Assembly (NCBI GenBank): GCA_964370805.1
Contig: CAYJKM010000006.1
Coordinates: 1-42,250 of the forward strand
From: an uncultured Alphaproteobacteria bacterium
GTDB taxonomy: Bacteria > Electryoneota > RPQS01
Reading direction: 5' to 3'
Length of the DNA stretch: 42,250 bases
Part shown: positions 1 through 42,250 of the stretch, in pieces
How the letters are laid out: every line of letters begins with the position of its first letter
How positions within the stretch are numbered: the first letter of the stretch is position 1
Position numbers and translations under genes: made by a program
The notes under the pieces: generated by a model
The model's database searches: none
Seen by the model: the letters and a program-made list of their open reading frames with translations, nothing else
Told to the model about the DNA's origin: nothing

Positions 1-130
1 AATCAAATGTCAAAACAAAAATAGGACTGGGTGCATCTAATTGATAGAGACCCTGCCAATTGCGCAAATCTAAAGATTCCATACCCACAGCCGATAAATA
101 GTACAGAACCGGCAAATGGGGTAACTTACA

Positions 131-568
131 ATGGACTACGAGAACTTTACCTGTCCGAACATGGCATGCTCTGATTTCGGCAAGCGAAATCAAGGCAACA
201 TTACACTTTACACTCGCTACGGCCGCAAGCAAGTGCGTTTGCTTATTTGCACAACTTGTGGAAAGACCTTCAGCGAGTTAAAAGGAACCCCATTTTGGGA
301 CAGCCGACTCGACTGGGACACGATCGAGAAGATCTACAAAACCCTGCTCGACGGACAGGGAATTCGTGCCACCGCCCGTATTCACGGTCTTTCCAAGAAC
401 ACTGTGAAGCGCTACTTACGCTTAGCGAAGAAGGACCTCACCACGGTGGAGAAATTCCTTCAGGATCGCGGCGTCATCGGCGGGAATACCGCCGCCCTGC
501 ATGATCTCTTGGACCGTCATGTGCGGATGACGGCAAACATTGGTACTCGCCGCCCAATCCTCCAATAA
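131..568 (+). CDS. IS1-family InsA-like zinc-finger + helix-turn-helix protein, no DDE domain
   Basis: CPNxxC...CxxCGKTFSE Zn-ribbon, KGTPF, then GIRATARIHGLSKNTVKRYL HTH as in IS1/IS1595-type transposase N-termini. No room for InsB before the tRNA. Confidence 0.65.
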   Translation: MDYENFTCPNMACSDFGKRNQGNITLYTRYGRKQVRLLICTTCGKTFSELKGTPFWDSRLDWDTIEKIYKTLLDGQGIRATARIHGLSKNTVKRYLRLAKKDLTTVEKFLQDRGVIGGNTAALHDLLDRHVRMTANIGTRRPILQ

Positions 569-642
569 TCTGACTCTGTTGACATGGCCGGGGAACAGTC
601 CGACAAAGTCGAGATCTCGACCGTCGGTCGGACCGGTCACCT

Positions 643-674
643 GAACCGTCCGTACTCCTGTTGCGGACGGTTTT
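643..674 (+). terminator. Intrinsic terminator candidate after the InsA-like ORF
   Basis: GAACCGTCCGTA / TGCGGACGGTTT stem ending in a T-run. Confidence 0.5.
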
Positions 675-678
675 ACGT

Positions 679-707
679 TTGCTTTTCAGTCCAAATTTCC
701 CTATTTT
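679..707 (+). promoter_or_regulatory. sigma70-type promoter candidate for tRNA-Pro
   Basis: TTGCTT-17 nt-TATTTT. Confidence 0.4.
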
Positions 708-772
708 CAGTACTTTCGGTCGTTTGTTCCATCTGACTCGAATTTTGAACTTCGAGCTTTGGACTTTTCTTT

Positions 773-848
<76 letters not shown>

Positions 849-897
849 ATTCCCTTTTCTCCGCAGTGCTGGGTAGGGTCAGGGATGGGTAAGAGGC

Positions 898-926
898 TTG
901 CATTTTCCACCCAACCTGCTTATATT
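898..926 (+). promoter_or_regulatory. sigma70-type promoter candidate for rpmE
   Basis: TTGCAT-17 nt-TATATT, with GAGG RBS before ATG 954. Confidence 0.5.
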
Positions 927-953
927 TAAGGTTCATATCAAGTCGAGGCCATC

Positions 954-1166
954 ATGAAAGAGAAGTTTCACCCCGGATACCACCTGATTACCGTCCACTG
1001 CGCGTGCGGCAACGAGTTTAAGACCCGTTCCACGCAAGCCGGTGACATGCTCAAGGTCGATATCTGTTCCGCTTGCCACCCGTTCTTCACCGGCCAGCAA
1101 AAGCTTGTGGATACCGCCGGGCGCGTGGACAAGTTCCTCAAGAAGTATAAGAAGGCCACGGCCTGA
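954..1166 (+). CDS. rpmE: 50S ribosomal protein L31 (Zn-binding type)
   Basis: MKxxxHPx[24 protein letters not shown]. Confidence 0.97.
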
Positions 1167-1195
1167 CAGCCGGTGCCGGAACCATTTGTGTCATC

Positions 1196-1230
1196 GGGCG
1201 GTATTGCAGACGCAATACCGCCCATTCTTT
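1196..1230 (+). terminator. Hairpin/terminator after rpmE
   Basis: Perfect 12-bp stem GGGCGGTATTGC/GCAATACCGCCC followed by ATTCTTT. Confidence 0.6.
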
Positions 1231-1245
1231 GAACAACCCTTTGTG

Positions 1246-2247
1246 ATGAAAATAGCTTCTGCCGGCAACGGTCAGCCCGACCGCAAAGATCTCTCGACCG
1301 AACTCGCCATGGGCGGCCAAGCCGTCATCGAAGGCGTGATGATGCGCAGCCCCAATCGAATCGCGGTCGCCGTCCGCAAACCGGACGGGGAGATCGCCGT
1401 GAAATCATATCCATATAGCCCCGTTACACGGCGGGTTAAGTGGCTAAAGTTTCCCGTGATTCGAGGTGCCGTCGGGATGATCGAAGCTGTCAAGATTGGC
1501 ATTGACGCTCTGAATTGGTCGGCTGAGACGGCCATGCCGGAGGAGGCTGCCAAGCGCGAAAAACGCACCGGTGGCCGTGCCTGGCTGGGCATGGCTTTGT
1601 CAATGGGCTTGGCGCTAATCGTCGGTCTCGGACTCTTCATGTACCTTCCCTACTGGATCGGCAAGCTGACGGTTGGAGGCGACCAGAGCCAGTTGGTCTT
1701 TCACCTCGTCGCCGGTGCGGTCAGGATCCTGATTCTGCTCGGCTATCTCTGGGTGATTTCCCGCTTGAAAGACATCCATCGCGTCTTCCAGTACCACGGC
1801 TCCGAACACAAGACGATCTTCGCCTTCGAATCGTCGCTCGAACTGACGCCGGATCGTGTCATGACTCAGACGCGCTTTCACCCCCGCTGCGGCACCAGCT
1901 TTCTACTGATCGTGGCGCTCTCCGCGATCCTCTTTTTCGTAATCGTGGACTCGATCATTGTCGCCTTTTTCGGCGCATATCCAAGCGTACTGGTGCGGTT
2001 TTTGGTCCACCTGCCACTGATTCCCGTAGTTGCCGGACTGTCCTACGAGTTGCTTAAGGCGTCATCCAAGCGTGTGAACAACAAACTCGTCTGGGCGTTG
2101 ATTCAGCCCGGCCTCTGGCTGCAAAAGATCACCACGCAGGAACCGGACGCCTCTATGTGCGAAGTCGCCATCGTGGCTCTGAAAACCGCTTTGGGCGAGG
2201 AACAAGCGGACAGCCCGACAGTCCAACAAGCCGAGATTCAGGCCTGA
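1246..2247 (+). CDS. DUF1385 (YqhQ-like) membrane protein
   Basis: GGQAVIEGVMMR, FQYHGSEHK, HPRCGTSF, QxITTxEP motifs. Start moved to ATG 1246 because the longer ORF overlaps rpmE. Confidence 0.9.
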   Translation: MKIASAGNGQPDRKDLSTELAMGGQAVIEGVMMRSPNRIAVAVRKPDGEIAVKSYPYSPVTRRVKWLKFPVIRGAVGMIEAVKIGIDALNWSAETAMPEEAAKREKRTGGRAWLGMALSMGLALIVGLGLFMYLPYWIGKLTVGGDQSQLVFHLVAGAVRILILLGYLWVISRLKDIHRVFQYHGSEHKTIFAFESSLELTPDRVMTQTRFHPRCGTSFLLIVALSAILFFVIVDSIIVAFFGAYPSVLVRFLVHLPLIPVVAGLSYELLKASSKRVNNKLVWALIQPGLWLQKITTQEPDASMCEVAIVALKTALGEEQADSPTVQQAEIQA

Positions 2248-2333
2248 GGTCTAAGACTCTTCGCGTCTTCGCCTCCACGCGTCTGTTCTGGCCCCTAACT
2301 TGCACCAATAACCCTTGAAATACTCCGGGTCGC

Positions 2334-2362
2334 TTGCCTTTTTCCGAAACCTGTTGTATTTT
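2334..2362 (+). promoter_or_regulatory. sigma70-type promoter candidate
   Basis: TTGCCT-17 nt-TATTTT upstream of ATG 2414. Confidence 0.4.
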
Positions 2363-2413
2363 ATGGTGGATTTTCGCTTTTTCGCATTTTCGCTTTCTAA
2401 TTTGGGGACTATC

Positions 2414-2923
2414 ATGCGCACGGTACTGATTTCCCTCTTCCTTTTCGTCTTCTCGGGACTCGCGCTGGCGGGCGGCTGTGGTAACTGTGCCGGCTGCGAT
2501 TGCGGGAGTAGTTGCCTGTGGCCCTACGATTCGCGCTGTGACACCGACCAGCCCGATTGGGGATACTACTATCAGAATCCCCATTACGTGCCGGATTGCG
2601 CGCCCAAGGCCCTGCACCAGTTTCACGACGTGTTCATTCCGATGTACGAAGCGCGGCACACCCGCGAATCTGCCTATCTGCGTGAGTACGCATGCGAACT
2701 GTACTATGCCGCAAAAGATATCCCCGGCTCTTGGGATGACTGCTGTGATCGTTCGTGCTGTAGTTCCGATCAGCGCAAGCATTTCAATCGCGCCGCTAAG
2801 GATCTCGTCAGGAGCTGCAAGCGATTGAAAGAAGTCGTATGGGGTGGGGCCAATGCCGAAGTGTACGATCAAATGCGCCAGATCGAGCGCGACTACCTCC
2901 GCGTGGCCAATCTCTCCGAATAG
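2414..2923 (+). CDS. Secreted Cys-rich hypothetical protein
   Basis: Signal peptide MRTVLISLFLFVFSGLALA, GGGGA RBS, 13 Cys, followed by a terminator. Confidence 0.75.
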   Translation: MRTVLISLFLFVFSGLALAGGCGNCAGCDCGSSCLWPYDSRCDTDQPDWGYYYQNPHYVPDCAPKALHQFHDVFIPMYEARHTRESAYLREYACELYYAAKDIPGSWDDCCDRSCCSSDQRKHFNRAAKDLVRSCKRLKEVVWGGANAEVYDQMRQIERDYLRVANLSE

Positions 2924-2959
2924 GGACATGGCTTGCCATGTCCGTTAGTCTTGATGTCA

Positions 2960-2988
2960 GGCAGCAGGCTTCCGCCTGCTGCTTTTTT
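2960..2988 (+). terminator. Rho-independent terminator
   Basis: GCAGCAGGC-TTCC-GCCTGCTGC followed by TTTTTT. Confidence 0.85.
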
Positions 2989-3144
2989 GTTGTCTGCCCT
3001 TGCCGCCGCGATGGTTGGCATATCATGATTTACCAAACAGTTACTCGAGAGGCCGTCTGATCCGCTGGAACACTTTTCGCCTACGCTCATTACAAGTAGT
3101 AGAGCGTCACCTTTTGCAGAGTCTGAATCTGCCGGGAGAGAACT

Positions 3145-3561
3145 ATGGCCGCAAGTATTGTCGCAAAATGGTCCGCATGGACTCCATACTTCCAAAGCCT
3201 GCTTCGCATCGTGGCCGCGTTCGCATTCACCCTGCACGGTACGATGAAACTCTTTGAATATCCGCCGCGACCCTCCGGAGGTGGCGGCAGCGTTGAATTC
3301 CTCAGTCAAATTTGGTTTGCCGGAGTTCTGGAAGCGTTTGGCGGCGGCTTGCTGCTGGTTGGCTTGTTCACGCGACCGGTTGCATTTCTCCTTGCCGGCG
3401 AAATGGCGGTGGCCTATTTTCAGGCCCACGCTCCCCGCGGTTTCTGGCCTGTCTTGAATGGCGGCGAACTCTCGTTGCTCTTCTGCTTCATCTGGCTCTA
3501 TTTCTCCGCTGCCGGTGCGGGGCCCTGGAGCGTTGACGCCATCCGCCGGACTCATCGCTGA
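3145..3561 (+). CDS. DoxX family membrane protein
   Basis: LLRI...HGxMKLF, ExFGGxLLLVGLFTRPVAFLLAGEMAVAYF, GAGPWSVD. Confidence 0.92.
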   Translation: MAASIVAKWSAWTPYFQSLLRIVAAFAFTLHGTMKLFEYPPRPSGGGGSVEFLSQIWFAGVLEAFGGGLLLVGLFTRPVAFLLAGEMAVAYFQAHAPRGFWPVLNGGELSLLFCFIWLYFSAAGAGPWSVDAIRRTHR

Positions 3562-3605
3562 GCATTCGATCCCGAAATAACAGCCACAGACAAAGGAGAG
3601 CTGAT

Positions 3606-3965
3606 ATGCCTTACGTGGACGGCTTCCTGTTGCCGATTCCGAAGAAGAACCTCGCGGCCTACAAACGCATGGCGAGCAAGGCGGGCAAGATCTGGAAGGA
3701 ACATGGCGCACTCGAGTTCCGCGAGTGTGCCGGTGATGATCTCAAGACGAAAATGGGCTTGCCGTTTCCGAAGCTGGTTAAATGCAAGCCGACCGAGACC
3801 GTGATGTTCTCGTGGATTGTCTACAAGTCGCGCGCGCATCGCAACGAGGTCAACAAAAAGGTGATGAAAGACCCGCGCATGGCCAAGATGATGGACGGCC
3901 AACCCATGCCCTTCGATGTCAAACGCATGGCCTACGGCGGCTTCAAAACGCTGGTTGATCTCTGA
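3606..3965 (+). CDS. DUF1428 (YbaA-like) protein
   Basis: YVDGFLLPIP, EHGALEFREC, FSWIVY, MPFDxKRMxYGGF; AAGGAG RBS. Confidence 0.92.
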   Translation: MPYVDGFLLPIPKKNLAAYKRMASKAGKIWKEHGALEFRECAGDDLKTKMGLPFPKLVKCKPTETVMFSWIVYKSRAHRNEVNKKVMKDPRMAKMMDGQPMPFDVKRMAYGGFKTLVDL

Positions 3966-3982
3966 GTCCACTCCGTCATAAG

Positions 3983-4022
3983 AAACAACTGCCCCCCAGT
4001 CACTGATCGGGGGGCTTTCTGT
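3983..4022 (+). repeat. Terminator-like hairpin, copy 1 of a degenerate direct repeat
   Basis: AAACAACTGCCCCCCAGTCACTGATCGGGGGGCTTTCTGT; related copy at 6193-6229. Confidence 0.6.
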
Positions 4023-4109
4023 TTCCCCTTAAACTTTATCCAAAAAGGTACTCGCGCCGGAAGGAGCGCCGGCGTTTTGACTGCGCAGGCCATTTGGACG
4101 AGCCTAAAT

Positions 4110-4138
4110 TTGACTTGGTCAACCCTTTTTGGTAGATT
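4110..4138 (+). promoter_or_regulatory. sigma70 promoter with palindrome over the -35
   Basis: TTGACT-17 nt-TAGATT; TTGAC-N3-GTCAA inverted repeat at 4110-4122. Confidence 0.55.
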
Positions 4139-4290
4139 ATGCGAAATACCCTCGGCCGAGGATTCATCCTTGCCGGAACTTTTTGACGAGCGAGTCTTCC
4201 GCTGAAGAAGTGGCTGGAATCGCTCGTTTTCTTGTTGTCTCACACACAACCTGAACTTATTAAGGCGACCGACGCATTGGAGGTGCAGTC

Positions 4291-5217
4291 ATGAATCGCT
4301 ACATCCTACTTCTTATCGCTGGGCTGTTCGCTGGCAGAATTGTTTGCGGCGCAGAGGTGTCGATCCAGTCAAACAGCACTGAATCACCATTCACGGCTGA
4401 GTATTCAGTATTTGCGAACACGATGGCAGACATGACGTGGCCGGAAATCGAGCGAGCGGTGAAAAACAACGCCGTCGTCTTACTGCCACTCGGTGTCATT
4501 GAGGAGCACGGCCCGCACATTGCCTGCGGCGCAGACGTGTATCAAGCCTATCACCAATGCCGGCTGATCAAAAGTGAACTTGAGCAGAACGGCACTCCCG
4601 CCGTCATCGTTCCCCCTTTCTATTGGGGCGTAAACTACAGCACGCGAAATTTCCCCGGTTCATTCGATATCAAGCCCGAAACGATGAAAGCGGTGCTGAA
4701 TGACATTTTACAGAACCTGCAATGCTGGGGGTTCCAAGAAGTATATGCCATCAACTGTCACGGTGAGTGGGGACATAATCAGGCGATTCTCGACTGTGTC
4801 AAAGAAGCATGGCCGAACTTCGGCATTCGCGCCCGCTGGGTGATCTCAGATCGAATGTTGCGGCGCTACAATCTTCAAGGTGACGAAGCATATCTATTAC
4901 TCGTTAACGAGGAGCCGCCCCCAGGCGGTCCTCAGATCGATGTTCCTGATTTCCACGCCGGTGCTCAGGAAACCGGAGACATGATTGCATTCTTCCCGGA
5001 TCTCGTCAACGTCGAGCTGGCTAAAACGCTTGCTGCACCGGAGGCGAAGCCAGAGGAGTACCAACACTGGGGACAGGATGCGCAAGTCGTCACGCCGCTG
5101 GGATACGCGGGGAACCCGTCCGCCTACGACGCAGAGTGGTCAAAACGGGCATTCAATGACTATTACGCACGCGTCGTCCGGGCGATCAAGGCAGCTCACG
5201 AGCAAGATCGGAAATGA
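4291..5217 (+). CDS. Creatininase / amidohydrolase family protein with predicted signal peptide
   Basis: MTWPEI, LPLGVIEEHGPH...D, NCHG, HAGxxET motifs; GGAGG RBS. Confidence 0.88.
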   Translation: MNRYILLLIAGLFAGRIVCGAEVSIQSNSTESPFTAEYSVFANTMADMTWPEIERAVKNNAVVLLPLGVIEEHGPHIACGADVYQAYHQCRLIKSELEQNGTPAVIVPPFYWGVNYSTRNFPGSFDIKPETMKAVLNDILQNLQCWGFQEVYAINCHGEWGHNQAILDCVKEAWPNFGIRARWVISDRMLRRYNLQGDEAYLLLVNEEPPPGGPQIDVPDFHAGAQETGDMIAFFPDLVNVELAKTLAAPEAKPEEYQHWGQDAQVVTPLGYAGNPSAYDAEWSKRAFNDYYARVVRAIKAAHEQDRK

Positions 5218-5282
5218 CGACATCTGTCTGGCCGGTCGTTTTCGCCAGCACACAGTACATCGTCACAAGTAGGATTTCAGAC

Positions 5283-5561
5283 ATGGACATCACCACGCTG
5301 TTCATCATTCTTACCGCTTGCTGCATCGCTTGGTACATTGTGGCATGCATTCTGATCATGAACTATCTTCTCAAAAAAGGCACGAAAATCAACTGGCTCC
5401 TTGTCAGACTGCTGATCCTTTCCTATGTGAACAGGTACAAGCAGCTTACGAACGAGGAAAGCGGAAAGACCGGCCGCTTGTTCTATCATTTTGTGATCTC
5501 AGTCAATGGAGCGCTGGTCTTTGCGATCCTCACAATCCTCTTCGCCAAAGGCATTCTATGA
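5283..5561 (+). CDS. Small membrane protein, hypothetical
   Basis: Hydrophobic segments at both ends; AGGA upstream of ATG 5283. Confidence 0.65.
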   Translation: MDITTLFIILTACCIAWYIVACILIMNYLLKKGTKINWLLVRLLILSYVNRYKQLTNEESGKTGRLFYHFVISVNGALVFAILTILFAKGIL

Positions 5562-5613
5562 TCGGCGATGGAAACTAACGCGGAGAACTTAATTCTCCAG
5601 AAGGAGGAATATC

Positions 5614-6126
5614 GTGAGAGCAGGCAGAACTATTGGTCTGGCAGTAGCGATCTACATGGCGGCTCTGCCACTGTGCGTCATGGCAAATACCGCCACTGTC
5701 GAAAAGGTTCTTCAAGGGGACCGTCTGCAAATCAAAGGCTGGGAAGTTGTCCGCCTCACCGGCATCATCGTTCCCAAGCTGGATGAGCCTTGTGGTCAGG
5801 AAGCGTGCCAGTTCACCAAACAAGAGCTGGAAGGCAAGCTTGTCGTGATGGCCACATACACTACCGATAACACTGCTGCGGGGATTGTTCGCGATGAAGA
5901 AGGACTTTGTCTGGTCCACATTGAATATGGTGGGGACTCTCTGAATGTCAGGGAGAAGACCGAAAACGCGTCTCGACGGGTGGATTTCAATGCGCTGATG
6001 ATTGAGCGGGGACTGGCACGCGTGGACGCAGATTATCTGCCCGATTGGCTGCAGCATTACAAAGAGATCGAGGAGACTGCCCGGGAGCAAGGAGTTGGCA
6101 TTTGGGCAAACCAGCCATGCCAATAG
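5614..6126 (+). CDS. Thermonuclease (SNase)-fold exported protein with degenerate active site
   Basis: VEKVLQGD, VRLTGI, GQEACQFT, NALMIERGLARV, EETAREQGVGIW; AAGGAGG RBS, GTG start. Confidence 0.8.
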   Translation: MRAGRTIGLAVAIYMAALPLCVMANTATVEKVLQGDRLQIKGWEVVRLTGIIVPKLDEPCGQEACQFTKQELEGKLVVMATYTTDNTAAGIVRDEEGLCLVHIEYGGDSLNVREKTENASRRVDFNALMIERGLARVDADYLPDWLQHYKEIEETAREQGVGIWANQPCQ

Positions 6127-6192
6127 CATTGCTCGGCGGCAGATAGCCATGCCTCCCTAATCTTATTTCCGACCTGGATTCCTCTGCTTTAC

Positions 6193-6229
6193 AAACAATT
6201 TTCCCCAGTCACCGACTGGGGCCTTCTGT
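6193..6229 (+). repeat. Copy 2 of the degenerate hairpin repeat
   Basis: AAACAATTTTCCCCAGTCACCGACTGGGGCCTTCTGT. Confidence 0.6.
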
Positions 6230-6243
6230 CGCGACGTCCCGTC

Positions 6244-6272
6244 TTGACAAACTCCCTGTTCTTGCGTATTTT
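6244..6272 (+). promoter_or_regulatory. sigma70 promoter for queC
   Basis: TTGACA-17 nt-TATTTT. Confidence 0.6.
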
Positions 6273-6348
6273 GCAGGTTGAGCCGCCTTCTGCCGTTGAG
6301 TGGTCGGTCTCCAACAAGAGACACAAATCAAGTCTGAAGTCTTCTTTA

Positions 6349-7029
6349 ATGCTCCTCAAAGCGGTCGTCCTACTCAGCGGCGGAATTGACTCCAGTACGA
6401 CCTTGGCCGTCGCCAGGGATCGCGGCTTCGATCGCTATGCTTTGACGATTGATTATGGTCAGCGGCATCGCATTGAACTTGACGCGGCGCGCCGAGTCGC
6501 GCAGGCTGTCGGAGTACGCGAACACAAGCTCATCTCGCTCGACCTAAGAGCCTTTGGCGGATCGGCGTTGACATCAGACGTGGACGTACCCAAAACGACA
6601 GGAACGGGAATTCCCGTAACGTACGTTCCCGCTCGCAATACGATTATGCTCGCGCTTGCCTTGGGCTGGGCCGAAGTGCTCGCCGCACAGCACATCTTCA
6701 TCGGTGCAAATGCGGTTGACTACTCAGGCTATCCGGATTGCCGGCCGGAGTTCATTCGCGCCTTCGAAATGCTCGCGAATGTGGCGACAAAAGCGGGCGT
6801 GGAAGGCAAGCACTTTCACATTGAAGCGCCGCTGATGAATATGGGCAAAGCTGAGATAATTCTACTGGGTAACCGTCTCGGCCTCGACTTCGCGCTCACC
6901 CTTAGCTGCTACGATCCGTCCCCGCAGGGCCACGCCTGCGGCGTTTGCGACAGTTGTCGGATTCGCCGTGAGGGATTCAAGACTGCAGGGATTTCCGATC
7001 CGACGAATTATCTTGCGGCATCCCGATAA
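6349..7029 (+). CDS. queC: 7-cyano-7-deazaguanine synthase
   Basis: [30 protein letters not shown]...CGxCDSC. Confidence 0.96.
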
Positions 7030-7040
7030 AACTGCACAAA

Positions 7041-7056
7041 TGTTCCACGTGAAACG
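7041..7056. promoter_or_regulatory. parS-like centromere site
   Basis: TGTTCCACGTGAAACG, 15/16 match to TGTTNCACGTGAAACA, intergenic. Confidence 0.7.
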
Positions 7057-7062
7057 CCTCGC

Positions 7063-7091
7063 TTGTAGCCTTCCTTAATTTTCCGTATCAT
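7063..7091 (+). promoter_or_regulatory. sigma70-type promoter candidate for ychF
   Basis: TTGTAG-17 nt-TATCAT. Confidence 0.4.
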
Positions 7092-7135
7092 CTTTTTTCA
7101 GCGTCTCAGCTTTTCAGCTTTTCAGCATTTTCTAC

Positions 7136-8215
7136 ATGAACATTGGCATCATCGGTCCGCCACTGTCCGGCAAGACCACCACGTTTCATTTGTTGACGGG
7201 CACCGAGCCTGACCCCGCCGCCGCGCACAAGCGGGAAGTGCAGCAGGCCGTCACCCACGTACCCGATACGCGCGTCGACAAGCTCGCCGAGATCTCTGAA
7301 TCGAAAAAAGTCGTCTACACGACCGTCGAATACGTAGATACGCCCGGCATCGAACAGGGCGCGGCCAAGACCGACTGGTTCGGTGTAGCGCTCGCCGGCG
7401 GCGTGAAAAACAGCGACGGCCTGCTGCTCGTGGTGCGCGCCTTTGGCGAAGCGGAAATGGACAACGGCATCAGTCCTGAGCGCGACATCCTGGCCGTGCA
7501 GGAGGAGTTGACCTTCGCCGATCTGGTGGTGCTTGAAAACAAGCTCGAACGGATGCAGAAGCAGCGCCGCGTCAAAGCGGCGACGCATGAAGAAACGGCC
7601 GAGATGGAGCTGCTCACGCGCGGCAAGGAGTTTCTGGAAGCGGGCAAGCCGCTCCGGCTGATGCCAATGGATGCGCACGAGCGAAAAGCGCTCCGCGGCT
7701 ATCAATTTCTCTCTGCCAAGCCGCTGCTCGCCGTCGTCAATGCCGCCGATGACAAACTCGCTCAAATCACGGCGTCGCTTGATGATCTCAATGGCAAGCT
7801 GGCAGAATCACGAATCCACGCTATCGCCCTTTCCGCGTCGCTGGAAGGTGAGATCGCACGGCTGGACGGGGAAGAGCAGGCCGCGTTTATGGCCGATCTC
7901 GGAGTGACCGAATTGGCTCGCGACCGTGTCTTGCGCGCCAGCTACGATCTGCTCGGCCTGCAGACGTTTCTCACGACCGGCGAGAAGGAATCGCGCGCCT
8001 GGCCGATTCACAAAGGCGAAACGGCCGTGGATGCCGCAGGCGTGATTCACACCGATCTGGCCAAAGGCTTCATCCGCGCCGAAGTCGTGCCCTATGACGA
8101 TTTCGTCCGCGAGGGCGGGTATCCCGGCTGCAAGCACAAAGGCCTGCTGCGCCTCGAAGGCAAGGACTATGTCGTGAAGGACGGTGATGTCTTGGTGATC
8201 CGACACAGCGGTTAG
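7136..8215 (+). CDS. ychF: Obg-family ribosome-binding ATPase YchF
   Basis: GxxxSGKTT, VPDxRVDKL, DTPG, TFLTTGEKESRAW, AGVIHTDLAKGFIRAEV, RLEGKDYVVKDGD. Confidence 0.95.
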   Translation: MNIGIIGPPLSGKTTTFHLLTGTEPDPAAAHKREVQQAVTHVPDTRVDKLAEISESKKVVYTTVEYVDTPGIEQGAAKTDWFGVALAGGVKNSDGLLLVVRAFGEAEMDNGISPERDILAVQEELTFADLVVLENKLERMQKQRRVKAATHEETAEMELLTRGKEFLEAGKPLRLMPMDAHERKALRGYQFLSAKPLLAVVNAADDKLAQITASLDDLNGKLAESRIHAIALSASLEGEIARLDGEEQAAFMADLGVTELARDRVLRASYDLLGLQTFLTTGEKESRAWPIHKGETAVDAAGVIHTDLAKGFIRAEVVPYDDFVREGGYPGCKHKGLLRLEGKDYVVKDGDVLVIRHSG

Positions 8216-8244
8216 GCCAAAGCCCCAAGCTCAAGATTTGCGAT

Positions 8245-8281
8245 CAAACCCTGAAGCGCCGCTTCAGGGTTTGCCGTTTTT
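8245..8281 (+). terminator. Rho-independent terminator after ychF
   Basis: 13-bp stem CAAACCCTGAAGC/GCTTCAGGGTTTG then CCGTTTTT. Confidence 0.75.
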
Positions 8282-8383
8282 AGGCGGCAGAAAATGGCGG
8301 TGCGCAACGAATTTCGCACCCGATTTCCGCCGCTTTCGCGTTTGTATCCCGGCAATTGCAGTTTTCACGAGTGGTGATTTGCA

Positions 8384-8399
8384 TGGCATTCGATTTGCA
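8384..8399 (+). promoter_or_regulatory. sigma54 (-24/-12) promoter of the pilB operon
   Basis: TGGCAT-TCGAT-TTGCA. Confidence 0.8.
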
Positions 8400-8464
8400 A
8401 TCTTCGCGTGCAATTGATTGCAAGCATTACGCGGTGCGAAACCTCAAGCACAAATTAACTTGGC

Positions 8465-10159
8465 ATGAACTCACGCCTTCCGAATCTCTTACTGAATAAC
8501 AACCTGCTCTCGCAGGAGCAGTTCCTGATTTTCAAGTCGCGGCAAAAGGACTCCGGCAACTCGGTGGTCACGGAGCTGGCCAAGCTCGGCGTGATCAGTG
8601 AGGATCAAATTGCGACGTTTCTTGCGTCCTATTATGATTTGCCGAAGCTCGATTTGGAACAGTCGGAGATTCCTGAGGCCGTGCGCAAGCTGCTCTCGCC
8701 GGAGTTCATTCAGCGCTATCAGGTGCTGCCGGTCAAGCGCACGGGCAAAACGCTGCAGATTGCGCTTGTCGATCCCAGCATTGATTTCGTGCTGGAAGAC
8801 ATCAAGTTTATTACCGGTTTCAACGTCCAGCCCTGCATTGTGACGGAAACGCAGTTTCTGCGCGCCATCGAGCTTTACTATCATATGGGCGGGACGCTGG
8901 ACAAGATCCTCAAAGATATTGGGGACGATCCGGGTGTGGAGTTGGTACAGACGAAGGGCGACGCGGAGATGGACAAGCTCCGCGAAGAAATCGAAGCCGC
9001 GCCGATCGTCAAGCTGCTCGATGGGATTATTGCCGACGCCGTTCAAAGGGGGGCATCGGATATTCACATTGAACCGTACGAGCAGACGCTGCGCGTCCGC
9101 TTTCGCATCGACGGTGTGCTGGCCGAGGTGATGTCGCCGCCCTATCACATGCGGAATGCGATCATCTCGCGGGCGAAGATCATGGCGAATCTCAATATCG
9201 CCGAGCGCCGCGTGCCGCAAGACGGTCACATCAAGATGAAGCTGTCGGACCGCACGATTGACTTGCGCATGTCCACCTTGCCGACTCTGTATGGCGAGAA
9301 GGTCGTGATGCGAATTCTCGATAAGTCGAACTTGACGCTCGACCTGAGTACGTTCGGATTCGAGGAGAAAGCGCTGGAAGATTTTGCCAAAGCGATTCGC
9401 GCGCCTTACGGAATGATCCTGGTGACCGGACCGACTGGTTCCGGCAAAACCACAACGTTGTACAGCTGTTTAGCCAAGCTGAACTCGCCGACCGTGAACA
9501 CGATGAGTGCGGAAGACCCCGTTGAGTACAACTTTTCGGGATTGAATCAGGTGCAAGTGCGGGATGAAGTGGGGCTGACGTTCGCCACCGCGCTCAAGGC
9601 GTTCTTGCGGCAGGACCCGGATATCATCATGATCGGCGAGATTCGCGATTTGGAGACCGGATCGATTGCCGTGCGCGCCGCGTTGACGGGTCACTTGGTG
9701 CTCTCGACCTTGCATACCAACTCGGCATCGGCGACCATTTCACGTATGACGGACATGGGAATCGAGCGCTTTCTCGTGTCATCGTCACTTACTTTGATCG
9801 TGGCGCAGCGGTTGATTCGCAAGATCTGTCCGAAATGCAAGGTGCCGGTCGAGGTTCATCCCGAGGCGCTCTGCGAAATCGGCATGGATCCGGTCAAGAA
9901 TAAGGGTCGGCTGTTTTACCACGGAGCCGGCTGCCTCGACTGCAACAACAGCGGTTATCGAGGGCGAAGCGGCATCTACGAAGTGATGCCGATCTCGCCG
10001 AAAATCCGCACCATGATTCTGGACGGCAAGTCGGCGGCCGAATTAGAGGAGACGGCCGTGGCGGAGGGCATGCTGACGCTGCGTCAAGGTGCATTGAAGA
10101 AGTTTGAGCGCGGCATAACGACCATCGAAGAAGTGCTTCGCGTGACCGGTGATTTCTAA
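8465..10159 (+). CDS. pilB: Type IV pilus assembly ATPase PilB
   Basis: ASDIHIEP, GPTGSGKTT, EDPVE, RQDPDIIMIGEIRD, TGHLVLSTLH, CPKC...CLDC tetracysteine motif. Confidence 0.96.
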   Translation: MNSRLPNLLLNNNLLSQEQFLIFKSRQKDSGNSVVTELAKLGVISEDQIATFLASYYDLPKLDLEQSEIPEAVRKLLSPEFIQRYQVLPVKRTGKTLQIALVDPSIDFVLEDIKFITGFNVQPCIVTETQFLRAIELYYHMGGTLDKILKDIGDDPGVELVQTKGDAEMDKLREEIEAAPIVKLLDGIIADAVQRGASDIHIEPYEQTLRVRFRIDGVLAEVMSPPYHMRNAIISRAKIMANLNIAERRVPQDGHIKMKLSDRTIDLRMSTLPTLYGEKVVMRILDKSNLTLDLSTFGFEEKALEDFAKAIRAPYGMILVTGPTGSGKTTTLYSCLAKLNSPTVNTMSAEDPVEYNFSGLNQVQVRDEVGLTFATALKAFLRQDPDIIMIGEIRDLETGSIAVRAALTGHLVLSTLHTNSASATISRMTDMGIERFLVSSSLTLIVAQRLIRKICPKCKVPVEVHPEALCEIGMDPVKNKGRLFYHGAGCLDCNNSGYRGRSGIYEVMPISPKIRTMILDGKSAAELEETAVAEGMLTLRQGALKKFERGITTIEEVLRVTGDF

Positions 10160-10171
10160 GTGGAGAGCAAT

Positions 10172-11083
10172 ATGAGAAGCCGTTTGTCACTTTATCTGAA
10201 CGATCTCTCGCTTGAGGAGATCCTCTATCTCGAAGAAGAACTCGAGCGACGGAAAGAAAAGTACCGCAAGCACTACGCGGTCTTGTCCGTGCAGACTGAT
10301 CCGCCGGTGCTGCGGGCGGAAAGCGCGCTGCCGCTGCAGCAATTGACCCGCGACCTGCGCCGCTACATGGGGGAATGTGCCGCCGTGGGCGCGGGAACCA
10401 TTCTGACCTATTCGCCGGAAATGTCTGTACTGCTCTTTCATTCGGTCGAGAACGCAAGCCGCACGTGCTCGGCTTTGCTCAGCGGCCTGCCGGAACTGAA
10501 CGGGCGGGCCGGCCACACCTCATACCGAGTCAATTTGAAGATGGGAATCGCCGCCGGGACGGACATCCTCGCCCCCGGCTCGCCGCGTTGCGTGCGGAAA
10601 TCCATCTTGGTGAAACGGGCTAATCAATGCGCGTGGCGAAGCGCGGCGGGCACGGTGATGATGGATGAGAACAGCTATCAGGAGTGGCCGGAGAAATTCT
10701 CGGCGGTGCGGGTGCCGGTGGAAATCGAGGGACAGCACATTTATCGTGCCGTTCCCGGGACCATCGGCCGCGACAGCGACCGCTATGACAACGAAGCGCT
10801 GAACACGTTCCTGAACAAGGTGTGCGACGCGCAGCTCGGCACGTTGAAATACGGCACGGAACGTATCGACGCGAAGGACATCGGCAGCAGCTGGGGAACG
10901 GCCGTCGATTCGCTGGAGCTGCGGCTCGAAGCCTACGATCCAAAGACGGGTAGAAACCTCAGTTACTCCGAGCGGATCGCGATCGCGGATTATTCGGATC
11001 GCATGGAGACGGTTAAACGCCTGCTAAGCGGAGTCGGACTGGCCTTAGTGCGGCATGAAACGTCGGTCACGTCCGGCGTGTGA
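10172..11083 (+). CDS. Class III nucleotidyl-cyclase-fold protein with degenerate catalytic motifs
   Basis: Pattern YAVLSVQTD...GTILTYSPEMSVLLF...LKMGIAAG...VKRANQC...AAGTVMMDENSY follows the cyclase-homology layout; GGAGAG RBS. Confidence 0.6.
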   Translation: MRSRLSLYLNDLSLEEILYLEEELERRKEKYRKHYAVLSVQTDPPVLRAESALPLQQLTRDLRRYMGECAAVGAGTILTYSPEMSVLLFHSVENASRTCSALLSGLPELNGRAGHTSYRVNLKMGIAAGTDILAPGSPRCVRKSILVKRANQCAWRSAAGTVMMDENSYQEWPEKFSAVRVPVEIEGQHIYRAVPGTIGRDSDRYDNEALNTFLNKVCDAQLGTLKYGTERIDAKDIGSSWGTAVDSLELRLEAYDPKTGRNLSYSERIAIADYSDRMETVKRLLSGVGLALVRHETSVTSGV

Positions 11084-11111
11084 CAAACGTCAGCGAAACA
11101 GAGAAAGCATC

Positions 11112-12224
11112 ATGAAACTGGACATTCGCACATTGTTGCGTGAATTGATCGATGCGAAGGGAAGCGACCTGCATTTGACGGTCAACAGTCCGCCGCGCAT
11201 TCGCGTGGATCAGCAGATCATCAGCCTGAAATACGACTCCATGACCGCGGAGGACTGCAAAGGTCTCGCCTACAGCATTCTGACCGACAAGCAGCAGAAG
11301 AAGTTGGAGTTGGACTTTGAAGTGGATTTCGCCTTCGGACTGGAGGGGATTTCGCGGTTCAGAGGGAACATCTTCGTGCAGCGCGGCTCGCTGTCGACGG
11401 TGATTCGCGCAATTCCCTGGAAAATTCCCACCGTAGAACAGTTGAAGCTTCCCAAGATTTGCCAGTCGTTTCCGAACAAGCCGAAAGGGTTGATTCTGGT
11501 GACCGGTCCGACCGGCTCGGGCAAGTCAACGACGCTGGCGGCAATCATTGATCGGATCAACAGCGAGCGACCGGTTCATATTATCACGGTTGAAGATCCT
11601 GTCGAGTATATCCATTCGCACAAGCAAGCGATCGTCAATCAACGTGAGGTCGGCGCCGACACCAAGAGTTTCGCCACGGCACTCAAGTACGTGCTGCGGC
11701 AAGACCCGGACGTCATCATGGTCGGTGAGATGCGCGATTTGGAGACGATCCAGGCTGCACTTACGGCCGCGGAAACGGGTCACCTTGTGTTTGCGACACT
11801 GCACACAAATTCGGCAACGGAGTCCGTGAACCGTATCATCGACGTGTTTCCGCCGCACCAGCAGGGGCAAGTGCGGGCGCAGCTTTCGATGACACTGGAG
11901 GCAGTGATGACGCAGAAGCTGCTGCCGCGCAAAGTGGGCGGCGGCGTAATCCTGTCGGCGGAGGTGATGATCTGCACTCCTGCAATTCGAGCGCTGGTCC
12001 GCGAGAACAAGGTTCATGAGATGTACGGAGTAATTCAGGTCTCTCAGAAGTATGGCATGCAGACCATGAATATGTCGTTGCAAGACTTGGTCACGACGGG
12101 GCAGATTTCGAGCGAACGCGGCATGAACGCCTCCAACCTGCCGGAAGAGTTGGAACGCATGTTGGGAATTTCGCGGCCAAACCCGGCCGACCGGGCGCGC
12201 AATTTGGCGGGGAAGATGATCTAA
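11112..12224 (+). CDS. pilT: Type IV pilus retraction ATPase PilT
   Basis: SDLHL, GPTGSGKST, LRQDPDVIMVGEMRD, ETGHLVFATLHT, AIRALVRE (AIRNLIRE-like). Confidence 0.95.
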   Translation: MKLDIRTLLRELIDAKGSDLHLTVNSPPRIRVDQQIISLKYDSMTAEDCKGLAYSILTDKQQKKLELDFEVDFAFGLEGISRFRGNIFVQRGSLSTVIRAIPWKIPTVEQLKLPKICQSFPNKPKGLILVTGPTGSGKSTTLAAIIDRINSERPVHIITVEDPVEYIHSHKQAIVNQREVGADTKSFATALKYVLRQDPDVIMVGEMRDLETIQAALTAAETGHLVFATLHTNSATESVNRIIDVFPPHQQGQVRAQLSMTLEAVMTQKLLPRKVGGGVILSAEVMICTPAIRALVRENKVHEMYGVIQVSQKYGMQTMNMSLQDLVTTGQISSERGMNASNLPEELERMLGISRPNPADRARNLAGKMI

Positions 12225-12249
12225 AACAACCATAGCGGTAGGGTTTACA

Positions 12250-13455
12250 ATGCCGGTATTCGTTTATAGTGGCCGCACCGCGGGGGCGAAGACCGTCGCC
12301 GGTGAAATTGAGGCCAAAGACAAGCAGGATGCGGTCGCCAAGCTGCGTCACCGCAAGATTGTCGTCGCCGAAGTCAAGTCCAAGCCGAAGGAAATTTCCT
12401 TTGCGGCCGGGCTGATGACCAAGGTCGGCACCAAGGACTTGAAGATTTTTGCCAGGCTGTTCGGTACGATGATCAATGCAGGTTTGCCGATTGACATGTG
12501 CCTGCAGATTCTCTCCGAGCAAACCAAGAACAAGGTGTTCCGCCGCGCCATCGCCGAGGTGCACGGGTCTGTATCCGGTGGGGCGGGGCTGGCCGAGGCC
12601 ATGTCCAAGCACAAGAAAGTGTTCGACAACCTGTTTGTGCACATGGTGGCGGCGGGCGAGACAAGCGGCGCGCTCGCGAATGTGTTCAGCCGGCTGGCCC
12701 TCTACCTGGAAAAAGCGCATGCGCTCTCGCGCAAGGTAAAAGGCGCGATGATTTACCCTGCCGTCATTGCCATGGTAGCCACCGGTGCGACCATCTTCCT
12801 TTTGATCAAGGTGATTCCAGTATTCGCCAAGATGTTCGCCGACCTGGGCGCTGAATTGCCCGGACCGACGAAGTTCGTGCTGGCGCTCTCCGACGTCGTG
12901 AGACGCACGTTCCTGCCGGGCGTGGGCTTAACGATCGTGGGGATTTTCATCTTCAAGCGCTGGCACCATACAGAGCGCGGCAAGCATACGGTGGACAAGC
13001 TGCTGCTGAAGATGCCGGTAATCGGAGGAGTGATTCGCAAGACCGCCGTCGCGCGATTTACGCGCACGCTGGGGGTGTTGATCTCGTCCGGCGTGCCCAT
13101 TCTTCAGGGACTCGACATTACCGCCAAGACGTCAGGCAACATGGTAATCCAGTACGCCATTGAGAAGGTGCGCAAGTCGATTTCCGAAGGCAAGACGATT
13201 ACCACGCCGCTCATGGAATCGGGCGTCTTTCCGGCGATGGTCGTTCAATTGGTTGCCGTGGGCGAACAGACGGGGCGACTGGCGGAGATGTTAGGAAAGA
13301 TTGCCGATTTTTATGATGAGGAAGTGGACGCGGCAGTTTCAGCGATGACGTCGCTCATTGAGCCGATCGTGATTGTGCTCATGGGCGCTGTGATCGGCGG
13401 CTTGCTGGTCTCGATGTACTTGCCGATGTTCGACATGATTGGCGCGATCAAATAG
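12250..13455 (+). CDS. pilC: Inner-membrane platform protein PilC (GspF family)
   Basis: AGETSG, KVKGAMIYP, SGVPILQGL, GEQTGRL, SLIEP, MYLPMF. Confidence 0.96.
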   Translation: MPVFVYSGRTAGAKTVAGEIEAKDKQDAVAKLRHRKIVVAEVKSKPKEISFAAGLMTKVGTKDLKIFARLFGTMINAGLPIDMCLQILSEQTKNKVFRRAIAEVHGSVSGGAGLAEAMSKHKKVFDNLFVHMVAAGETSGALANVFSRLALYLEKAHALSRKVKGAMIYPAVIAMVATGATIFLLIKVIPVFAKMFADLGAELPGPTKFVLALSDVVRRTFLPGVGLTIVGIFIFKRWHHTERGKHTVDKLLLKMPVIGGVIRKTAVARFTRTLGVLISSGVPILQGLDITAKTSGNMVIQYAIEKVRKSISEGKTITTPLMESGVFPAMVVQLVAVGEQTGRLAEMLGKIADFYDEEVDAAVSAMTSLIEPIVIVLMGAVIGGLLVSMYLPMFDMIGAIK

Positions 13456-13462
13456 GCTGTCG

Positions 13463-14998
13463 ATGCGAATCAGCTTCGAAACAGGAAAGAACTTCTCGGC
13501 CTACCTGGCAGCACGGCTCATTTTCGTGACCGTGCTGTTGGGGGTGGCGGCGATCTTTCGTCCGGCCGCAGGAAACTTGCTGACTTATTTGGCGTTGTTC
13601 GCGGCAAATTCGGCGTTAAGTTTGGGCGGTTGGGAGTGGTACCGGCAATGGCCGTCGCTCAAGCTGTTGAAAGGCGTGACACTGACACTGGCCGTGGTGC
13701 TTGACACTTTGGCGCTCTATTACACCGGCGGCGGACTGAATGTGTTCATGTTTCTGTACTTTTTCTCCGTGAGCGCGGCCGGGCTGCTCACGGGCTTCGC
13801 CGGGAGCATGTGGACTGCGCTGCTGTCCGTCGGGGGTCTGATCTGGCTGGAAGTCCAGCGCGCCGGAATGCTTCAGCCCAGCGCGCGCATGGTAATTTTC
13901 ATCTATGGGCTCAACCTGGTACTGACGGCGGCATTGGCCTCCTATCTGTTTGCCTGGTTCCGGGACCGCGAAGCGAAGCATAAGGCAACGCTCGGCGAAC
14001 TGAAGCAAATCCGGCTTGACACACAGTCAATATTGGACTCGGTGAGCGCCGGAGTCTTGGTGGTGAATGCAGACCGAGGCGTGCTGTACTCTAATCCGTC
14101 ATGCCGAATGTTGCTGGGTTTGCCGGCGGACGCACACACCGCGCAAATTGAATCGTGCCTGCAACCGGGCCGGCCATTGGGCGACGTGCTGGCACGGGCC
14201 GGCGAGTACGCGAACGGAGAATTCAATCCGCGCATTAACGGCGAGCATGAGCGCGTGCTCGGATATACGTTGTCTCCTCTGCCCGATGTACAAGGGAATG
14301 TCCGAGGTCACGTCCTGCTGCTGGCCGACTTGACTCCGATGAAAGCGGCGGAGCGAGCGGATCGTGAACGGGAGCGGTTGGCTGCCGTCGGCATGTTATC
14401 CCGCGATCTCGCGCATGAGATTCGGAATCCCCTGGCCACTGTCCGAGGCTGCGTGGAGATGATGAGGTCAGTCGGCAATGACGCCCAGGAGCGAAATCGC
14501 TTTCTCGATTTGGCATTGAAAGAGTCCGATCGATTGAACAACTTGCTTCGCGATTTCCTGACTTTTGCCAAGCTGGAGCCGGTGCGAAAGGAGCATCTGG
14601 ACTTGGCGGAGTTCGTCCGGCGTCGCCTGCCGGGCAAAGCGTCGTCATTAAAGCTGATTGATCATCTGCCCCCGTCGCTGACGGCCGAATATGACCCGGA
14701 GCAACTCGGCCTAATTATCGACGCGGTGCTGTTGTCCCTCGTGGAGTGGGCGGAAGGAGACGGAGAGGTTCAACTTGAGTCCGGCCGCAACGGCCACCAG
14801 GCGATTCGATTCCTATTGAAAGGGAAGACGATTCCGGAAGAAACCAGGAGCGCTGTTTTTCAGCCGTTTTCCGGCGTGAATCGTGCATCATTCGGTCTGG
14901 CGCTGCCGACCGCGCTGCGCGCCGTTCACGCACACGGAGGCAGTTTGACTCTGAACAGTGAGCCCGGTATTGGCACTTGGTTCGAACTAAAACTCTGA
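13463..14998 (+). CDS. pilS: PilS-like membrane sensor; H-box intact, ATP-binding domain degenerate
   Basis: About 6 TM segments, PAS-like region, LAHEIRNPL; position between pilC and pilR; N, G1 and G2 boxes altered. Confidence 0.8.
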   Translation: MRISFETGKNFSAYLAARLIFVTVLLGVAAIFRPAAGNLLTYLALFAANSALSLGGWEWYRQWPSLKLLKGVTLTLAVVLDTLALYYTGGGLNVFMFLYFFSVSAAGLLTGFAGSMWTALLSVGGLIWLEVQRAGMLQPSARMVIFIYGLNLVLTAALASYLFAWFRDREAKHKATLGELKQIRLDTQSILDSVSAGVLVVNADRGVLYSNPSCRMLLGLPADAHTAQIESCLQPGRPLGDVLARAGEYANGEFNPRINGEHERVLGYTLSPLPDVQGNVRGHVLLLADLTPMKAAERADRERERLAAVGMLSRDLAHEIRNPLATVRGCVEMMRSVGNDAQERNRFLDLALKESDRLNNLLRDFLTFAKLEPVRKEHLDLAEFVRRRLPGKASSLKLIDHLPPSLTAEYDPEQLGLIIDAVLLSLVEWAEGDGEVQLESGRNGHQAIRFLLKGKTIPEETRSAVFQPFSGVNRASFGLALPTALRAVHAHGGSLTLNSEPGIGTWFELKL

Positions 14999-15004
14999 GA
15001 TACG

Positions 15005-16369
15005 ATGAGCAAGGAACGCATCCTAATCGTTGATGATGAGCACAGCATGGGCGAGTTTCTCACGCTGGTGCTCAGCAAAGAAGGCTACCGGGTCCGGGCC
15101 GTGACATCGGGCAAACTGGCGTTGATCGTCCTGGACGAAGAGCCGTATCAATTGATGATTACCGATCTGCGCATGCCCGAGATGAGCGGACTCGATCTCG
15201 TTGCCGCCGCCCGTCGCCGCTTTCCCGAGCTGGGTGTCGTTGTCATGACAGCTTTTGCTTCACTGGAATCCGCGGTAGAGGCGCTGCGTCTGGGCGCGTC
15301 GGACTACATCACGAAGCCGTTTCAGGTGGACGAGATCCGCGTGGTTGTCGAGAAAGCGCTTGACGGCTTGAACATCCGGCGTGAAAACCGGAAGCTCAAA
15401 GAGAAGCTTGCGGCGGATGGGGTGTTGCCGGCGATCATCGGGCGATCCGAGGAAACGGCGAAACTGCTGGCGCTGATCCAGCGGGTCGCGCCGTCCGACT
15501 CGACGATTCTGATTACGGGCGAGTCCGGAACCGGCAAGGAAGTCGTCGCGCAAGTGATTCACCAAATGTCCGAGCGCGCATCCGGGGAATTTGTTACGAT
15601 TAATTGCGGCGCGCTGCCGGACACGCTCTTGGAGAGCGAACTGTTCGGTCACGTCCGCGGAAGCTTCACCGGAGCGGTGCGGGACAAAGAGGGCTTATTC
15701 AAGGTGGCCAGCGGCGGGACGTTGTTTCTGGATGAAGTTGGGGATATGTCACCGGCTCTGCAGGTGAAGCTGCTGCGTGCGTTGCAGGAACGAGAGATCC
15801 TGCCGGTGGGCGCGACCAAGCCGATCAAGATTGATGTGCGCGTGATCGCGGCGACGAATTCTGACCTCGAAAAAAAGCAGCGCGCAGGCGAATTCCGTTC
15901 GGACCTCTATTATCGGTTGTCGGTGATCCCGATCCATATCAAGGCGCTGCGCGAGCGCCGGGATGATATTCTTGATCTCAGCGAGCATTTCCTCGAACGC
16001 GCGTGCCGCCGTCATGGGGTGTCATCGAAGGTGTTGTCGGACGAAACACGGCACTTGTTCATGGCCTATTCATGGCCGGGGAACGTGCGCGAACTTGAAA
16101 ATACGATTGAACGATCGGTCATTCTGAGCGAGACGACAGTTATCGATCCTGCGGCGTTGCCCGGGAAGATCTGTTCGGCGGAGTCGAGCAGCTTTCAGAT
16201 GCGGGCGCCGGGGAGCAACGGGACACTGGAGGACATGGAGCGCAACTATCTGCTCAAGGTGTTAGAAGAGACGGGCTGGCAGAAGAAGAAGGCGTCGGAG
16301 ATTCTCGGTATCGATCCTTCAACTATCTATCGAAAGTTGCAGCGCTACGGGATTGAAGCGCCGAAGTAG
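15005..16369 (+). CDS. pilR: sigma54-dependent response regulator (PilR-like)
   Basis: Receiver DD...TDLRMP...[29 protein letters not shown], Fis HTH. Confidence 0.9.
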   Translation: MSKERILIVDDEHSMGEFLTLVLSKEGYRVRAVTSGKLALIVLDEEPYQLMITDLRMPEMSGLDLVAAARRRFPELGVVVMTAFASLESAVEALRLGASDYITKPFQVDEIRVVVEKALDGLNIRRENRKLKEKLAADGVLPAIIGRSEETAKLLALIQRVAPSDSTILITGESGTGKEVVAQVIHQMSERASGEFVTINCGALPDTLLESELFGHVRGSFTGAVRDKEGLFKVASGGTLFLDEVGDMSPALQVKLLRALQEREILPVGATKPIKIDVRVIAATNSDLEKKQRAGEFRSDLYYRLSVIPIHIKALRERRDDILDLSEHFLERACRRHGVSSKVLSDETRHLFMAYSWPGNVRELENTIERSVILSETTVIDPAALPGKICSAESSSFQMRAPGSNGTLEDMERNYLLKVLEETGWQKKKASEILGIDPSTIYRKLQRYGIEAPK

Positions 16370-16521
16370 CCAATTAACAACCGTGAATTCTGTGGAAAAC
16401 CCGCAAGTCGCAAAACCGTTGCAGAGTGCGACGAGAAACATCGACATGCGAGAGCGGAACGGCACGGATCAGATGCGTTTAGTATTGGAATCACATGGAA
16501 TTGAGTGTAGTAGCGTAAGTA

Positions 16522-16537
16522 TGGCATGACGCTTGCC
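16522..16537 (+). promoter_or_regulatory. sigma54 promoter of the pilin gene
   Basis: TGGCAT-GACGC-TTGCC. Confidence 0.75.
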
Positions 16538-16597
16538 AATAGACATGACAGAAAGCGCAAGGCTGAAAGTAACCATTAAGTGGAATTTGGAGGAAAG

Positions 16598-17020
16598 ATG
16601 TTGAAAGCATTTCGCACCAAGAAGGGCCGCAAGGGTTTCACGCTGATTGAACTTCTGGTCGTGATCGTGATTATCGGTATTCTGGCTGCGGTGGCCGTGC
16701 CTCGGTTTATGGGCGCTCAGGATCGTGCCCGCATCGGCGCGGCGCGCGCTGACGTGGATCAGTTCCGTCAGGCGCTGGGTATGTATGAAATCGATTATGC
16801 GGATTATCCGGCGGCCATGACACTGGCGAACGCCACGGCGACGCTGGTGGATCCGCAGGGCAATCCATACATGTCACTGCCGTCGGGCGCCAATTTTGCC
16901 GTCTTCACCTACACGTATGACGGCGCGGCCTCACCGACGTCCTACACCATTGACGTCGAGTGCCTGGACAATGCCGGCACGACCCTGACCGCATCACCGG
17001 ACGGAGTGGTTCAGAACTAA
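16598..17020 (+). CDS. pilA: Major type IV pilin (GspG-like sequence)
   Basis: Class III signal KG|FTLIELLVVIVIIGILAAVAVP; own promoter, GGAGG RBS and terminator; follows pilSR. Confidence 0.85.
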   Translation: MLKAFRTKKGRKGFTLIELLVVIVIIGILAAVAVPRFMGAQDRARIGAARADVDQFRQALGMYEIDYADYPAAMTLANATATLVDPQGNPYMSLPSGANFAVFTYTYDGAASPTSYTIDVECLDNAGTTLTASPDGVVQN

Positions 17021-17067
17021 GCTCAAGACCATCGCGCAGGTCAACCTGCGACGGGTCAGGAGGGGAC

Positions 17068-17105
17068 AGACAAACCCCCGGGACGAGATCCCGGGGGTTT
17101 GTTTT
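17068..17105 (+). terminator. Strong terminator after the pilin
   Basis: ACAAACCCCCGGGA-CGAGA-TCCCGGGGGTTTGT then TTT. Confidence 0.85.
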
Positions 17106-17239
17106 GAGCCGGGACAGCGAATGTTACGCGGCAAAATGCGCCCGGTTCATCGCAGAGGATTGCATCGCCATTGCCGCTGCATTTCAGACCAGCCTCGCAA
17201 CTCCTTGCATAATCTGGTGTAGCACTACTGACCTAAGCA

Positions 17240-17255
17240 TGGCATATCCCTTGCA
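17240..17255 (+). promoter_or_regulatory. sigma54 promoter of the downstream operon
   Basis: TGGCAT-ATCCC-TTGCA. Confidence 0.8.
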
Positions 17256-17299
17256 AACAGTTGCACTAACGGCAATAACATCTCGTAACGACGGGAATT

Positions 17300-18673
17300 A
17301 TGGGCAAAGAGAAAATTCTGGTGGTCGAAGACGAGGGTGGATATCGGAGCTTTCTGCAGCAACACCTGCAGGAACAGGGATACACGGTCGTCTCGGCCGC
17401 AGACGGCGCGTCTGCGCTTCAAGCATTCGGGGAAGACGTTTTCGATCTGGCACTCGTCGATCTGCGCCTGCCGGGCATGGACGGCGTTGATCTTTTGCGG
17501 CAGATCAAGCTTGTGAATAAAGAGACTCCGGTCATCATGATGACGGCGTACGGTTACGTCCAGAACGCCGTTCATGCGATCAAGTCCGGAGCTTACGATT
17601 ATGTGGCCAAGGAGGAGTTGACCCCGGATGTGCTGGATCTGACGGTGAGTTCGGCGCTGGAGCAGAGTCGTCTGCGTCAGGAAAACGTCCGCCTCAGATC
17701 AGAAGTCGGCACGAAGTACTCGTTCGACAACGTGGTCGGGAAGTCGGCGGCGATGCGCGATGTGCTGCAGAAGATCAAGCGAATTGCGCCCTTCAGCAGC
17801 ACGGTATTGATCACCGGTGAATCCGGGACGGGCAAGGAGGTCACTGCGCGGCTGATTCATTTGCACAGCCGCAGTCAGAATCAGCCATTTGTGACCGTGA
17901 ATTGCGCCGCCATTCCCGAGACCCTGCTTGAATCGGAGCTCTTCGGGTATGTGAAGGGCGCGTTCACCGGCGCCGTACGCACGAAGCGCGGATTATTCGA
18001 GGAAGCGAACGGGGGCACGCTGCTGTTGGACGAGATCGGCGAACTGCCGTTATCTCTTCAGGTCAAACTCTTAAGGGTTTTGCAGGAAGGGAAAATCCGG
18101 CGCTTGGGAGACGTAGCGGAGATTCACGTTGAGGTGCGCGTGATTGCGGCAACGTCACGCAATCTGGCGACTGAGGTGCAAGCCGGGCGATTCCGCGAAG
18201 ACCTGTTCTATCGCTTGAATATCATCCCGATCGTGATGCCGCCGCTGCGCGAGCGCGTGGAAGACATTCCGCTGCTCGTGCACTTCTTTCTGAAGAAGCT
18301 GAAGCGCGAGGGCGAGGTCGTCGACGTGGCGGCGGACGCGATGCAAGTATTGATGAACTACTCGTGGCCGGGCAACGTCCGCGAGCTTCAAAATATCGTC
18401 GAGCGCTCGTTAGTGCTGTCTGATTCGAGCACAATCACGGTGGACTCGCTGCCCGCCGAACTGCGGGAAGCGAATGAATTTTTCCGGGTACATATTCCCG
18501 AAGAGCAATTGAGCATCAAGCAGACTTTGTCCCAGTTGGTGCCGCGCGTGGAGCAGGAGCTGATCACGCGGGCGCTCAAGCGGACGAACAACAATCGGAC
18601 ACGGGCAGCGCGGCTGCTGGAAATTTCGCATCGCTCGCTGCTGTACAAGCTGAAAGAATATCACTGCGCATAA
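17300..18673 (+). CDS. Second sigma54-dependent response regulator (NtrC/AtoC family)
   Basis: Receiver ED...[32 protein letters not shown], Fis HTH. Confidence 0.93.
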
Positions 18674-18692
18674 AGGTGGAGGACACGACGAC

Positions 18693-21600
18693 ATGAGACG
18701 TCGTTTCATGATGAGAGTTTGGCTCCCGGCCTGCACTCTGGCAACCATGGTGTTGTGGTTCGGGTGTGAACAAAAGGGCGACATCAGCCCCACCGGTTCC
18801 AGCCGACAAGTTTTGACATTCATTGACACGGTCACGGTGGATCCGATGATTCTGGCTCCGGGCGGAACCGCGAGCGTGGAGGCGCGGATTCTCTCCGAGC
18901 TGAACGAACCGGCCGTCGGCGAAGACGTGCGGTTCAGCGTCACGCGCGGATCGCTGGCCGGTGCACATGCGGATACGACCATCCGCAGCGACAGCTTGGG
19001 GCGCGCGCGCACGACGTACACGGCTCCGGCTGATACCGGGACTGTGCTGGTGCGAACCGAATTACTAAGTATGTCGGAGCTGCGCACCACGTCGCTTTTG
19101 GTCTCCACCACCGACTCCCCGGGCGAAGGACTGCTGTCCGTCTGGAGTGATTTTGACTCCCTTTATGCGGACAACGGCACATCTTATACCCGGATTTATG
19201 CGCGGCTGCGGAACGAGCAGCACAATCCGGTGGGAGGGGTGGACATTCACTTCTCGACCACGGTCGGCACGATTACATCGCCGGTGATCACGGATGTTCT
19301 GACGGGAACCGCGGTTTCGACGCTTGTTTCTTCGACGGAGATCGGGACCGCCGTCGTCGTGGCGCGAACCGGACAGACAAGCGACACGGTTGAGGTCGTC
19401 TTCCTGACACCTGCCGAAGCGAGCCAGATCATCGTCTCGACATCCGTCCCTCAGCTGACGGCGGGTGTGGACAGCGCGATTGTGATGGCACGCGTCTTTG
19501 ATATGAACAGTCTGCCCGTCGTGGACAACACGCTCGTATTCTTCTCGACGACGCGCGGCACACTAACGGCCTTGTCCGCGCGAACGACTGACGGAGTCGC
19601 CGTGACCGTGTTGCTGGCTTCACCAAGCACGGGCGAAGCGGTGATCACGGCGACCACCGGCAATCAAGTCACGGGTCAGGCGAGCGTGCAAATCGTTCCG
19701 GGACCGGTGGCGGCGATCAGCGTCAGTGCAGATGCTGACACGATGTATGCGGACAACAGCAGCGAGACAACGATCACGGCAAATGTGGTGGATAACTTCG
19801 GCAACGGCGTGGCGCAAGGAACCCCGATCGCCTTTTCGGCGACCGGCGGCACCGTGCTGGGCAGTTCGACCGTGGGACCGAACGGTCAAGCGACAACGTC
19901 ATTCCGTGCGGGTCTTGACATCGGCCAGGCAACGATCATTGCATCCAATCTGAACATTCAAGGCAGCGTCAGCATTTATTTGCAGGGAACGCCGGCCACT
20001 TCGATTGCGTTGACGGTCAACCCGCTGGAATTGGAAGCAAACGGCACGAGCCAAGCGCAGTTACGCGCGCTGGTGCTGGACGAGCATAACCAGCCGGTGT
20101 CAAACGGGACGTCGGTGACGTTCACGTCTGAAAGTGGCGTGATCTCGGGCGGCGACGGCGGACCGAGTTCGCTTCAGCAGCGCAATCACCGCAAGGACAC
20201 GGGTGCGTGGGCGAGTGCGATCGAACGCAGTAACGTCGTCGTACCGGTCAGCTCCGATTCCAAGTATGGCCTGAGCAGCAAGCACAGCCCAATCACTTCA
20301 ACTTACACGACAGTCACAGCGGCCGGCTATGCGGTTGCGACTCTGACCAGCCCCACGACGGCTGGCGGCGATGAGATCGGTGCGGCGGTCGGCGAGCTAT
20401 CCGACGAGCAGCCGGTCAATTACGTGGCGGGCGCTCCGGCGATGATCGAAGTCACTCCGCAAGCGCAGGAGCTTCCTGCGGACGGAGTCAGCTCCACGAC
20501 GGTAAGCTGCGTGGTGACCGATGCCTTCGGCAATAACGTGGGCAGCGGCGTGGCGGTCACAGCCAGCTCGACCCTGGGAAGCCTTAACCCGATTTCCGGT
20601 TACACGAATAATAGCGGCGTGTTTGTGACGACGCTCGTGTCGTCACGGCAGCGCGGCATGTGCGCCGTAGTGGCGACAGTCGAGGGAGCAAGCGGCTATG
20701 GGGAACTTCAGTTTGTCGCTCCTGACGTCGCCGGCGTTGTCCTCGGCGCCGACCAGATCTCAATCCTTGCGAATGGTTTGTCCACGGCCATGCTGACGGC
20801 AATGGCAGTCGATCAATATGGTCTGCCGGTGAGCGGAGCCAGCGCCAATTGGCAGGTGTCTGCCGGGCCGGGAAGTCTGCTGCCGCTTTCTTCGGTCACA
20901 GATACGCTCGGCATGGTGCGAGCCCTATTCTACAGTGGAGCCTCCGAGATTGATGCTGACCAGAATGTGACGGTAACGATTGAGTCCCACAGCGACATGC
21001 GCATGATTCGCCAACTCGGCGTCAGCATGGCCGCTTGGGTGGACGACGAACAGTTGCCGGCCGACGGGAACAGCACGACTCCGGTGAACGTGCAGGTGCG
21101 TGAAACGACAAGCGGCGTCGCCATTCCGGAAGCGACGGTGCGATTCGCAGTCAACAATGGATCGATTCCGCAGACAGCCGTCACGGATGCCAGCGGCGTG
21201 GCAGTCGCGAACTATGAGAGTAGCGAAGTACCGGGAGCGGTCGAAATCAACTGCCTCTATGGCGATACGCTGCGCGCGCAAGCCGCCCTATATTTGACCG
21301 ACACAGCGGCGGATACTGTCATTGCGGCGGTGGCGCAGAATGAACTTACCGCGGACGGAGTCTCCAGCACGCTGGTGACTGCTCTGGTTTTCAATGAAGG
21401 AATGGACGTCGTTCCCAATACGCCGGTAACGTTCGAAGTTGACGGCGCGGGCTCGTTCTTCCCGGCGATTGTTTACACGAATGAAAACGGCATTGCCATT
21501 TCCACTTATCAAACGGCGGCCTTGACACAAGACGAGGAAGTCACACTGAACGTGTCCATTGAGCGCAGCAACGTGGAATCGCAGGTGATGCTGCGCGGTG

Positions 21601-24600
21601 TCAGCATGATGGCCAATTCAGTCTTGCAGGCGATGCCGGCGAATGGCACTTCGACAACTGACGTGAGTGTTGAGCTGCGGTTTGCCTCAAGCCTGGTGGC
21701 GATTTCCGGAGCCACAGTGCAATTCGGTTCGAGCTTGGGGAGTGTGCCCGCATCGGCAGTGACCGATTCCTCCGGTGTCGCTCGTGTGACGTTTACCGCC
21801 GGGACGGAAGTCGGCGTGGCGACGGTGATTGCGCGATTTGGCAACCTCTTAACCGATACGCTTTCTATTGACTTGTTTGCACCTGCTGCGAACATGCTGA
21901 GCATGGAGGCGGTGAATGCGACGCTGTTAGCTGACGGCGTCAACAGCACAATTCTGACGTCAATGGTGACGGATCAGATGGGCGCTCCGGTCAACGGAGC
22001 TGAGGTTGCGTGGACGCTGAATGGTGCGGGCTCATTGGCCAGTGCTGTGACGCTGACTGACGCCTCAGGAATGGCTGTAAATGTCTACACGGCGCCGGCG
22101 TCAAGCACGGATCAATCGAGTTCAATCCAGGCCACGGCCGGTGCAGGCTCGGACGAGATCAATGTGCAGACGTTAGGTGTGACGCTCAGTTTGAGTGTGG
22201 ATGATAATTTGCTGCCGGCAAACGGTCTCTCGATGACGCAGGTGCGCGCACAGCTTCGCGAAACCACAAGCATGGTGGCGATTCAGAACGCCGTCGTGAA
22301 CTTCGGGACGTCATTGGGTTCCGTAGCAGGAACCGTTTTGACGGATGAGGCGGGCATGGCTGTGGCGGACTTCACGACCGGCATGGAAGCCGGAACGGCC
22401 ACTATCGTCAGCCTGTACGGAAACACACTCAGCGATACCACGACGCTGCAAATGTACGTGCCGTCCGCTTCCAGTATTTCGTTGAGCCCGAGCGAGTCGA
22501 GCATTCGCGCGGATGGAGTTGCGACGATCTTCGTCACGGCAATGGTGCTGGACGAGGCCGGCGTGCCGTTGGGTCTGGCGCCGGTATCATGGGCGGTTGA
22601 AGCGGGAACGATTCAGTTTGCGCAGACAGCCACGAGTTCGGTCGGTTCGGCGACAATGACGTATCAGAGCGCGGCGTCGATGACCGATAATCCCGTGGAT
22701 ATCTCGATTACATGCGGAACCGTGACTCAGTCCACGACCGTGCTGGCAAGAGGCGTTACGGTGGACATCACGGCGGTGCCGAATATCGTGATCGCGGACG
22801 GGAATTCCACGTCGCAGATTCAGGCACATGTTTATGAGACCACGACCAACATCGCCGTCAGCGGCGAGGACGTCAGTTTCGGCACAACGCTGGGCACAAT
22901 TCCCAATTATACTACGACAAATTCGTCCGGACTGGCAGTGGTCTTGTTGACGTCCTCAACGGAAACCGGCACGGCGAATGTCACCGCAACCGTCGGCGCA
23001 GGACTCATGGATCAAACGCAAGTGACGTTTGCGCCGTCCACGCCGACTACGCTTTCGCTGACGGCGTCGCCGACGATTCTACTTGCTGACAATGTCTCCA
23101 CGTCCACATTGACGGCCGTGGTAACGGATCAGAATGGCAACCCCGTTCCTAACGGGACGCAGGTACGATTCAGTATTCCGCCGCAAAGCGGCTCGCTGGA
23201 AAACCTGCGCACGACGACTGCCGGCGTAGCAACCAACGTTTTGACGTCCAGTTCGACACCGGACACACTGACGATTGTCGCGTGGGCTGAGTCAAACTCT
23301 GAAGCGCGCGACAGCGTCACAGTTGTGTACATTGTCGGGCCGCCGTCGGTCGTGCAGTTGTCGGCGCAGAGCGATACTCTGCAGGCGAACGGAATCGCTG
23401 TGGATTCGATCACGGCGCACGTCACGGACGCGGTCGGCCATGCCTTGTCGAACGTGGAGGTGCTGTTCACGACGACCGTGGGCAACATTACCTCCAGTCG
23501 CGTGACGAACTCCAGCGGTGATGCCCGCGTGGCCTTCACGTCAGCACAAACAGGCACAGCTCTGATTACGGCAAACGCGTCGGGCGCACTTGGCTACTAC
23601 ACGGTTTACCTGATTCCGGGTGATCCCAACAGCATTCAGATGGAGTACTTCCCGAGTTCGGTCGGCGTGCGCGGCAGCGGTCGAAATGAGACATTGCTCA
23701 TTACCGCGACAGTTCGAGATGCGAACAACAATCCGGTCATTGACGGAACTCCGGTCTACTTCAATATCAACAATTCGCCGGGCGGTGGAGACTTCCTGTC
23801 CTCGTACGGCGCCATTCCGACGATCAACGGTCAGGCAAGCGTGTCCTACAACAGCGGCACGGTGTCAGGCAGCGTGCGCATCCGCGCGATCTGCGACGAC
23901 ATCACGGCCGTTTCGACGGAGATCTTGATTTACGCGGGGCCGCCGTACATTGAAGACATATCGGATGGGTGCTTGTCGAGCCACATGTCGCTGGCATCAT
24001 CGCCGTGCAACATGTTTGGAATGGACTTTGTCGGAGACTCGGTGATGCTGGTCGCACTGGTTGGCGACCGCTACAACAACCCGGTGACGCCCGGAACGGC
24101 CGTGTACTTCACGACGTCGGGCGGTGTGGTCACAACGGCGACGGGTTATACGGATTCCACCGGCTTTGCCCGAGTCACTCTGTATTCAGGTAATCCGCTG
24201 CCCACGATAGACCGCTGGTACAATACCTTGTCCGATCCCAACATGGGTGGCGCGATCCTTTGCACGTTCCCGCCGACGCAGCCGGGTGTGGCCAAGGTTT
24301 TGGCGACGTCCGCCGGTGTGGACGCCAACGGCGACAGCGTGATCGTGTGGTCGAGCACCGAAGTTATCTTCAACTATCGTGCGCCGGTACTGGCCATTCG
24401 CGAAGCAAGTGTTAATGGAGATCCGGATGAGCGCGAGTTGTTCATCGGCGAGAATGCGTTGATCACCATTGCGACATACGACCCCGACTACTGGCCGTTA
24501 GTTTACGGATCGACGCTGACGTTTTCGGCCAGCAAGGGAAATGTTTATCCCGGAACGATCACGATTGGCTGCCCCGGCGACACGACGTACACGGTGAGCT

Positions 24601-24734
24601 TCTTCAATGATCTGACCCTGAACGATGACGACGCAGCGACGCCGGTGCTGATCAGCGTGGATACCCGTCAAGGCGACGCGTACGCGTTTACCGAGACATT
24701 TACGCTGCGCGCGGCGCTGCCGGGCGGCCCCTGA
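18693..24734 (+). CDS. Giant lipoprotein with invasin/intimin-like Ig (Big_1) repeats
   Basis: Lipobox-like LWFG|C; recurring (A/P)A(D/N)GxSx(T/S)xxxAxVxDxxGNPV...VxF...G motif about every 95 aa; Thr/Ser/Val-rich. Confidence 0.85.
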   Translation: MRRRFMMRVWLPACTLATMVLWFGCEQKGDISPTGSSRQVLTFIDTVTVDPMILAPGGTASVEARILSELNEPAVGEDVRFSVTRGSLAGAHADTTIRSDSLGRARTTYTAPADTGTVLVRTELLSMSELRTTSLLVSTTDSPGEGLLSVWSDFDSLYADNGTSYTRIYARLRNEQHNPVGGVDIHFSTTVGTITSPVITDVLTGTAVSTLVSSTEIGTAVVVARTGQTSDTVEVVFLTPAEASQIIVSTSVPQLTAGVDSAIVMARVFDMNSLPVVDNTLVFFSTTRGTLTALSARTTDGVAVTVLLASPSTGEAVITATTGNQVTGQASVQIVPGPVAAISVSADADTMYADNSSETTITANVVDNFGNGVAQGTPIAFSATGGTVLGSSTVGPNGQATTSFRAGLDIGQATIIASNLNIQGSVSIYLQGTPATSIALTVNPLELEANGTSQAQLRALVLDEHNQPVSNGTSVTFTSESGVISGGDGGPSSLQQRNHRKDTGAWASAIERSNVVVPVSSDSKYGLSSKHSPITSTYTTVTAAGYAVATLTSPTTAGGDEIGAAVGELSDEQPVNYVAGAPAMIEVTPQAQELPADGVSSTTVSCVVTDAFGNNVGSGVAVTASSTLGSLNPISGYTNNSGVFVTTLVSSRQRGMCAVVATVEGASGYGELQFVAPDVAGVVLGADQISILANGLSTAMLTAMAVDQYGLPVSGASANWQVSAGPGSLLPLSSVTDTLGMVRALFYSGASEIDADQNVTVTIESHSDMRMIRQLGVSMAAWVDDEQLPADGNSTTPVNVQVRETTSGVAIPEATVRFAVNNGSIPQTAVTDASGVAVANYESSEVPGAVEINCLYGDTLRAQAALYLTDTAADTVIAAVAQNELTADGVSSTLVTALVFNEGMDVVPNTPVTFEVDGAGSFFPAIVYTNENGIAISTYQTAALTQDEEVTLNVSIERSNVESQVMLRGVSMMANSVLQAMPANGTSTTDVSVELRFASSLVAISGATVQFGSSLGSVPASAVTDSSGVARVTFTAGTEVGVATVIARFGNLLTDTLSIDLFAPAANMLSMEAVNATLLADGVNSTILTSMVTDQMGAPVNGAEVAWTLNGAGSLASAVTLTDASGMAVNVYTAPASSTDQSSSIQATAGAGSDEINVQTLGVTLSLSVDDNLLPANGLSMTQVRAQLRETTSMVAIQNAVVNFGTSLGSVAGTVLTDEAGMAVADFTTGMEAGTATIVSLYGNTLSDTTTLQMYVPSASSISLSPSESSIRADGVATIFVTAMVLDEAGVPLGLAPVSWAVEAGTIQFAQTATSSVGSATMTYQSAASMTDNPVDISITCGTVTQSTTVLARGVTVDITAVPNIVIADGNSTSQIQAHVYETTTNIAVSGEDVSFGTTLGTIPNYTTTNSSGLAVVLLTSSTETGTANVTATVGAGLMDQTQVTFAPSTPTTLSLTASPTILLADNVSTSTLTAVVTDQNGNPVPNGTQVRFSIPPQSGSLENLRTTTAGVATNVLTSSSTPDTLTIVAWAESNSEARDSVTVVYIVGPPSVVQLSAQSDTLQANGIAVDSITAHVTDAVGHALSNVEVLFTTTVGNITSSRVTNSSGDARVAFTSAQTGTALITANASGALGYYTVYLIPGDPNSIQMEYFPSSVGVRGSGRNETLLITATVRDANNNPVIDGTPVYFNINNSPGGGDFLSSYGAIPTINGQASVSYNSGTVSGSVRIRAICDDITAVSTEILIYAGPPYIEDISDGCLSSHMSLASSPCNMFGMDFVGDSVMLVALVGDRYNNPVTPGTAVYFTTSGGVVTTATGYTDSTGFARVTLYSGNPLPTIDRWYNTLSDPNMGGAILCTFPPTQPGVAKVLATSAGVDANGDSVIVWSSTEVIFNYRAPVLAIREASVNGDPDERELFIGENALITIATYDPDYWPLVYGSTLTFSASKGNVYPGTITIGCPGDTTYTVSFFNDLTLNDDDAATPVLISVDTRQGDAYAFTETFTLRAALPGGP

Positions 24735-24779
24735 CGGTGGTGGCAACCCGTTCACTCGACAATGACATAAGAGGTGAAA

Positions 24780-25523
24780 ATGAATAGATCCTTACTTCTC
24801 ATCACAGCGCTGCTTGTCGGCCTGTCCGCCGCCTTCGCCATGTCCGGTGCGCCGGTGTTTTGCATCGGCGAGAAGATGACAGGGATGACCGTTGAGGGCA
24901 CGCAAACAGCCATGAAGCTCAACGGCGAGGATGGCGAGAGTGACTCGTTCACATCGCAGCGGCTGATGCTCACGGCCCATTATGGATTGATGCCCAACAT
25001 GGATTGCGCCATACAACTCGGCGCATCGAATCTCAGCTTCGGCGAACTGTCGTCCGGTTATTCGGAGTTCTCGGCCGACTGGGCGTTCGCGTGGGGTGGC
25101 GGAGTGCGATTCGGATATCCCGACGTAGCGACGCCGTTTCAAGTGCTTGCCGCGGTGAACTATTTCGGATTCCAGCCGCAAGGGCAGACTTCGAATGGGA
25201 CGAAAAATATCAGCACCAATTACCTTTGGCATGAAGTTACTCCCGTCTTGACCGCGGGGTACGCCGTGGGCGCGGTGGTTCCTTACGTGGGAATCAGCAA
25301 GCCGTATTTGTTCGGGAACAAGGACGTGAACGTGTCCTTCAACGGACAAGAGTTTCCGGCGGCCGGAGGAAAGACGAACTATAGCGACGGGGAGCAGGCC
25401 ATTCGCGGCTTGTTCGGCTTGGAATGGCGTTGGCCCGACGGGTATTCATTGAGCGCCGAGGCAGCGGCGAGCGGGGATGGGTTGTGGACGGTATCGATCG
25501 GCATCGCACAAGTCTTAAAGTAA
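24780..25523 (+). CDS. Predicted outer-membrane beta-barrel protein
   Basis: Signal peptide ending AFA; amphipathic Gly/aromatic strands (WGGGVRFGY, VPYVGIS, GLFGLEWRW, WTVSIGIA). Confidence 0.6.
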   Translation: MNRSLLLITALLVGLSAAFAMSGAPVFCIGEKMTGMTVEGTQTAMKLNGEDGESDSFTSQRLMLTAHYGLMPNMDCAIQLGASNLSFGELSSGYSEFSADWAFAWGGGVRFGYPDVATPFQVLAAVNYFGFQPQGQTSNGTKNISTNYLWHEVTPVLTAGYAVGAVVPYVGISKPYLFGNKDVNVSFNGQEFPAAGGKTNYSDGEQAIRGLFGLEWRWPDGYSLSAEAAASGDGLWTVSIGIAQVLK

Positions 25524-25560
25524 GACCGGGCAGGCTGCCATGCCGGAAAGGAGTGCGATC

Positions 25561-25926
25561 ATGAAAATCAAGAAGACTCAGCGCGGCTTCGGCATGCTCG
25601 AAGTCATGATCTCGACGTTCCTGGTGATTCTGGGGCTGCTGGTGATCATGTCATCCATGGTGGCGATGGCGAAATCGAACCGTTACAGCCAGCGCATGGA
25701 CATTGCGAATTCGTTGGCGCGGCGCGAGATGGAACGCGTTCGCAACATGAATTTCGACGACATTGCGAGCGAAACCGGCGCTTACGGAGAGTACTTTGAT
25801 TTTCCCGATTTTCGACATGTGGTGGAGGTGACCACGCAGGGAAACCTGAAGCAAGTGCGGCTGCAGATGTACTTCGAAGGCGATCGGCGACGCGCCGAGC
25901 TGGTAACGTTTGTTGCAGACCTGTAA
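25561..25926 (+). CDS. pilV: Minor pilin, PilV-like
   Basis: QRG|FGMLEVMIS, LARREMERVR. Confidence 0.7.
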   Translation: MKIKKTQRGFGMLEVMISTFLVILGLLVIMSSMVAMAKSNRYSQRMDIANSLARREMERVRNMNFDDIASETGAYGEYFDFPDFRHVVEVTTQGNLKQVRLQMYFEGDRRRAELVTFVADL

Positions 25927-25947
25927 GCACGGAGAAGAAGGCGCAAG

Positions 25948-26718
25948 ATGAAACCGGATGGACAGGGGCAAAGCGGCAAGCGAATTCGGGGCAAACTTTC
26001 CCGGGGGACGTCTCTGCTCGAACTGCTGTTGAGCACGTCGCTGGCGGTGATCCTGATGATGTCCCTGGTCGTACTTTACTATAGCGCGGCGAAGACCGCT
26101 GCCCGGGAAGAGAACTTGAGTTCGGCCAATCGCGATGCGCGCATGGTACTGCGGCGGCTCGCGCGTGAATTCCGGCTCGTCGGATTGATGGCCGCTCAGG
26201 ACGTGGACGGCAACGCGAATGACATCAATCGCGACGTTCCCAATCAGGCGTGGAGCGATTCCACTCGCGACGATTTCGAGTTTGCTACGACCTACGAACT
26301 GGCCTACACGTCTGATGTCGATGACGATGGACTGACCGAAACGGTCTGGCTGTATCTGGATGGCAATCAGTTGAAGCAAGAGATCTGGGAGTGGTCGCGC
26401 GATTCGGTGCGTTGGCGCCAACCCAACATTCGCGTCTTAGCATCAAACGTGGATTACCTGCTGTTTGACTACTATGACCGCTTGCAGGAGCGCATTCCGG
26501 ATCCGACCGGCTATCCGGCCGGTGGCTTCACCTTGACGAGCGGCGAACGGCGCAGCGTGACCACGGTGGAAGTGACCGTCGTGTTGCGCTCGGCACATGA
26601 AGAGAACGCTGACAGTGAGTATTTAAGCATGCCGGACGGACAGGTATTCTACGATAAATACCGGCGCAGCATGTACCGCTTTATGATTCGCGGCCGCAAT
26701 TTGAGTCTGGGCGCATAG
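25948..26718 (+). CDS. pilW: Minor pilin, PilW-like
   Basis: RG|TSLLELLLS, ARMVLRRLAREFRLVG, VLASNV, acidic DVDDDG loop. Confidence 0.7.
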   Translation: MKPDGQGQSGKRIRGKLSRGTSLLELLLSTSLAVILMMSLVVLYYSAAKTAAREENLSSANRDARMVLRRLAREFRLVGLMAAQDVDGNANDINRDVPNQAWSDSTRDDFEFATTYELAYTSDVDDDGLTETVWLYLDGNQLKQEIWEWSRDSVRWRQPNIRVLASNVDYLLFDYYDRLQERIPDPTGYPAGGFTLTSGERRSVTTVEVTVVLRSAHEENADSEYLSMPDGQVFYDKYRRSMYRFMIRGRNLSLGA

Positions 26719-26744
26719 GATTACATTAGACCGGAGACCCCGAG

Positions 26745-28400
26745 ATGAGATTCCGAAATCCCGGGCAAGAAGGGCAACGCAACGGGCATAAAACTCGACA
26801 GGATCGGGGCCTGATCCTGATGTCAACCGTGGTGATGGTGAGCGGGCTGCTCTTCCTGGCCGCCACGGCGGCCATTCGAGCCAATCACGAGACTCAGCTT
26901 ACTTCGGTCGAATTGGACAACTCGCGCGCATTCTATGCGGCCGAGGCAGCGATTGAATGGGGTTCGGCCGAATTGTCCACGCTGCTCGCTAACAACGTGG
27001 ACCCGACGCAGGCTCAACTGGATGCCTTGACAAAACCCTCGCTAAGCGGATTCACGTTCGAGGACTATCGTATTCTGAAGGTGGGAGCGATGACTGAGGA
27101 GCAGATTTCGCAGGGCGATTACGCCGGCCTCCGCGGGTACGTGCAGCGATACAGCGTCGAGGCTCAGGCAAACAGCAATCGTCGCAACGCGGTTGTGTCG
27201 CGCGAGATTCAGCACCAGTTCATCCCGCTGTTTCAGTTCGGCGTCTTTTACGAAGGTGATCTGGAGATATTCCCCGGTCCCCTGATGACGTTTGCCGGAC
27301 CGATTCATACGAACTCCAATCTGTACATGGGGGCCGAGTCTGAGATTCGGTGCGAATCGTCCGTGACGGCGGTGGGAAAATACTGGCATTACCGGAAGGA
27401 CAACGCGCATCCCGATCCGCCGGGGGCTGTGAAGATCATGGATCAGTTCAATGTCTGGCAAAACGTCTGGCGCGGCAGCTACTGGCTGGATAACCGCCGG
27501 GCGACGTGGGCGTCGGAGGCCACAGCAGTGTGGGGCGGCAATTTCCGCGACGAATCGCATGGATTGTCAACGCTGCGCTTGCCCATCCCGCCGGCGGCGG
27601 ACCAGCATATTACGATTGAACGGGGACTTGTCTCCGATGGCGAATCGGAACGAGCGGCCAAGTACTGGTACAAAGCGACGGTACGTTACATCAATGGCGT
27701 GCTGACGGACAGCATGGGCACGCCGTTGAATCAGCCCGGCGTTTACACGTACACGGCGAACAAGTTTTGGGACGACCGGGAAGACAAGTACGTTGACTGT
27801 GTCGATATCAACATCCAGACGATGGTGAACAACAATTACCGGCCGCCCAACGGCATTCTTTACATCAGCGAGTCGCGGGGCGATTTCGGAGCCGTGCGCG
27901 TCATCAACGGCAGCACGCTGCCGGTCGGCGGATTGACGATTGTTACGGATCGCCCGATGTATGTCAAGGGGCACTACAACACCGTCGCCAAAAAGGGTGC
28001 GGCGCTGTACAGCGATGCCTTAACGCTGCTGTCGCCCTCTTGGAATGACGCGAATTCAGCCCAGCCGTTGAGCAATCGCGTGCCCTCCAGCCAGACCGTG
28101 AATGCCTGCATCCTGACGGGACATGTGGCGACGATTAACGGCGGCACGTACAGCGGCGGATTGGAGAACAATTTCCGGTTTCTCGAACGGTGGTCCACCC
28201 AGACCGTCACCTATCGCGGCAGCATTATCGATTTATGGTTTAGCGTGTACGCGACGCGGCCGTGGATCTACGGAGTCTACTACACGGCTCCGCAGCGGAA
28301 CTGGGCCTACGACACGGACTTGTTGAACCCGGCCAACTGGCCGCCGGGAACTCCGCGCGTACAGACCGTGCAGCGCGGTTCATGGCGGCAGATCAGCTAA
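26745..28400 (+). CDS. pilX: Large PilX-like minor pilin
   Basis: RG|LILMS (no Glu5), AFYAAEAAIE, GPIHTNSNL, long C-terminal domain ending SWRQIS. Confidence 0.72.
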   Translation: MRFRNPGQEGQRNGHKTRQDRGLILMSTVVMVSGLLFLAATAAIRANHETQLTSVELDNSRAFYAAEAAIEWGSAELSTLLANNVDPTQAQLDALTKPSLSGFTFEDYRILKVGAMTEEQISQGDYAGLRGYVQRYSVEAQANSNRRNAVVSREIQHQFIPLFQFGVFYEGDLEIFPGPLMTFAGPIHTNSNLYMGAESEIRCESSVTAVGKYWHYRKDNAHPDPPGAVKIMDQFNVWQNVWRGSYWLDNRRATWASEATAVWGGNFRDESHGLSTLRLPIPPAADQHITIERGLVSDGESERAAKYWYKATVRYINGVLTDSMGTPLNQPGVYTYTANKFWDDREDKYVDCVDINIQTMVNNNYRPPNGILYISESRGDFGAVRVINGSTLPVGGLTIVTDRPMYVKGHYNTVAKKGAALYSDALTLLSPSWNDANSAQPLSNRVPSSQTVNACILTGHVATINGGTYSGGLENNFRFLERWSTQTVTYRGSIIDLWFSVYATRPWIYGVYYTAPQRNWAYDTDLLNPANWPPGTPRVQTVQRGSWRQIS

Positions 28401-28411
28401 AGGACACGCAT

Positions 28412-29593
28412 ATGCTCAAATTGTTCGGCGAGAAGAAAGTAAGCGAGATTGACGCCCGCGCGGCGATTCAGCAAAGAAAGTGGTCGCGAGCCATCGCCTT
28501 CTATGAGAAGAAGCTGAATGGCGAACGCGACTATCCGCTGTGGAATCTGCTGGGCGATTTGCACATGAACAATAACTCCCGGCAGAATGCGGTGGAGGCC
28601 TGGCGGCGCGCCCTGGAGGGGTACGCCGCCGAGGGTCTGCACGAAAACGTGCTGGGCATTGCGCGGAAGATCCTGCGTCGCGCACCCGAAGAGGAAGACG
28701 TCCATCTACTGCTTTCGGAATCGTACCTCGAATTAGAATACCACGCGGACTGCCTGGCGACACTGCGCAATTACGTACGCATCGCCCGCCGTCCGTCCGA
28801 GCCGGCGATGAAAGCGTTGGTCAAGAAGGTGCTCGATTCACGATTGCGTCACCCGCATCTGCTGGAAGAGTTTCGCGCTTGCTATCAGGAATCCGGCATT
28901 GAGGACGTGGAACTGGCGAAGCTGGTTGAGCGTTTCGTGACGTTTCGAATGGAGAGCGCCGCTGCCGAACCCGAACCTGCGGTGGAGCCGGCCGCGGAAG
29001 AAATCGGCGAATCGACGCTGGAACGGGAGCCAATGGTACCGCAGAAAACCGATGACGGATTGCTGCTGCTGGACGTAAACCCCGGCGACATGGACACGGC
29101 GACGCATCACGCTCCGGTGGTTTCGTCCCCGGACCCGTCGACGGAATTCAATTCAGACTACATGACGGACTATGATCCCGTGATTGGGGAGGATGGTCAG
29201 TCGTCCGCTTCAGCGGATGGCAAGGATCACTATGACTTGGGAAACGTCTATCGAGAGATGAAGCTCTGGGATGCGGCCGCCGCGGAGTTTGAGCAGGCGC
29301 GCCGCGATCCGGCTCTGCGTCTTCGCGCCTCGTTGGCCCTGGCCGAGTGCTTGCAGGAAATGAGCAATCTGCAGGGCGCGCTGGACCTGCTCGAGGCGGA
29401 AAGCCAGGCCCAAGCGGCCTCGCCGCAGGAGCGTTTGAGTTTGCGCTTCCAACTTGGCGTTGTCCACGAACTGCTGGGAAACCTGAACGATGCGCTCGAA
29501 TGCTTCCAGACGGTTTATCAGCAGAATAATCAGCATGCGGAAGCTGAAGAACGCATTCAGGCCTTGCGCCGCCGGTTGGGAACGGCGGCATGA
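28412..29593 (+). CDS. Cytoplasmic TPR protein (N-terminal TPRs, acidic linker, C-terminal TPRs)
   Basis: WNLLGDL, HYDLGNVYREMKLWDAAAAEF, FQLGVVHELLGNLNDALECF; AAGGA RBS. Confidence 0.8.
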   Translation: MLKLFGEKKVSEIDARAAIQQRKWSRAIAFYEKKLNGERDYPLWNLLGDLHMNNNSRQNAVEAWRRALEGYAAEGLHENVLGIARKILRRAPEEEDVHLLLSESYLELEYHADCLATLRNYVRIARRPSEPAMKALVKKVLDSRLRHPHLLEEFRACYQESGIEDVELAKLVERFVTFRMESAAAEPEPAVEPAAEEIGESTLEREPMVPQKTDDGLLLLDVNPGDMDTATHHAPVVSSPDPSTEFNSDYMTDYDPVIGEDGQSSASADGKDHYDLGNVYREMKLWDAAAAEFEQARRDPALRLRASLALAECLQEMSNLQGALDLLEAESQAQAASPQERLSLRFQLGVVHELLGNLNDALECFQTVYQQNNQHAEAEERIQALRRRLGTAA

Positions 29594-29661
29594 CGGGATC
29601 CAAGACGAAAACAAGTGAAGCTAAGCACTAATTTGTAAATTCAGTTATTGCGGGAGAAGCG

Positions 29662-30777
29662 ATGGAACTTCGTGGACTGCTCGACCTATTGTTTATCAAG
29701 AAAGCGTCAGATCTGCATTTGCGCACAGGCGCGTTGCCGGTACTGCGAATCAACGGCGAATTATTCGCCACGCGTCCGGAGAAAATTTCTACCGAGGAAA
29801 TGGATGCGTTCTTGAAAGAGATTCTGACGCCTGCCCAGCGGGATACGCTGGTGCGCGACAAAGAGCTTGATTTGGCGATCACCGTGCCGGGTTACGGGCG
29901 CACGCGCGTCAATGCATTTTACCAGCGCGGTACGGCCGCATTGGCCGTGCGCGCCATCAAGACGCAGATTCCCACGTTCGCCGAGCTCATGCTGCCGCCC
30001 GTCATGGAGCAGTTTTCGAACATGCGGCGCGGTCTGATCCTGTTCACGGGAGCGACCGGATCGGGGAAATCCACGACGATGGCGTCGCTGATCGAACATA
30101 TCAATAATCGCCGAAGCTGCAACATCTTGACCATTGAAGACCCGATTGAGTACATTTTTTCGAATAAGAAATCATTGATTGCGCAGCGCGAGGTGATGAT
30201 TGACACTCACACCTACTACGCCGCGTTGATTCACGCCTTGCGCGAGGATCCGGACATCATCATGGTCGGCGAGATCCGCGACGCGGACTCCATGATGATG
30301 GCGCTGCATGCGGCGGAAACCGGGCACCTCGTATTGACGTCGCTGCACACGTTGAACGCCGTCGAAGCGATCAACCGCATTATTTCGTTCTTCGCGCTCA
30401 ACGAGCAGGGACAGATCCGCTCGATCCTGGCGGGAACGGTACAGGCGATCGTATCACAGCGACTGGTCTCCCGCTCGGATAAGCCGGGGCGCGTGCCGCT
30501 CGTGGAATGTCTGGTCAACACGGCGGCCGTGCGCGAGTGTTTGTCGGATCCGGACAAGATGTACCTGTTGCAGAGCCTGATCGAGGACGGCAGCGCTCAC
30601 GGCATGCAGTCATTCGATCAATCGATTCTCACTCTTTACCGCAGCAATACGATCTCGTACGAAACGGCGATTGAGAGCGCGACGAATCCGAATGACCTCG
30701 AGATGGCAATTCGCGGGATCAGTTCGTCCGCCTCGAAACTAAACGCCTCGGCGGAGGCCGTGGGGCTTAGGGCATAG
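29662..30777 (+). CDS. pilU: Second retraction ATPase (PilT/PilU family)
   Basis: ASDLHL, GATGSGKST, EDPIE, REDPDIIMVGEIRD, ETGHL, GMQSFDQS; AIRNLIRE replaced by AVRECLSD. Confidence 0.8.
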   Translation: MELRGLLDLLFIKKASDLHLRTGALPVLRINGELFATRPEKISTEEMDAFLKEILTPAQRDTLVRDKELDLAITVPGYGRTRVNAFYQRGTAALAVRAIKTQIPTFAELMLPPVMEQFSNMRRGLILFTGATGSGKSTTMASLIEHINNRRSCNILTIEDPIEYIFSNKKSLIAQREVMIDTHTYYAALIHALREDPDIIMVGEIRDADSMMMALHAAETGHLVLTSLHTLNAVEAINRIISFFALNEQGQIRSILAGTVQAIVSQRLVSRSDKPGRVPLVECLVNTAAVRECLSDPDKMYLLQSLIEDGSAHGMQSFDQSILTLYRSNTISYETAIESATNPNDLEMAIRGISSSASKLNASAEAVGLRA

Positions 30778-30826
30778 TCACAGCAGCGCAACTGGATAAT
30801 GGGATTTCAGGATTGGGGAGGAGGGT

Positions 30827-31540
30827 ATGGGCGAAAACCGGACGATTGTTGGCAAATTAGATGATCGCGGCATGCTTCCATTGCTGGACATGGCCTTGGC
30901 CGAAGAGTGGGGCGGCAGCATGCAGGTCAAACGCGGTCTGTTGACGGGCACGATTTGGACCGTCAGCGGACAAGTCGTGCATGCCGAATTGAAGGGCGTC
31001 GGCACGCTGGACGAGCTGGAAGCGTTCGAGGCGGTCTCGAGCTGGCGAGACGGCGAATACATTCTCGAATCCGGCGCATTGCCACCGGCCCGCAGCATCC
31101 GCATCGCCACAGAAAGATTGCTGGCAACCCTGCGCGACTCGCTCGCCAGCCAGCAGGTACAGTTCGGCGAGGGGCAGCGGTCCGCGGTCGTGGGGCGCAC
31201 GCTGCTGCAGGTCTTCGACGGGCTGCGCGAGCGCGTTCCCGGACTGGAATCCCTGAGTCTGGTGCGTGGGACGATTTGTGAAGCGACCACCTCACAGGAC
31301 ACGGACGAAATGGATTGGATGGATCGACAGTTGAAGTCCTTTTTTGCCAAGGATCATGAAGAACCGGACACGTTGTTTGTACAGGAAGGCGCGCACACGT
31401 TGCTGATTTTGAAACAAGGGAGTCTGGCCACTGTGCTTTCCGCGCGGACCGGGACGTCGCCGGAGGCGTTGTTCTGGGCCGGATCGGAGGCCCAGCGCCG
31501 CGTACTTGAATCCGCACAAGCGATACTGTCACCGAGGTAA
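30827..31540 (+). CDS. DUF4388-domain protein with possible degenerate roadblock/LC7-like C-terminus
   Basis: GKLDD...LL...G...V...G.I...GQVVHAE...EAFEAVSSWRDGEY pattern; GGAGG RBS. Confidence 0.65.
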   Translation: MGENRTIVGKLDDRGMLPLLDMALAEEWGGSMQVKRGLLTGTIWTVSGQVVHAELKGVGTLDELEAFEAVSSWRDGEYILESGALPPARSIRIATERLLATLRDSLASQQVQFGEGQRSAVVGRTLLQVFDGLRERVPGLESLSLVRGTICEATTSQDTDEMDWMDRQLKSFFAKDHEEPDTLFVQEGAHTLLILKQGSLATVLSARTGTSPEALFWAGSEAQRRVLESAQAILSPR

Positions 31541-31543
31541 TGC

Positions 31544-32959
31544 ATGGCAGCTAACGCAAGATCACAAACGCTTTTGGACAGCTTGCTCGAGAAGCAGGTC
31601 ATTTCGCAGGAGCAGCACCAAACGGTGCAGAGTCTTCAGGCGGAGACCGGGCATTCAGCCGAACAAATTCTGATTGAATCCGGCACGCTGACCGAAGAAG
31701 ACTTGGCTGCGTTCATCAGCGACGCACTGCAGGTTCGCAGCCTGAAGTTGGAAGACATCGAAATTGATCGCGAGGCCGTTAAGCATGTCCCCGCAGCCGT
31801 GGCGCATCGTTTCCAACTCATACCCGTGCGGCGCAGCGGCAACGCGCTCGCCGTGGTATTTGCGAATCCGACCGATCCGGAAGCTATGCGGGCCCTGCAA
31901 GCGGTAACCGACTTCGAGATCATTCCATTTGTCGGACGGGCCGACGCGATCGAACACGCTGTGTTTCTGCATTACGGGGAAGCGCCGGCCGAAGTTGCGG
32001 CTCCGGACTCAGCAGTCTCGGCGTCGCGGGCTCAGCCGTTGATCGAGGATGATCGCATCAGCCATATGGGCAAAAGTATTCAGGTCAACCGGCAATGGTC
32101 GTTTGAGCAGATGGTATCGGATGCCGCCAACCAGTTCCCCGTCAGCGTAGCAAAGGCTGTGGCTGAACTGCTGCCGGAGACGGAATACAATCCGTTTCTG
32201 TGCTGGGGACAGGCGGGGTGCGGCAAGTCCCACTTGCTCCACGCCATCGCCAATCATTTGATCGCCCATGCGCCCCTGAAGCGCTTCATATTGACCAGCG
32301 GCCAGAAGTTCTGCGACAATCTGTTTGAAGCCATCCGCGACAAGAAGCTGAACCTGTTCCGCTATCTTTATCGCGAACTCGACGTGCTGATGATCGATGA
32401 CGCCGACGCGCTGTTGAGCAGGGATTGGGCGCAACAAGAATTAGTTGAGACCTTTCAATCGCTGCGCAAGCATGGCAAGCAATTCGTATTAGCGAGTCGC
32501 CAGAATCTGGCCGTTAACCCGCGCACGGTCGCTAAGCTCCGGGACGTGCTGGAGACGGGCGTGATCGCCGGCTTCGGCGAGTATTCGGTGGAAGCGAAAC
32601 TGGCAATGATCAGCCGCCAGAAGGGCGGGATCGAGCTGCCCTCGGAAATGCTCATTTACCTGGTGCGCCGCTGCGGCGACAGCGTGACCGATTTGCTGGG
32701 CGTGCTGCAGCAAGTCACGATGCTCGCCTTGCACGGCGAGCGCATCATCACGCAGGAAGCCGTGGATGACTTGATCCGGCTGTGTGGACACGATTTGGAA
32801 GGCGCCAGCCAGGATTTTCAGGCGGCCCTGACTGAAGCTCAGGTTGAAATGCCGGCTGATTCGCGACCGCCCGAGTCGGCCGAGACGACTGAAGACAAAC
32901 CATCTCAAAAGAGCAGGAACAGACAGCATGGTGAACAAGCCGCAAATCCTCATCGTTGA
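31544..32959 (+). CDS. PilB/GspE N-terminal (MshEN-like) domain fused to a DnaA-like AAA+ domain
   Basis: N-half parallels the PilB N-terminus (ISQEQ...VPAAVAHRFQLIPV...ANP). C-half: SFEQMV...NQF...AVAE...YNPF..WGQAGCGKSHLLHAIAN...YRELDVLMIDD...QQEL. Confidence 0.85.
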   Translation: MAANARSQTLLDSLLEKQVISQEQHQTVQSLQAETGHSAEQILIESGTLTEEDLAAFISDALQVRSLKLEDIEIDREAVKHVPAAVAHRFQLIPVRRSGNALAVVFANPTDPEAMRALQAVTDFEIIPFVGRADAIEHAVFLHYGEAPAEVAAPDSAVSASRAQPLIEDDRISHMGKSIQVNRQWSFEQMVSDAANQFPVSVAKAVAELLPETEYNPFLCWGQAGCGKSHLLHAIANHLIAHAPLKRFILTSGQKFCDNLFEAIRDKKLNLFRYLYRELDVLMIDDADALLSRDWAQQELVETFQSLRKHGKQFVLASRQNLAVNPRTVAKLRDVLETGVIAGFGEYSVEAKLAMISRQKGGIELPSEMLIYLVRRCGDSVTDLLGVLQQVTMLALHGERIITQEAVDDLIRLCGHDLEGASQDFQAALTEAQVEMPADSRPPESAETTEDKPSQKSRNRQHGEQAANPHR

Positions 32960-33308
32960 TGACGATCCGCGATATCTTGAATTGCTGCAATTCGCGTTAG
33001 AGAGCGAAGGGTTTCGCGTGCTGGCCGCCCGCAATCCGCGTCAAGTGCAGGCCCTGGCGGTCTCGTACCGTCCGGACATGATCATCTCGGACGTGGTGAT
33101 GCCGGAAATGGACGGCTTTGACGTTGCTGCCAACTTGCGCGCGGATGCGCGAACAGCGGATATCCCCGTGATCTTTCTAACCGCCCGCAGCCAGGAGAGC
33201 GACCGACTGGAGGGGCTGCGAGCGGGTGCGGTTCAATATATGACCAAGCCATTTTCGCCGGCCGCATTGGTTGACGCCGTGCGTTCGGTCATGAAGGAGG
33301 CATCGTGA
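32928..33308 (+). CDS. Single-domain response regulator (CheY/PilH-like)
   Basis: ILIVDDD, ISDVVMPEMDG, IPVIFLTA, YMTKPF. Confidence 0.9.
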   Translation: MVNKPQILIVDDDPRYLELLQFALESEGFRVLAARNPRQVQALAVSYRPDMIISDVVMPEMDGFDVAANLRADARTADIPVIFLTARSQESDRLEGLRAGAVQYMTKPFSPAALVDAVRSVMKEAS

Positions 33309-34480
33309 CCGTTTCGACAGCACCTGCGGCTGCCGCCGACCGTACGACTCGATCCGGTGATGGTTGGGGCGAGCTCGTTCACTCGTCGCGCGATATCATC
33401 TATCTCTTGCGGCCGGACGGCACCTACTTGGACGTCAACCAGCAGCTGACTCGAGTATTGCGGCGTCCCCGGGAGCATATCGTTGGCGCGCACTTTACGA
33501 CTCACCTGGAAAAGGAGCATGCGGCCGTCGCCGAGCGCGTACTGAAAGACCTCGTGCAGCGGCGCGCTCCGGAACGAACCACTCGGATGTTTCACCTTCC
33601 GGGCAATGAGCCGCAGCTTTTCGAGATCATCGAGACCCCGTTGATCCGGAACGGCGAAGTCTGGGCCATCGCCGGAGTCGGACGCGATATTTCGCAGGAA
33701 GCGGAATTGGAGCGCAAGCTCTGGGACACGGTGGAGACTCAGCGTTACTCACTGGACTTTGCCCTGCGCACGTCGCTGGGGCTGATCAAGGGCTACATTT
33801 ACACGCTCGGACAGAGTGAGACCCTGTCGGACGATCGGCGCATCCGCTACACGCGAATTATCGAGGACGAAATCGATCATCTGGCGAAGATTGTTGAGGA
33901 CATTCTGGATTTTCGCCGCATGGAAGTCGGGAATTACGAGTTCAACGAAGAGGTCGTACAGCTCTCCGATTGCGTGAACATGGTCATGCGGCAATTTGAA
34001 GACGAGGCTCATCGCCGCGAGATTGAAATCAGCGCGCAAATGCCGCAGAAGATGGACCCGCTGTACTTGTTTCCGGAAGCGGTCACGCGCGTGCTGGTGA
34101 ATCTCGTTCAGAATGCCATCCAACACACCCTGCACAGCGGGCGGATCGAACTGATCGTGGAAGACAACGACCTCTACGTCGATGTGATTGTCCGTGACAA
34201 CGGGATTGGCATCGCTGAGGACGAGCTGCCGTATATTTTCGAGAAATTCTACAAAGGCAAGAGCTCGGAAAGCGAAGCGGGTCAGGGAATTGGAATGGGA
34301 CTTGCTATTACGAAGACGCTGGTGGCGGCAATGGGGGGGAAGATCTGGGCGCAGAGCAAACCCGGCAAGGGGAGCGAATTTCGCGTGATGCTGCCGCGCC
34401 GCCTCTACCACAGTGATGCTACGCACGACGAAGGCTCTGATCTCGCCGCACTGTCGGCGGTCGGCGCAGAGACTTATTGA
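33305..34480 (+). CDS. Cytoplasmic PAS histidine-kinase-like protein lacking the phospho-His
   Basis: PAS (DGTYLDVN...GRDIS); DHp reads DFALRTSLGLIKGY; intact NLVQNA, DNGIG, IFEKF, GIGMGL. Confidence 0.85.
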   Translation: MTVSTAPAAAADRTTRSGDGWGELVHSSRDIIYLLRPDGTYLDVNQQLTRVLRRPREHIVGAHFTTHLEKEHAAVAERVLKDLVQRRAPERTTRMFHLPGNEPQLFEIIETPLIRNGEVWAIAGVGRDISQEAELERKLWDTVETQRYSLDFALRTSLGLIKGYIYTLGQSETLSDDRRIRYTRIIEDEIDHLAKIVEDILDFRRMEVGNYEFNEEVVQLSDCVNMVMRQFEDEAHRREIEISAQMPQKMDPLYLFPEAVTRVLVNLVQNAIQHTLHSGRIELIVEDNDLYVDVIVRDNGIGIAEDELPYIFEKFYKGKSSESEAGQGIGMGLAITKTLVAAMGGKIWAQSKPGKGSEFRVMLPRRLYHSDATHDEGSDLAALSAVGAETY

Positions 34481-34490
34481 GGGCACAGGC

Positions 34491-36212
34491 ATGATGAAGC
34501 GTCACAAGTTGGGAATTGGTTTGGACATCGGGAGCCGCTCGATTCAGCTCTCGGTCCTGCGTTCGGCCAAAAACGGTACGGTGCTGGAGCGGTTAGCCTC
34601 CAAGGAGCTGCCGCATGATACGATCGTGGAAGGCGCCGTGATGGATTCACAGGTCCTCTCGGAGGCAATCTCCTCGCTGCTGAAAGAGCACAAGCTGCAG
34701 GGCAAGGAGGCGGCGCTCTCGATCAGCGGCCGTCAGGTCATGATTAAGCGGATCGACACGGATGAGATGACGGATGACGAACTGGACTCCGCCATCATGT
34801 ACGAGGCGAAGAGCAATCTGCCCTTCGACATCAGCGAAGTGTCCTTGGATTACGCTCGCCTGCCGCAGGAGCTGGATTCCGGTCGCATGGAGGTCTTGCT
34901 GGTGGCGGCGAAGAACGAGATCATCCTGGATGCGACGGAACCCGTGCGTTGGGCCGGCGGCCGTCCCGGGCTGTTGGAAGCCGAGCCGTTTGCCCTGCAA
35001 GCGGCGCTGCATGAAGCCGGTTATCTCGACAGTGACATGCCCGTTGCCGCTCTGCAAATCGGTTTTCAATCGACAGATGTTACGCTCTTTCAGAATGGAC
35101 AGTTTGAGACGAACCGCAACCTGCACATCGGCGGGAAGACATATATTGAAGAGTTGATCCGGGATTTGGGCATCACCTTCGAGCGGGCCGCCGGCATTCT
35201 GGCTCGCCCGCACCGGACGGAAGAAGAGCAGCATGCGTTAGATCGGATTGCTCAGCGGGTCGCCGACAAGCTGTCGGACTTGATTGAGCGTGCCATGCCG
35301 GAGTATTTCGGCGACACGGCTGACCGTCACGTGGGTACGGTCGCGCTGTGCGGCGGGGGCGCACACTTGCCGATGCTCGAAATTGCGCTGCGCCAAAAGC
35401 TCGGCGTCCAGGTGGAGATCGTCAATCCGTTTCGCCATCTGGAGATCAACAGCCACAATGTGAATCCGGCGCACACCGAGTGCGGACCGGAATTCACAAC
35501 CTCGGTCGGGCTGGCGTTGCGCGCGCTCGGTGATATCCATACCGGCTTCGATCTACTGTCGCCGTCGCACAAGAAGACGGCAGGCGGCGTCAACAATCCC
35601 GGTTCCGGCGCGGTCGCGGCGATTCTGACGTTCTCGGCGATGCTGCTGGGAATGGTCATGCTGCATATCACACAGGAGAACAAGCTTGCCGCATTGCAGG
35701 GTCGGCTCGACAATCTGAAAAAGGAAACCGACCTCTATCGCGACAAGATCGCGTTAGTCGAAGACCTGACGCAGAAACGCGCGGACATCGCCGCCCGCAT
35801 TGACGTCATCGCAAGTCTGGACAAGAATCGCTTCGCGCGCGTGAAGATGGCGCAGCTGCTGAATCGAACGCTGCCGGAATTGACCTGGCTGTCGAGCGTG
35901 TCCGAAGTGAGCACGAGTCGCGGGCCCGGATTCAACGTCTCAGGGGTGACCAGCTCCAATCTCAAGGTCAGCCAGTTCATGACCAATTTACTGCGGGATC
36001 AGGAGGTGCGCGGAGTTGATCTGTTGGTTTCGGAACAGGGCGAGATGGCCGAGGTGGACATCACGCAGTTCACGCTCCAAGTCGCCTATCCGGTCCTGGG
36101 GATCGTGGCTCCGCCGCCGCTGCGGCCGGCCAACGAACTTGCGCAGGGGGCGAAAGCCATTCGCGAGAAGCGCAGAGCGCAGTCTCAAATGATGAAAGAA
36201 TCCTCAAAATAG
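34491..36212 (+). CDS. pilM: PilM-PilN fusion protein
   Basis: GLDIGS...LCGGGA...VGLALR (PilM) continues in frame into FDLLSP, a TM helix, coiled coil and LPELTWL...FMTNL (PilN). Confidence 0.88.
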   Translation: MMKRHKLGIGLDIGSRSIQLSVLRSAKNGTVLERLASKELPHDTIVEGAVMDSQVLSEAISSLLKEHKLQGKEAALSISGRQVMIKRIDTDEMTDDELDSAIMYEAKSNLPFDISEVSLDYARLPQELDSGRMEVLLVAAKNEIILDATEPVRWAGGRPGLLEAEPFALQAALHEAGYLDSDMPVAALQIGFQSTDVTLFQNGQFETNRNLHIGGKTYIEELIRDLGITFERAAGILARPHRTEEEQHALDRIAQRVADKLSDLIERAMPEYFGDTADRHVGTVALCGGGAHLPMLEIALRQKLGVQVEIVNPFRHLEINSHNVNPAHTECGPEFTTSVGLALRALGDIHTGFDLLSPSHKKTAGGVNNPGSGAVAAILTFSAMLLGMVMLHITQENKLAALQGRLDNLKKETDLYRDKIALVEDLTQKRADIAARIDVIASLDKNRFARVKMAQLLNRTLPELTWLSSVSEVSTSRGPGFNVSGVTSSNLKVSQFMTNLLRDQEVRGVDLLVSEQGEMAEVDITQFTLQVAYPVLGIVAPPPLRPANELAQGAKAIREKRRAQSQMMKESSK

Positions 36213-36239
36213 ATCTCCGGAAGATCGGTGGAGACACAA

Positions 36240-36668
36240 ATGAAAGCGCATTCAATTTACTTCTTGTTGGCCGGCTTCGTTTTGCTGACAACGGCCGGCT
36301 GTGATGAAGGGATCGATGATTGGAACAGTTCAGCGACCATCTCGGGCTACGTTTACACCGATCCTTCGCACACGCAGGGAATCCCCGGTGTGCAGGTGAT
36401 TCTCGAATCGGATCCCAGCGCCGACAATCCGTATGAAGGGCCCGATCGCTGGACGTCCACGAATGGCCAGGGCTATTTCCAAGGCTCCGTCTTTCTGGGA
36501 CGCAATGCGGAGACCGGCAGCTATCACTATGTCGCGGACATGAGCGTCGCCTACTTCTACGAGAACAAGACGTTTCGCTGGAGCGGCGGAATCACGGTCG
36601 GTCCCGGTTCCGACTTCACTCTGCCGCCGGTGGATACGACCATGTTCATATCCATGGGCGGGCAATAG
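36240..36668 (+). CDS. Small beta-rich lipoprotein of unknown function
   Basis: TTAG|C lipobox-like site; ATISGYVY...GIPGVQV...TSTNGQGYF (prealbumin/Cna-like pattern); GGAG RBS. Confidence 0.7.
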   Translation: MKAHSIYFLLAGFVLLTTAGCDEGIDDWNSSATISGYVYTDPSHTQGIPGVQVILESDPSADNPYEGPDRWTSTNGQGYFQGSVFLGRNAETGSYHYVADMSVAYFYENKTFRWSGGITVGPGSDFTLPPVDTTMFISMGGQ

Positions 36669-36676
36669 GAGCACTT

Positions 36677-37348
36677 ATGCGCCTGAATCTTCGAAAACCC
36701 TCCACGCAAAAGTGGATTCTCAGTGTCGGCTTGGCGTTTACAATGCTCTATGGCTATGTCCAGTTCGTTTACGTTCCGCGCCAGGAACACGCGCAGAAAC
36801 TGACGGACGACATCAAGACGGAAATGGAGATGCTGGCCAAAGGGAAGCGGATTGCGGCCAATTTCCAGACCGTGCAGGATGACTATGGCCGGCTGCTGCA
36901 CAGCTGGGATATCGCACACGAACTGCTGCCGACGTCGCGCGAAATGGAAGATCTGTTGCGCAACGTCGCCATGAAGGGCCAGCAGCACTCGGTGGACTTC
37001 CTCCTGTTCAAGCCGATGGAGCCGGTCGAGCAGCCGTATTATTGGGAGAATCCGATCCAGATCAAGACGCTTTCGAACTATCACAATCTGGGGCGGTTCA
37101 TGTCCGACGTGGCGTCACTGGATCGCATCGTGAACATCAACAACGTGAAGCTCTCGGCCTTTCGGCCGAATCGGGGCCGCAGCCCCAATACGGTCGAGGC
37201 GGACTTTGTAGCCACGATCTATATCTTCAAAGAACTCGGTTCGCCGGCGGAAATCGAAACACCGCCGGAAGACAATTCCAAGAAGCCGCACGGTAAAGCC
37301 GGAGGCAACAGAGCCGCGCGCGGCAAGTCGGGAAAGGGTGAAACATGA
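36677..37348 (+). CDS. pilO: Type IVa pilus alignment protein PilO
   Basis: N-terminal TM and coiled coil, LLPTSREMEDLL, YHNLGRFMSDVASLDRIVNI. Confidence 0.9.
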   Translation: MRLNLRKPSTQKWILSVGLAFTMLYGYVQFVYVPRQEHAQKLTDDIKTEMEMLAKGKRIAANFQTVQDDYGRLLHSWDIAHELLPTSREMEDLLRNVAMKGQQHSVDFLLFKPMEPVEQPYYWENPIQIKTLSNYHNLGRFMSDVASLDRIVNINNVKLSAFRPNRGRSPNTVEADFVATIYIFKELGSPAEIETPPEDNSKKPHGKAGGNRAARGKSGKGET

Positions 37349-37917
37349 TGTTTCAAGTGATTGCAATCATACTCATGTTGCTCGTGGCGAGTCCGGCCAT
37401 GTCTGATGAGGAGTCCAACGGCGCCAACGCGACCGCGGAATCGAATCCGGTGACGGAGCCGTCGGGGGCGCGCGATGAGCAGGACAATGAAACGCTTTCG
37501 ACGGAACTGCGCGGCATCGATTCACTCGGAGTCATGCCCAAGGTCGTCGCTACACCCTATCAAGGCGGGACGCGGCGCGTGGAACTGGAAAGCACGGTGT
37601 TCCGTCGCGAGCAGCCGTTTGTTTACAATTCCGCCGCTCAGCGCGATCCATTTCGAGCGTTGATTGCCGATGAAAAGAAGGAAGGCGAAATTCAAACCGA
37701 CCTCTTGATCGTCGAGGGCGCGGTCTTGACCGGAATCGTGTGGGCGGAAGGCCACTATCTGGCAATGATCCGCGACAAGGACAGCCGCACGTTTTTCCTG
37801 CGCGAGGGCGATCCCGTCTACTCGGGGAGCGTCACCTCAGTCACGGAATCCCACGTCATGTTTGAGATCTCCACGTTCGGAGATTATCAACGCGTAACCC
37901 TGAAAGTAAACGGCTGA
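37345..37917 (+). CDS. pilP: PilP-like protein
   Basis: YNSxxxRDPF, LTGIVW...AMI, position between pilO and pilQ. Confidence 0.75.
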   Translation: MMFQVIAIILMLLVASPAMSDEESNGANATAESNPVTEPSGARDEQDNETLSTELRGIDSLGVMPKVVATPYQGGTRRVELESTVFRREQPFVYNSAAQRDPFRALIADEKKEGEIQTDLLIVEGAVLTGIVWAEGHYLAMIRDKDSRTFFLREGDPVYSGSVTSVTESHVMFEISTFGDYQRVTLKVNG

Positions 37918-37970
37918 TGCTTAACCATAAGATACACGAACCATTCCCGAACCGGGGAAAGGTGCTGATC

Positions 37971-39203
37971 ATGAAAACGTTGCTTGCCGGCCTCATACTG
38001 ATCTTGGTGGGGCTGAACACCGTGCCCGCGGCCGCACAGGTGGCACCCTATCGCGGATCCTCCGGCCACATCTCGATGAATGTGGAGGAGGCCGATATTC
38101 GCGCCGTATTGCGCAGCATTTCCGAATTCTCGGGGATGAATATCGTCGCCGGTTCTGAAGTGAAGGGACCCGTAACGGTGCTGCTCCATGACGTACCATG
38201 GCGGGAAGCGCTGGAGAGTATTCTGCGCATGAACGACTTCGTCTCCATTGAGGAGCACGGAGTCATCCGCGTCGCCACTCACAAGGACTATGAGCAGGCT
38301 GCAAAACTGCAAGCGCTTGTGACGGCGATCTATGAAGTCAAATACGCGCGGGCTGAGAAACTTCAGGCCGTGGTGAGCAAACTCCTGAGCGAGCGCGGCA
38401 AAGCACAGGCGGACATTCGGGCGAATGCCCTGATCATCACCGACATTCCACGCGTGGTGACGATGATGGACTCGGTGGTGGCGCGTCTGGACAGGCCGAC
38501 GGCGCAGGTTTTGATCGAGTCCAAGATCGTCGAGGTGGATGCAAGCTCAAGTCGCGAATTGGGTGTGGACTGGAGTCTTGGAAATCTTGCCAATCCGCTC
38601 ACCAATACTCGGGCGGGCGCCAATGTCGATCTCGGAGTGCGTGATCCGGCCGGAAGCTTCAGCTTCGGGCGCCTGCAAAACGGCGTCGCCATCGAAGCTC
38701 AACTGAGCGCGCTGGAAGAGAACAACAAAGCCAATATCCTGTCACAACCCTCCGTGCTCATCAACGACAATGAAGAGGCGATTGTGATGTCGGGGAAGCG
38801 GATTCCGATCAACGTGCTCGATCAGGCCGGCAATCTGATCACGGAATTCTATGATGTTGCCGTCAAGCTCACCGTTACGCCGCACATCAATCCCAAAAAC
38901 GAGGTCCTGATGTCGCTGAAGCCGGAAGTGTCGGAACTGTCCGGTGAAGCGACGGTGTCTGGCGGCGTGATTATCCTCACATCCGAAGTTTCGACGACGC
39001 TGCTGGTCAAAGACGGCGAGACGGTGGTCATTGGCGGCGTCATTCGTTCGAAGGACGGACTCCTCGAGCGTCGTGTGCCGCTGTTGCACGCCATACCGCT
39101 CTTTGGACGCTTATTCTCCTACTCTGCCAAGACGTTTGACAAGACGGAAATCCTGGTCTTTGTCACGCCACACGTGATACCGATCAGCATGGCCTCGAAG
39201 TAG
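37971..39203 (+). CDS. pilQ: Secretin PilQ (compact)
   Basis: ISMNVEEADIRAVL, DVPWREAL, QVLIESKIVE, LTVTPHI, DGETVVIGG, PLLHAIPLFGRLF, VFVTPHVI. Confidence 0.93.
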   Translation: MKTLLAGLILILVGLNTVPAAAQVAPYRGSSGHISMNVEEADIRAVLRSISEFSGMNIVAGSEVKGPVTVLLHDVPWREALESILRMNDFVSIEEHGVIRVATHKDYEQAAKLQALVTAIYEVKYARAEKLQAVVSKLLSERGKAQADIRANALIITDIPRVVTMMDSVVARLDRPTAQVLIESKIVEVDASSSRELGVDWSLGNLANPLTNTRAGANVDLGVRDPAGSFSFGRLQNGVAIEAQLSALEENNKANILSQPSVLINDNEEAIVMSGKRIPINVLDQAGNLITEFYDVAVKLTVTPHINPKNEVLMSLKPEVSELSGEATVSGGVIILTSEVSTTLLVKDGETVVIGGVIRSKDGLLERRVPLLHAIPLFGRLFSYSAKTFDKTEILVFVTPHVIPISMASK

Positions 39204-39270
39204 GACAAGCATAGGGATCAGACCGCCATCGACTAAATCATGCACGAGGGAATGCACGAGTTGCATGGAC

Positions 39271-39295
39271 AGAAAGCCTCCGTTGGAGGCTTTCT
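39271..39295. terminator. Terminator closing the pilus operon
   Basis: AGAAAGCCTCC-GTT-GGAGGCTTTCT. Confidence 0.7.
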
Positions 39296-39364
39296 AATTG
39301 TTATTACTTGTGTTGACAGTTAGCTCGAAGTTTGCAGAAGTTCAAAATATCCTCCGCATTCCAA

Positions 39365-39393
39365 TTGACATTCAGGCTTAAATTCATTAGCTT
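39365..39393 (+). promoter_or_regulatory. sigma70 promoter candidate for the protease
   Basis: TTGACA-17 nt-TAGCTT. Confidence 0.55.
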
Positions 39394-39470
39394 TTATTGT
39401 TTATAGACTCGCCTCGACCACGAGGCCTCCTCGCGCTTTTCTGCTACCCTAACTTGATGGAGCTGTTCGC

Positions 39471-42224
39471 ATGATTCGGTGGTCGCTTTTCTTACTGCTT
39501 TTCACAGTCACGTCCCTTCCCGTCATCGGCGGGCCTGCGGATCAATGGACGGAGAGTGAGTATCTCCCCGGTCGTTTGATCGTGGACTTCTCTCAGTCCA
39601 TCAATCCACGTGTTCCGGCGTTGGATCAGAATGGGATCGTGCAGCTTGGAATCCCCTCGCTGGATAACATCTTTCAGGAATTTGAAGTGACGAAAGCTGT
39701 CCGGCTTGTCCCGGACGGTATCATTGCCAAACTGAAAACACCGTCGGACTTGTATCGCACGTACGTGCTTGTGTTCCGTCCGGAGTATTCCGTTCTGGAT
39801 GCCTTGGATCGTTTGGCGGGCGACGCCAACGTGGTCAGCGTTCAGCCGGACATTCTTTACAGGATTGACCGCATTCCCAACGATGCTTTCTGGAACAGCA
39901 TGTGGGACAAGCAGATCATGGGCGTGGACGTCGCGTGGGAATTCTCGACTGGCGATCCAAGTATCATCTGTGCCGGAATTGACACCGGCGTGGATTGGAA
40001 CCATCCCGATATCGGCATGATGGACACCAGCAATGCATCCCTCGGCTGGCGGCTCTGGGTGAATCCGGATGAAGACTTGGATCAGGACGGGATTCCGTAC
40101 GTCTGGACCGATTATCCGGGCGATCCTGACGATCTGAACGGCCTTGACGACGGTGAAAACGGCTACGTTGACGATTTCCTCGGCTGGGATTTCATCAACA
40201 ACATTGGCGGCTGCTATCCTGGCGAAGATTGCGACAACATGGACAACGACATGTTTGGTTTGGAATCGCACGGTACGCACGTCGGCGGACTCATGGCCGC
40301 CCACGGAAACAATGGAATTGGGGTGGCCGGCGGAATGTGGGACGGCCGGCTGATGGCGCTTCGTGCCGGATATCTGAGCAATGATAATCCTCCGCAGGGA
40401 TACATGCCGGAGAGTGCCACAGCCCCGGCGATTTATTACGCCGCCGCCAATGGAGCCAGAGTGCTTAACATGTCTTACGGCGGCGGATCGTTTTCACCGC
40501 AGGGCAACAACGCCTGCCAGTCGGCTTGGAACCAGGGTTGCCTGTTATTCGCGGCTTCGGGAAACAACTACGGTAACATTAATCCTCACTACCCGGCAGC
40601 TTATGACAATGTGATCGCCGTAAATTCGATTGATAACGGCGACATCATCTCCGACTTTTCGAATTACGGAACGTGGACGGATCTAAATGCGCCGGGCGGC
40701 AGTCCGGGCGTGTGGAGCACGATCATCAATGGCTACACCGCTTATTTCGGCACGTCGATGGCCAGCCCGAACGCGGCCGGCGTCGGCGCCTTGCTGTGGA
40801 GTCTTTTTCCTGAGTACACGAACGTGCAGATTCGAGATTGGCTTTTTGACTCCGCGGAAGATATTACGGACGAGAACCCTGGTATTCCACCGAACTACCT
40901 TGGCCACGGCCGCGTGAGTGCCGAAAATGCGGTCGCCTCGGTGTTTCCATTGTTGACGGTAGAGAGTCAGTCGCTCACGGATGCGTCGGGCGATAATGAT
41001 CATCGCCTCGAAGCCGGGGAAACAGGACAACTCGTTCTGACGGTTGCGAACGCGGAAGGCTGGACTGAAGGTGAAGATCTCACCGCCACCGTCTCCACGA
41101 CGAATGGCAGTTTGACGATTACGAACGGCACGTTCTCACTGGGGGATATTCTGCCCGGCAGTAGCGCGAACAACGCCGCAAATCCGGTGAATATCACGGC
41201 CGCGGCGGACATCTACGCGGCGTTCTGGGCGGAACTCGCGGTCGTCTTCTCCTCACCAAGCGGTTTCCAACAGACTGTGTTCACGAACCTCCGTGTCGGA
41301 CGCGGCCATGTCTTGATCGTCGATGACGACGGTGCGAACAACTACGAGACGTACTACGAGACAACGATCGAACAATTCACGCTGACTCCCGATGTCTGGT
41401 CCACGTCGCTTGACGGCGCGATGCCGGCCAGCGAACTGGAGCATTATTCGGCAATTATTTGGGAGTGCGGGAACGAAGCCACGAACACGCTCACGACCGA
41501 AGATCAAGCCAACCTGACCAATTTCTTGAATGCGGGCGGTGATCTGTTGCTGGTCGGTCAGAACATCACGGAAGACATCGGCGCATCGGCGTTTCACACA
41601 GACGTCTTGCATGCTCAGAACGAAGGTGTGGCAGGCAACCGTCAGCTCACCGGGATTGCCGGGAACGTCATTTCGGACGGCCTCGAATTGTTATTGCTTG
41701 GCGGAGCCTGTGCCGGAAATGGCCAACTCAGCCCATCCCGCATCCTGCCTCTAACCGGCGCCGTGGCAATGTTTGATTACACCGATGGCGGCATCGGCGC
41801 TGTTCAGTACGAAGGCGCGGGCAAAGTGGCCTACTTCGCCTTTGCGCTGGAAGCGGCGTGCGGCATGGCCGAGACGGACCATCACAACGTTGTTATTCGT
41901 GAAGTGCTGGAGTGGTTTGGAATCAATGATGCGCCCGAGCCGCCTGCTGGAGAGCTTCCTACTACGGTGGCGTTGCACGGCAACTATCCTAATCCCTTCA
42001 ATCCGACCACCACGATCTCCTTTGATCTGTCCACGCGTACCGCCGTCGAACTCAAGGTGTATGACGTGACCGGTCGTGAAGTAGCGACGCTGGTGAGCAC
42101 AAGCTTGAATGCAGGAACTCATCACGTGCAGTTTGACGGTTCTAATCTCGCCAGCGGCGTTTATCTCGTCCGCTTGAATGCCGGAAACACGAATCTGTCC
42201 TCAAAGATGGTCCTGATGAAGTGA
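39471..42224 (+). CDS. Secreted S8 (subtilisin-like) serine protease with T9SS type-A-like C-terminal sorting domain
   Basis: Signal peptide; triad GIDTG, HGTHVGG, GTSMASP; oxyanion AASGN; tail NYPNPFNP...VYDVTGREV...LASGVYLVRL...KMVLMK. Confidence 0.93.
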   Translation: MIRWSLFLLLFTVTSLPVIGGPADQWTESEYLPGRLIVDFSQSINPRVPALDQNGIVQLGIPSLDNIFQEFEVTKAVRLVPDGIIAKLKTPSDLYRTYVLVFRPEYSVLDALDRLAGDANVVSVQPDILYRIDRIPNDAFWNSMWDKQIMGVDVAWEFSTGDPSIICAGIDTGVDWNHPDIGMMDTSNASLGWRLWVNPDEDLDQDGIPYVWTDYPGDPDDLNGLDDGENGYVDDFLGWDFINNIGGCYPGEDCDNMDNDMFGLESHGTHVGGLMAAHGNNGIGVAGGMWDGRLMALRAGYLSNDNPPQGYMPESATAPAIYYAAANGARVLNMSYGGGSFSPQGNNACQSAWNQGCLLFAASGNNYGNINPHYPAAYDNVIAVNSIDNGDIISDFSNYGTWTDLNAPGGSPGVWSTIINGYTAYFGTSMASPNAAGVGALLWSLFPEYTNVQIRDWLFDSAEDITDENPGIPPNYLGHGRVSAENAVASVFPLLTVESQSLTDASGDNDHRLEAGETGQLVLTVANAEGWTEGEDLTATVSTTNGSLTITNGTFSLGDILPGSSANNAANPVNITAAADIYAAFWAELAVVFSSPSGFQQTVFTNLRVGRGHVLIVDDDGANNYETYYETTIEQFTLTPDVWSTSLDGAMPASELEHYSAIIWECGNEATNTLTTEDQANLTNFLNAGGDLLLVGQNITEDIGASAFHTDVLHAQNEGVAGNRQLTGIAGNVISDGLELLLLGGACAGNGQLSPSRILPLTGAVAMFDYTDGGIGAVQYEGAGKVAYFAFALEAACGMAETDHHNVVIREVLEWFGINDAPEPPAGELPTTVALHGNYPNPFNPTTTISFDLSTRTAVELKVYDVTGREVATLVSTSLNAGTHHVQFDGSNLASGVYLVRLNAGNTNLSSKMVLMK

Positions 42225-42247
42225 CCTTGCGACACGTCGCAAGGTCA
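42222..42247 (+). terminator. Hairpin overlapping the protease stop codon
   Basis: TGACCTTGCGAC / GTCGCAAGGTCA inverted repeat; the window ends before a U-tract can be judged. Confidence 0.5.
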
Positions 42248-42250
42248 TCC

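Follow-up and report, generated by a model that had tools for sequence, protein, structure and literature searches.

A degenerate class III cyclase-fold protein encoded between pilB and pilT as a putative lineage-specific accessory of the type IVa pilus motors

The choice between pilus extension by PilB and retraction by PilT in bacteria is an open question, and PilB is the main target of the known cofactors, among them FimX, PilZ, c-di-GMP sites and PATAN regulators. Class III nucleotide cyclase domains function as dimers, among which there are pseudo-symmetric heterodimers with one of the two sites dead, such as the mammalian adenylyl cyclase C1/C2 pair and soluble guanylate cyclase. To our knowledge, the degenerate halves of these two enzymes always pair with an active half. 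The cyclase fold and the idea of a pseudo-cyclase are, in this sense, already known. According to the portions of the papers that were accessible, FimX is a degenerate protein of the GGDEF-EAL type, which binds to PilB and promotes the assembly of pili (PMC11656802; PMC5595344). The accessible portion of the former review names no class III cyclase-fold protein among the PilB cofactors that it describes. In the literature searched, as far as its text was accessible, no description was found of a cyclase-fold protein encoded between pilB and pilT, and neither the protein family analysed here, nor its C-terminal domain, nor its position in the pilus motor operon is described there.

Here we analysed such a gene, designated X, in a window of 42,250 nt (the whole stretch of DNA under analysis). 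A whole bacterial family has fixed this extra gene, encoding an apparently dead version of a signalling enzyme, exactly between the genes of two antagonistic motors. Should the product bind to one of the motors, it would be, as far as our searches show, the first pseudoenzyme of class III cyclase fold in a pilus machine; it would then be a parallel to the degenerate GGDEF domain of FimX, and would provide a compact system to study motor switching. The interest is limited by the hosts, which are uncultured sediment bacteria, and by the motor role, which is putative.

The features of the locus are collected in Table 1. Gene X consists of 303 codons for 303 amino acids, starting with the ATG at 10172 and closing with the TGA at 11081-11083, and the range in the table includes the stop codon. 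Because the homologues all start with MRSRL or MSSR, the ATG at 10172, and not the GTG at 10160, was taken as the true start. The start of pilT at 11112 was set by the alignment of 20 orthologues. An earlier note on this DNA had given the coordinates of the gene and its spacings (12 nt from pilB and 28 nt to pilT), and these were exact. A 13-bp terminator-like hairpin is located upstream of pilB (8245-8273), and no terminator-like site was found on the plus strand inside pilB, X, pilT or pilC. Apart from X, the host operon is a standard motor operon of the Myxococcus/Geobacter type.

Table 1. Features of the pilB-X-pilT locus, in positions of the window
Feature	Positions	Strand	Evidence
pilB, type IVa pilus extension ATPase, 564 aa	8465..10159	+	Pfam T2SSE 2.3e-143, MshEN 1e-21
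pilB-X spacer, 12 nt, with a Shine-Dalgarno-like GGAG inside	10160..10171	+	Direct read of the sequence
Gene X, putative 303-aa pseudo-cyclase	10172..11083	+	ORF, homologues, dN/dS
X residues 1-31, conserved N-terminal MRSRL peptide and long helix 11-31 entering the cyclase domain	10172..10264	+	Model, conservation
X residues 32-198, degenerate class III cyclase homology domain	10265..10765	+	VIA, Foldseek, hhalign
X residues 129-156, family-specific arm loop and helix start, G-x-D-x-L-A-x-G-S-x-R-x-x-R-x-S-x-L-V-x-R-A	10556..10639	+	Conservation
X residues 199-303, C-terminal alpha-beta-beta-beta-alpha-beta domain	10766..11080	+	Model folded alone
pilT, retraction ATPase, 370 aa, 28 nt after X	11112..12224	+	Pfam T2SSE 4.4e-49
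pilC	12250-13455	+	Pfam T2SSF 4.9e-61
pilS-like PAS histidine kinase	13439-14998	+	Pfam HisKA, HATPase_c, PAS
pilR-like sigma-54 activator	15005-16369	+	Pfam Sigma54_activat 3.9e-71, Response_reg

An AlphaFold model of the X protein was made from an alignment of 26 sequences, with a pLDDT of 80.1 and a pTM of 0.72. The model begins with the helix of residues 11-31, followed by a beta-alpha-beta-beta-alpha-beta domain and then by a second small domain. The first of these domains has the core with the arm that defines the class III cyclase homology domain. Residues 31-199 of the model were compared with 48,161 representative chains by VIA-align, and the best match was CyaC from S. platensis (1wc1; Z 20.0, rmsd 2.6 over 166 aligned residues), followed by CyaB from P. 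aeruginosa (3r5g; Z 19.4) and Cya2 (2w01; Z 18.7). The top 23 rows were all class III cyclase-type entries, with the class III cyclases at Z 15-20, and the palms of GGDEF and Cas10 ranked next at Z of about 10-12. In the Foldseek search, 177 PDB chains matched X at E <= 0.001, and adenylyl and guanylyl cyclases of class III headed the list (2bw7, E 1.3e-08). The class III fold, which the earlier note had proposed from the sequence, was thus borne out by the structure search of the predicted protein, which returned class III cyclases and not an unrelated fold. Profile-profile alignment of the X family against 12 cyclase-homology segments by hhalign gave probabilities of 98.7-99.3%, with E values of 1.8e-19 (global) and 3.8e-16 (local). 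The N-terminal helix of X aligned with the helix preceding the domain in distant cyclase-like relatives. At the level of the predicted model, these comparisons confirm a class III cyclase fold for residues 31-199, and X probably dimerises as a homodimer, by analogy with all solved class III domains.

The homology was seen only by the profile-profile alignment and in weak profile matches, and X does not reach the gathering score of the PF00211 (Guanylate_cyc) HMM. Even at E <= 1, no match to this model was obtained for the protein of the window or for any of the 20 family members. The fold and the preceding helix are shared with CyaC, CyaB and Cya2; unlike them, X has the six catalytic positions replaced and a degenerate triphosphate loop, its arm is 5 residues shorter than the aligned canonical segment, and it carries an extra C-terminal domain and no sensor domain. 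Pycsar pyrimidine cyclases (7r65, 8jsf and 8jsz) have the same class III-type fold (Z 15.4-16.9), whereas X lacks the catalytic residues and lies in a housekeeping pilus operon. A Pycsar or other defence-associated cyclase was rejected, as X matched 0 PADLOC families at E <= 1, there is no adjoining effector gene, and the neighbours are pilB and pilT. Another protein from P. aeruginosa, 6yii, has a cyclase fold and was called ATP-binding by its depositors (Z 14.7, rmsd 3.0, 162 aligned); it is a chain of 473 residues with another architecture, and ranks below the true cyclases as a match of X. We know of no link of the 6yii protein to pilus genes.

The likeness to FimX would lie in the use of a dead palm of nucleotide-cyclase type as a cofactor of a pilus motor, and X may work similarly. 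The GGDEF domain of FimX (3hva) matched X at Z 10.5, with an rmsd of 3.2 over 128 aligned residues. However, X does not belong to the FimX family; it lacks EAL and REC domains, and its gene lies within the motor operon. Membership in the GGDEF/FimX type was rejected, because GGDEF domains scored Z 9.8-11.5 over 124-137 residues as compared with Z 15-20 for the class III cyclases, the hairpin reads S-P-E, and no Pfam GGDEF match was found. The known families of PilB cofactors (PilZ, FimX, MshEN-type c-di-GMP sites and PATAN regulators) were likewise rejected, with no Pfam or NCBIfam match and with the class III cyclase fold of X.

The catalytic motifs of the cyclases were located in X by the hhalign alignment. 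The F-x-D-I motif was aligned with S39-V40-Q41-T42, which places Q41 at the position of the first metal Asp; the position of the substrate Lys is T79, the G-D motif falls on P82-E83, and N-x-A-x-R falls on K148-R149-A150-N151-Q152. The three motif readings of the earlier note (SVQT, PE and KRANQ) agreed exactly with this alignment. The base-specifying residue, which we take to lie seven positions before the Asn according to a rule from the mammalian enzyme, corresponds to V141. None of the six canonical positions (Q41, T79, E83, V141, K148 and Q152) is kept in identity. The two metal-binding aspartates are replaced by Q41 and E83, the acid at 83 partly retaining the feature, and X has neither the base-specifying pair (Lys in strand 2; Asp, Thr or Glu before helix 4) nor the transition-state Asn and Arg (N-x-x-x-R in helix 4). 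Across 20 species, position 41 is Q in 18, L in one and H in one, position 79 is variable with A in 14/20, and position 141 is V, L, I or M. At position 148 there is K in eight, R in nine, P in two and T in one, and at position 152 there is Q in 14, H in two, G in two, R in one and E in one. The G-F/S-T triphosphate loop of real cyclases is replaced in the X family by D-P-P, D-R-P or E-Q-K, and is variable. From the replaced catalytic positions and the degenerate triphosphate loop, we infer that the canonical cyclase machinery is gone from X. The strong fold match, the 0/6 catalytic residues and the replaced loop support the inactive cyclase fold suggested earlier, and X would be a pseudo-cyclase without catalytic activity, as judged from the loss of residues.

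Other residues are retained in place of the canonical ones. Position 83 is acidic in the 20 species (E in 15 and D in five) and follows an invariant P82 in place of the G, and position 43 is acidic as well (D in 11 and E in nine, i.e., 20/20). P82, K123, R139, R142, S144, D165 and W172 are kept in 20/20 species, and D131, S137 and R149 in 19/20. The conserved residues cluster in the arm loop and at the start of helix 4. The mean identity within X is 69% for the N-terminal segment, which is the best conserved part, 67.5% for residues 129-156 and 41% for the C-terminal domain, which is the least conserved. The arm-loop motif is also kept in the two short forms, P0067 and P0068, and the model confidence is low in this loop (pLDDT 58 for block 131-140 in the monomer). 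Both short forms read V-L-A-M-D and retain the Asp at the first metal site: P0067 has this D41 with a hairpin of H-L-G, and P0068 has the Asp plus P-E. A divergent full-length member, P0061, has A83 and E142, and the 'invariant' site is therefore not universal. From the H-L-G hairpin of P0067 and the A83 of P0061, no acid pair is consistent across the wider X family.

Searches of Pfam, NCBIfam, PADLOC and PDB sequences with X, both as a single protein and as a profile, gave nothing relevant; matches to RRM_MARF1 (0.054) and to a RelB-like model (0.14) were far below the cut-offs and were dismissed. A word-indexed search returned 60 homologues of about 300 amino acids with 47-84% identity, all of which are unnamed or labelled hypothetical. 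Some of the homologue records carry the labels candidate division KSB1 or Calditrichota. In an exhaustive profile search of 1.84 billion representatives, 33 proteins were obtained at E <= 0.001, and 21 of these belong to the X family, i.e., four full-length clusters, fragments and the two short forms. The remaining 12 are weak matches to the X profile (E 3.5e-07 to 9.2e-04); five of them carry PF00211, and one, P0088, matches the PDB cyclase 3mr7 at 2.1e-07. In a protein atlas, the clusters nearest to X have PF00211 in 29-33% of their members. No longer X homologue, as expected for a fused form, was present among 7999 scored candidates of 532-2000 amino acids, which is weak evidence. The X family is an unannotated protein family that has no Pfam or NCBIfam model. 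A likeness between the N-termini of X and PilB (M-x-S-R-L...L; 3-7 identical residues in register among the first 15) was rejected as evidence, because the local alignment scores were not above those of shuffled sequences (120 to 1907 of 2000 shuffles reached the score).

The unexplained C-terminal region of about 110 amino acids mentioned in the earlier note corresponds to a separate domain of 105 amino acids (residues 199-303) without a clear known fold. It was predicted as alpha-beta-beta-beta-alpha-beta, with a pLDDT of 75.6 when folded alone. Foldseek gave nothing at E <= 0.001 for this domain, and there was no usable match in the protein atlas. The best Foldseek match, a COMMD ring (E 0.016), and the best VIA match, SRP14 (Z 7.6, rmsd 3.6, 76 aligned), were both rejected as lying in the range of common arrangements. 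In the exhaustive profile search, the domain was found only in the X family, and both short forms lack it.

The distribution of X was surveyed by a profile search of 79 species genomes of the phylum, all of which are metagenome bins and kin, the window's own bin being 65.6% complete. X was present in 24/24 genomes of the GTDB family of the window (window counted), in 1/6 genomes of the sister family, as a short form of 208 amino acids, and in 0/49 of the phylum's other genomes. Each carrier has a single copy, and no second one was found with the family profile in any genome. Two matches on two small contigs in genome G069 are the halves of one gene, and an apparent form of 217 residues in G068 is cut by the contig end. 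X was located downstream of pilB in 12/12 related loci, with pilT downstream of X in the 11/11 loci that extend far enough, and pilB, X and pilT were contiguous on one strand in 20/20 separately fetched species genomes; these loci and genomes overlap and are kin, and are not independent. The synteny survey accordingly found the order pilB-X-pilT in every carrier locus covered. The spacer is -4 to 15 nt between pilB and X and 2 to 36 nt between X and pilT in the 19 genomes measured, locus L035 being left out for a pilB truncated by the contig. The position and the tight spacing are unchanged in 21/21 genomes that span 40-76% protein identity. The short form of the sister family (L011) sits in the same slot between pilB and pilT.

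Three sister genomes, two from the same order and one from the same class, have ychF-pilB-pilT-pilC without X. In the pilB-pilT spacers (about 40-215 nt) of these three genomes, tblastn gave only chance-level matches to X (best E 0.085), with no remnant to be recognised. Since the sister genomes have the same cluster without X and without a remnant, X is interpreted as a lineage-specific insertion. In five species pairs, the dN/dS ratio of X, computable in four of the pairs, was 0.06-0.17, as compared with 0.01-0.07 for PilB and PilT, and these sequence comparisons place the gene under purifying selection. The values are rough because dS is saturated (dS > 1 in all pairs, and not computable for X and PilT in the fifth). 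By this measure, the rate of evolution of X is 2.4 to 5 times that of the motors. The full length of the gene throughout the genomes of the lineage, together with the purifying selection, argues that X is not a chance ORF.

We propose, with a probability of roughly one half, that X is a non-catalytic class III-fold protein that serves the type IVa pilus motors as an accessory or regulatory subunit specific to this lineage. A role as a motor adaptor, in contact with PilB, PilT or the platform, is suggested by the gene context and fits the invariant pilB-X-pilT position. X would be expressed from the pilB-X-pilT-pilC operon, and would consist of three parts, i.e., the conserved N-terminal helix, the degenerate cyclase homology domain and the small family-specific C-terminal domain. 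It would probably act as a homodimer. Its site of function probably lies in K123 and the arm loop, which is invariant and rich in Arg and Ser (D131, S137, R139, R142, S144 and R149). In position, the loop corresponds to the base-specifying and transition-state residues of canonical enzymes. It would serve to bind an anionic ligand or a component of the motors, and the binding would bias extension versus retraction. A more specific arrangement is conceivable, which we offer tentatively and consider doubtful as a whole: a dimeric dead cyclase, in which the Arg-rich cleft of the interface binds a small anionic signal or an acidic motor segment, and the C-terminal domains attach to the hexamer of PilB or PilT, or to the PilC/PilM platform, to select which motor engages. 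If such a ligand-gated switch were real, one lineage would have inserted a switch between extension and retraction physically between the motor genes. A co-fold of PilB (564 aa) and X (303 aa), run without controls, gave ipSAE values of 0.00 and 0.00 (mark 0.32), which count neither in favour of binding nor against it. Between X-carrying and X-less genomes, lineage-fixed differences were found at 6/370 positions of PilT and at 1/564 of PilB. This excess in PilT is a lead at most, because there were only three outgroup genomes, and under the switch arrangement it would weakly point to PilT as the partner.

The proposal of a non-catalytic motor accessory has to be weighed against other explanations of the retained residues. 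The invariance of the acids at 43 and 83 and of K123 makes the binding of a metal or nucleotide, or catalysis by migrated residues, possible. X may be a ligand receptor, in which the degenerate dimer pocket binds a nucleotide or second messenger (ATP, cNMP, c-di-GMP or ppGpp) without turnover and signals to the motors. This explanation overlaps with the preferred one, but places ligand binding at the core of the mechanism. The two acids, K123, R139 and R142 are kept in 20/20 species, the match at Z 14.7 to 6yii is to a 'class III adenylyl cyclase-like ATP-binding protein', and the low confidence of the arm loop in the monomer fits a site that becomes ordered upon binding. However, the loop through whose backbone amides canonical enzymes bind the triphosphate has given way to sequences that are variable or contain proline, residues 79 and 141, at the base-specifying positions, are variable or hydrophobic, and P0061 lacks E83 and R142. 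We consider a receptor of this kind somewhat unlikely. The same surroundings of the canonical site, with two acidic and several basic conserved residues, would also suit an active and very divergent nucleotidyl cyclase or transferase with moved catalytic residues, making a signal local to the pilus base. D/E43 and E/D83 would then be the metal ligands, and K123 and the arginines of the arm would be the phosphate or transition-state residues. The first metal Asp is retained in P0067 and P0068, the short forms, and a review of pseudoenzymes cautions, in its accessible part, that the residues of catalysis can migrate (PMC10211241). On the other hand, 0/6 canonical residues are identical, PF00211 is reached by 0/20 members with E relaxed to 1, conservation is lacking at 148 and 152, the positions for the transition state, and the acid pair is inconsistent (D41 with an H-L-G hairpin in P0067; A83 in P0061). 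An active enzyme is therefore quite improbable.

The remaining explanations concern the partner of X. The protein may be unrelated to pili, if the gene landed between pilB and pilT in an ancestor and uses the operon for expression only. The link of X to the motors rests on gene position, which is weak evidence by itself, its dN/dS is 2.4 to 5 times that of the motors, and sister lineages have the same cluster without it, all of which would agree with a passenger. We regard this as unlikely, since the position and tight spacing are constant in 21/21 genomes across 40-76% protein identity, the single carrier of the sister family (L011, short form) uses the same slot, no copy of X occurs elsewhere in any genome, and no defence-system model was matched. 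The earlier note had also offered X as a regulator of an active class III cyclase by heterodimerisation, and the cyclase heterodimers, in which degenerate sites serve regulation, are indeed among the fold matches of X (1cs4, Z 18.7; 3uvj, Z 16.6). In the carrier genomes, however, PF00211 was found at E <= 0.001 in 4/24 and over the cut-off in 3/24, in 1/14 of those of high quality (>= 90% complete), and nowhere in the window's own bin (65.6% complete); the search was positive in 4/14 control genomes. In contrast to the known heterodimers, 20/24 X-carrying genomes have no canonical cyclase match at all, and in each genome X itself is the only match of the X profile. As PF00211 is rare in the carriers and X has no paralogue, a conserved active cyclase partner is unlikely; this second suggestion of the earlier note is disfavoured, and we give it hardly any weight.

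Among the matches listed for the stretch, there was no RNA dataset. Five sediment metagenome DNA datasets, from two studies, contain the stretch, and one of them is possibly the source sample.

Short forms of the pseudo-cyclase X, which is encoded between pilB and pilT, were found with lengths of 208 and 218 aa, and in these forms, the proteins P0067 and P0068, the C-terminal domain is missing. In P0067 and P0068 alike, the first of the canonical metal positions still holds an Asp, and P0068 also retains the P-E at the hairpin. A short form of 208 aa is encoded in L011, a pilus locus of the sister family. The short forms look like less degenerate relatives of the main family, and they hint at a stepwise origin of its dead site.

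Beyond its own family, the closest sequence relatives of X are the proteins P0083, P0085 and P0088, together with the second domain of P0081. These constitute a cyclase-like subfamily, in which both metal Asp residues are intact and the transition-state Asn is replaced by Asp in the motif V-I-D-R-A-A. Membrane segments precede some of them, and no Pfam match was obtained for most.

Six PilT positions separate the 20 genomes that carry X from the three sister genomes that lack it, each being fixed within either group but to a different residue (S136C, Q214S, V239I, V279M, Q312R and R349K), and S136C falls within the Walker A loop. By the same comparison, a single position, E111D, was lineage-fixed in PilB. 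These fixed differences in PilT and PilB may have arisen from shared ancestry alone. Over their first 15 residues, X and PilB are alike in register (M-x-S-R-L...L), with 3–7 of the 15 identical across 20 species pairs, and in PilB this segment forms the beginning of the MshEN-type motif; as compared with shuffled sequences, this similarity was not significant.

The strong hairpin between ychF and pilB likely marks the beginning of the pilB-X-pilT-pilC transcription unit. Farther downstream, the interval 29662–32959, which begins with a second PilT-like ATPase, looks like an additional regulatory module of the same pilus; the DUF4388 encoded there may be equivalent to the PATAN domain of pilus-motor regulators. 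The 2013-aa repeat protein is possibly an adhesin sharing regulation with the pilus. The apparent PilM-PilN fusion is followed in order by PilO, a 190-aa frame without assignment and the PilQ secretin.

Coordinates of the features (positions in the window, except for L011)
Feature	Position	Details
Terminator-like hairpin	8245–8273	13-bp stem, then T run
PilB N-terminus	8465–8509	15 residues
X N-terminus	10172–10216	15 residues
PilT	11112–12224	
Second sigma-54 response regulator	17300–18673	directly before the repeat protein
2013-aa repeat protein	18693–24734	inside pilus cluster; 11 Big_1 and 6 invasin-D3 repeats
Second PilT-like ATPase	29662–30777	T2SSE, 2.2e-43
DUF4388 protein	30827–31540	next after the ATPase
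MshEN domain joined to DnaA-type AAA ATPase	31544–32959	one protein; next after DUF4388 protein
Apparent PilM-PilN fusion	34413–36212	single 599-aa frame; PilM_2, 7.7e-52 (residues 36–371); PilN, 5.9e-10 (481–557)
Short form of X	L011 5158–5781	genome G052

Follow-up and report, generated by a model that had tools for sequence, protein, structure and literature searches.

Six conserved regulator-like genes within a type IV pilus operon from an uncultured KSB1 bacterium

The 42,250-nt stretch of DNA analysed here (the window) carries the pilus locus of an uncultured KSB1 bacterium, and six regulator-like genes with cytoplasmic products lie within its type IV pilus operon (Table 1). The earlier note had placed these genes between the minor pilins and pilMNOPQ, co-oriented and with gaps under 70 nt or overlaps, and the coordinates bear this out: six plus-strand ORFs occupy positions 28412-34480, flanked by the last minor-pilin-like gene on one side and by a gene in which pilM and pilN are fused on the other. 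The first ORF starts 11 nt beyond the end of the preceding gene (28400), the internal junctions are, in order, gaps of 68, 49 and 3 nt and overlaps of 32 and 4 nt, and the first ATG of pilMN (34491) follows the last gene after approximately 10 nt. The minor-pilin-like product on the upstream flank matches the HpsA model NF038301 in its C-terminal part at 76.2 bits, below the cut-off of 400, and its gene keeps this position in 20/20 relatives. On the downstream side PilO (100.4 bits) and Secretin (151.3 bits) identify pilO and pilQ, the PilP match of pilP falls below the cut-off (18.2 bits), and a family search returned no match for orf146; the order orf146-pilO-pilP-pilQ is conserved both in relatives and in distant loci. 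Terminator-like sites are no more numerous in the region than in shuffled sequence, and no plus-strand site comparable to the hairpin behind pilQ occurs within 28412-34480. Because all gaps are at most 68 nt or are replaced by overlaps, and because the best terminator-like hairpin follows pilQ, the six genes are probably cotranscribed with the minor pilins and with pilMN-orf146-pilOPQ.

Table 1. Positions of the six genes, the flanking operon members and a related kinase gene in the window.
Feature	Position	Strand	Evidence
PilS-like membrane kinase, same supercluster	13439..14998	+	HisKA 55.3 bits; HATPase_c only 37.1 bits
Last minor-pilin-like gene, 551 aa, upstream flank	26745..28400	+	no Pfam match
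TPR protein, 393 aa, cytoplasmic	28412-29593	+	TPR_2 45.3 bits; several TPR families match
PilT/PilU-family hexameric ATPase (PilT2), 371 aa	29662-30777	+	TIGR01420 430.1 bits (cut-off 319.1)
PATAN (DUF4388, ~residues 1-100) + Roadblock/LC7-fold domain (113-237)	30827-31540	+	PF14332 32.5 bits (cut-off 25)
MshEN + DnaA-type AAA+ fusion	31544-32959	+	PF05157 53.1 bits; PF00308 (Bac_DnaA) 117.6 bits
Single-domain receiver, 126 aa	32928-33308	+	PF00072 103.1 bits
Soluble PAS-DHp-CA pseudo-histidine kinase (pHK)	33305-34480	+	PAS_4, HisKA, HATPase_c 99.2 bits
Fused PilM-PilN, GspL-like arrangement, downstream flank	34491..36212	+	PilM_2 176.8 bits and PilN 39.5 bits in one ORF
orf146 (lipoprotein-like N-terminus), pilO, pilP, pilQ; remaining operon	36228..39203	+	Pfam scores
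Terminator-like hairpin, 11-bp stem then T-rich tail, just after pilQ	39271..39295	+	strongest of the region

In the first of the six proteins, an acidic linker joins N- and C-terminal TPR blocks and no signal peptide is visible in the sequence; its resemblance to SgmX is at the TPR level only, with 29.9 bits against a model cut-off of 1800. The second protein, PilT2, retains the Walker A, Asp box, Walker B and His box in 21/21 orthologs (66-90% identity), and its stretch AVRECLSD corresponds to AIRALVRE in the PilT1 of the window. The earlier description of this ATPase as PilU-like can be carried no further than the PilT/PilU family, as its best matches among solved relatives are PilT entries (5fl3, 325.9 bits), with PilU 9n32 at 266 bits and Pseudomonas aeruginosa PilT 3jvu at 254 bits.

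The third protein joins a PATAN domain to a region that is Roadblock-like, as had been proposed, at the level of the fold. Its AlphaFold model (pLDDT 88.1) matched Roadblock 3kye (E 9.4e-6) and MglB 6hjm (E 1.3e-5) in Foldseek, and residues 113-237 superimpose on Thermus thermophilus MglB 3t1r/1j3w with a VIA Z of 13.2 and an rmsd of 2.7 A over 117 residues; Pfam Robl_LC7 gave no sequence match to the protein. This fold, together with the cytoplasmic nature of the TPR protein, would fit the polarity role suggested by the earlier note, with the TPR protein serving, like SgmX or Bd2492, as a hub at the pole and an MglB-like Roadblock domain setting the pole of pilus assembly, and the accessible part of a preprint states that MglA/MglB homologues are regularly encoded near PATAN proteins (bioRxiv 10.1101/2021.06.11.447907). 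Searches for mglA and mglB recovered no MglA-like or MglB-like gene: Robl_LC7 matched in 0/5 genomes, one of which is 100% complete and belongs to the same genus, and no MglA-like gene of ~200 aa was seen since Ras-family matches fell solely in ORFs of 413-1048 aa. The window ORFs scanned likewise contain no small GTPase or Che genes, as first reported. With the SgmX score far under its cut-off and the Roadblock-bearing gene missing from family f2 and from WOR-3/Hydrothermota-type loci, no test pointed to a polarity role, which we regard as unlikely.

The fourth protein is assembled from an MshEN domain of the PilB N1 type (residues 10-144), a disordered linker, an AAA+ domain (~180-345), a lid (349-413; Hda_lid 19.5 bits) and a disordered tail (structure model pLDDT 76.4), an architecture for which a literature search found no published description. 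Its N-terminal domain aligns with TIGR02538 over positions 2-139 and with PilB 5tsg over residues 10-148 (E 5.6e-15), and residues 181-393 match Bacillus subtilis DnaA 8bv3 (E 1.1e-34). The published relaxed 24-residue MshEN motif occurs in 0/21 KSB1 orthologs, and four of five KSB1 fusions tested lie below the NF053729 cut-off of 38 (29.8, 30.6, 25.7 and no match), the fifth being marginally above it (38.4). The Walker A Lys is kept in 20/21 orthologs, the arginine-finger position is Arg in 0/21, the sensor-II Arg is variable and mostly lost in KSB1 proteins, and genus g10 has lost the lid. Since the P-loop is kept while the arginine finger and most sensor-II arginines are gone, we expect the AAA+ domain to bind ATP as a switch and not to work as a hydrolysing oligomer in the manner of DnaA. 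The clear homology to DnaA domain III and its lid, and the RLxSRF and N(I/V)RELEG boxes that persist in more distant fusions, might instead suggest that the protein acts like Hda in linking piliation with the cell cycle or replication, or handles incoming single-stranded DNA during pilus-dependent transformation. Against such DNA-related functions, domains I and IV are absent by Pfam, the scores for TIGR00362 (150.5, cut-off 343.9) and for Hda TIGR03420 (70.7, cut-off 194.8) are too low, the finger, sensor and lid are eroded as described, and the gene sits within the pilM operon both in KSB1 and in WOR-3/Hydrothermota-type contigs. We consider them very improbable; the AAA+ domain was rejected as a replication initiator on the absence of domains I and IV and of the arginine finger, and the name DnaA provides no link to the cell cycle.

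The last two genes encode signalling proteins. The acidic pair, phospho-Asp, Thr/Ser and Lys of the receiver are conserved in 20/20 sequences. In pHK the HisKA match begins only at profile position 13, and BLASTP aligned its SLDFALRTSL with DLAHEIRNPL of the PilS-like kinase encoded elsewhere in the window, so that the acceptor His is replaced by Phe and the adjoining Glu by Ala. Across 21 orthologs the acceptor position is Phe in 13, Tyr in 8 and His in none, confirming its initial description as a His-less kinase; the 13 Phe-type proteins have intact N, G1, F and G2 boxes, and in the 8 Tyr-type proteins these boxes have degenerated. The PilS-like kinase is the mirror image, with its His in 17/17 sequences but no N, G1 or G2 box in the 16 that come from the order, and in genus g10, where the boxes of pHK have decayed, the cluster carries no PilS-like gene in 3/3 genomes looked at. 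The PilS-like kinase is a possible, if speculative, partner of pHK. In an alternative built on this pairing, the receiver and pHK would target two other products of the supercluster, the PilS-like kinase and the sigma-54 PilR-like activator, with pilin expression rather than motor behaviour as the output; the two kinases could heterodimerise through their DHp domains, as in RetS-GacS or DivL-CckA, or work as a split kinase. In keeping with such transcriptional control, pilB, the pilin gene and the second activator each have a one-mismatch sigma-54-like -24/-12 site upstream, but sigma-54-like sites overall are no more numerous than expected by chance (49, mean 48.6). Moreover, genus g12 has the PilS-like kinase without pHK, the reciprocal pattern amounts to only two or three evolutionary events, and just two of the six genes are accounted for, which leaves this alternative rather improbable.

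The pattern of conservation was assessed in 20 neighbourhoods from relatives, picked by presence of the MshEN-DnaA gene from one KSB1 order and ~11 genera. Gene order is the same in 20/20, so the synteny on which the original proposal depended is present; the TPR gene, PilT2 and pHK each occur in all 20 loci, the receiver gene in 19 (it is missing in genome G010) and the PATAN-Roadblock gene in 18, and pilMN directly follows the block in 19/20, the contig of the 20th ending there. This conserved arrangement is far beyond chance, although the 20 genomes are kin rather than independent and the counts carry both selection and kinship. Among 79 genomes of the phylum, G000 included, the full-length fusion was found in G000, in 22/23 other genomes of family f1 and in 3/6 of family f2; outside the order it occurs in 0/49, where three matches cover the AAA+ part only. 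With a profile HMM, the PATAN-Roadblock gene was detected in 18/18 loci of family f1 and 0/3 of family f2. One genus, seen in genome G024, retains only the TPR and PilT2 genes and is missing the other four, and the losses in G024, G010 and g10 therefore indicate that parts of the block are dispensable or drifting.

A metagenome scan that started from a single seed subgroup, four distant fusions with 26-30% identity to the window protein, returned 59 loci, of which 15 encode the fusion in approximately four sequence groups, on contigs with source names of WOR-3 and Hydrothermota/Hydrothermae. Fused pilMN follows immediately in 14/15 of these fusion loci, then orf146, pilO, pilP and pilQ, and a TPR gene immediately precedes the fusion in 13/15; Pfam confirmed TPR in the four loci tested and PilM_2 with PilN in the one tested. 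These WOR-3/Hydrothermota-type contigs carry only the TPR and MshEN-AAA+ genes of the block and no Roadblock-bearing gene. That unrelated genes simply happen to sit within the pilus cluster, for which variable gene content is the sole argument, is contradicted by the order kept across ~11 genera and by the recurring adjacency of fusion and pilMN in distant lineages, and is extremely improbable. The six-gene module of the earlier note thus holds as a conserved cytoplasmic set within the pilus operon and fails as one unit, given the subsets seen in G024, G010, f2 and the WOR-3/Hydrothermota-type contigs. Literature searches found no published description of these six genes, in agreement with the claim that the set was undescribed in this lineage.

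Taking together the observed gene content, motifs, folds, synteny and distribution, we favour, with moderate confidence, the reading that the six genes provide layers of accessory control over a type IVa pilus machine, their products acting as adaptor or switch proteins at the PilM/PilC/PilB interface with phosphorelay input; every physical contact and direction of control that follows is one we infer. The core layer, common to the WOR-3/Hydrothermota-type loci, would comprise the cytoplasmic TPR protein and the MshEN protein, in which a DnaA-clade AAA+ domain replaces the PilB motor behind the N1 domain. MshEN may bind the targets of PilB N1, namely the PilM socket (here the GspL-like PilM-PilN fusion, the proposed docking platform), PilC or a PATAN partner, and the protein could thus serve, at the machine's base, as a nucleotide-bound switch or scaffold that gates or organises the access of extension and retraction ATPases. 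PilB is reported to dock in the PilM socket, with motors competing for the stator and PilB N1D-PilM contacts inferred from T2SS homologues (available text of PMC11656802), and T2SS ATPases use their GSPII N-termini to bind GspL, a PilM-PilN-like protein. As none of the GSPII domains of Thermus PilF is essential for PilMN binding (both statements from the accessible part of PMC6325625), MshEN-mediated docking on PilM is not a safe assumption. A second layer, present in the KSB1 order, would be the catalytically intact PilT2, and a third the receiver with the His-less PAS kinase; by analogy with DivK-DivL, in which a phosphorylated single-domain regulator is read by a His-less kinase (PMC4211667, in part), pHK may read the phosphorylated receiver and pass its state on. 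The PATAN-Roadblock adaptor would form a fourth layer, confined to one family. In the available portion of the preprint cited above, PATAN binds the N-terminal domains of PilB1 and PilC, and GspE_N and DUF4388 co-occur.

Each component has a recognisable counterpart from which it departs. Cytoplasmic accessories that control the timing or place of PilB action include the SgmX/FimV-type TPR hubs and the PilZ-FimX-PilB cofactors, which have no specific sequence relationship to the block proteins; the terms PATAN, TPR and AAA+ do not occur in the available text of the review concerned (PMC11656802). PilT2 resembles PilU in being an additional PilT-family ATPase whose catalytic boxes are intact and whose AIRNLIRE-type stretch has diverged, but it scores higher on solved PilT than on solved PilU and is assignable to neither. 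The MshEN domain is that of the c-di-GMP receptors PilB and MshE (PMC5013675), here joined to a DnaA-clade AAA+ domain instead of a PilB-type ATPase and mostly failing the motif and NF053729 tests; the AAA+ part shares domain III, Walker A and B and the lid with DnaA and Hda, but not domain I, the DNA-binding domain IV, the arginine finger or their genomic setting. With MglB, the Roadblock/LC7 GAP of MglA, the third protein shares the fold and a pilus-regulation setting, and differs in its fusion to PATAN, the missing Robl_LC7 match and the MglA-like GTPase that was not found. A further counterpart is the group of cyanobacterial PatA-type response regulators PixG, PixE and PilG, in which DUF4388/PATAN likewise occurs among type IV pilus genes with receiver-based input nearby; their reported target, the PilB N-terminal domain (same preprint, in part), has a parallel in the MshEN/GspE_N domain encoded 3 nt downstream, but in the window PATAN has a Roadblock fold as its fusion partner, a gene of its own encodes the receiver, and a chemotaxis-like kinase is absent. 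Finally, the pairing of a kinase-like protein lacking its acceptor His with a single-domain receiver recalls DivL-DivK of Caulobacter (as far as described in the accessible part of PMC4211667), from which pHK differs in being soluble, in having one PAS domain and in carrying Phe or Tyr at the acceptor site.

The window's contig belongs to a 1.56-Mb metagenome-assembled genome (completeness 65.6%) whose relatives are named 'candidate division KSB1 bacterium' in their sources, and the stretch is present in four DNA runs, all of one study, and in no listed RNA run. It holds a single type IVa pilus supercluster that begins with pilB, an unknown 307-aa gene, pilT, pilC, a PilS-like kinase, a sigma-54 PilR-like activator and a pilin gene, continues with a second sigma-54 activator, a 2013-aa Big_1/invasin-repeat protein, four minor-pilin-like genes and the six-gene block, and ends with a fused pilM-pilN gene (pilMN), a 146-aa lipoprotein-like gene (orf146), pilO, pilP and pilQ, followed by a subtilase with a T9SS sorting domain. 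The six open reading frames of the block encode a TPR protein, a second PilT/PilU-family ATPase (PilT2), a PATAN-Roadblock protein (DUF4388), an MshEN-AAA+ fusion, a receiver and a His-less kinase, and they agree in domains and spacing with the description in the earlier note. The first lies 11 nt from the preceding gene, successive gaps of 68, 49 and 3 nt give way to overlaps of 32 and 4 nt, and the His-less kinase gene ends about 10 nt before the first ATG of pilMN. The region has its strongest terminator-like hairpin directly 3' of pilQ, and a search for such sites, whose total in the region is not higher than in shuffles, revealed no comparable hairpin on the + strand of the six-gene block. 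Based on the spacing and on this placement of hairpins, the block is taken to be part of a long operon.

Coordinates of features in the window, with associated observations
Feature	Position	Strand	Observation
145-aa ORF	131-568	+	Contig start; weak TnsD-like match (29.4 bits, under cut-off); possibly left over from a Tn7-like element
Sigma-54-type -24/-12-like site, one mismatch	8384-8398	+	Intergenic, just upstream of pilB
Type IVa pilus supercluster	8465-39203	+	Takes up nearly all of this strand in the interval
307-aa gene	10160-11083	+	Between pilB and pilT; no Pfam/NCBIfam match; same position in genus g10, 41-43% identity
PilS-like membrane kinase	13439-14998	+	Same supercluster
Sigma-54-type -24/-12-like site, one mismatch	16522-16536	+	Intergenic, just upstream of the pilin gene
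Sigma-54-type -24/-12-like site, one mismatch	17240-17254	+	Intergenic, just upstream of the second sigma-54 activator
2013-aa Big_1/invasin-D3 protein	18693-24734	+	16 Big_1 and 13 invasin-D3 repeats; between sigma-54 activator and minor pilins; position kept in relatives; may be a pilus-linked adhesin
551-aa protein	26745-28400	+	Closes the minor-pilin set; no Pfam family; C-terminus 76 bits to the hormogonium polysaccharide protein HpsA model, under its cut-off
Six-gene block	28412-34480	+	
MshEN-AAA+ fusion gene	31544-32959	+	
His-less kinase gene	33305-34480	+	
pilMN	34491-36212	+	PilM and PilN fused, GspL-like; also in the WOR-3/Hydrothermota-type loci L059-L073
orf146	36228-36668	+	Conserved, between pilMN and pilO; lipoprotein-like N-terminus; no family match; also in L059-L073
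Terminator-like hairpin	39271-39295		
S8 subtilase	39471-42224	+	T9SS C-terminal sorting domain; after pilQ; position kept in several relatives

The most unusual member of the block is the fusion, whose model shows an MshEN domain (residues 10-144) joined by a disordered linker (151-173) to an AAA+ core, with a lid (349-413) and a disordered tail after it. Its N-domain scores 53.1 bits against MshEN (PF05157; Pfam cut-off 23.1), aligns to PilB positions 2-139 and matches solved PilB N-domains at E 5.6e-15, while the AAA+ part matches Bacillus subtilis DnaA at E 1.1e-34. Databases label the protein 'chromosomal replication initiation ATPase DnaA', and it shows that such 'DnaA' annotations in these genomes mislead. 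It carries neither DnaA domain I (PF11638) nor the DNA-binding domain IV (PF08299), both of which are present in the true DnaA matches of the same searches. Membership as a DnaA equivalog (TIGR00362, 150.5 bits against a cut-off of 343.9) and as Hda (TIGR03420, 70.7 against 194.8) was rejected. Of 21 orthologs, 20 retain the Walker A lysine and 18 a pair of acidic Walker B residues. The fusion segment 'aklrdvletgv' aligns with 'drlrsrfewgl' of B. subtilis DnaA (box VII), and at the position of the second arginine of the DnaA 'RLRSRF' box, which we take to be the arginine finger, none of the 21 orthologs has an arginine; the arginine position that presumably corresponds to sensor II is variable among them. 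The c-di-GMP motif model NF053729 gives the window fusion 29.8, below its cut-off of 38, and a relaxed form of the 24-residue tandem motif, as set out in PMC5013675 and with a hydrophobic residue set that is partly our own completion of the published list, is found in 0 of 21 KSB1 orthologs; c-di-GMP input is not predicted for the KSB1 fusions. The two tests disagree for WOR-3/Hydrothermota-type fusions, which exceed the model cut-off (51.5 and 40.7) without matching the relaxed pattern.

Across the 79 genomes of the conservation survey, the full-length fusion is present in the window's genome, in 22 of the 23 others of its family (f1) and in three of six from the sister family of the same KSB1 order (f2); none of the 49 genomes in the rest of the phylum has it, three matches there covering the AAA+ part only. 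When genome contigs were scanned, the fusion protein alone picked up no relative, and an alignment recovered 12 loci, every one of the same lineage. We fetched 20 neighbourhoods, each centred on the fusion gene, and the genes of the block keep their order in all of them, as part of one longer series: Big_1 protein, four minor-pilin-like genes, TPR, PilT2, PATAN-Roadblock where present, fusion, receiver where present, His-less kinase, pilMN, orf146, pilO, pilP and pilQ. By profile HMMs the PATAN-Roadblock gene occurs in 18/18 f1 loci and 0/3 f2 loci, with PilT2-fusion gaps of 37 and 3 nt in two of the latter three, and the receiver occurs in 19 of the 20 loci. The exception, genome G010, has just 146 nt with stop codons between the fusion and kinase-like genes (locus L035, 10518-10665). 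Four of the six genes are missing from a 96% complete genome of genus g12 (G024), where TPR and PilT2 are followed at once by pilMN, and in four genomes of the phylum that belong to other families the cluster is of a different kind: pilM and pilN are separate, and all six genes are lacking. Genus g10 and a further genome, G008, have lost the AAA+ lid together with degeneration of the kinase-like ATP-binding boxes, and their PATAN-Roadblock proteins are only 19-25% identical to that of the window while PilT2 is still about 70% identical. These joint changes are suggestive only, as they reflect few evolutionary events in related genomes.

Outside this lineage, a profile search among 1.84 billion representatives revealed more full-length proteins combining MshEN with Bac_DnaA, 21-30% identical to the window's, some of them still with the DnaA-type boxes RLxSRF and N(I/V)RELEG. 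A metagenome scan seeded with the N-termini of four distant fusions yielded 59 loci: 44 lack a fusion, and the 37 of these with a callable ORF hold PilB or PilB-type N-domain ORFs; the other 15 contain a fusion and fall into about four sequence groups. Fused pilMN lies directly downstream in 14 of the 15, followed by orf146, pilO, pilP and pilQ, with the fifteenth contig stopping 0.9 kb past the gene, and a TPR gene is directly upstream in 13. Pfam confirmed TPR in 4/4 loci tested and PilM_2 with PilN in 1/1 tested. Further upstream are housekeeping genes and in one case a prepilin peptidase, and no match to PilT2, PATAN, receiver or kinase was found in the fetched flanks of the 15 loci. The sources are named 'candidate division WOR-3' and 'Candidatus Hydrothermota/Hydrothermae/Hydrothermia', and the products 'AAA family ATPase', 'DnaA/Hda family protein' and 'Chromosomal replication initiator protein DnaA'. 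Three further distant fusions (P0107, P0110 and P0115) are giant proteins of 1248-1990 aa with N-terminal MshEN and Bac_DnaA plus a second Bac_DnaA domain; the c-di-GMP motif model scores P0115 above its cut-off, and the relaxed form of the published motif is matched twice in P0107.

The TPR protein has TPR blocks at its N- and C-terminal ends and an acidic middle, with no signal peptide visible on sequence inspection. It resembles SgmX at the level of TPRs only (NF052243, 29.9 bits against a cut-off of 1800), and a Protein Atlas search with it returned generic TPR clusters only. The adjacent ATPase had been called PilU-like, and its placement is clear at the level of the PilT/PilU family as a whole (TIGR01420, 430.1 bits against 319.1), with no choice between PilT and PilU: its best solved match is PilT 5fl3 (325.9 bits), and PilU 9n32 (266 bits) falls between this and Pseudomonas aeruginosa PilT 3jvu (254 bits). 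PilT2 is a complete ATPase of this family, with Walker A, Asp box, Walker B and His box in 21/21 orthologs; the AIRALVRE stretch of PilT1, which we take to be the AIRNLIRE-type motif, reads AVRECLSD in PilT2.

The PATAN-Roadblock protein scores 32.5 bits against DUF4388/PATAN (PF14332; Pfam cut-off 25) and is the only match to this family in the window's genome and two relatives (G001 and G011). Its structure model (pLDDT 88.1) reveals a Roadblock/LC7 fold (alpha-beta-beta-alpha-beta-beta-beta-alpha) at residues 113-237, which superposes on MglB 3t1r/1j3w over 117 residues (VIA Z 13.2, rmsd 2.7 A), with Foldseek E-values of 9.4e-6 to 3kye and 1.3e-5 to MglB 6hjm. All of these fold matches concern the Roadblock half, which filled the searches; by sequence, the protein has no match to Robl_LC7 (PF03259). 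A complex prediction with alignments for the PATAN-Roadblock protein and MshEN residues 1-160 scored 0.00, which is evidence neither for nor against contact.

The receiver (PF00072, 103.1 bits) retains the phospho-site residues DD, D, T/S and K in 20/20 sequences. In the window's His-less kinase the acceptor His is replaced by Phe and the next Glu by Ala, and of 21 orthologs, 13 have Phe at the acceptor position and eight have Tyr. The window protein and the 13 Phe-type sequences keep intact N, G1, F and G2 boxes, which are degenerate in the eight Tyr-type sequences. The PilS-like kinase is the mirror image of this soluble protein, the one having lost its ATP boxes and the other its His: the H-box His is present in 17/17 PilS-like sequences, and 16 order-level sequences have missing or degenerate N, G1 and G2 boxes in the ATP-binding domain. 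In genus g10, where the ATP-binding boxes of the His-less kinase are decayed, the PilS-like gene is missing from the cluster in 3/3 genomes, and in genus g12 the PilS-like kinase occurs without the His-less kinase. That the pair forms a split or heterodimeric kinase is possible, though far from shown. One-mismatch sigma-54-like sites occur at three intergenic positions and at none in the six-gene block, the pattern as a whole giving 49 matches, not in excess of a chance mean of 48.6.

The earlier note had inferred a role of the block in pilus polarity or the cell cycle. We found no support for a cell-cycle role, and none for polarity: Robl_LC7 (PF03259) is matched in 0/5 genomes, and a search of the same number for mglA with PF00071 gave matches only in large ORFs of 413-1048 aa. 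As PF00071 is a broad Ras-family model that is not MglA-specific and matches all 14 control genomes, this result says only that no small ORF matched. CheW genes lie elsewhere in four of the five genomes, with none found in the incomplete genome of the window.

It is an open question of type IV pilus research how the base of the pilus admits extension and retraction motors, and the known cofactors (PilZ/FimX, MglA/SgmX, PilG/PilH and PATAN regulators) come from few model phyla only. According to PMC11656802, PilM forms the socket into which PilB docks, and extension and retraction ATPases are rivals for that stator. PMC6325625 describes T2SS ATPases as binding GspL, a natural PilM-PilN fusion, through GSPII/MshEN-containing N-termini, with no single GSPII domain of Thermus PilF being essential for PilMN binding, and PATAN/DUF4388 domains are described in bioRxiv 10.1101/2021.06.11.447907 as binding the N-terminal domains of PilB1 and PilC and as co-occurring with GspE_N domains. 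From this published background and gene linkage we infer a mechanism, including every contact within it, in which the MshEN-AAA+ protein would act as an adaptor or a switch, reaching the PilM(N)/PilC platform or a PATAN partner through the very domain with which PilB docks. Its AAA+ part would switch by binding nucleotide instead of working as a DnaA-like hydrolysing oligomer; its scaffold partner would be the TPR protein, and PilT2 would be an additional, second retraction-type motor. The receiver and His-less kinase would supply a phosphorylation-dependent input of the DivK-DivL kind, as described in PMC4211667. We tentatively suggest, as a proposal considerably more apt to be wrong than right, that a PilB-type docking domain joined to a DnaA-clade AAA+ switch represents an unrecognised class of pilus regulator, kept beside pilM in at least three FCB candidate phyla (KSB1, WOR-3 and Hydrothermota), that occupies or organises the PilM socket contested by the motors and that in the KSB1 order is wired to a phosphorelay, maybe a split kinase (a His-only PilS-like membrane sensor plus a CA-only soluble partner), with the PATAN-Roadblock protein as the adaptor linking the two. 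A fusion that keeps the docking domain of PilB with the motor swapped for a DnaA-type nucleotide switch would lend itself well to probing the docking site, and its gene immediately precedes pilM in several uncultured phyla. The small size and solubility of the proteins bring binding, nucleotide and phosphotransfer assays within reach without culturing.

By searches of the main texts of an open-access library the MshEN-DnaA architecture appears to be undescribed, the sole co-mention of MshEN and DnaA being unrelated, and nothing relevant on KSB1 pili or related to PATAN together with Roadblock turned up in these searches. The term 'DnaA' is absent from the main text of the MshEN paper (PMC5013675), as are PATAN, TPR and AAA+ from the 2024 review of PilB cofactors (PMC11656802). 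The six genes appear to be pilus accessory regulators, a known kind, with one apparently undescribed domain architecture among them. Unlike a PatA-type response regulator, which combines PATAN and a receiver in one protein, the PATAN protein of the block is a 237-aa protein without a receiver, whose C-terminal half is a Roadblock fold.

Follow-up and report, generated by a model that had tools for sequence, protein, structure and literature searches.

In the type IV pilus (T4P) machines known so far, both drive and regulation come from PilT-class hexameric ATPases and from small cofactors, PilZ, FimX and CheY-like proteins among them, and in the type II secretion system (T2SS) the GspL layout places a cytoplasmic actin-like part and a PilN-like periplasmic part in one polypeptide. 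A 2024 review of T4P describes PilB as docking in a socket formed by PilM, with the motors competing for the stator, and bases the N1D-PilM contacts on inference from two T2SS structures, 4PHT and 2BH1; the terms ‘DnaA’ and ‘AAA+’ do not occur in the main text of this review. The c-di-GMP motif of MshEN domains, as originally described, consists of two tandem 24-residue stretches, RLGxx(L/V/I)(L/V/I)xxG(L/V/I)(L/V/I)xxxxLxxxLxxQ, with a 5-residue spacer, in which Arg, Gly and Gln have the key roles (PMC5013675). We found no publication on an MshEN domain combined with a DnaA-type module, in agreement with the original prediction that no protein of this architecture has been characterised; ‘DnaA’ is absent from the main text of the MshEN paper, whose supplementary architecture tables may list such fusions.

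The window (the whole stretch of DNA that was analysed, 42,250 nucleotides) carries a gene that encodes just such a combination (Table 1). Its ATG follows a GAGG and stands 4 nt past the stop of the upstream gene, and the orthologs can be aligned from residue 1. An N-terminal domain of the PilB/GspE type had been predicted for approximately the first 145 residues, and DnaA domain III for residues 180 to 415 or thereabouts, and both assignments are borne out. Pfam places MshEN (PF05157) at aa 64-148 (E 3.2e-14, 53.1 bits against a cut-off of 23.1) and Bac_DnaA (PF00308) at aa 182-339 (E 7.8e-34, 117.6 bits against a cut-off of 23), and Hda_lid is matched weakly at aa 359-403, its 19.5 bits falling under the cut-off of 27. 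Of the NCBIfam models, TIGR02538 (PilB) matches aa 10-149 whereas the match of TIGR00362 (DnaA) is confined to aa 166-412 and its 150.5 bits fall short of the cut-off of 343.9; TIGR03420 (Hda) reaches 70.7 bits against 194.8. The Pfam models DnaA_N and Bac_DnaA_C have no match in the fusion, which is thus without DnaA domains I and IV, and neither has T2SSE (PF00437), which does match the PilB, PilT and PilT-like genes in the window. The AF2 model (mean pLDDT 85.8, with the linker at 154-172 and the tail beyond 445 below 50) superimposes its AAA+ part on DnaA domain III in Foldseek (8bv3_A, TMt 0.90, rmsd 2.7; 2z4r_A, TMt 0.91, rmsd 1.8) and its N-terminal part on MshE-N (5htl_B, TMt 0.76). 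A low-complexity tail had been foreseen in the place of domain IV, and the C-terminal 56 residues are indeed of low confidence and unconserved, with a mean column conservation of 0.15.

Table 1. Features of the fusion gene and of its surroundings, in window coordinates.
Feature	Position	Strand	Basis
Cluster's own PilB (MshEN + T2SSE), 23 kb upstream	8465..10159	+	Paralog representing the source type of the N-domain
Second PilT-like ATPase, upstream of the module	29662..30777	+	T2SSE E 2.2e-43; present in 18/18 loci
DUF4388-domain protein, 237 aa, upstream neighbour	30827..31540	+	Pfam DUF4388 E 1e-7; stop 4 nt before fusion start; found in 13/18 related loci
Whole fusion gene, MshEN/PilB-N-type domain + DnaA domain-III-type AAA+	31544..32959	+	471 aa ORF; Pfam, NCBIfam, fold
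Four-helix part of MshEN-like domain with two degenerate 24-residue c-di-GMP motifs, aa 1-62	31544..31729	+	Helices 10-16, 22-35, 39-45, 51-61 (AF2 model)
Alpha/beta T2SSE_N-type subdomain, aa 63-148	31730..31987	+	MshEN 64-148; best-conserved part of the protein
Disordered linker, aa 149-180	31988..32083	+	pLDDT <50 for aa 154-172; conservation 0.38
AAA+ base (DnaA domain IIIa) including initiator-specific helix pair, aa 181-345	32084..32578	+	Bac_DnaA 182-339; profile alignment to 8bv3, 8btg, 2z4r
Walker A, G222-QAGCGK-S229 (intact)	32207..32230	+	G225, G227, K228 invariant in 37 sequences; Lys in 20/20 clade members
Walker B, V281-LMIDD-286 (intact)	32384..32401	+	D235-equivalent D in 19/20; D236-equivalent D in 17/20
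Sensor I position, A317-S-R319-Q (E. coli TSD269R), Asp to Arg	32492..32503	+	Clade R 11/20, D 1/20; DnaA D 27/27
Box VII position, K331-L-R333-D-V335-L (E. coli R281-L-K-S-R285-F), Arg finger to Val	32534..32551	+	Motif alignment
Lid (domain IIIb), aa 346-415; sensor II T382 (E. coli R334) without Arg	32579..32788	+	Weak Hda_lid 359-403
Variable low-complexity tail and stop, aa 416-471	32789..32959	+	Place of DnaA domain IV; Bac_DnaA_C absent; pLDDT <50 from about aa 445
CheY-like single-domain response regulator, downstream neighbour	32928..33308	+	Response_reg E 1.2e-29; ATG at 32928; found in 17/18 loci
PAS + DHp + HATPase_c kinase-like protein	33305..34480	+	Pfam; Phe152 at phospho-acceptor His position
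Fused PilM-PilN (GspL-like architecture)	34413..36212	+	PilM_2 36-371, PilN 481-557 (Pfam); likely true start near 34491; downstream in 18/18 loci

Within the N-terminal domain the two parts are preserved to different degrees. The alpha/beta subdomain has the highest mean column conservation of the six regions of the protein (0.78; the AAA base has 0.63 and the helices bearing the c-di-GMP motifs have 0.49), and 11 of the 19 invariant columns in the alignment of 37 sequences fall inside it; a further 35 columns are nearly invariant. NF053729, a model of the c-di-GMP motif, matches aa 13-59 (E 9.9e-7) at 28.5 bits, under its cut-off of 38, and in the best register the window's fusion agrees with 7 and 7 of the 11 relaxed motif positions. 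RLG is gone from both motif halves, the Arg and the first Gly being absent in each, and 24 clade members average 7.1 and 7.4 of 11, with a full match in none. Some distant fusions carry near-canonical tandem motifs (P0130 with 10+10 of 11, P0117 and P0123 with 10+9). At aa 10-144 the window's fusion is 27% identical to the N-domain of the PilB from the same cluster, and a profile of the fusion N-domain matches PilB N-termini at E values of 2e-26 to 3e-24.

For the AAA+ module, a profile alignment spans all of DnaA domains IIIa and IIIb (E 2e-49). Conservation is good in the initiator-specific helix pair, where N270, F272, R273 and Y274 are nearly invariant. In what follows, D269, R281, R285 and R334 are residues of E. 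coli K-12 DnaA (L145), to which the fusion was aligned; one partial AAA match (W_L144) enters neither the AAA tree nor the motif counts, and the window's clade is taken to include P0095 and P0096, which their HMM scores and the tree place there. Both Walker motifs had been described as intact, and they are, as GQAGCGKS and MIDD. The three substitutions reported against E. coli DnaA also proved exact on the alignment, TSDR reading ASRQ (D269 replaced by R), RLKSRF reading KLRDVL (R281 by K and R285 by V) and NVRELEG reading SVTDLLG (R334 by T). We take R285 to be the Arg finger, D269 sensor I and R334 sensor II. The R285 equivalent is Arg in none of 20 clade members (Ala in 9, Leu in 6, Val in 3, Glu in 2) and in 27/27 DnaA proteins, and the R334 equivalent is Arg in 2/20 as against 27/27. 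In the WOR-3 and other fusions the full catalytic set is for the most part retained (R285 in 22, R334 in 25 and D269 in 21 of 31); the decay of the catalytic motifs is specific to the window's clade. On these alignments, the clade lacks residues that DnaA needs for oligomer ATPase activity dependent on the Arg finger. The window's protein is a DnaA paralog in which nucleotide binding has very likely been preserved, and it is probably a non-hydrolysing binder. The original prediction of a nucleotide-binding, probably non-polymerising DnaA paralog docked on the pilus base divides into parts: paralogy and nucleotide binding are supported by the sequence, and the link to the pilus is suggested by synteny and the N-domain.

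The genes around the fusion are all pilus and signalling genes, and no replication gene occurs among the annotated ORFs near it. The CheY-like regulator gene overlaps the 3' end of the fusion by 32 nt, and its product conserves the Asp pocket, the phospho-acceptor Asp, the Thr/Ser and the Lys. The kinase-like protein has F/Y at the position of the H-box His in 19/19 orthologs, and a simple two-component relay onto the fusion is for this reason unlikely. In many genomes PilB lies approximately 20-24 kb from the fusion on the same contig.

A search by domain architecture, proposed together with the original prediction, found 50 public 90% clusters having both PF05157 and PF00308, out of 94 matches. 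In the window's phylum the fusion occurs in 26 of 79 genomes, all from one order, and its frame is open and full-length; 23 of 24 genomes of one family (the window's genome counted) and 3 of 6 of a second bear it, against 0/49 elsewhere in the phylum. Both an assembly chimera and a singleton are ruled out by this recurrence in clusters and genomes. The source organisms of all the fusions are uncultured. A profile scan of the genome contigs was dominated by the Walker A pattern and contained a full-length fusion in one of the 80 loci kept (L003). DnaA itself is encoded elsewhere in fusion-bearing genomes: a separate DnaA-type match is found in 21 of the 26 fusion-bearing genomes, and a full protein with DnaA_N, Bac_DnaA and Bac_DnaA_C is present in G054 (same genus, 100% complete) and in the WOR-3 genome G079. 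The window's own genome, a MAG that is 65.6% complete, has as its DnaA-type matches the fusion and a weak one on contig C67, on which blastp with the AAA part of the fusion gave no match.

Gene order is fixed in 18/18 loci of the order: PilT-like ATPase, (DUF4388), fusion, (CheY-like regulator), His-less kinase, PilM-PilN, PilO and secretin, the genes in brackets having been detected in most but not all of the loci. G049 (96% complete) has PilM-PilN immediately after the PilT-like gene, and fusion, regulator and kinase-like gene are thus missing as one block; this block has been lost in a sister genus that retains its pilus genes, and the fusion is dispensable as part of it in the g14 genomes. 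When the window is compared with genus g5, identity amounts to 29-32% for the fusion, 30-34% for the regulator and 28-30% for the kinase-like protein, but to 69-71% for the PilT-like ATPase and 67-72% for the secretin. As the low identity is common to all three, the fusion evolves like the regulatory genes and not like the structural core.

Related fusions are found beyond the phylum. Among 121 sampled WOR-3 genomes, 21 have a full-length fusion, which lies directly upstream of a fused PilM-PilN in 20/20 loci; the genomes with the fusion coincide with those having strong matches to fused PilM-PilN in 20 of 21 cases, the 21st being fragmented. In Hydrogenedens-type metagenome loci, the fusion is directly upstream of pilB in 11 of the 12 examined. 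Fusions in pilus clusters thus occur in three phylum-level lineages, beside platform or motor genes, and we propose a multi-phylum family defined by an MshEN-type N-domain, a linker and Bac_DnaA without DnaA_C, next to pilM-pilN or pilB; the window's fusion has both this architecture and this context. As to origin, a tree of the AAA+ modules (from a quick search) separates the fusions and tandem proteins from the host DnaA clades with an SH-aLRT of 87, and one long-branched canonical DnaA (P0081) falls on the side of the window's clade. A single clade of all fusions is not rejected by the AU test (p 0.189), a result which does not show that they form one. An HMM of the window clade's N-domain gives PilB N-domains (61-100 bits) scores as high as those of the N-domains of distant fusions (60-137 bits).

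Since the fusion is encoded inside T4P clusters of several phyla, it most likely serves the pilus and not replication, and we consider a function in pilus biology to be quite likely. This connection is suggested by context, namely strict synteny in three phylum-level lineages, together with the PilB-type N-domain. With somewhat less assurance, we lean towards an accessory T4P component that would act as a nucleotide-binding but catalytically degenerate switch or scaffold, and not as a replication protein. In such a scheme, the conserved T2SSE_N-like alpha/beta subdomain would dock the fusion at the cytoplasmic face of the pilus base, either on the PilM part of the GspL-like PilM-PilN or in the motor socket contested by PilB and PilT, and the nucleotide state of the AAA+ module, along with the CheY-like regulator and the His-less kinase-like protein that are inherited together with the fusion, may set the engagement of the extension and retraction motors. 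PilM-PilN as the docking partner is a tentative choice, which we would sooner doubt than assert. Complex prediction for PilM (18-row alignment) with the N-domain (aa 1-150) gave a score of 0.01 and a mark of 0.32, which speaks neither for nor against docking. Docking of an N-domain on PilM is not a general rule for T4P, and the immediate neighbour of the fusion in the Hydrogenedens-type loci is pilB, not pilM; PilB, PilC or a TPR protein might just as well be the conserved partner.

Several other readings of the same evidence must be weighed against an accessory, degenerate switch. The protein might be an active, DnaA-like oligomerising ATPase in which R333 serves as a trans-acting finger, and thus a third energy-using part of the pilus base that, for example, remodels or gates a PilM-PilN ring. 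The retained Walker motifs and initiator-specific helix pair are consistent with such activity, the WOR-3 and other fusions with their mostly complete catalytic set indicate that the ancestral family was probably active, and the equivalent of position 283 (R333), two residues before the lost Arg finger, is R/K in 20/20 clade members; were this residue to act as a shifted finger, the term ‘non-hydrolysing’ would be wrong. However, R/K is also found at this position in 14 of 27 canonical DnaA proteins that retain R285, so it is not a replacement specific to the clade, and with the sensor I Asp kept in 1/20, the sensor II Arg in 2/20 and the second acidic residue of Walker B variable (17/20), we regard an active enzyme as unlikely in the window's clade. 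Fainter still is the prospect of a c-di-GMP receptor whose MshEN-type domain, like that of MshE or PilB, senses the ligand and in turn signals to the AAA+ module. Its MshEN fold, the weak NF053729 match and the near-canonical motifs of P0130, P0117 and P0123 would fit, but the match is below the cut-off, the motifs are incomplete in all 24 clade members, and it is the motif helices that are conserved less than the neighbouring alpha/beta subdomain.

The conserved helix pair invites a different thought, as DnaA domain III binds single-stranded DNA via its initiator-specific motif, and 3r8f is among the fold matches: the AAA+ module might bind incoming single-stranded DNA in pilus-dependent uptake. 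In other bacteria, transformation depends on T4P machines of this type (PMC6325625). Nonetheless, none of the annotated ORFs in the window is a competence gene (comEA, comEC and dprA types), and the fusion has no DNA-binding domain IV. The position of E. coli R245, presumably a contact residue for single-stranded DNA, is Trp in 19/20 clade members, and the ATP-dependent filament formation that DnaA needs for binding single-stranded DNA would have to proceed without an Arg finger; we hold DNA handling to be very improbable. It is, if anything, slightly less plausible still that pilus or surface state is coupled to chromosome replication through an AAA+ module that caps or sequesters DnaA or acts like Hda. 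A DnaA-type pocket could conceivably accept the Arg finger of DnaA, but inactivation of the Hda type requires an Arg finger, which the fusion does not have, and its TIGR03420 score is far under the cut-off; an N-terminal clamp-binding motif is seen in 0/24 clade members, whereas the control, E. coli Hda, shows QLSLP at residue 6. The link to replication initiation raised in the original prediction thus finds no backing, given also the neighbourhood composed entirely of pilus and signalling genes, the canonical DnaA elsewhere, and the loss of the gene in a block with the regulator and the kinase-like gene. Least credible of all would be a remnant in decay, without present function, of a pilus ATPase cofactor that used to be active. 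Several catalytic and ligand motifs are lost, the protein evolves fast compared with core pilus proteins, and one genus has discarded it; yet the frame is open in all 26 genomes, the invariant and nearly invariant columns include Walker A, the start is equipped with a Shine-Dalgarno sequence and tightly coupled to the upstream gene, and one subdomain is highly conserved.

If the fusion is indeed an accessory pilus component with a degenerate AAA+ switch, a DnaA-derived module in pilus clusters indicates that control or assembly at the pilus base has a further layer which has not been studied, and would offer a clear case of the ATPase of a replication initiator recruited to a non-replicative machine. 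The forms that are catalytically complete (WOR-3 and Hydrogenedens types) and the pseudo-enzyme of the window's clade constitute a natural series with built-in experimental controls. Annotation of these genes as ‘chromosomal replication initiator’ or ‘DnaA/Hda family’ misleads analyses of replication origins and of gene content in MAGs. A broader conjecture, which we think improbable in its full extent, is that T4P with a GspL-like PilM-PilN have an unrecognised initiator-clade AAA+ component brought to the base by a PilB-type domain; its WOR-3 and Hydrogenedentota forms would be switches with complete catalytic residues that oligomerise in dependence on ATP and sometimes sense c-di-GMP, whereas in the window's order it would have turned into a pseudo-ATPase connected with a His-less kinase of the DivL-like type and with a CheY-like protein. 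Were this true, initiator-clade AAA+ proteins would add a third class to the nucleotide-driven parts of pilus machines, and through such a component the activity of the pilus might be tied to DNA handling or to the cell cycle.

Among known systems, the AAA+ module has its closest likeness in DnaA domain III (8BV3 and 8BTG of B. subtilis, 2Z4R of T. maritima, 1L8Q, 2HCB and 3R8F of A. aeolicus), with which it has in common the fold, the Walker A and B motifs and the initiator-specific helix pair. Unlike DnaA, the fusion is without domains I, II and IV, the Arg finger, the sensor I Asp and the sensor II Arg, and it is encoded in a pilus cluster, with the true DnaA elsewhere in the genomes of its relatives. 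Hda and HdaA are likewise DnaA-derived AAA+ proteins without a DNA-binding domain, and their folds match (3bos, 3sc3, 5x06), but the fusion lacks the clamp-binding motif and Arg finger of Hda and adds a PilB-type N-domain of 150 residues. The two-part fold of that N-domain is the MshEN/GSPII N-terminal domain of the T4P extension ATPases PilB, MshE and PilF, here with degenerate c-di-GMP motifs and joined to an initiator-clade AAA+ module and not to a T2SSE (PilT-class) ATPase. In its proposed role, the fusion may be likened to the PilB cofactors (FimX, PilZ and CheY-like inputs of the PilG/PilH type), cytoplasmic accessories that tune the choice of motor at the pilus base, although the accessible part of the review names none of these with an AAA+ or DnaA-type module. 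For the docking, the N1 domain of GspE on the cytoplasmic domain of GspL (2BH1, 4PHT) provides an analogy only, that of a T2SSE_N-type domain on an actin-like domain, and the GspL layout, with its actin-like part and PilN-like periplasmic part in one polypeptide, is matched by the PilM-PilN encoded beside the fusion.

The protein at issue fuses a PilB/MshE-type N-terminal domain to an AAA+ module of the DnaA domain III type. Pfam places MshEN at residues 64-148 (E 3.2e-14) and Bac_DnaA at residues 182-339 (E 7.8e-34), with a sub-threshold Hda_lid match at residues 359-403 and no match to DnaA_N or Bac_DnaA_C in the protein. The NCBIfam DnaA model covers residues 166-412 only, scoring 150.5 bits where the cut-off is 343.9, the Hda model reaches 70.7 against a cut-off of 194.8, and the PilB model is confined to residues 10-149. 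An AlphaFold2 model built from 37 family members (mean pLDDT 85.8, with low confidence in the linker at 154-172 and in the tail from about 445 onward) superposes in Foldseek on DnaA domain III through its C-terminal module (8bv3_A, TMt 0.90; 2z4r_A, TMt 0.91, rmsd 1.8 A) and on MshE-N through its N-terminal module (5htl_B, TMt 0.76). Furthermore, the family profile spans the whole of domain III of B. subtilis DnaA (E 2e-49) and T. maritima DnaA (E 9e-45), and also aligns over PilB N-termini. The original prediction of a PilB-type N-domain joined to a DnaA module without domain IV is borne out by Pfam, NCBIfam and the fold alike. At the level of the gene, GAGG stands in front of the ATG, which begins 4 nt past the point where the upstream DUF4388 gene stops, and the start of the CheY-like gene overlaps the last 32 nt of the reading frame.

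Searching 5.8 billion proteins returned 94 matches, 50 of which carry both PF05157 and PF00308 (clusters P0001-P0050, 31-70% identity); these derive from ENA, JGI, NCBI and Logan assemblies, where they are annotated as hypothetical, as 'chromosomal replication initiation ATPase DnaA' or as 'DnaA/Hda family protein'; two bear a candidate division KSB1 label. Among 79 genomes of the window's phylum a full-length match was observed in 26: 23 of 24 in family f1 (the window's genome counted, the missing one being a 56%-complete MAG) and 3 of 6 in f2, which together are the families of the window's order, and none of the 49 in the other seven families. An assembly chimera or a singleton is ruled out by these 50 same-architecture clusters and 26 genomes.

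A separate match to the AAA+ part alone occurs in 21 of the 26 fusion-bearing genomes; its open reading frame runs to about 465-535 aa, with one truncated case. In G054, a 100% complete genome of the same genus, this separate gene encodes DnaA_N, Bac_DnaA and Bac_DnaA_C, as does the DnaA of the WOR-3 genome G079. Canonical DnaA was not found in the window's own MAG, which is only 65.6% complete and hence uninformative. Judged from sequence, the fusion is a DnaA paralog and not a replication initiator. In a maximum-likelihood tree of 95 AAA+ modules (a quick search, as are all trees here), DnaA of the window's phylum forms one clade (SH-aLRT 99) and that of WOR-3 its own (87), a 68-row group (87) takes in all fusion and tandem modules, and the WOR-3 and other fusions make up a 29-row clade (95). 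Since fusion and tandem modules group apart from the host DnaA clades, the fusions are not recent copies of host DnaA. The window's clade (the close relatives of its fusion) sits on long branches, one long-branched canonical DnaA joins beside it, and the fusions across lineages may have had one origin or several.

E. coli K-12 DnaA (L145) served as the reference for motif positions, with residue identities checked by alignment, the functional roles of these residues being those of the DnaA literature. On this alignment the earlier motif readings, of intact Walker A and B with altered sensor I, Arg finger and sensor II, held.

Retention of E. coli DnaA residues in three groups of AAA+ modules
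Residue	Canonical DnaA	WOR-3/other fusions	Window's clade
K178	27/27	31/31	20/20
D235	27/27	31/31	19/20
D236	27/27	30/31	17/20
D269	27/27	21/31	1/20 (R in 11)
R281	27/27	20/31	2/20
R285	27/27	22/31	0/20
R334	27/27	25/31	2/20

Within the window's clade the R245 equivalent is W in 19 of 20 members, and R or K stands two residues before the lost Arg finger in all 20. Initiator-clade AAA+ proteins are nucleotide-dependent switches that oligomerise through the Arg finger; because the pocket survives in the clade while the Arg finger and the sensors are gone, the most economical reading would be nucleotide binding without trans-activated hydrolysis. By column conservation within the clade, the alpha/beta T2SSE_N-type subdomain (0.78) ranks first, ahead of the AAA base (0.63), the motif helices (0.49) and the lid (0.46). 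An N-terminal clamp-binding motif was present in 0 of 24 clade members in a scan that was positive for the Hda control. With the c-di-GMP motif described in passages of PMC5013675 as reference, the window fusion has 7 and 7 of 11 relaxed positions, RLG being missing, and some Hydrogenedens-type and other members have 10 of 11 in both halves.

The window is a single large type IV pilus supercluster.

Gene order in the window, with coordinates of features there and in related loci
Feature	Coordinates	Strand	Remarks
pilB	8465
ORF without assignment	10160-11083	+	307 aa, conserved, no Pfam match
pilT
pilC
PAS kinase
Two sigma-54 response regulators
Pilin
Big_1/invasin-repeat protein	18693-24734	+	2013 aa; 15 Big_1, 11 invasin-D3 repeat matches
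Several small genes			pilin-like N-termini
ORF without assignment	26745-28400	+	551 aa, conserved, no Pfam match
TPR protein
Second PilT-like ATPase
DUF4388 protein
Fusion	31544-32959	+	471 aa
CheY-like protein	32928 (ATG)
PAS-kinase-like protein	33305-34480	+	PAS/HisKA/HATPase_c
Fused PilM-PilN	34413-36212	+	one 573-599 aa protein
Small ORF
PilO
Small ORF
Secretin
S8 subtilase	39471-42224	+	type IX secretion sorting domain (Por_Secre_tail), C-terminal; immediately follows the secretin gene
L162 (G049:C18), PilT-like then PilM-PilN	10921-13795
L107 (G053:C16), PilM-PilN in two adjacent frames	4018-5743		residues 27-346 and 348-599
L003 (WOR-3), MshEN-domain protein	2964-3467	+	167 aa, stand-alone

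All 18 loci taken from other genomes within the order keep the gene order seen around the fusion here. Every one of these loci that extends far enough has the PilT-like, kinase-like, PilM-PilN, PilO and secretin genes, the regulator is found in 17, DUF4388 in 13 and TPR in 10 (E <= 1e-5), and in many genomes pilB lies 20-24 kb from the fusion on one contig. The 551-aa protein recurs at 55-73% identity in 17 of the 18 loci, the 6.5-kb L115 stopping short of it, and the 2013-aa repeat protein may be a pilus-associated adhesin. A search of the phylum genomes did not find the fusion in genus g14 of f2. G049 (g14, 96% complete) lacks the fusion together with the CheY-like and kinase-like genes as one block and keeps the remaining cluster; the PilT-like gene directly precedes PilM-PilN, which argues that the three genes form one dispensable cassette. 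The fusion evolves at the pace of its regulatory neighbours, not of the structural pilus core.

The fused PilM-PilN has a GspL-like layout. Its orthologs (E <= 1e-140) are restricted to f1 and f2, the families that carry the fusion (29 of 30 genomes, one ortholog being interrupted by a frame break and one running across contigs), and a second PilM, roughly 28% identical, lies elsewhere in genomes of all families, which argues that the system with the fused protein is an order-specific extra one. In L107 the PilO and TPR genes are split too, and these breaks could be sequencing frameshifts or real. The kinase-like protein has Phe152 at the H-box His position; the phospho-acceptor His is missing in 19 of 19 orthologs, with F or Y instead, and its ATP-binding N, G1 and G2 boxes seem to be intact. 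Caulobacter DivL-DivK is a pseudokinase arrangement, and by analogy the kinase-like protein and the single-domain CheY-like protein may resemble it.

Related fusions occur in other phyla. The WOR-3 MAG locus L003 reads pilC, pilin, prepilin peptidase, TPR, MshEN-only protein, TPR, fusion (411 aa, MshEN plus Bac_DnaA) and fused PilM-PilN; the stand-alone MshEN-domain protein was detected in 3 of 20 related WOR-3 loci (E <= 1e-4). A full-length fusion was found in 21 of 121 sampled WOR-3 genomes, with two further partial or divergent ones, the others having DnaA only. Fused PilM-PilN lies directly downstream on the same strand in 20 of 20 loci examined, and TPR-like matches lie upstream in 17. 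Strong single-frame PilM-PilN matches belong to genomes that carry the fusion (20 of 21, the last being fragmented) and to G152, which has a divergent fusion. About 60 other WOR-3 genomes encode PilM (~350 aa) and PilN (~200 aa) in separate frames; among related genomes such co-occurrence is a pattern rather than a statistic. In the ESM Atlas, two MshEN plus Bac_DnaA clusters (72 and 56 members) are commonest in Hydrogenedentota. Of 26 metagenome loci for the Hydrogenedens-type fusion (P0130, 913 aa), 12 were examined: in 11 pilB is directly downstream, with pilT next in 4, and the twelfth ends at the gene. Larger relatives of 1248-1990 aa have MshEN and a DnaA module at the start and a second DnaA module at the end, and tandem Bac_DnaA proteins of 585-697 aa (one labelled Gemmatimonadota) have neither MshEN nor DnaA_C; both architectures, seen among P0097, P0098, P0099, P0104, P0109, P0113, P0115 and P0123, are uncharacterised.

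In type II secretion, GspE is anchored to the cytoplasmic part of GspL by an N-domain of this type, and the best-conserved surface of the fusion is part of the same GspE-N/GspL-docking domain type. Passages of a 2024 review infer PilB-PilM contacts from the type II secretion structures 4PHT and 2BH1, and portray the motors as rivals for the PilM socket. Given the conserved surface, the GspL-like layout of the adjacent PilM-PilN and these contacts, we propose by analogy that the fusion would occupy or modulate the motor-docking site on PilM-PilN, with its own nucleotide state and the CheY-like protein inherited alongside it as putative inputs. However, published work on Thermus PilF reports that none of its GSPII domains is indispensable for PilMN binding, Hydrogenedens-type genes adjoin pilB rather than pilM, and the kinase-like neighbour is without its phospho-acceptor His; each of these points weighs against the proposal or limits it.

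A full-text literature search, covering the MshEN paper in its main text (its supplementary tables may list architectures), found no description of an MshEN/GSPII plus DnaA-type protein, and the main text of the 2024 review, on PilB cofactors, mentions neither DnaA nor AAA+. The fusion has its fold in common with DnaA, with Hda and with PilB/GspE, and probably the docking mode of the last as well, but is a member of none of them, nor, by motif, of the c-di-GMP-binding MshEN receptors. We regard it as a variant both of pilus accessory factors and of DnaA-derived paralogs, and its interest comes from turning up repeatedly, in three phylum-level lineages, next to genes for the pilus platform or motor.

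Follow-up and report, generated by a model that had tools for sequence, protein, structure and literature searches.

Introduction

The contact between PilM and PilN is normally non-covalent, with a 1:1 ratio of the two partners, and PilN carries an N-terminal docking motif of the INLLP type. One single-chain version of this contact is man-made: 5EOU, the engineered P. aeruginosa PilM:PilN1-12 chimera (McCallum et al. 2016), has the N-terminal peptide of PilN joined directly to the C-terminus of PilM. Natural pilMN fusions have also been published, for C. difficile, for most pilMNOPQ clusters of Campylobacterota and for Pelagibacterales, with pilM and pilN forming one gene in an otherwise ordinary pilus cluster. 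A comparable layout is found in GspL proteins (PulL, EpsL, XcpY), which consist of an actin-like cytoplasmic domain, one transmembrane (TM) helix and a ferredoxin-like periplasmic domain. Finally, a long PilM-like protein exists in Akkermansia (Amuc_1101, family NF045709), where it has been called just a predicted FtsA-like protein (PMC5332112).

Here, we describe a fused pilMN gene in a stretch of DNA of 42,250 nucleotides, the whole of which is referred to below as the window. With a probability of roughly 0.85, we consider its product to be a genuine single-chain component of a type IVa pilus machine, belonging to the inner-membrane alignment subcomplex. The window protein is a naturally occurring equivalent, fixed long ago, of the PilM:PilN chimera that was engineered for crystallography. 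It differs from 5EOU in that the man-made chain ends after 12 PilN residues, whereas PilMN goes on to a TM helix and a periplasmic domain (identity 25%). Compared with the fusions of C. difficile, Campylobacterota and Pelagibacterales, it belongs to another lineage, and its homologues are named Calditrichota, KSB1 or simply "bacterium".

Results

Reading frame and domains of PilMN

The pilMN gene is a single uninterrupted ORF of 573 codons, which starts with an ATG at 34491 and ends with a stop codon at 36210-36212. An in-frame GTG at 34413 was considered as a start and is unlikely, because the orthologues have their initial M(A/M/V)KR where 34491 aligns. The gene and the parts of its product are as follows:

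34491..36212, + strand: pilMN (PilM fused to PilN), 573 aa, with known full-length orthologues
34518..35525, + strand: PilM actin-like cytoplasmic domain, residues 10-345 (Pfam PF11104, TIGR01175, structure match)
35526..35546, + strand: connector LGDIHTG, the seven residues 346-352 leading from the last PilM helix to the docking motif (alignment; pLDDT of 86 for block 341-350)
35547..35564, + strand: FDLLSP, residues 353-358, PilN-type N-terminal docking motif (alignment, junction strings, overlay on 5eou)
35604..35669, + strand: single TM helix, about residues 372-393 (hydropathy scan; model helix from residue 375)
35670..35870, + strand: long helix in the periplasm, a probable coiled coil spanning about residues 394-460 (DSSP helix 375-460; domain-model helix 2-66)
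35853..36083, + strand: PilN periplasmic beta-beta-alpha-beta-beta domain, residues 455-531 (Pfam PF05137; fold matches)
36135..36206, + strand: conserved C-terminal basic helix, residues 549-572, outside the PilN Pfam match (alignment, models)

The preliminary description of this DNA, made from the sequence alone, had proposed a natural fusion in which no stop follows the end of PilM (VGLALR), the frame running on into FDLLSP at about 35547 and from there into a TM helix and the PilN periplasmic domain. Our analysis agrees with it on each of these points: VGLALR corresponds to residues 339-344 (35505-35522), FDLLSP stands exactly at 35547-35564, the TM helix (372-393) and the Pfam PilN match (455-531) come after it, the frame is continuous to 36210-36212, and both domains lie in one ORF whose orthologues are also devoid of a stop at the junction. 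The matches to PilM_2 and PilN share one frame of the 573-aa protein, which is far beyond chance.

Both halves were recognized by profiles. The PilM_2 profile (PF11104) matched residues 10-345 with an E value of 6.7e-52 and 176.9 bits, against a cutoff of 27, and was covered from position 1 to 339 out of 340; TIGR01175 matched residues 6-345 with 201.8 bits (cutoff 133), which places the protein among PilM members. The PilN profile (PF05137) gave 39.6 bits over residues 455-531 (E 5.5e-10), above its gathering cutoff of 22.8. The sole strongly hydrophobic 19-residue stretch of PilMN is found at about residues 372-393 (Kyte-Doolittle mean 2.18), and FDLLSP (353-358) occupies the place of an INLLP-type motif, in the short cytoplasmic segment ahead of this single TM helix. 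The GspL profile PF05134 (T2SSL) did not match PilMN at E <= 0.01. The Amuc_1101 model NF045709, which has 608 positions, aligned with residues 6-503, that is, past the junction and the TM helix, and PilMN scored 160.5 bits with it, against an equivalog cutoff of 650, so that it is not a member of this family.

Pilus gene context

The window contains the following pilus-related features:

8465-10159, + strand: pilB (TIGR02538, equivalog, 719 bits; cutoff 675.65)
11055-12224, + strand: pilT (TIGR01420, 478.7 bits; cutoff 319.1)
12250-13455, + strand: pilC (PilC models)
16598..17020, + strand: type IV prepilin gene (KGFTLIELLVV..., motif scan)
29662..30777, + strand: second PilT-family ATPase (TIGR01420, 430.1 bits; cutoff 319.1)
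32844-33308, + strand: response regulator, directly upstream together with the kinase, syntenic within the family
33305-34480, + strand: PAS histidine kinase, directly upstream of pilMN, syntenic within the family
36228..36668, + strand: predicted lipoprotein of 146 aa, between pilMN and pilO
36677..37348, + strand: pilO (Pfam PF04350, E 1.3e-28)
37345..37917, + strand: pilP-like gene, weak (Pfam PF04351, E 0.0026, under the cutoff), of conserved position
37917..39203, + strand: pilQ secretin (TIGR02515, 298.5 bits, cutoff 284.35; Secretin, Secretin_N and N0 domains)
39271..39295, + strand: terminator-like hairpin 3' of pilQ, with an 11-bp stem (consensus match only)

PilB, two PilT, PilC, a prepilin, PilMN, PilO, a PilP-like protein and PilQ are thus gathered in the window, as expected of a type IVa pilus, and the neighbours of pilMN do not form a type II secretion cluster, which would have GspC, GspM, GspD and GspE and lack PilT. 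Judged from its gene content, the locus is a type IVa pilus system and not a type II secretion system. The preliminary description had also placed the protein in a retractile type IVa setting; a type IVa system with PilT-family ATPases is supported, and its retraction is presumed.

Ten distinct relatives share the gene order pilMN-lipoprotein-pilO-pilP-pilQ in synteny. In these 10 loci, the 146-aa lipoprotein shows 41-70% identity and always stands between pilMN and pilO. Neither Pfam nor NCBIfam assigned it to a family at threshold (CarboxypepD_reg, with E 0.034, fell under the cutoff), and the ESM Atlas returned for it just unnamed "hypothetical protein" clusters with a CarboxypepD_reg share of 15%.

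Distribution and age of the fusion

An orthologue was detected at E <= 1e-40 in 29 of the 79 genomes of the phylum, all of them in one order. One family accounts for the window's own genome and 22 of 23 others and a second family for 6/6, while the seven other families have none (0/49). No junction stop was found in any of these 29 genomes: 27 full rows cross the junction without a stop, and two partial rows complete the set. In one of the latter (G013), the gene is divided between two contigs and the piece carrying residues 252-573 spans the junction; in the other (G006), a frameshift lies within the PilM part, ahead of GLALR and away from the junction, so MAGs can contain broken or mis-assembled copies of this gene. 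Beyond the phylum scan, 65 of the 120 homologues listed are full-length fusions of 545-593 aa with both PF11104 and PF05137, at 79-29% identity and from several data sources. A search for fused orthologues, which had been put forward as a check together with read support, is thereby answered.

Within the order, the orthologues go down to 36-44% identity. In a PilM-domain tree, from which the published PilMN of C. difficile, Campylobacterota and Pelagibacterales were left out, the window protein belongs to a separate clade whose 19 rows are all fused; other fused forms are scattered among unfused ones. The deep all-fused clade takes in candidate phyla such as WOR-3/Hydrothermae. On the evidence of this tree, the fused state has arisen several times and is uniform in one deep clade. 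Being fixed across one order and placed inside a deeper all-fused clade, the fusion is old, as had been supposed.

Regarding read support at 35520-35570, Logan contigs from three of four runs (X1, X2, X4) bridge this segment with 0 differences and 0 gaps, and the remaining run (X3) has a coverage hole, with no contig over 35481-35665. As the depth is 2-4x and the four runs come from one study, which is possibly the source of the window, these contigs are independent support only in a weak sense.

Conservation of the docking motif

Relative to INLLP, FDLLSP has F in place of I and D in place of N. The preliminary description had rightly seen it as a variant of the PilN peptide, and had taken its divergence for drift and thereby for a sign of an old fusion. 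The alignment of 27 fused orthologues does not support drift, and the age of the fusion has to be argued from its distribution instead. The family consensus at the junction is GFNLL, which is a canonical-type PilN motif of the form [IVF]NLL(P); F353 is kept in 26/27 sequences, N354 in 24/27 and L355 in all. The change from N to D occurs only in three of them, namely the window protein and the two sequences nearest to it; Asp is thus the residue of this genus, and may bear on docking. Fused representatives of other lineages carry [IVFA]NLLP 6-12 residues past GLALR. Since the motif is conserved as GFNLL across the orthologues, it looks maintained rather than relaxed, and the predicted model sets it on PilM.

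Structure models

The full-length AlphaFold model has a mean pLDDT of 81.8; the values around the junction are 86 (residues 341-350) and 79 (residues 351-360). The linker residues 361-376 are predicted to be disordered (pLDDT 43-46). The top structural match of this model is 5eou_B, with Z 38.7 and an rmsd of 2.8 over 346 residues; model residues 6..358 align on chain residues 10..366, and the alignment reaches through the PilN1-12 peptide, in contrast to PilM-only chains, which align just up to model residue 347-348. By their aligned ranges, residues 353-358 of the predicted model (pLDDT about 79) overlay the PilN1-12 segment of 5eou_B, a docked pose that may partly be recall, given that the training of AlphaFold included 5EOU and 2YCH-type entries. 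Foldseek likewise gave TM-scores of 0.87-0.88 with 5eou (rmsd 2.9-3.2 A), versus 0.78-0.80 (4.2-4.6 A) with peptide-free PilM. The two-lobed actin/FtsA-like fold of PilM is further supported by matches to 2ych_A (Z 34.7), to PilM of 3jc8 (Z 33.9) and to FtsA chains (Z 27-29). GspL structures are absent among the best 50 matches of the full-length model; these rows are filled by actin-fold ATPases, so the absence says nothing about GspL.

The separately modelled periplasmic domain (pLDDT 80.9) consists of a helix at 2-66 followed by elements in the order E-E-H-E-E, which corresponds to the coiled coil and ferredoxin-like domain of PilN. It matched XcpY (Z 10.6), PilO 2rjz (9.9), EpsL (9.7), PulL (8.6) and Thermus PilN 4bhq (7.2).

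Discussion

In the reading that we prefer, FDLLSP (FNLL in the family) very probably turns back to occupy the groove of PilM in its own chain, as in the PilM:PilN1-12 chimera and as the model predicts. After the motif, a disordered stretch of about 13 residues would lead to the TM helix, the long periplasmic helix and the ferredoxin-like PilN domain, and this domain presumably pairs with PilO, encoded two genes downstream, and is linked via PilP to the PilQ secretin. The fusion seems to have arisen in a simple way, the stop codon of pilM and the short spacer having been lost. Its effect would be to make permanent a 1:1 contact that is normally non-covalent, the parts being unchanged. We infer one predicted polypeptide of 63 kDa in vivo, docking in cis and pairing with PilO in the periplasm.

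Just seven residues separate the motif from the last helix of PilM, and a PilMN protomer might hand its FDLL peptide to a neighbouring one, a swapped arrangement that is invisible to a monomer model. With so short a connector and the peptide in the neighbour, the fusion would drive or stabilise a cytoplasmic PilM ring and would not simply tether PilM to PilN. We regard such trans docking as unlikely: the monomer model sets residues 353-358 on the same-chain PilN1-12 site of 5eou_B, and where the clusters of the phylum are unfused, the tail of PilM (2-9 residues past GLA[LQ]R) and the lead of PilN (5-7 residues before INL) add up to about the same spacing. It could also be imagined that the fusion is merely genetic and that one ORF yields two proteins, either by internal initiation near the junction, where an in-frame TTG (Leu343) is located slightly ahead of the motif, or by proteolysis of the linker, whose predicted disorder could make it accessible to proteases. 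However, zero in-frame ATG or GTG codons occur in segment 340-372, and the frame is continuous, with a constant short spacing, down to 36% identity, which argues for selection on the covalent link; we therefore hold the production of two proteins to be very improbable.

That a lost stop or a frameshift has artificially joined separate pilM and pilN genes could be suspected in a MAG that is 65.64% complete, with contigs of low depth (2-4x) and one relative bearing a frameshift in the gene. But the same frame recurs in independent genomes of two families (27 full and 2 partial rows of the 29) and in the 65 full-length fused homologues among the 120 listed, and contigs of 3 runs span the junction with zero differences. 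The fusion is conserved, and an assembly or sequencing artefact is effectively refuted. Hardly more credible is an origin of PilMN in type II secretion, as an orthologue of GspL. The three-part single-chain layout is the same, and the top fold match of the periplasmic domain is a GspL, XcpY; yet XcpY, PilO and EpsL differ by less than 1 in their Z scores, the cutoffs of both TIGR01175 and Pfam PilN are exceeded, and the genes around it encode PilO, PilP, PilQ, PilB, PilC, two PilT and a pilin. PilMN is not a member of the GspL family, as the T2SSL profile of Pfam did not match it at E <= 0.01. Unlike GspL, it keeps a PilN docking motif and a PilM-type profile, and is encoded beside PilT, PilO, PilP and PilQ instead of GspC and GspM. 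The "GspL-like single chain" of the preliminary description is consequently sound for the architecture and wrong if understood as family membership; PilMN may work like a GspL by analogy of architecture only.

To return to PilMN as a single-chain pilus subunit, our results suggest that a pilus machine equipped with PilT can tolerate PilM and PilN being permanently linked 1:1. Extension or retraction may then not need PilM and PilN to come apart in cycles. Moreover, repeated fusion bears on the evolution of GspL-type single chains from PilM plus PilN. On the practical side, proteins of 570 aa annotated only as "PilM" have their PilN function hidden, which could lead to the mistaken conclusion of a "missing pilN". 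A pilus specialist will find nothing surprising in these implications. The novelty implied at the outset for the fusion was too high, given that pilus clusters with a fused pilMN gene had been published before; as the fusion has been described in other bacteria, the present one is a solid but fairly ordinary finding.

Of the order's 24 other genomes, 23 also have a second, unfused PilM of about 28% identity. It is tempting, if rather doubtful, to see in the covalent link a means of insulation between two pilus machines per cell, with the 146-aa lipoprotein as an extra, undescribed component. If this were true, the tethered docking peptide would stop PilM and PilN from swapping partners between two machines in one cell. 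In the one case examined, the unfused PilM is part of a complete pilMNOPQ cluster, and the PilN encoded there starts with F-T-I-N-L-N-K-G-E-G.

A fused PilM-PilN chain in a type IVa pilus locus

Our results support the notion that pilMN is a real gene, an anciently fixed single chain joining PilM and PilN in a type IVa pilus machine. The 573-codon frame lies in a locus with the following features:

about 16598-17020: prepilin gene (KGFTLIELLVV)
18693-24734 (+): giant adhesin-like protein of 2013 aa, containing 18 stretches of Big_1/Invasin_D3 repeats; the pilin gene and a sigma-54 response regulator lie immediately upstream
31544-32959 (+): 471-aa protein whose N-terminal part is a PilB-like MshEN domain of the c-di-GMP-binding type, joined to a DnaA/Hda-like AAA+ ATPase with Hda lid
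34491-36212 (+): pilMN
36228-36668 (+): 146-aa predicted lipoprotein, between pilMN and pilO (signal peptide ending ...LLTTAGC, Asp after the Cys)
downstream of pilMN: PilO, a weak PilP-like gene and the PilQ secretin (TIGR02515, 298.5 bits vs 284.35), then a terminator-like hairpin after pilQ
39471-42224 (+): S8 subtilase of 917 aa that carries a C-terminal sorting domain for type IX secretion, directly past the pilQ terminator

PilB (TIGR02538, 719 bits, above cutoff), PilC and two ATPases of the PilT family (478.7 and 430.1 bits vs a cutoff of 319.1) are also encoded in the window. The preliminary description spoke of a retractile system; with PilB, PilT, PilC, prepilin, PilO and PilQ the type IVa machine stands, and retraction is suggested by the PilT genes solely.

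As that description had it, the frame continues past the end of PilM without a stop. Indeed, no stop codon occurs in the pilMN frame between 35400 and 35760, and the Pfam domains PilM_2 (residues 10-345, E 6.7e-52) and PilN (455-531, E 5.5e-10) share this frame, both above their gathering scores; NCBIfam TIGR01175 (pilM) scores 201.8 bits vs a cutoff of 133. The PilM end VGLALR occupies residues 339-344 and FDLLSP, found where it had been placed, residues 353-358 (35547-35564). The only strongly hydrophobic stretch (about 372-393) follows, and then the periplasmic PilN domain. The layout is therefore GspL-like, as had been proposed, but the protein is not a member of the GspL family, because Pfam T2SSL gave no match to it at E <= 0.01. 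A conserved basic helix (residues 549-572, 36135-36206 (+), consensus L..GA.AIRE.R.A) closes the chain after a Pro-rich spacer and the PilN domain, outside the Pfam PilN match; it is missing from the shortest orthologues, P0069 and P0070.

Fused orthologues in relatives

The continuous frame recurs in homologous proteins and in the genomes of relatives, so that an assembly or sequencing artefact is effectively excluded. Among 120 homologues listed by a large protein search, 65 are full-length fusions of 545-593 aa with both PF11104 and PF05137 (79% down to 29% identity), and the others are fragments or unfused PilM of about 350 aa (31-36% identity). The sources name these homologous proteins as Calditrichota, Calditrichaeota or candidate division KSB1. 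A first genome scan gave matches in all 31 genomes; across the phylum, 29 of 79 genomes have an orthologue at E <= 1e-40. These belong to a single order: 22 of 23 genomes of the family to which the window's genome belongs, that genome itself, and all six of a second family. At the same threshold it is absent from 49 genomes in seven other families.

In the phylum scan, 27 orthologue rows run through the junction stop-free. One further orthologue (genome G013) is interrupted by contig ends, its piece 252-573 spanning the junction. Another (genome G006) has a frameshift within the PilM part, upstream of the junction and distinct from a stop and restart there; its 234-aa ORF starts MGLALRAFGEPHTGFNLLP. 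At this locus (L017, G006:C16:47500-50500) the frameshift lies in the C-terminal part of PilM, a 421-aa ORF drifts out of frame and the second ORF opens MGLALRAF...; the alternatives are a faulty assembly and a pseudogene. Contigs from three of the four public runs span 35520-35570 and show zero differences, although at 2-4x depth and from one study, possibly the source of the window, they add little.

Natural fused pilMN genes in pilus clusters are a kind already in print, and we found no printed description of one in this order in the literature. Two papers count 'PilMN', as a single protein, among the accessory membrane proteins of C. difficile (PMC6143707, PMC7057214), and a figure legend mentions 'the PilM-PilN fusion protein' of Pelagibacterales (bioRxiv 10.64898/2026.10.07.757358). 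The 608-position model of the NCBIfam Amuc_1101 family also aligns across the junction, with a score far under cutoff.

Origin and age of the fusion

In unfused pairs of the same phylum, PilM ends 2-9 residues past GLA[LQ]R; 7 to about 90 nt of spacer follow, and the PilN that comes next has 5-7 residues ahead of its INL motif. The seven-residue connector of the fused form matches this spacing approximately, so loss of the pilM stop and merging of the spacer into the connector would suffice to produce the fusion.

When a profile built from 27 aligned fused sequences was run against 1.84 billion cluster representatives, it retrieved 42,044 proteins at E <= 0.001; of 267 collected proteins, scored with PilM and PilN profiles taken from the same alignment, 92 carry both parts. 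We built a FastTree phylogeny of 152 PilM domains from the representatives P0121-P0267, eight family members and six named unfused proteins, excluding nine rows with under 300 profile positions covered. The clade that holds the window protein has 19 rows and is entirely fused (local support 99, from FastTree only); for one of its member clusters the sources give the name candidate division WOR-3 or Hydrothermae. The ten other fused rows are dispersed among 123 unfused ones, a class that includes eight long proteins unmatched by the PilN profile and possibly divergent fusions. The tree requires at least 10 state changes, 6 of them imposed by well-supported branches, vs 26.8 in shuffles, with the caveat that metagenomic gene calls may err.

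An old fusion had been proposed from drift of the docking peptide. The age holds on phylogenetic grounds; the drift does not, the motif being kept as FNLL. In an alignment of 27 homologues from the 65 full-length fusions, picked to span the identity range, the consensus past the PilM end is VGLALRALGDxHPGFNLL, with F353 in 26, N354 in 24 and L355 invariant. Asp replaces Asn in three of these sequences only, the window protein and the two relatives nearest to it (at 79% and 76% identity), and FDLL is confined to these three among 94 proteins of at least 500 aa whose junction was inspected. Fused representatives of other lineages carry VNLLP, ANLLP, INLL or VNLMPWR, 6-12 residues past GLALR. Thus, the docking motif is conserved rather than drifting.

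Predicted docking in cis

The retained motif is predicted to sit on the chain's own PilM domain. An AlphaFold2 model of the full length, made on the 27-sequence alignment, has a mean pLDDT of 81.8 and pTM of 0.61, with mostly 86-94 in the PilM domain, 86 at 341-350, 79 at 351-360 and 43-46 at 361-380. In it, residues 375-460 form a helix, 465-532 a beta-beta-alpha-beta-beta unit (pLDDT 85-91) and 549-572 the C-terminal helix. PilM structures rank first in Foldseek against the PDB, with the best TM-score and rmsd for 5EOU ('PilM:PilN1-12 bound to ATP'; 0.87-0.88, 2.9-3.2 A) vs 0.78-0.80 and 4.2-4.6 A for peptide-free entries. By PDB sequence search, 5eou is one chain named 'PilM, PilN'. In a second structural aligner the top match is 5eou_B (Z 38.7, rmsd 2.8, 346 aligned), with model residues 6-358 matched to chain residues 10-366; the alignments of PilM-only chains all end at residue 347-348. 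Because the 5eou_B alignment passes through FDLLSP and the chimera's PilN1-12 segment, we take the model, judged by aligned ranges and pLDDT and made by a predictor trained on such entries, as support for docking in cis.

A separate periplasmic model (residues 395-573, 10-sequence alignment A2, pLDDT 80.9) was searched against 48,161 PDB representatives. Its best rows were the XcpY periplasmic domain (Z 10.6), Myxococcus PilO in 3jc8 (10.0), PilO 2rjz (9.9), EpsL (9.7), the PulL C-terminal domain (8.6), EpsM (7.5) and Thermus PilN 4bhq (7.2). The modelled domain has the common PilN/PilO/GspL/GspM fold, inside which these near-tied scores do not discriminate.

A second machine and neighbouring genes

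Two points deserve a specialist's attention: an unfused paralogous machine alongside the fused one, and a conserved gene for a lipoprotein that separates pilMN from pilO. A second, weaker PilM match (25-30% identity, mostly frames of 361-376 aa) occurs in 23 of 24 other genomes of the order; it was not found in genome G016, nor in the window's own 65.64%-complete genome. The only such match opened, in the same genus (L013, G001:C3:462000-468500), lies in a complete unfused pilM-pilN-pilO-pilP-like-pilQ cluster with a 359-aa pilM product and a 208-aa pilN product starting MIKQFTINLNKGEG... Outgroup families of the phylum carry the INLN-type unfused form alone, so the fused system is an order-specific second machine. 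With both machines in one genome, we conjecture that the covalent link might keep their PilM and PilN from swapping partners.

The 146-aa lipoprotein belongs to no known family (its sole domain hint, CarboxypepD_reg, is sub-threshold at E 0.034). Its position is kept in loci of 10 distinct relatives from both families at 41-70% identity, and it could be an additional part of the alignment subcomplex. The 471-aa MshEN-AAA+ protein is a candidate for an odd regulator of the pilus locus; it is syntenic in a relative's locus (L001, 64% identity), between a DUF4388 protein and a response regulator, and is also found in another (L002, 45% identity). The S8 subtilase is likewise syntenic in L001, at 64% identity.
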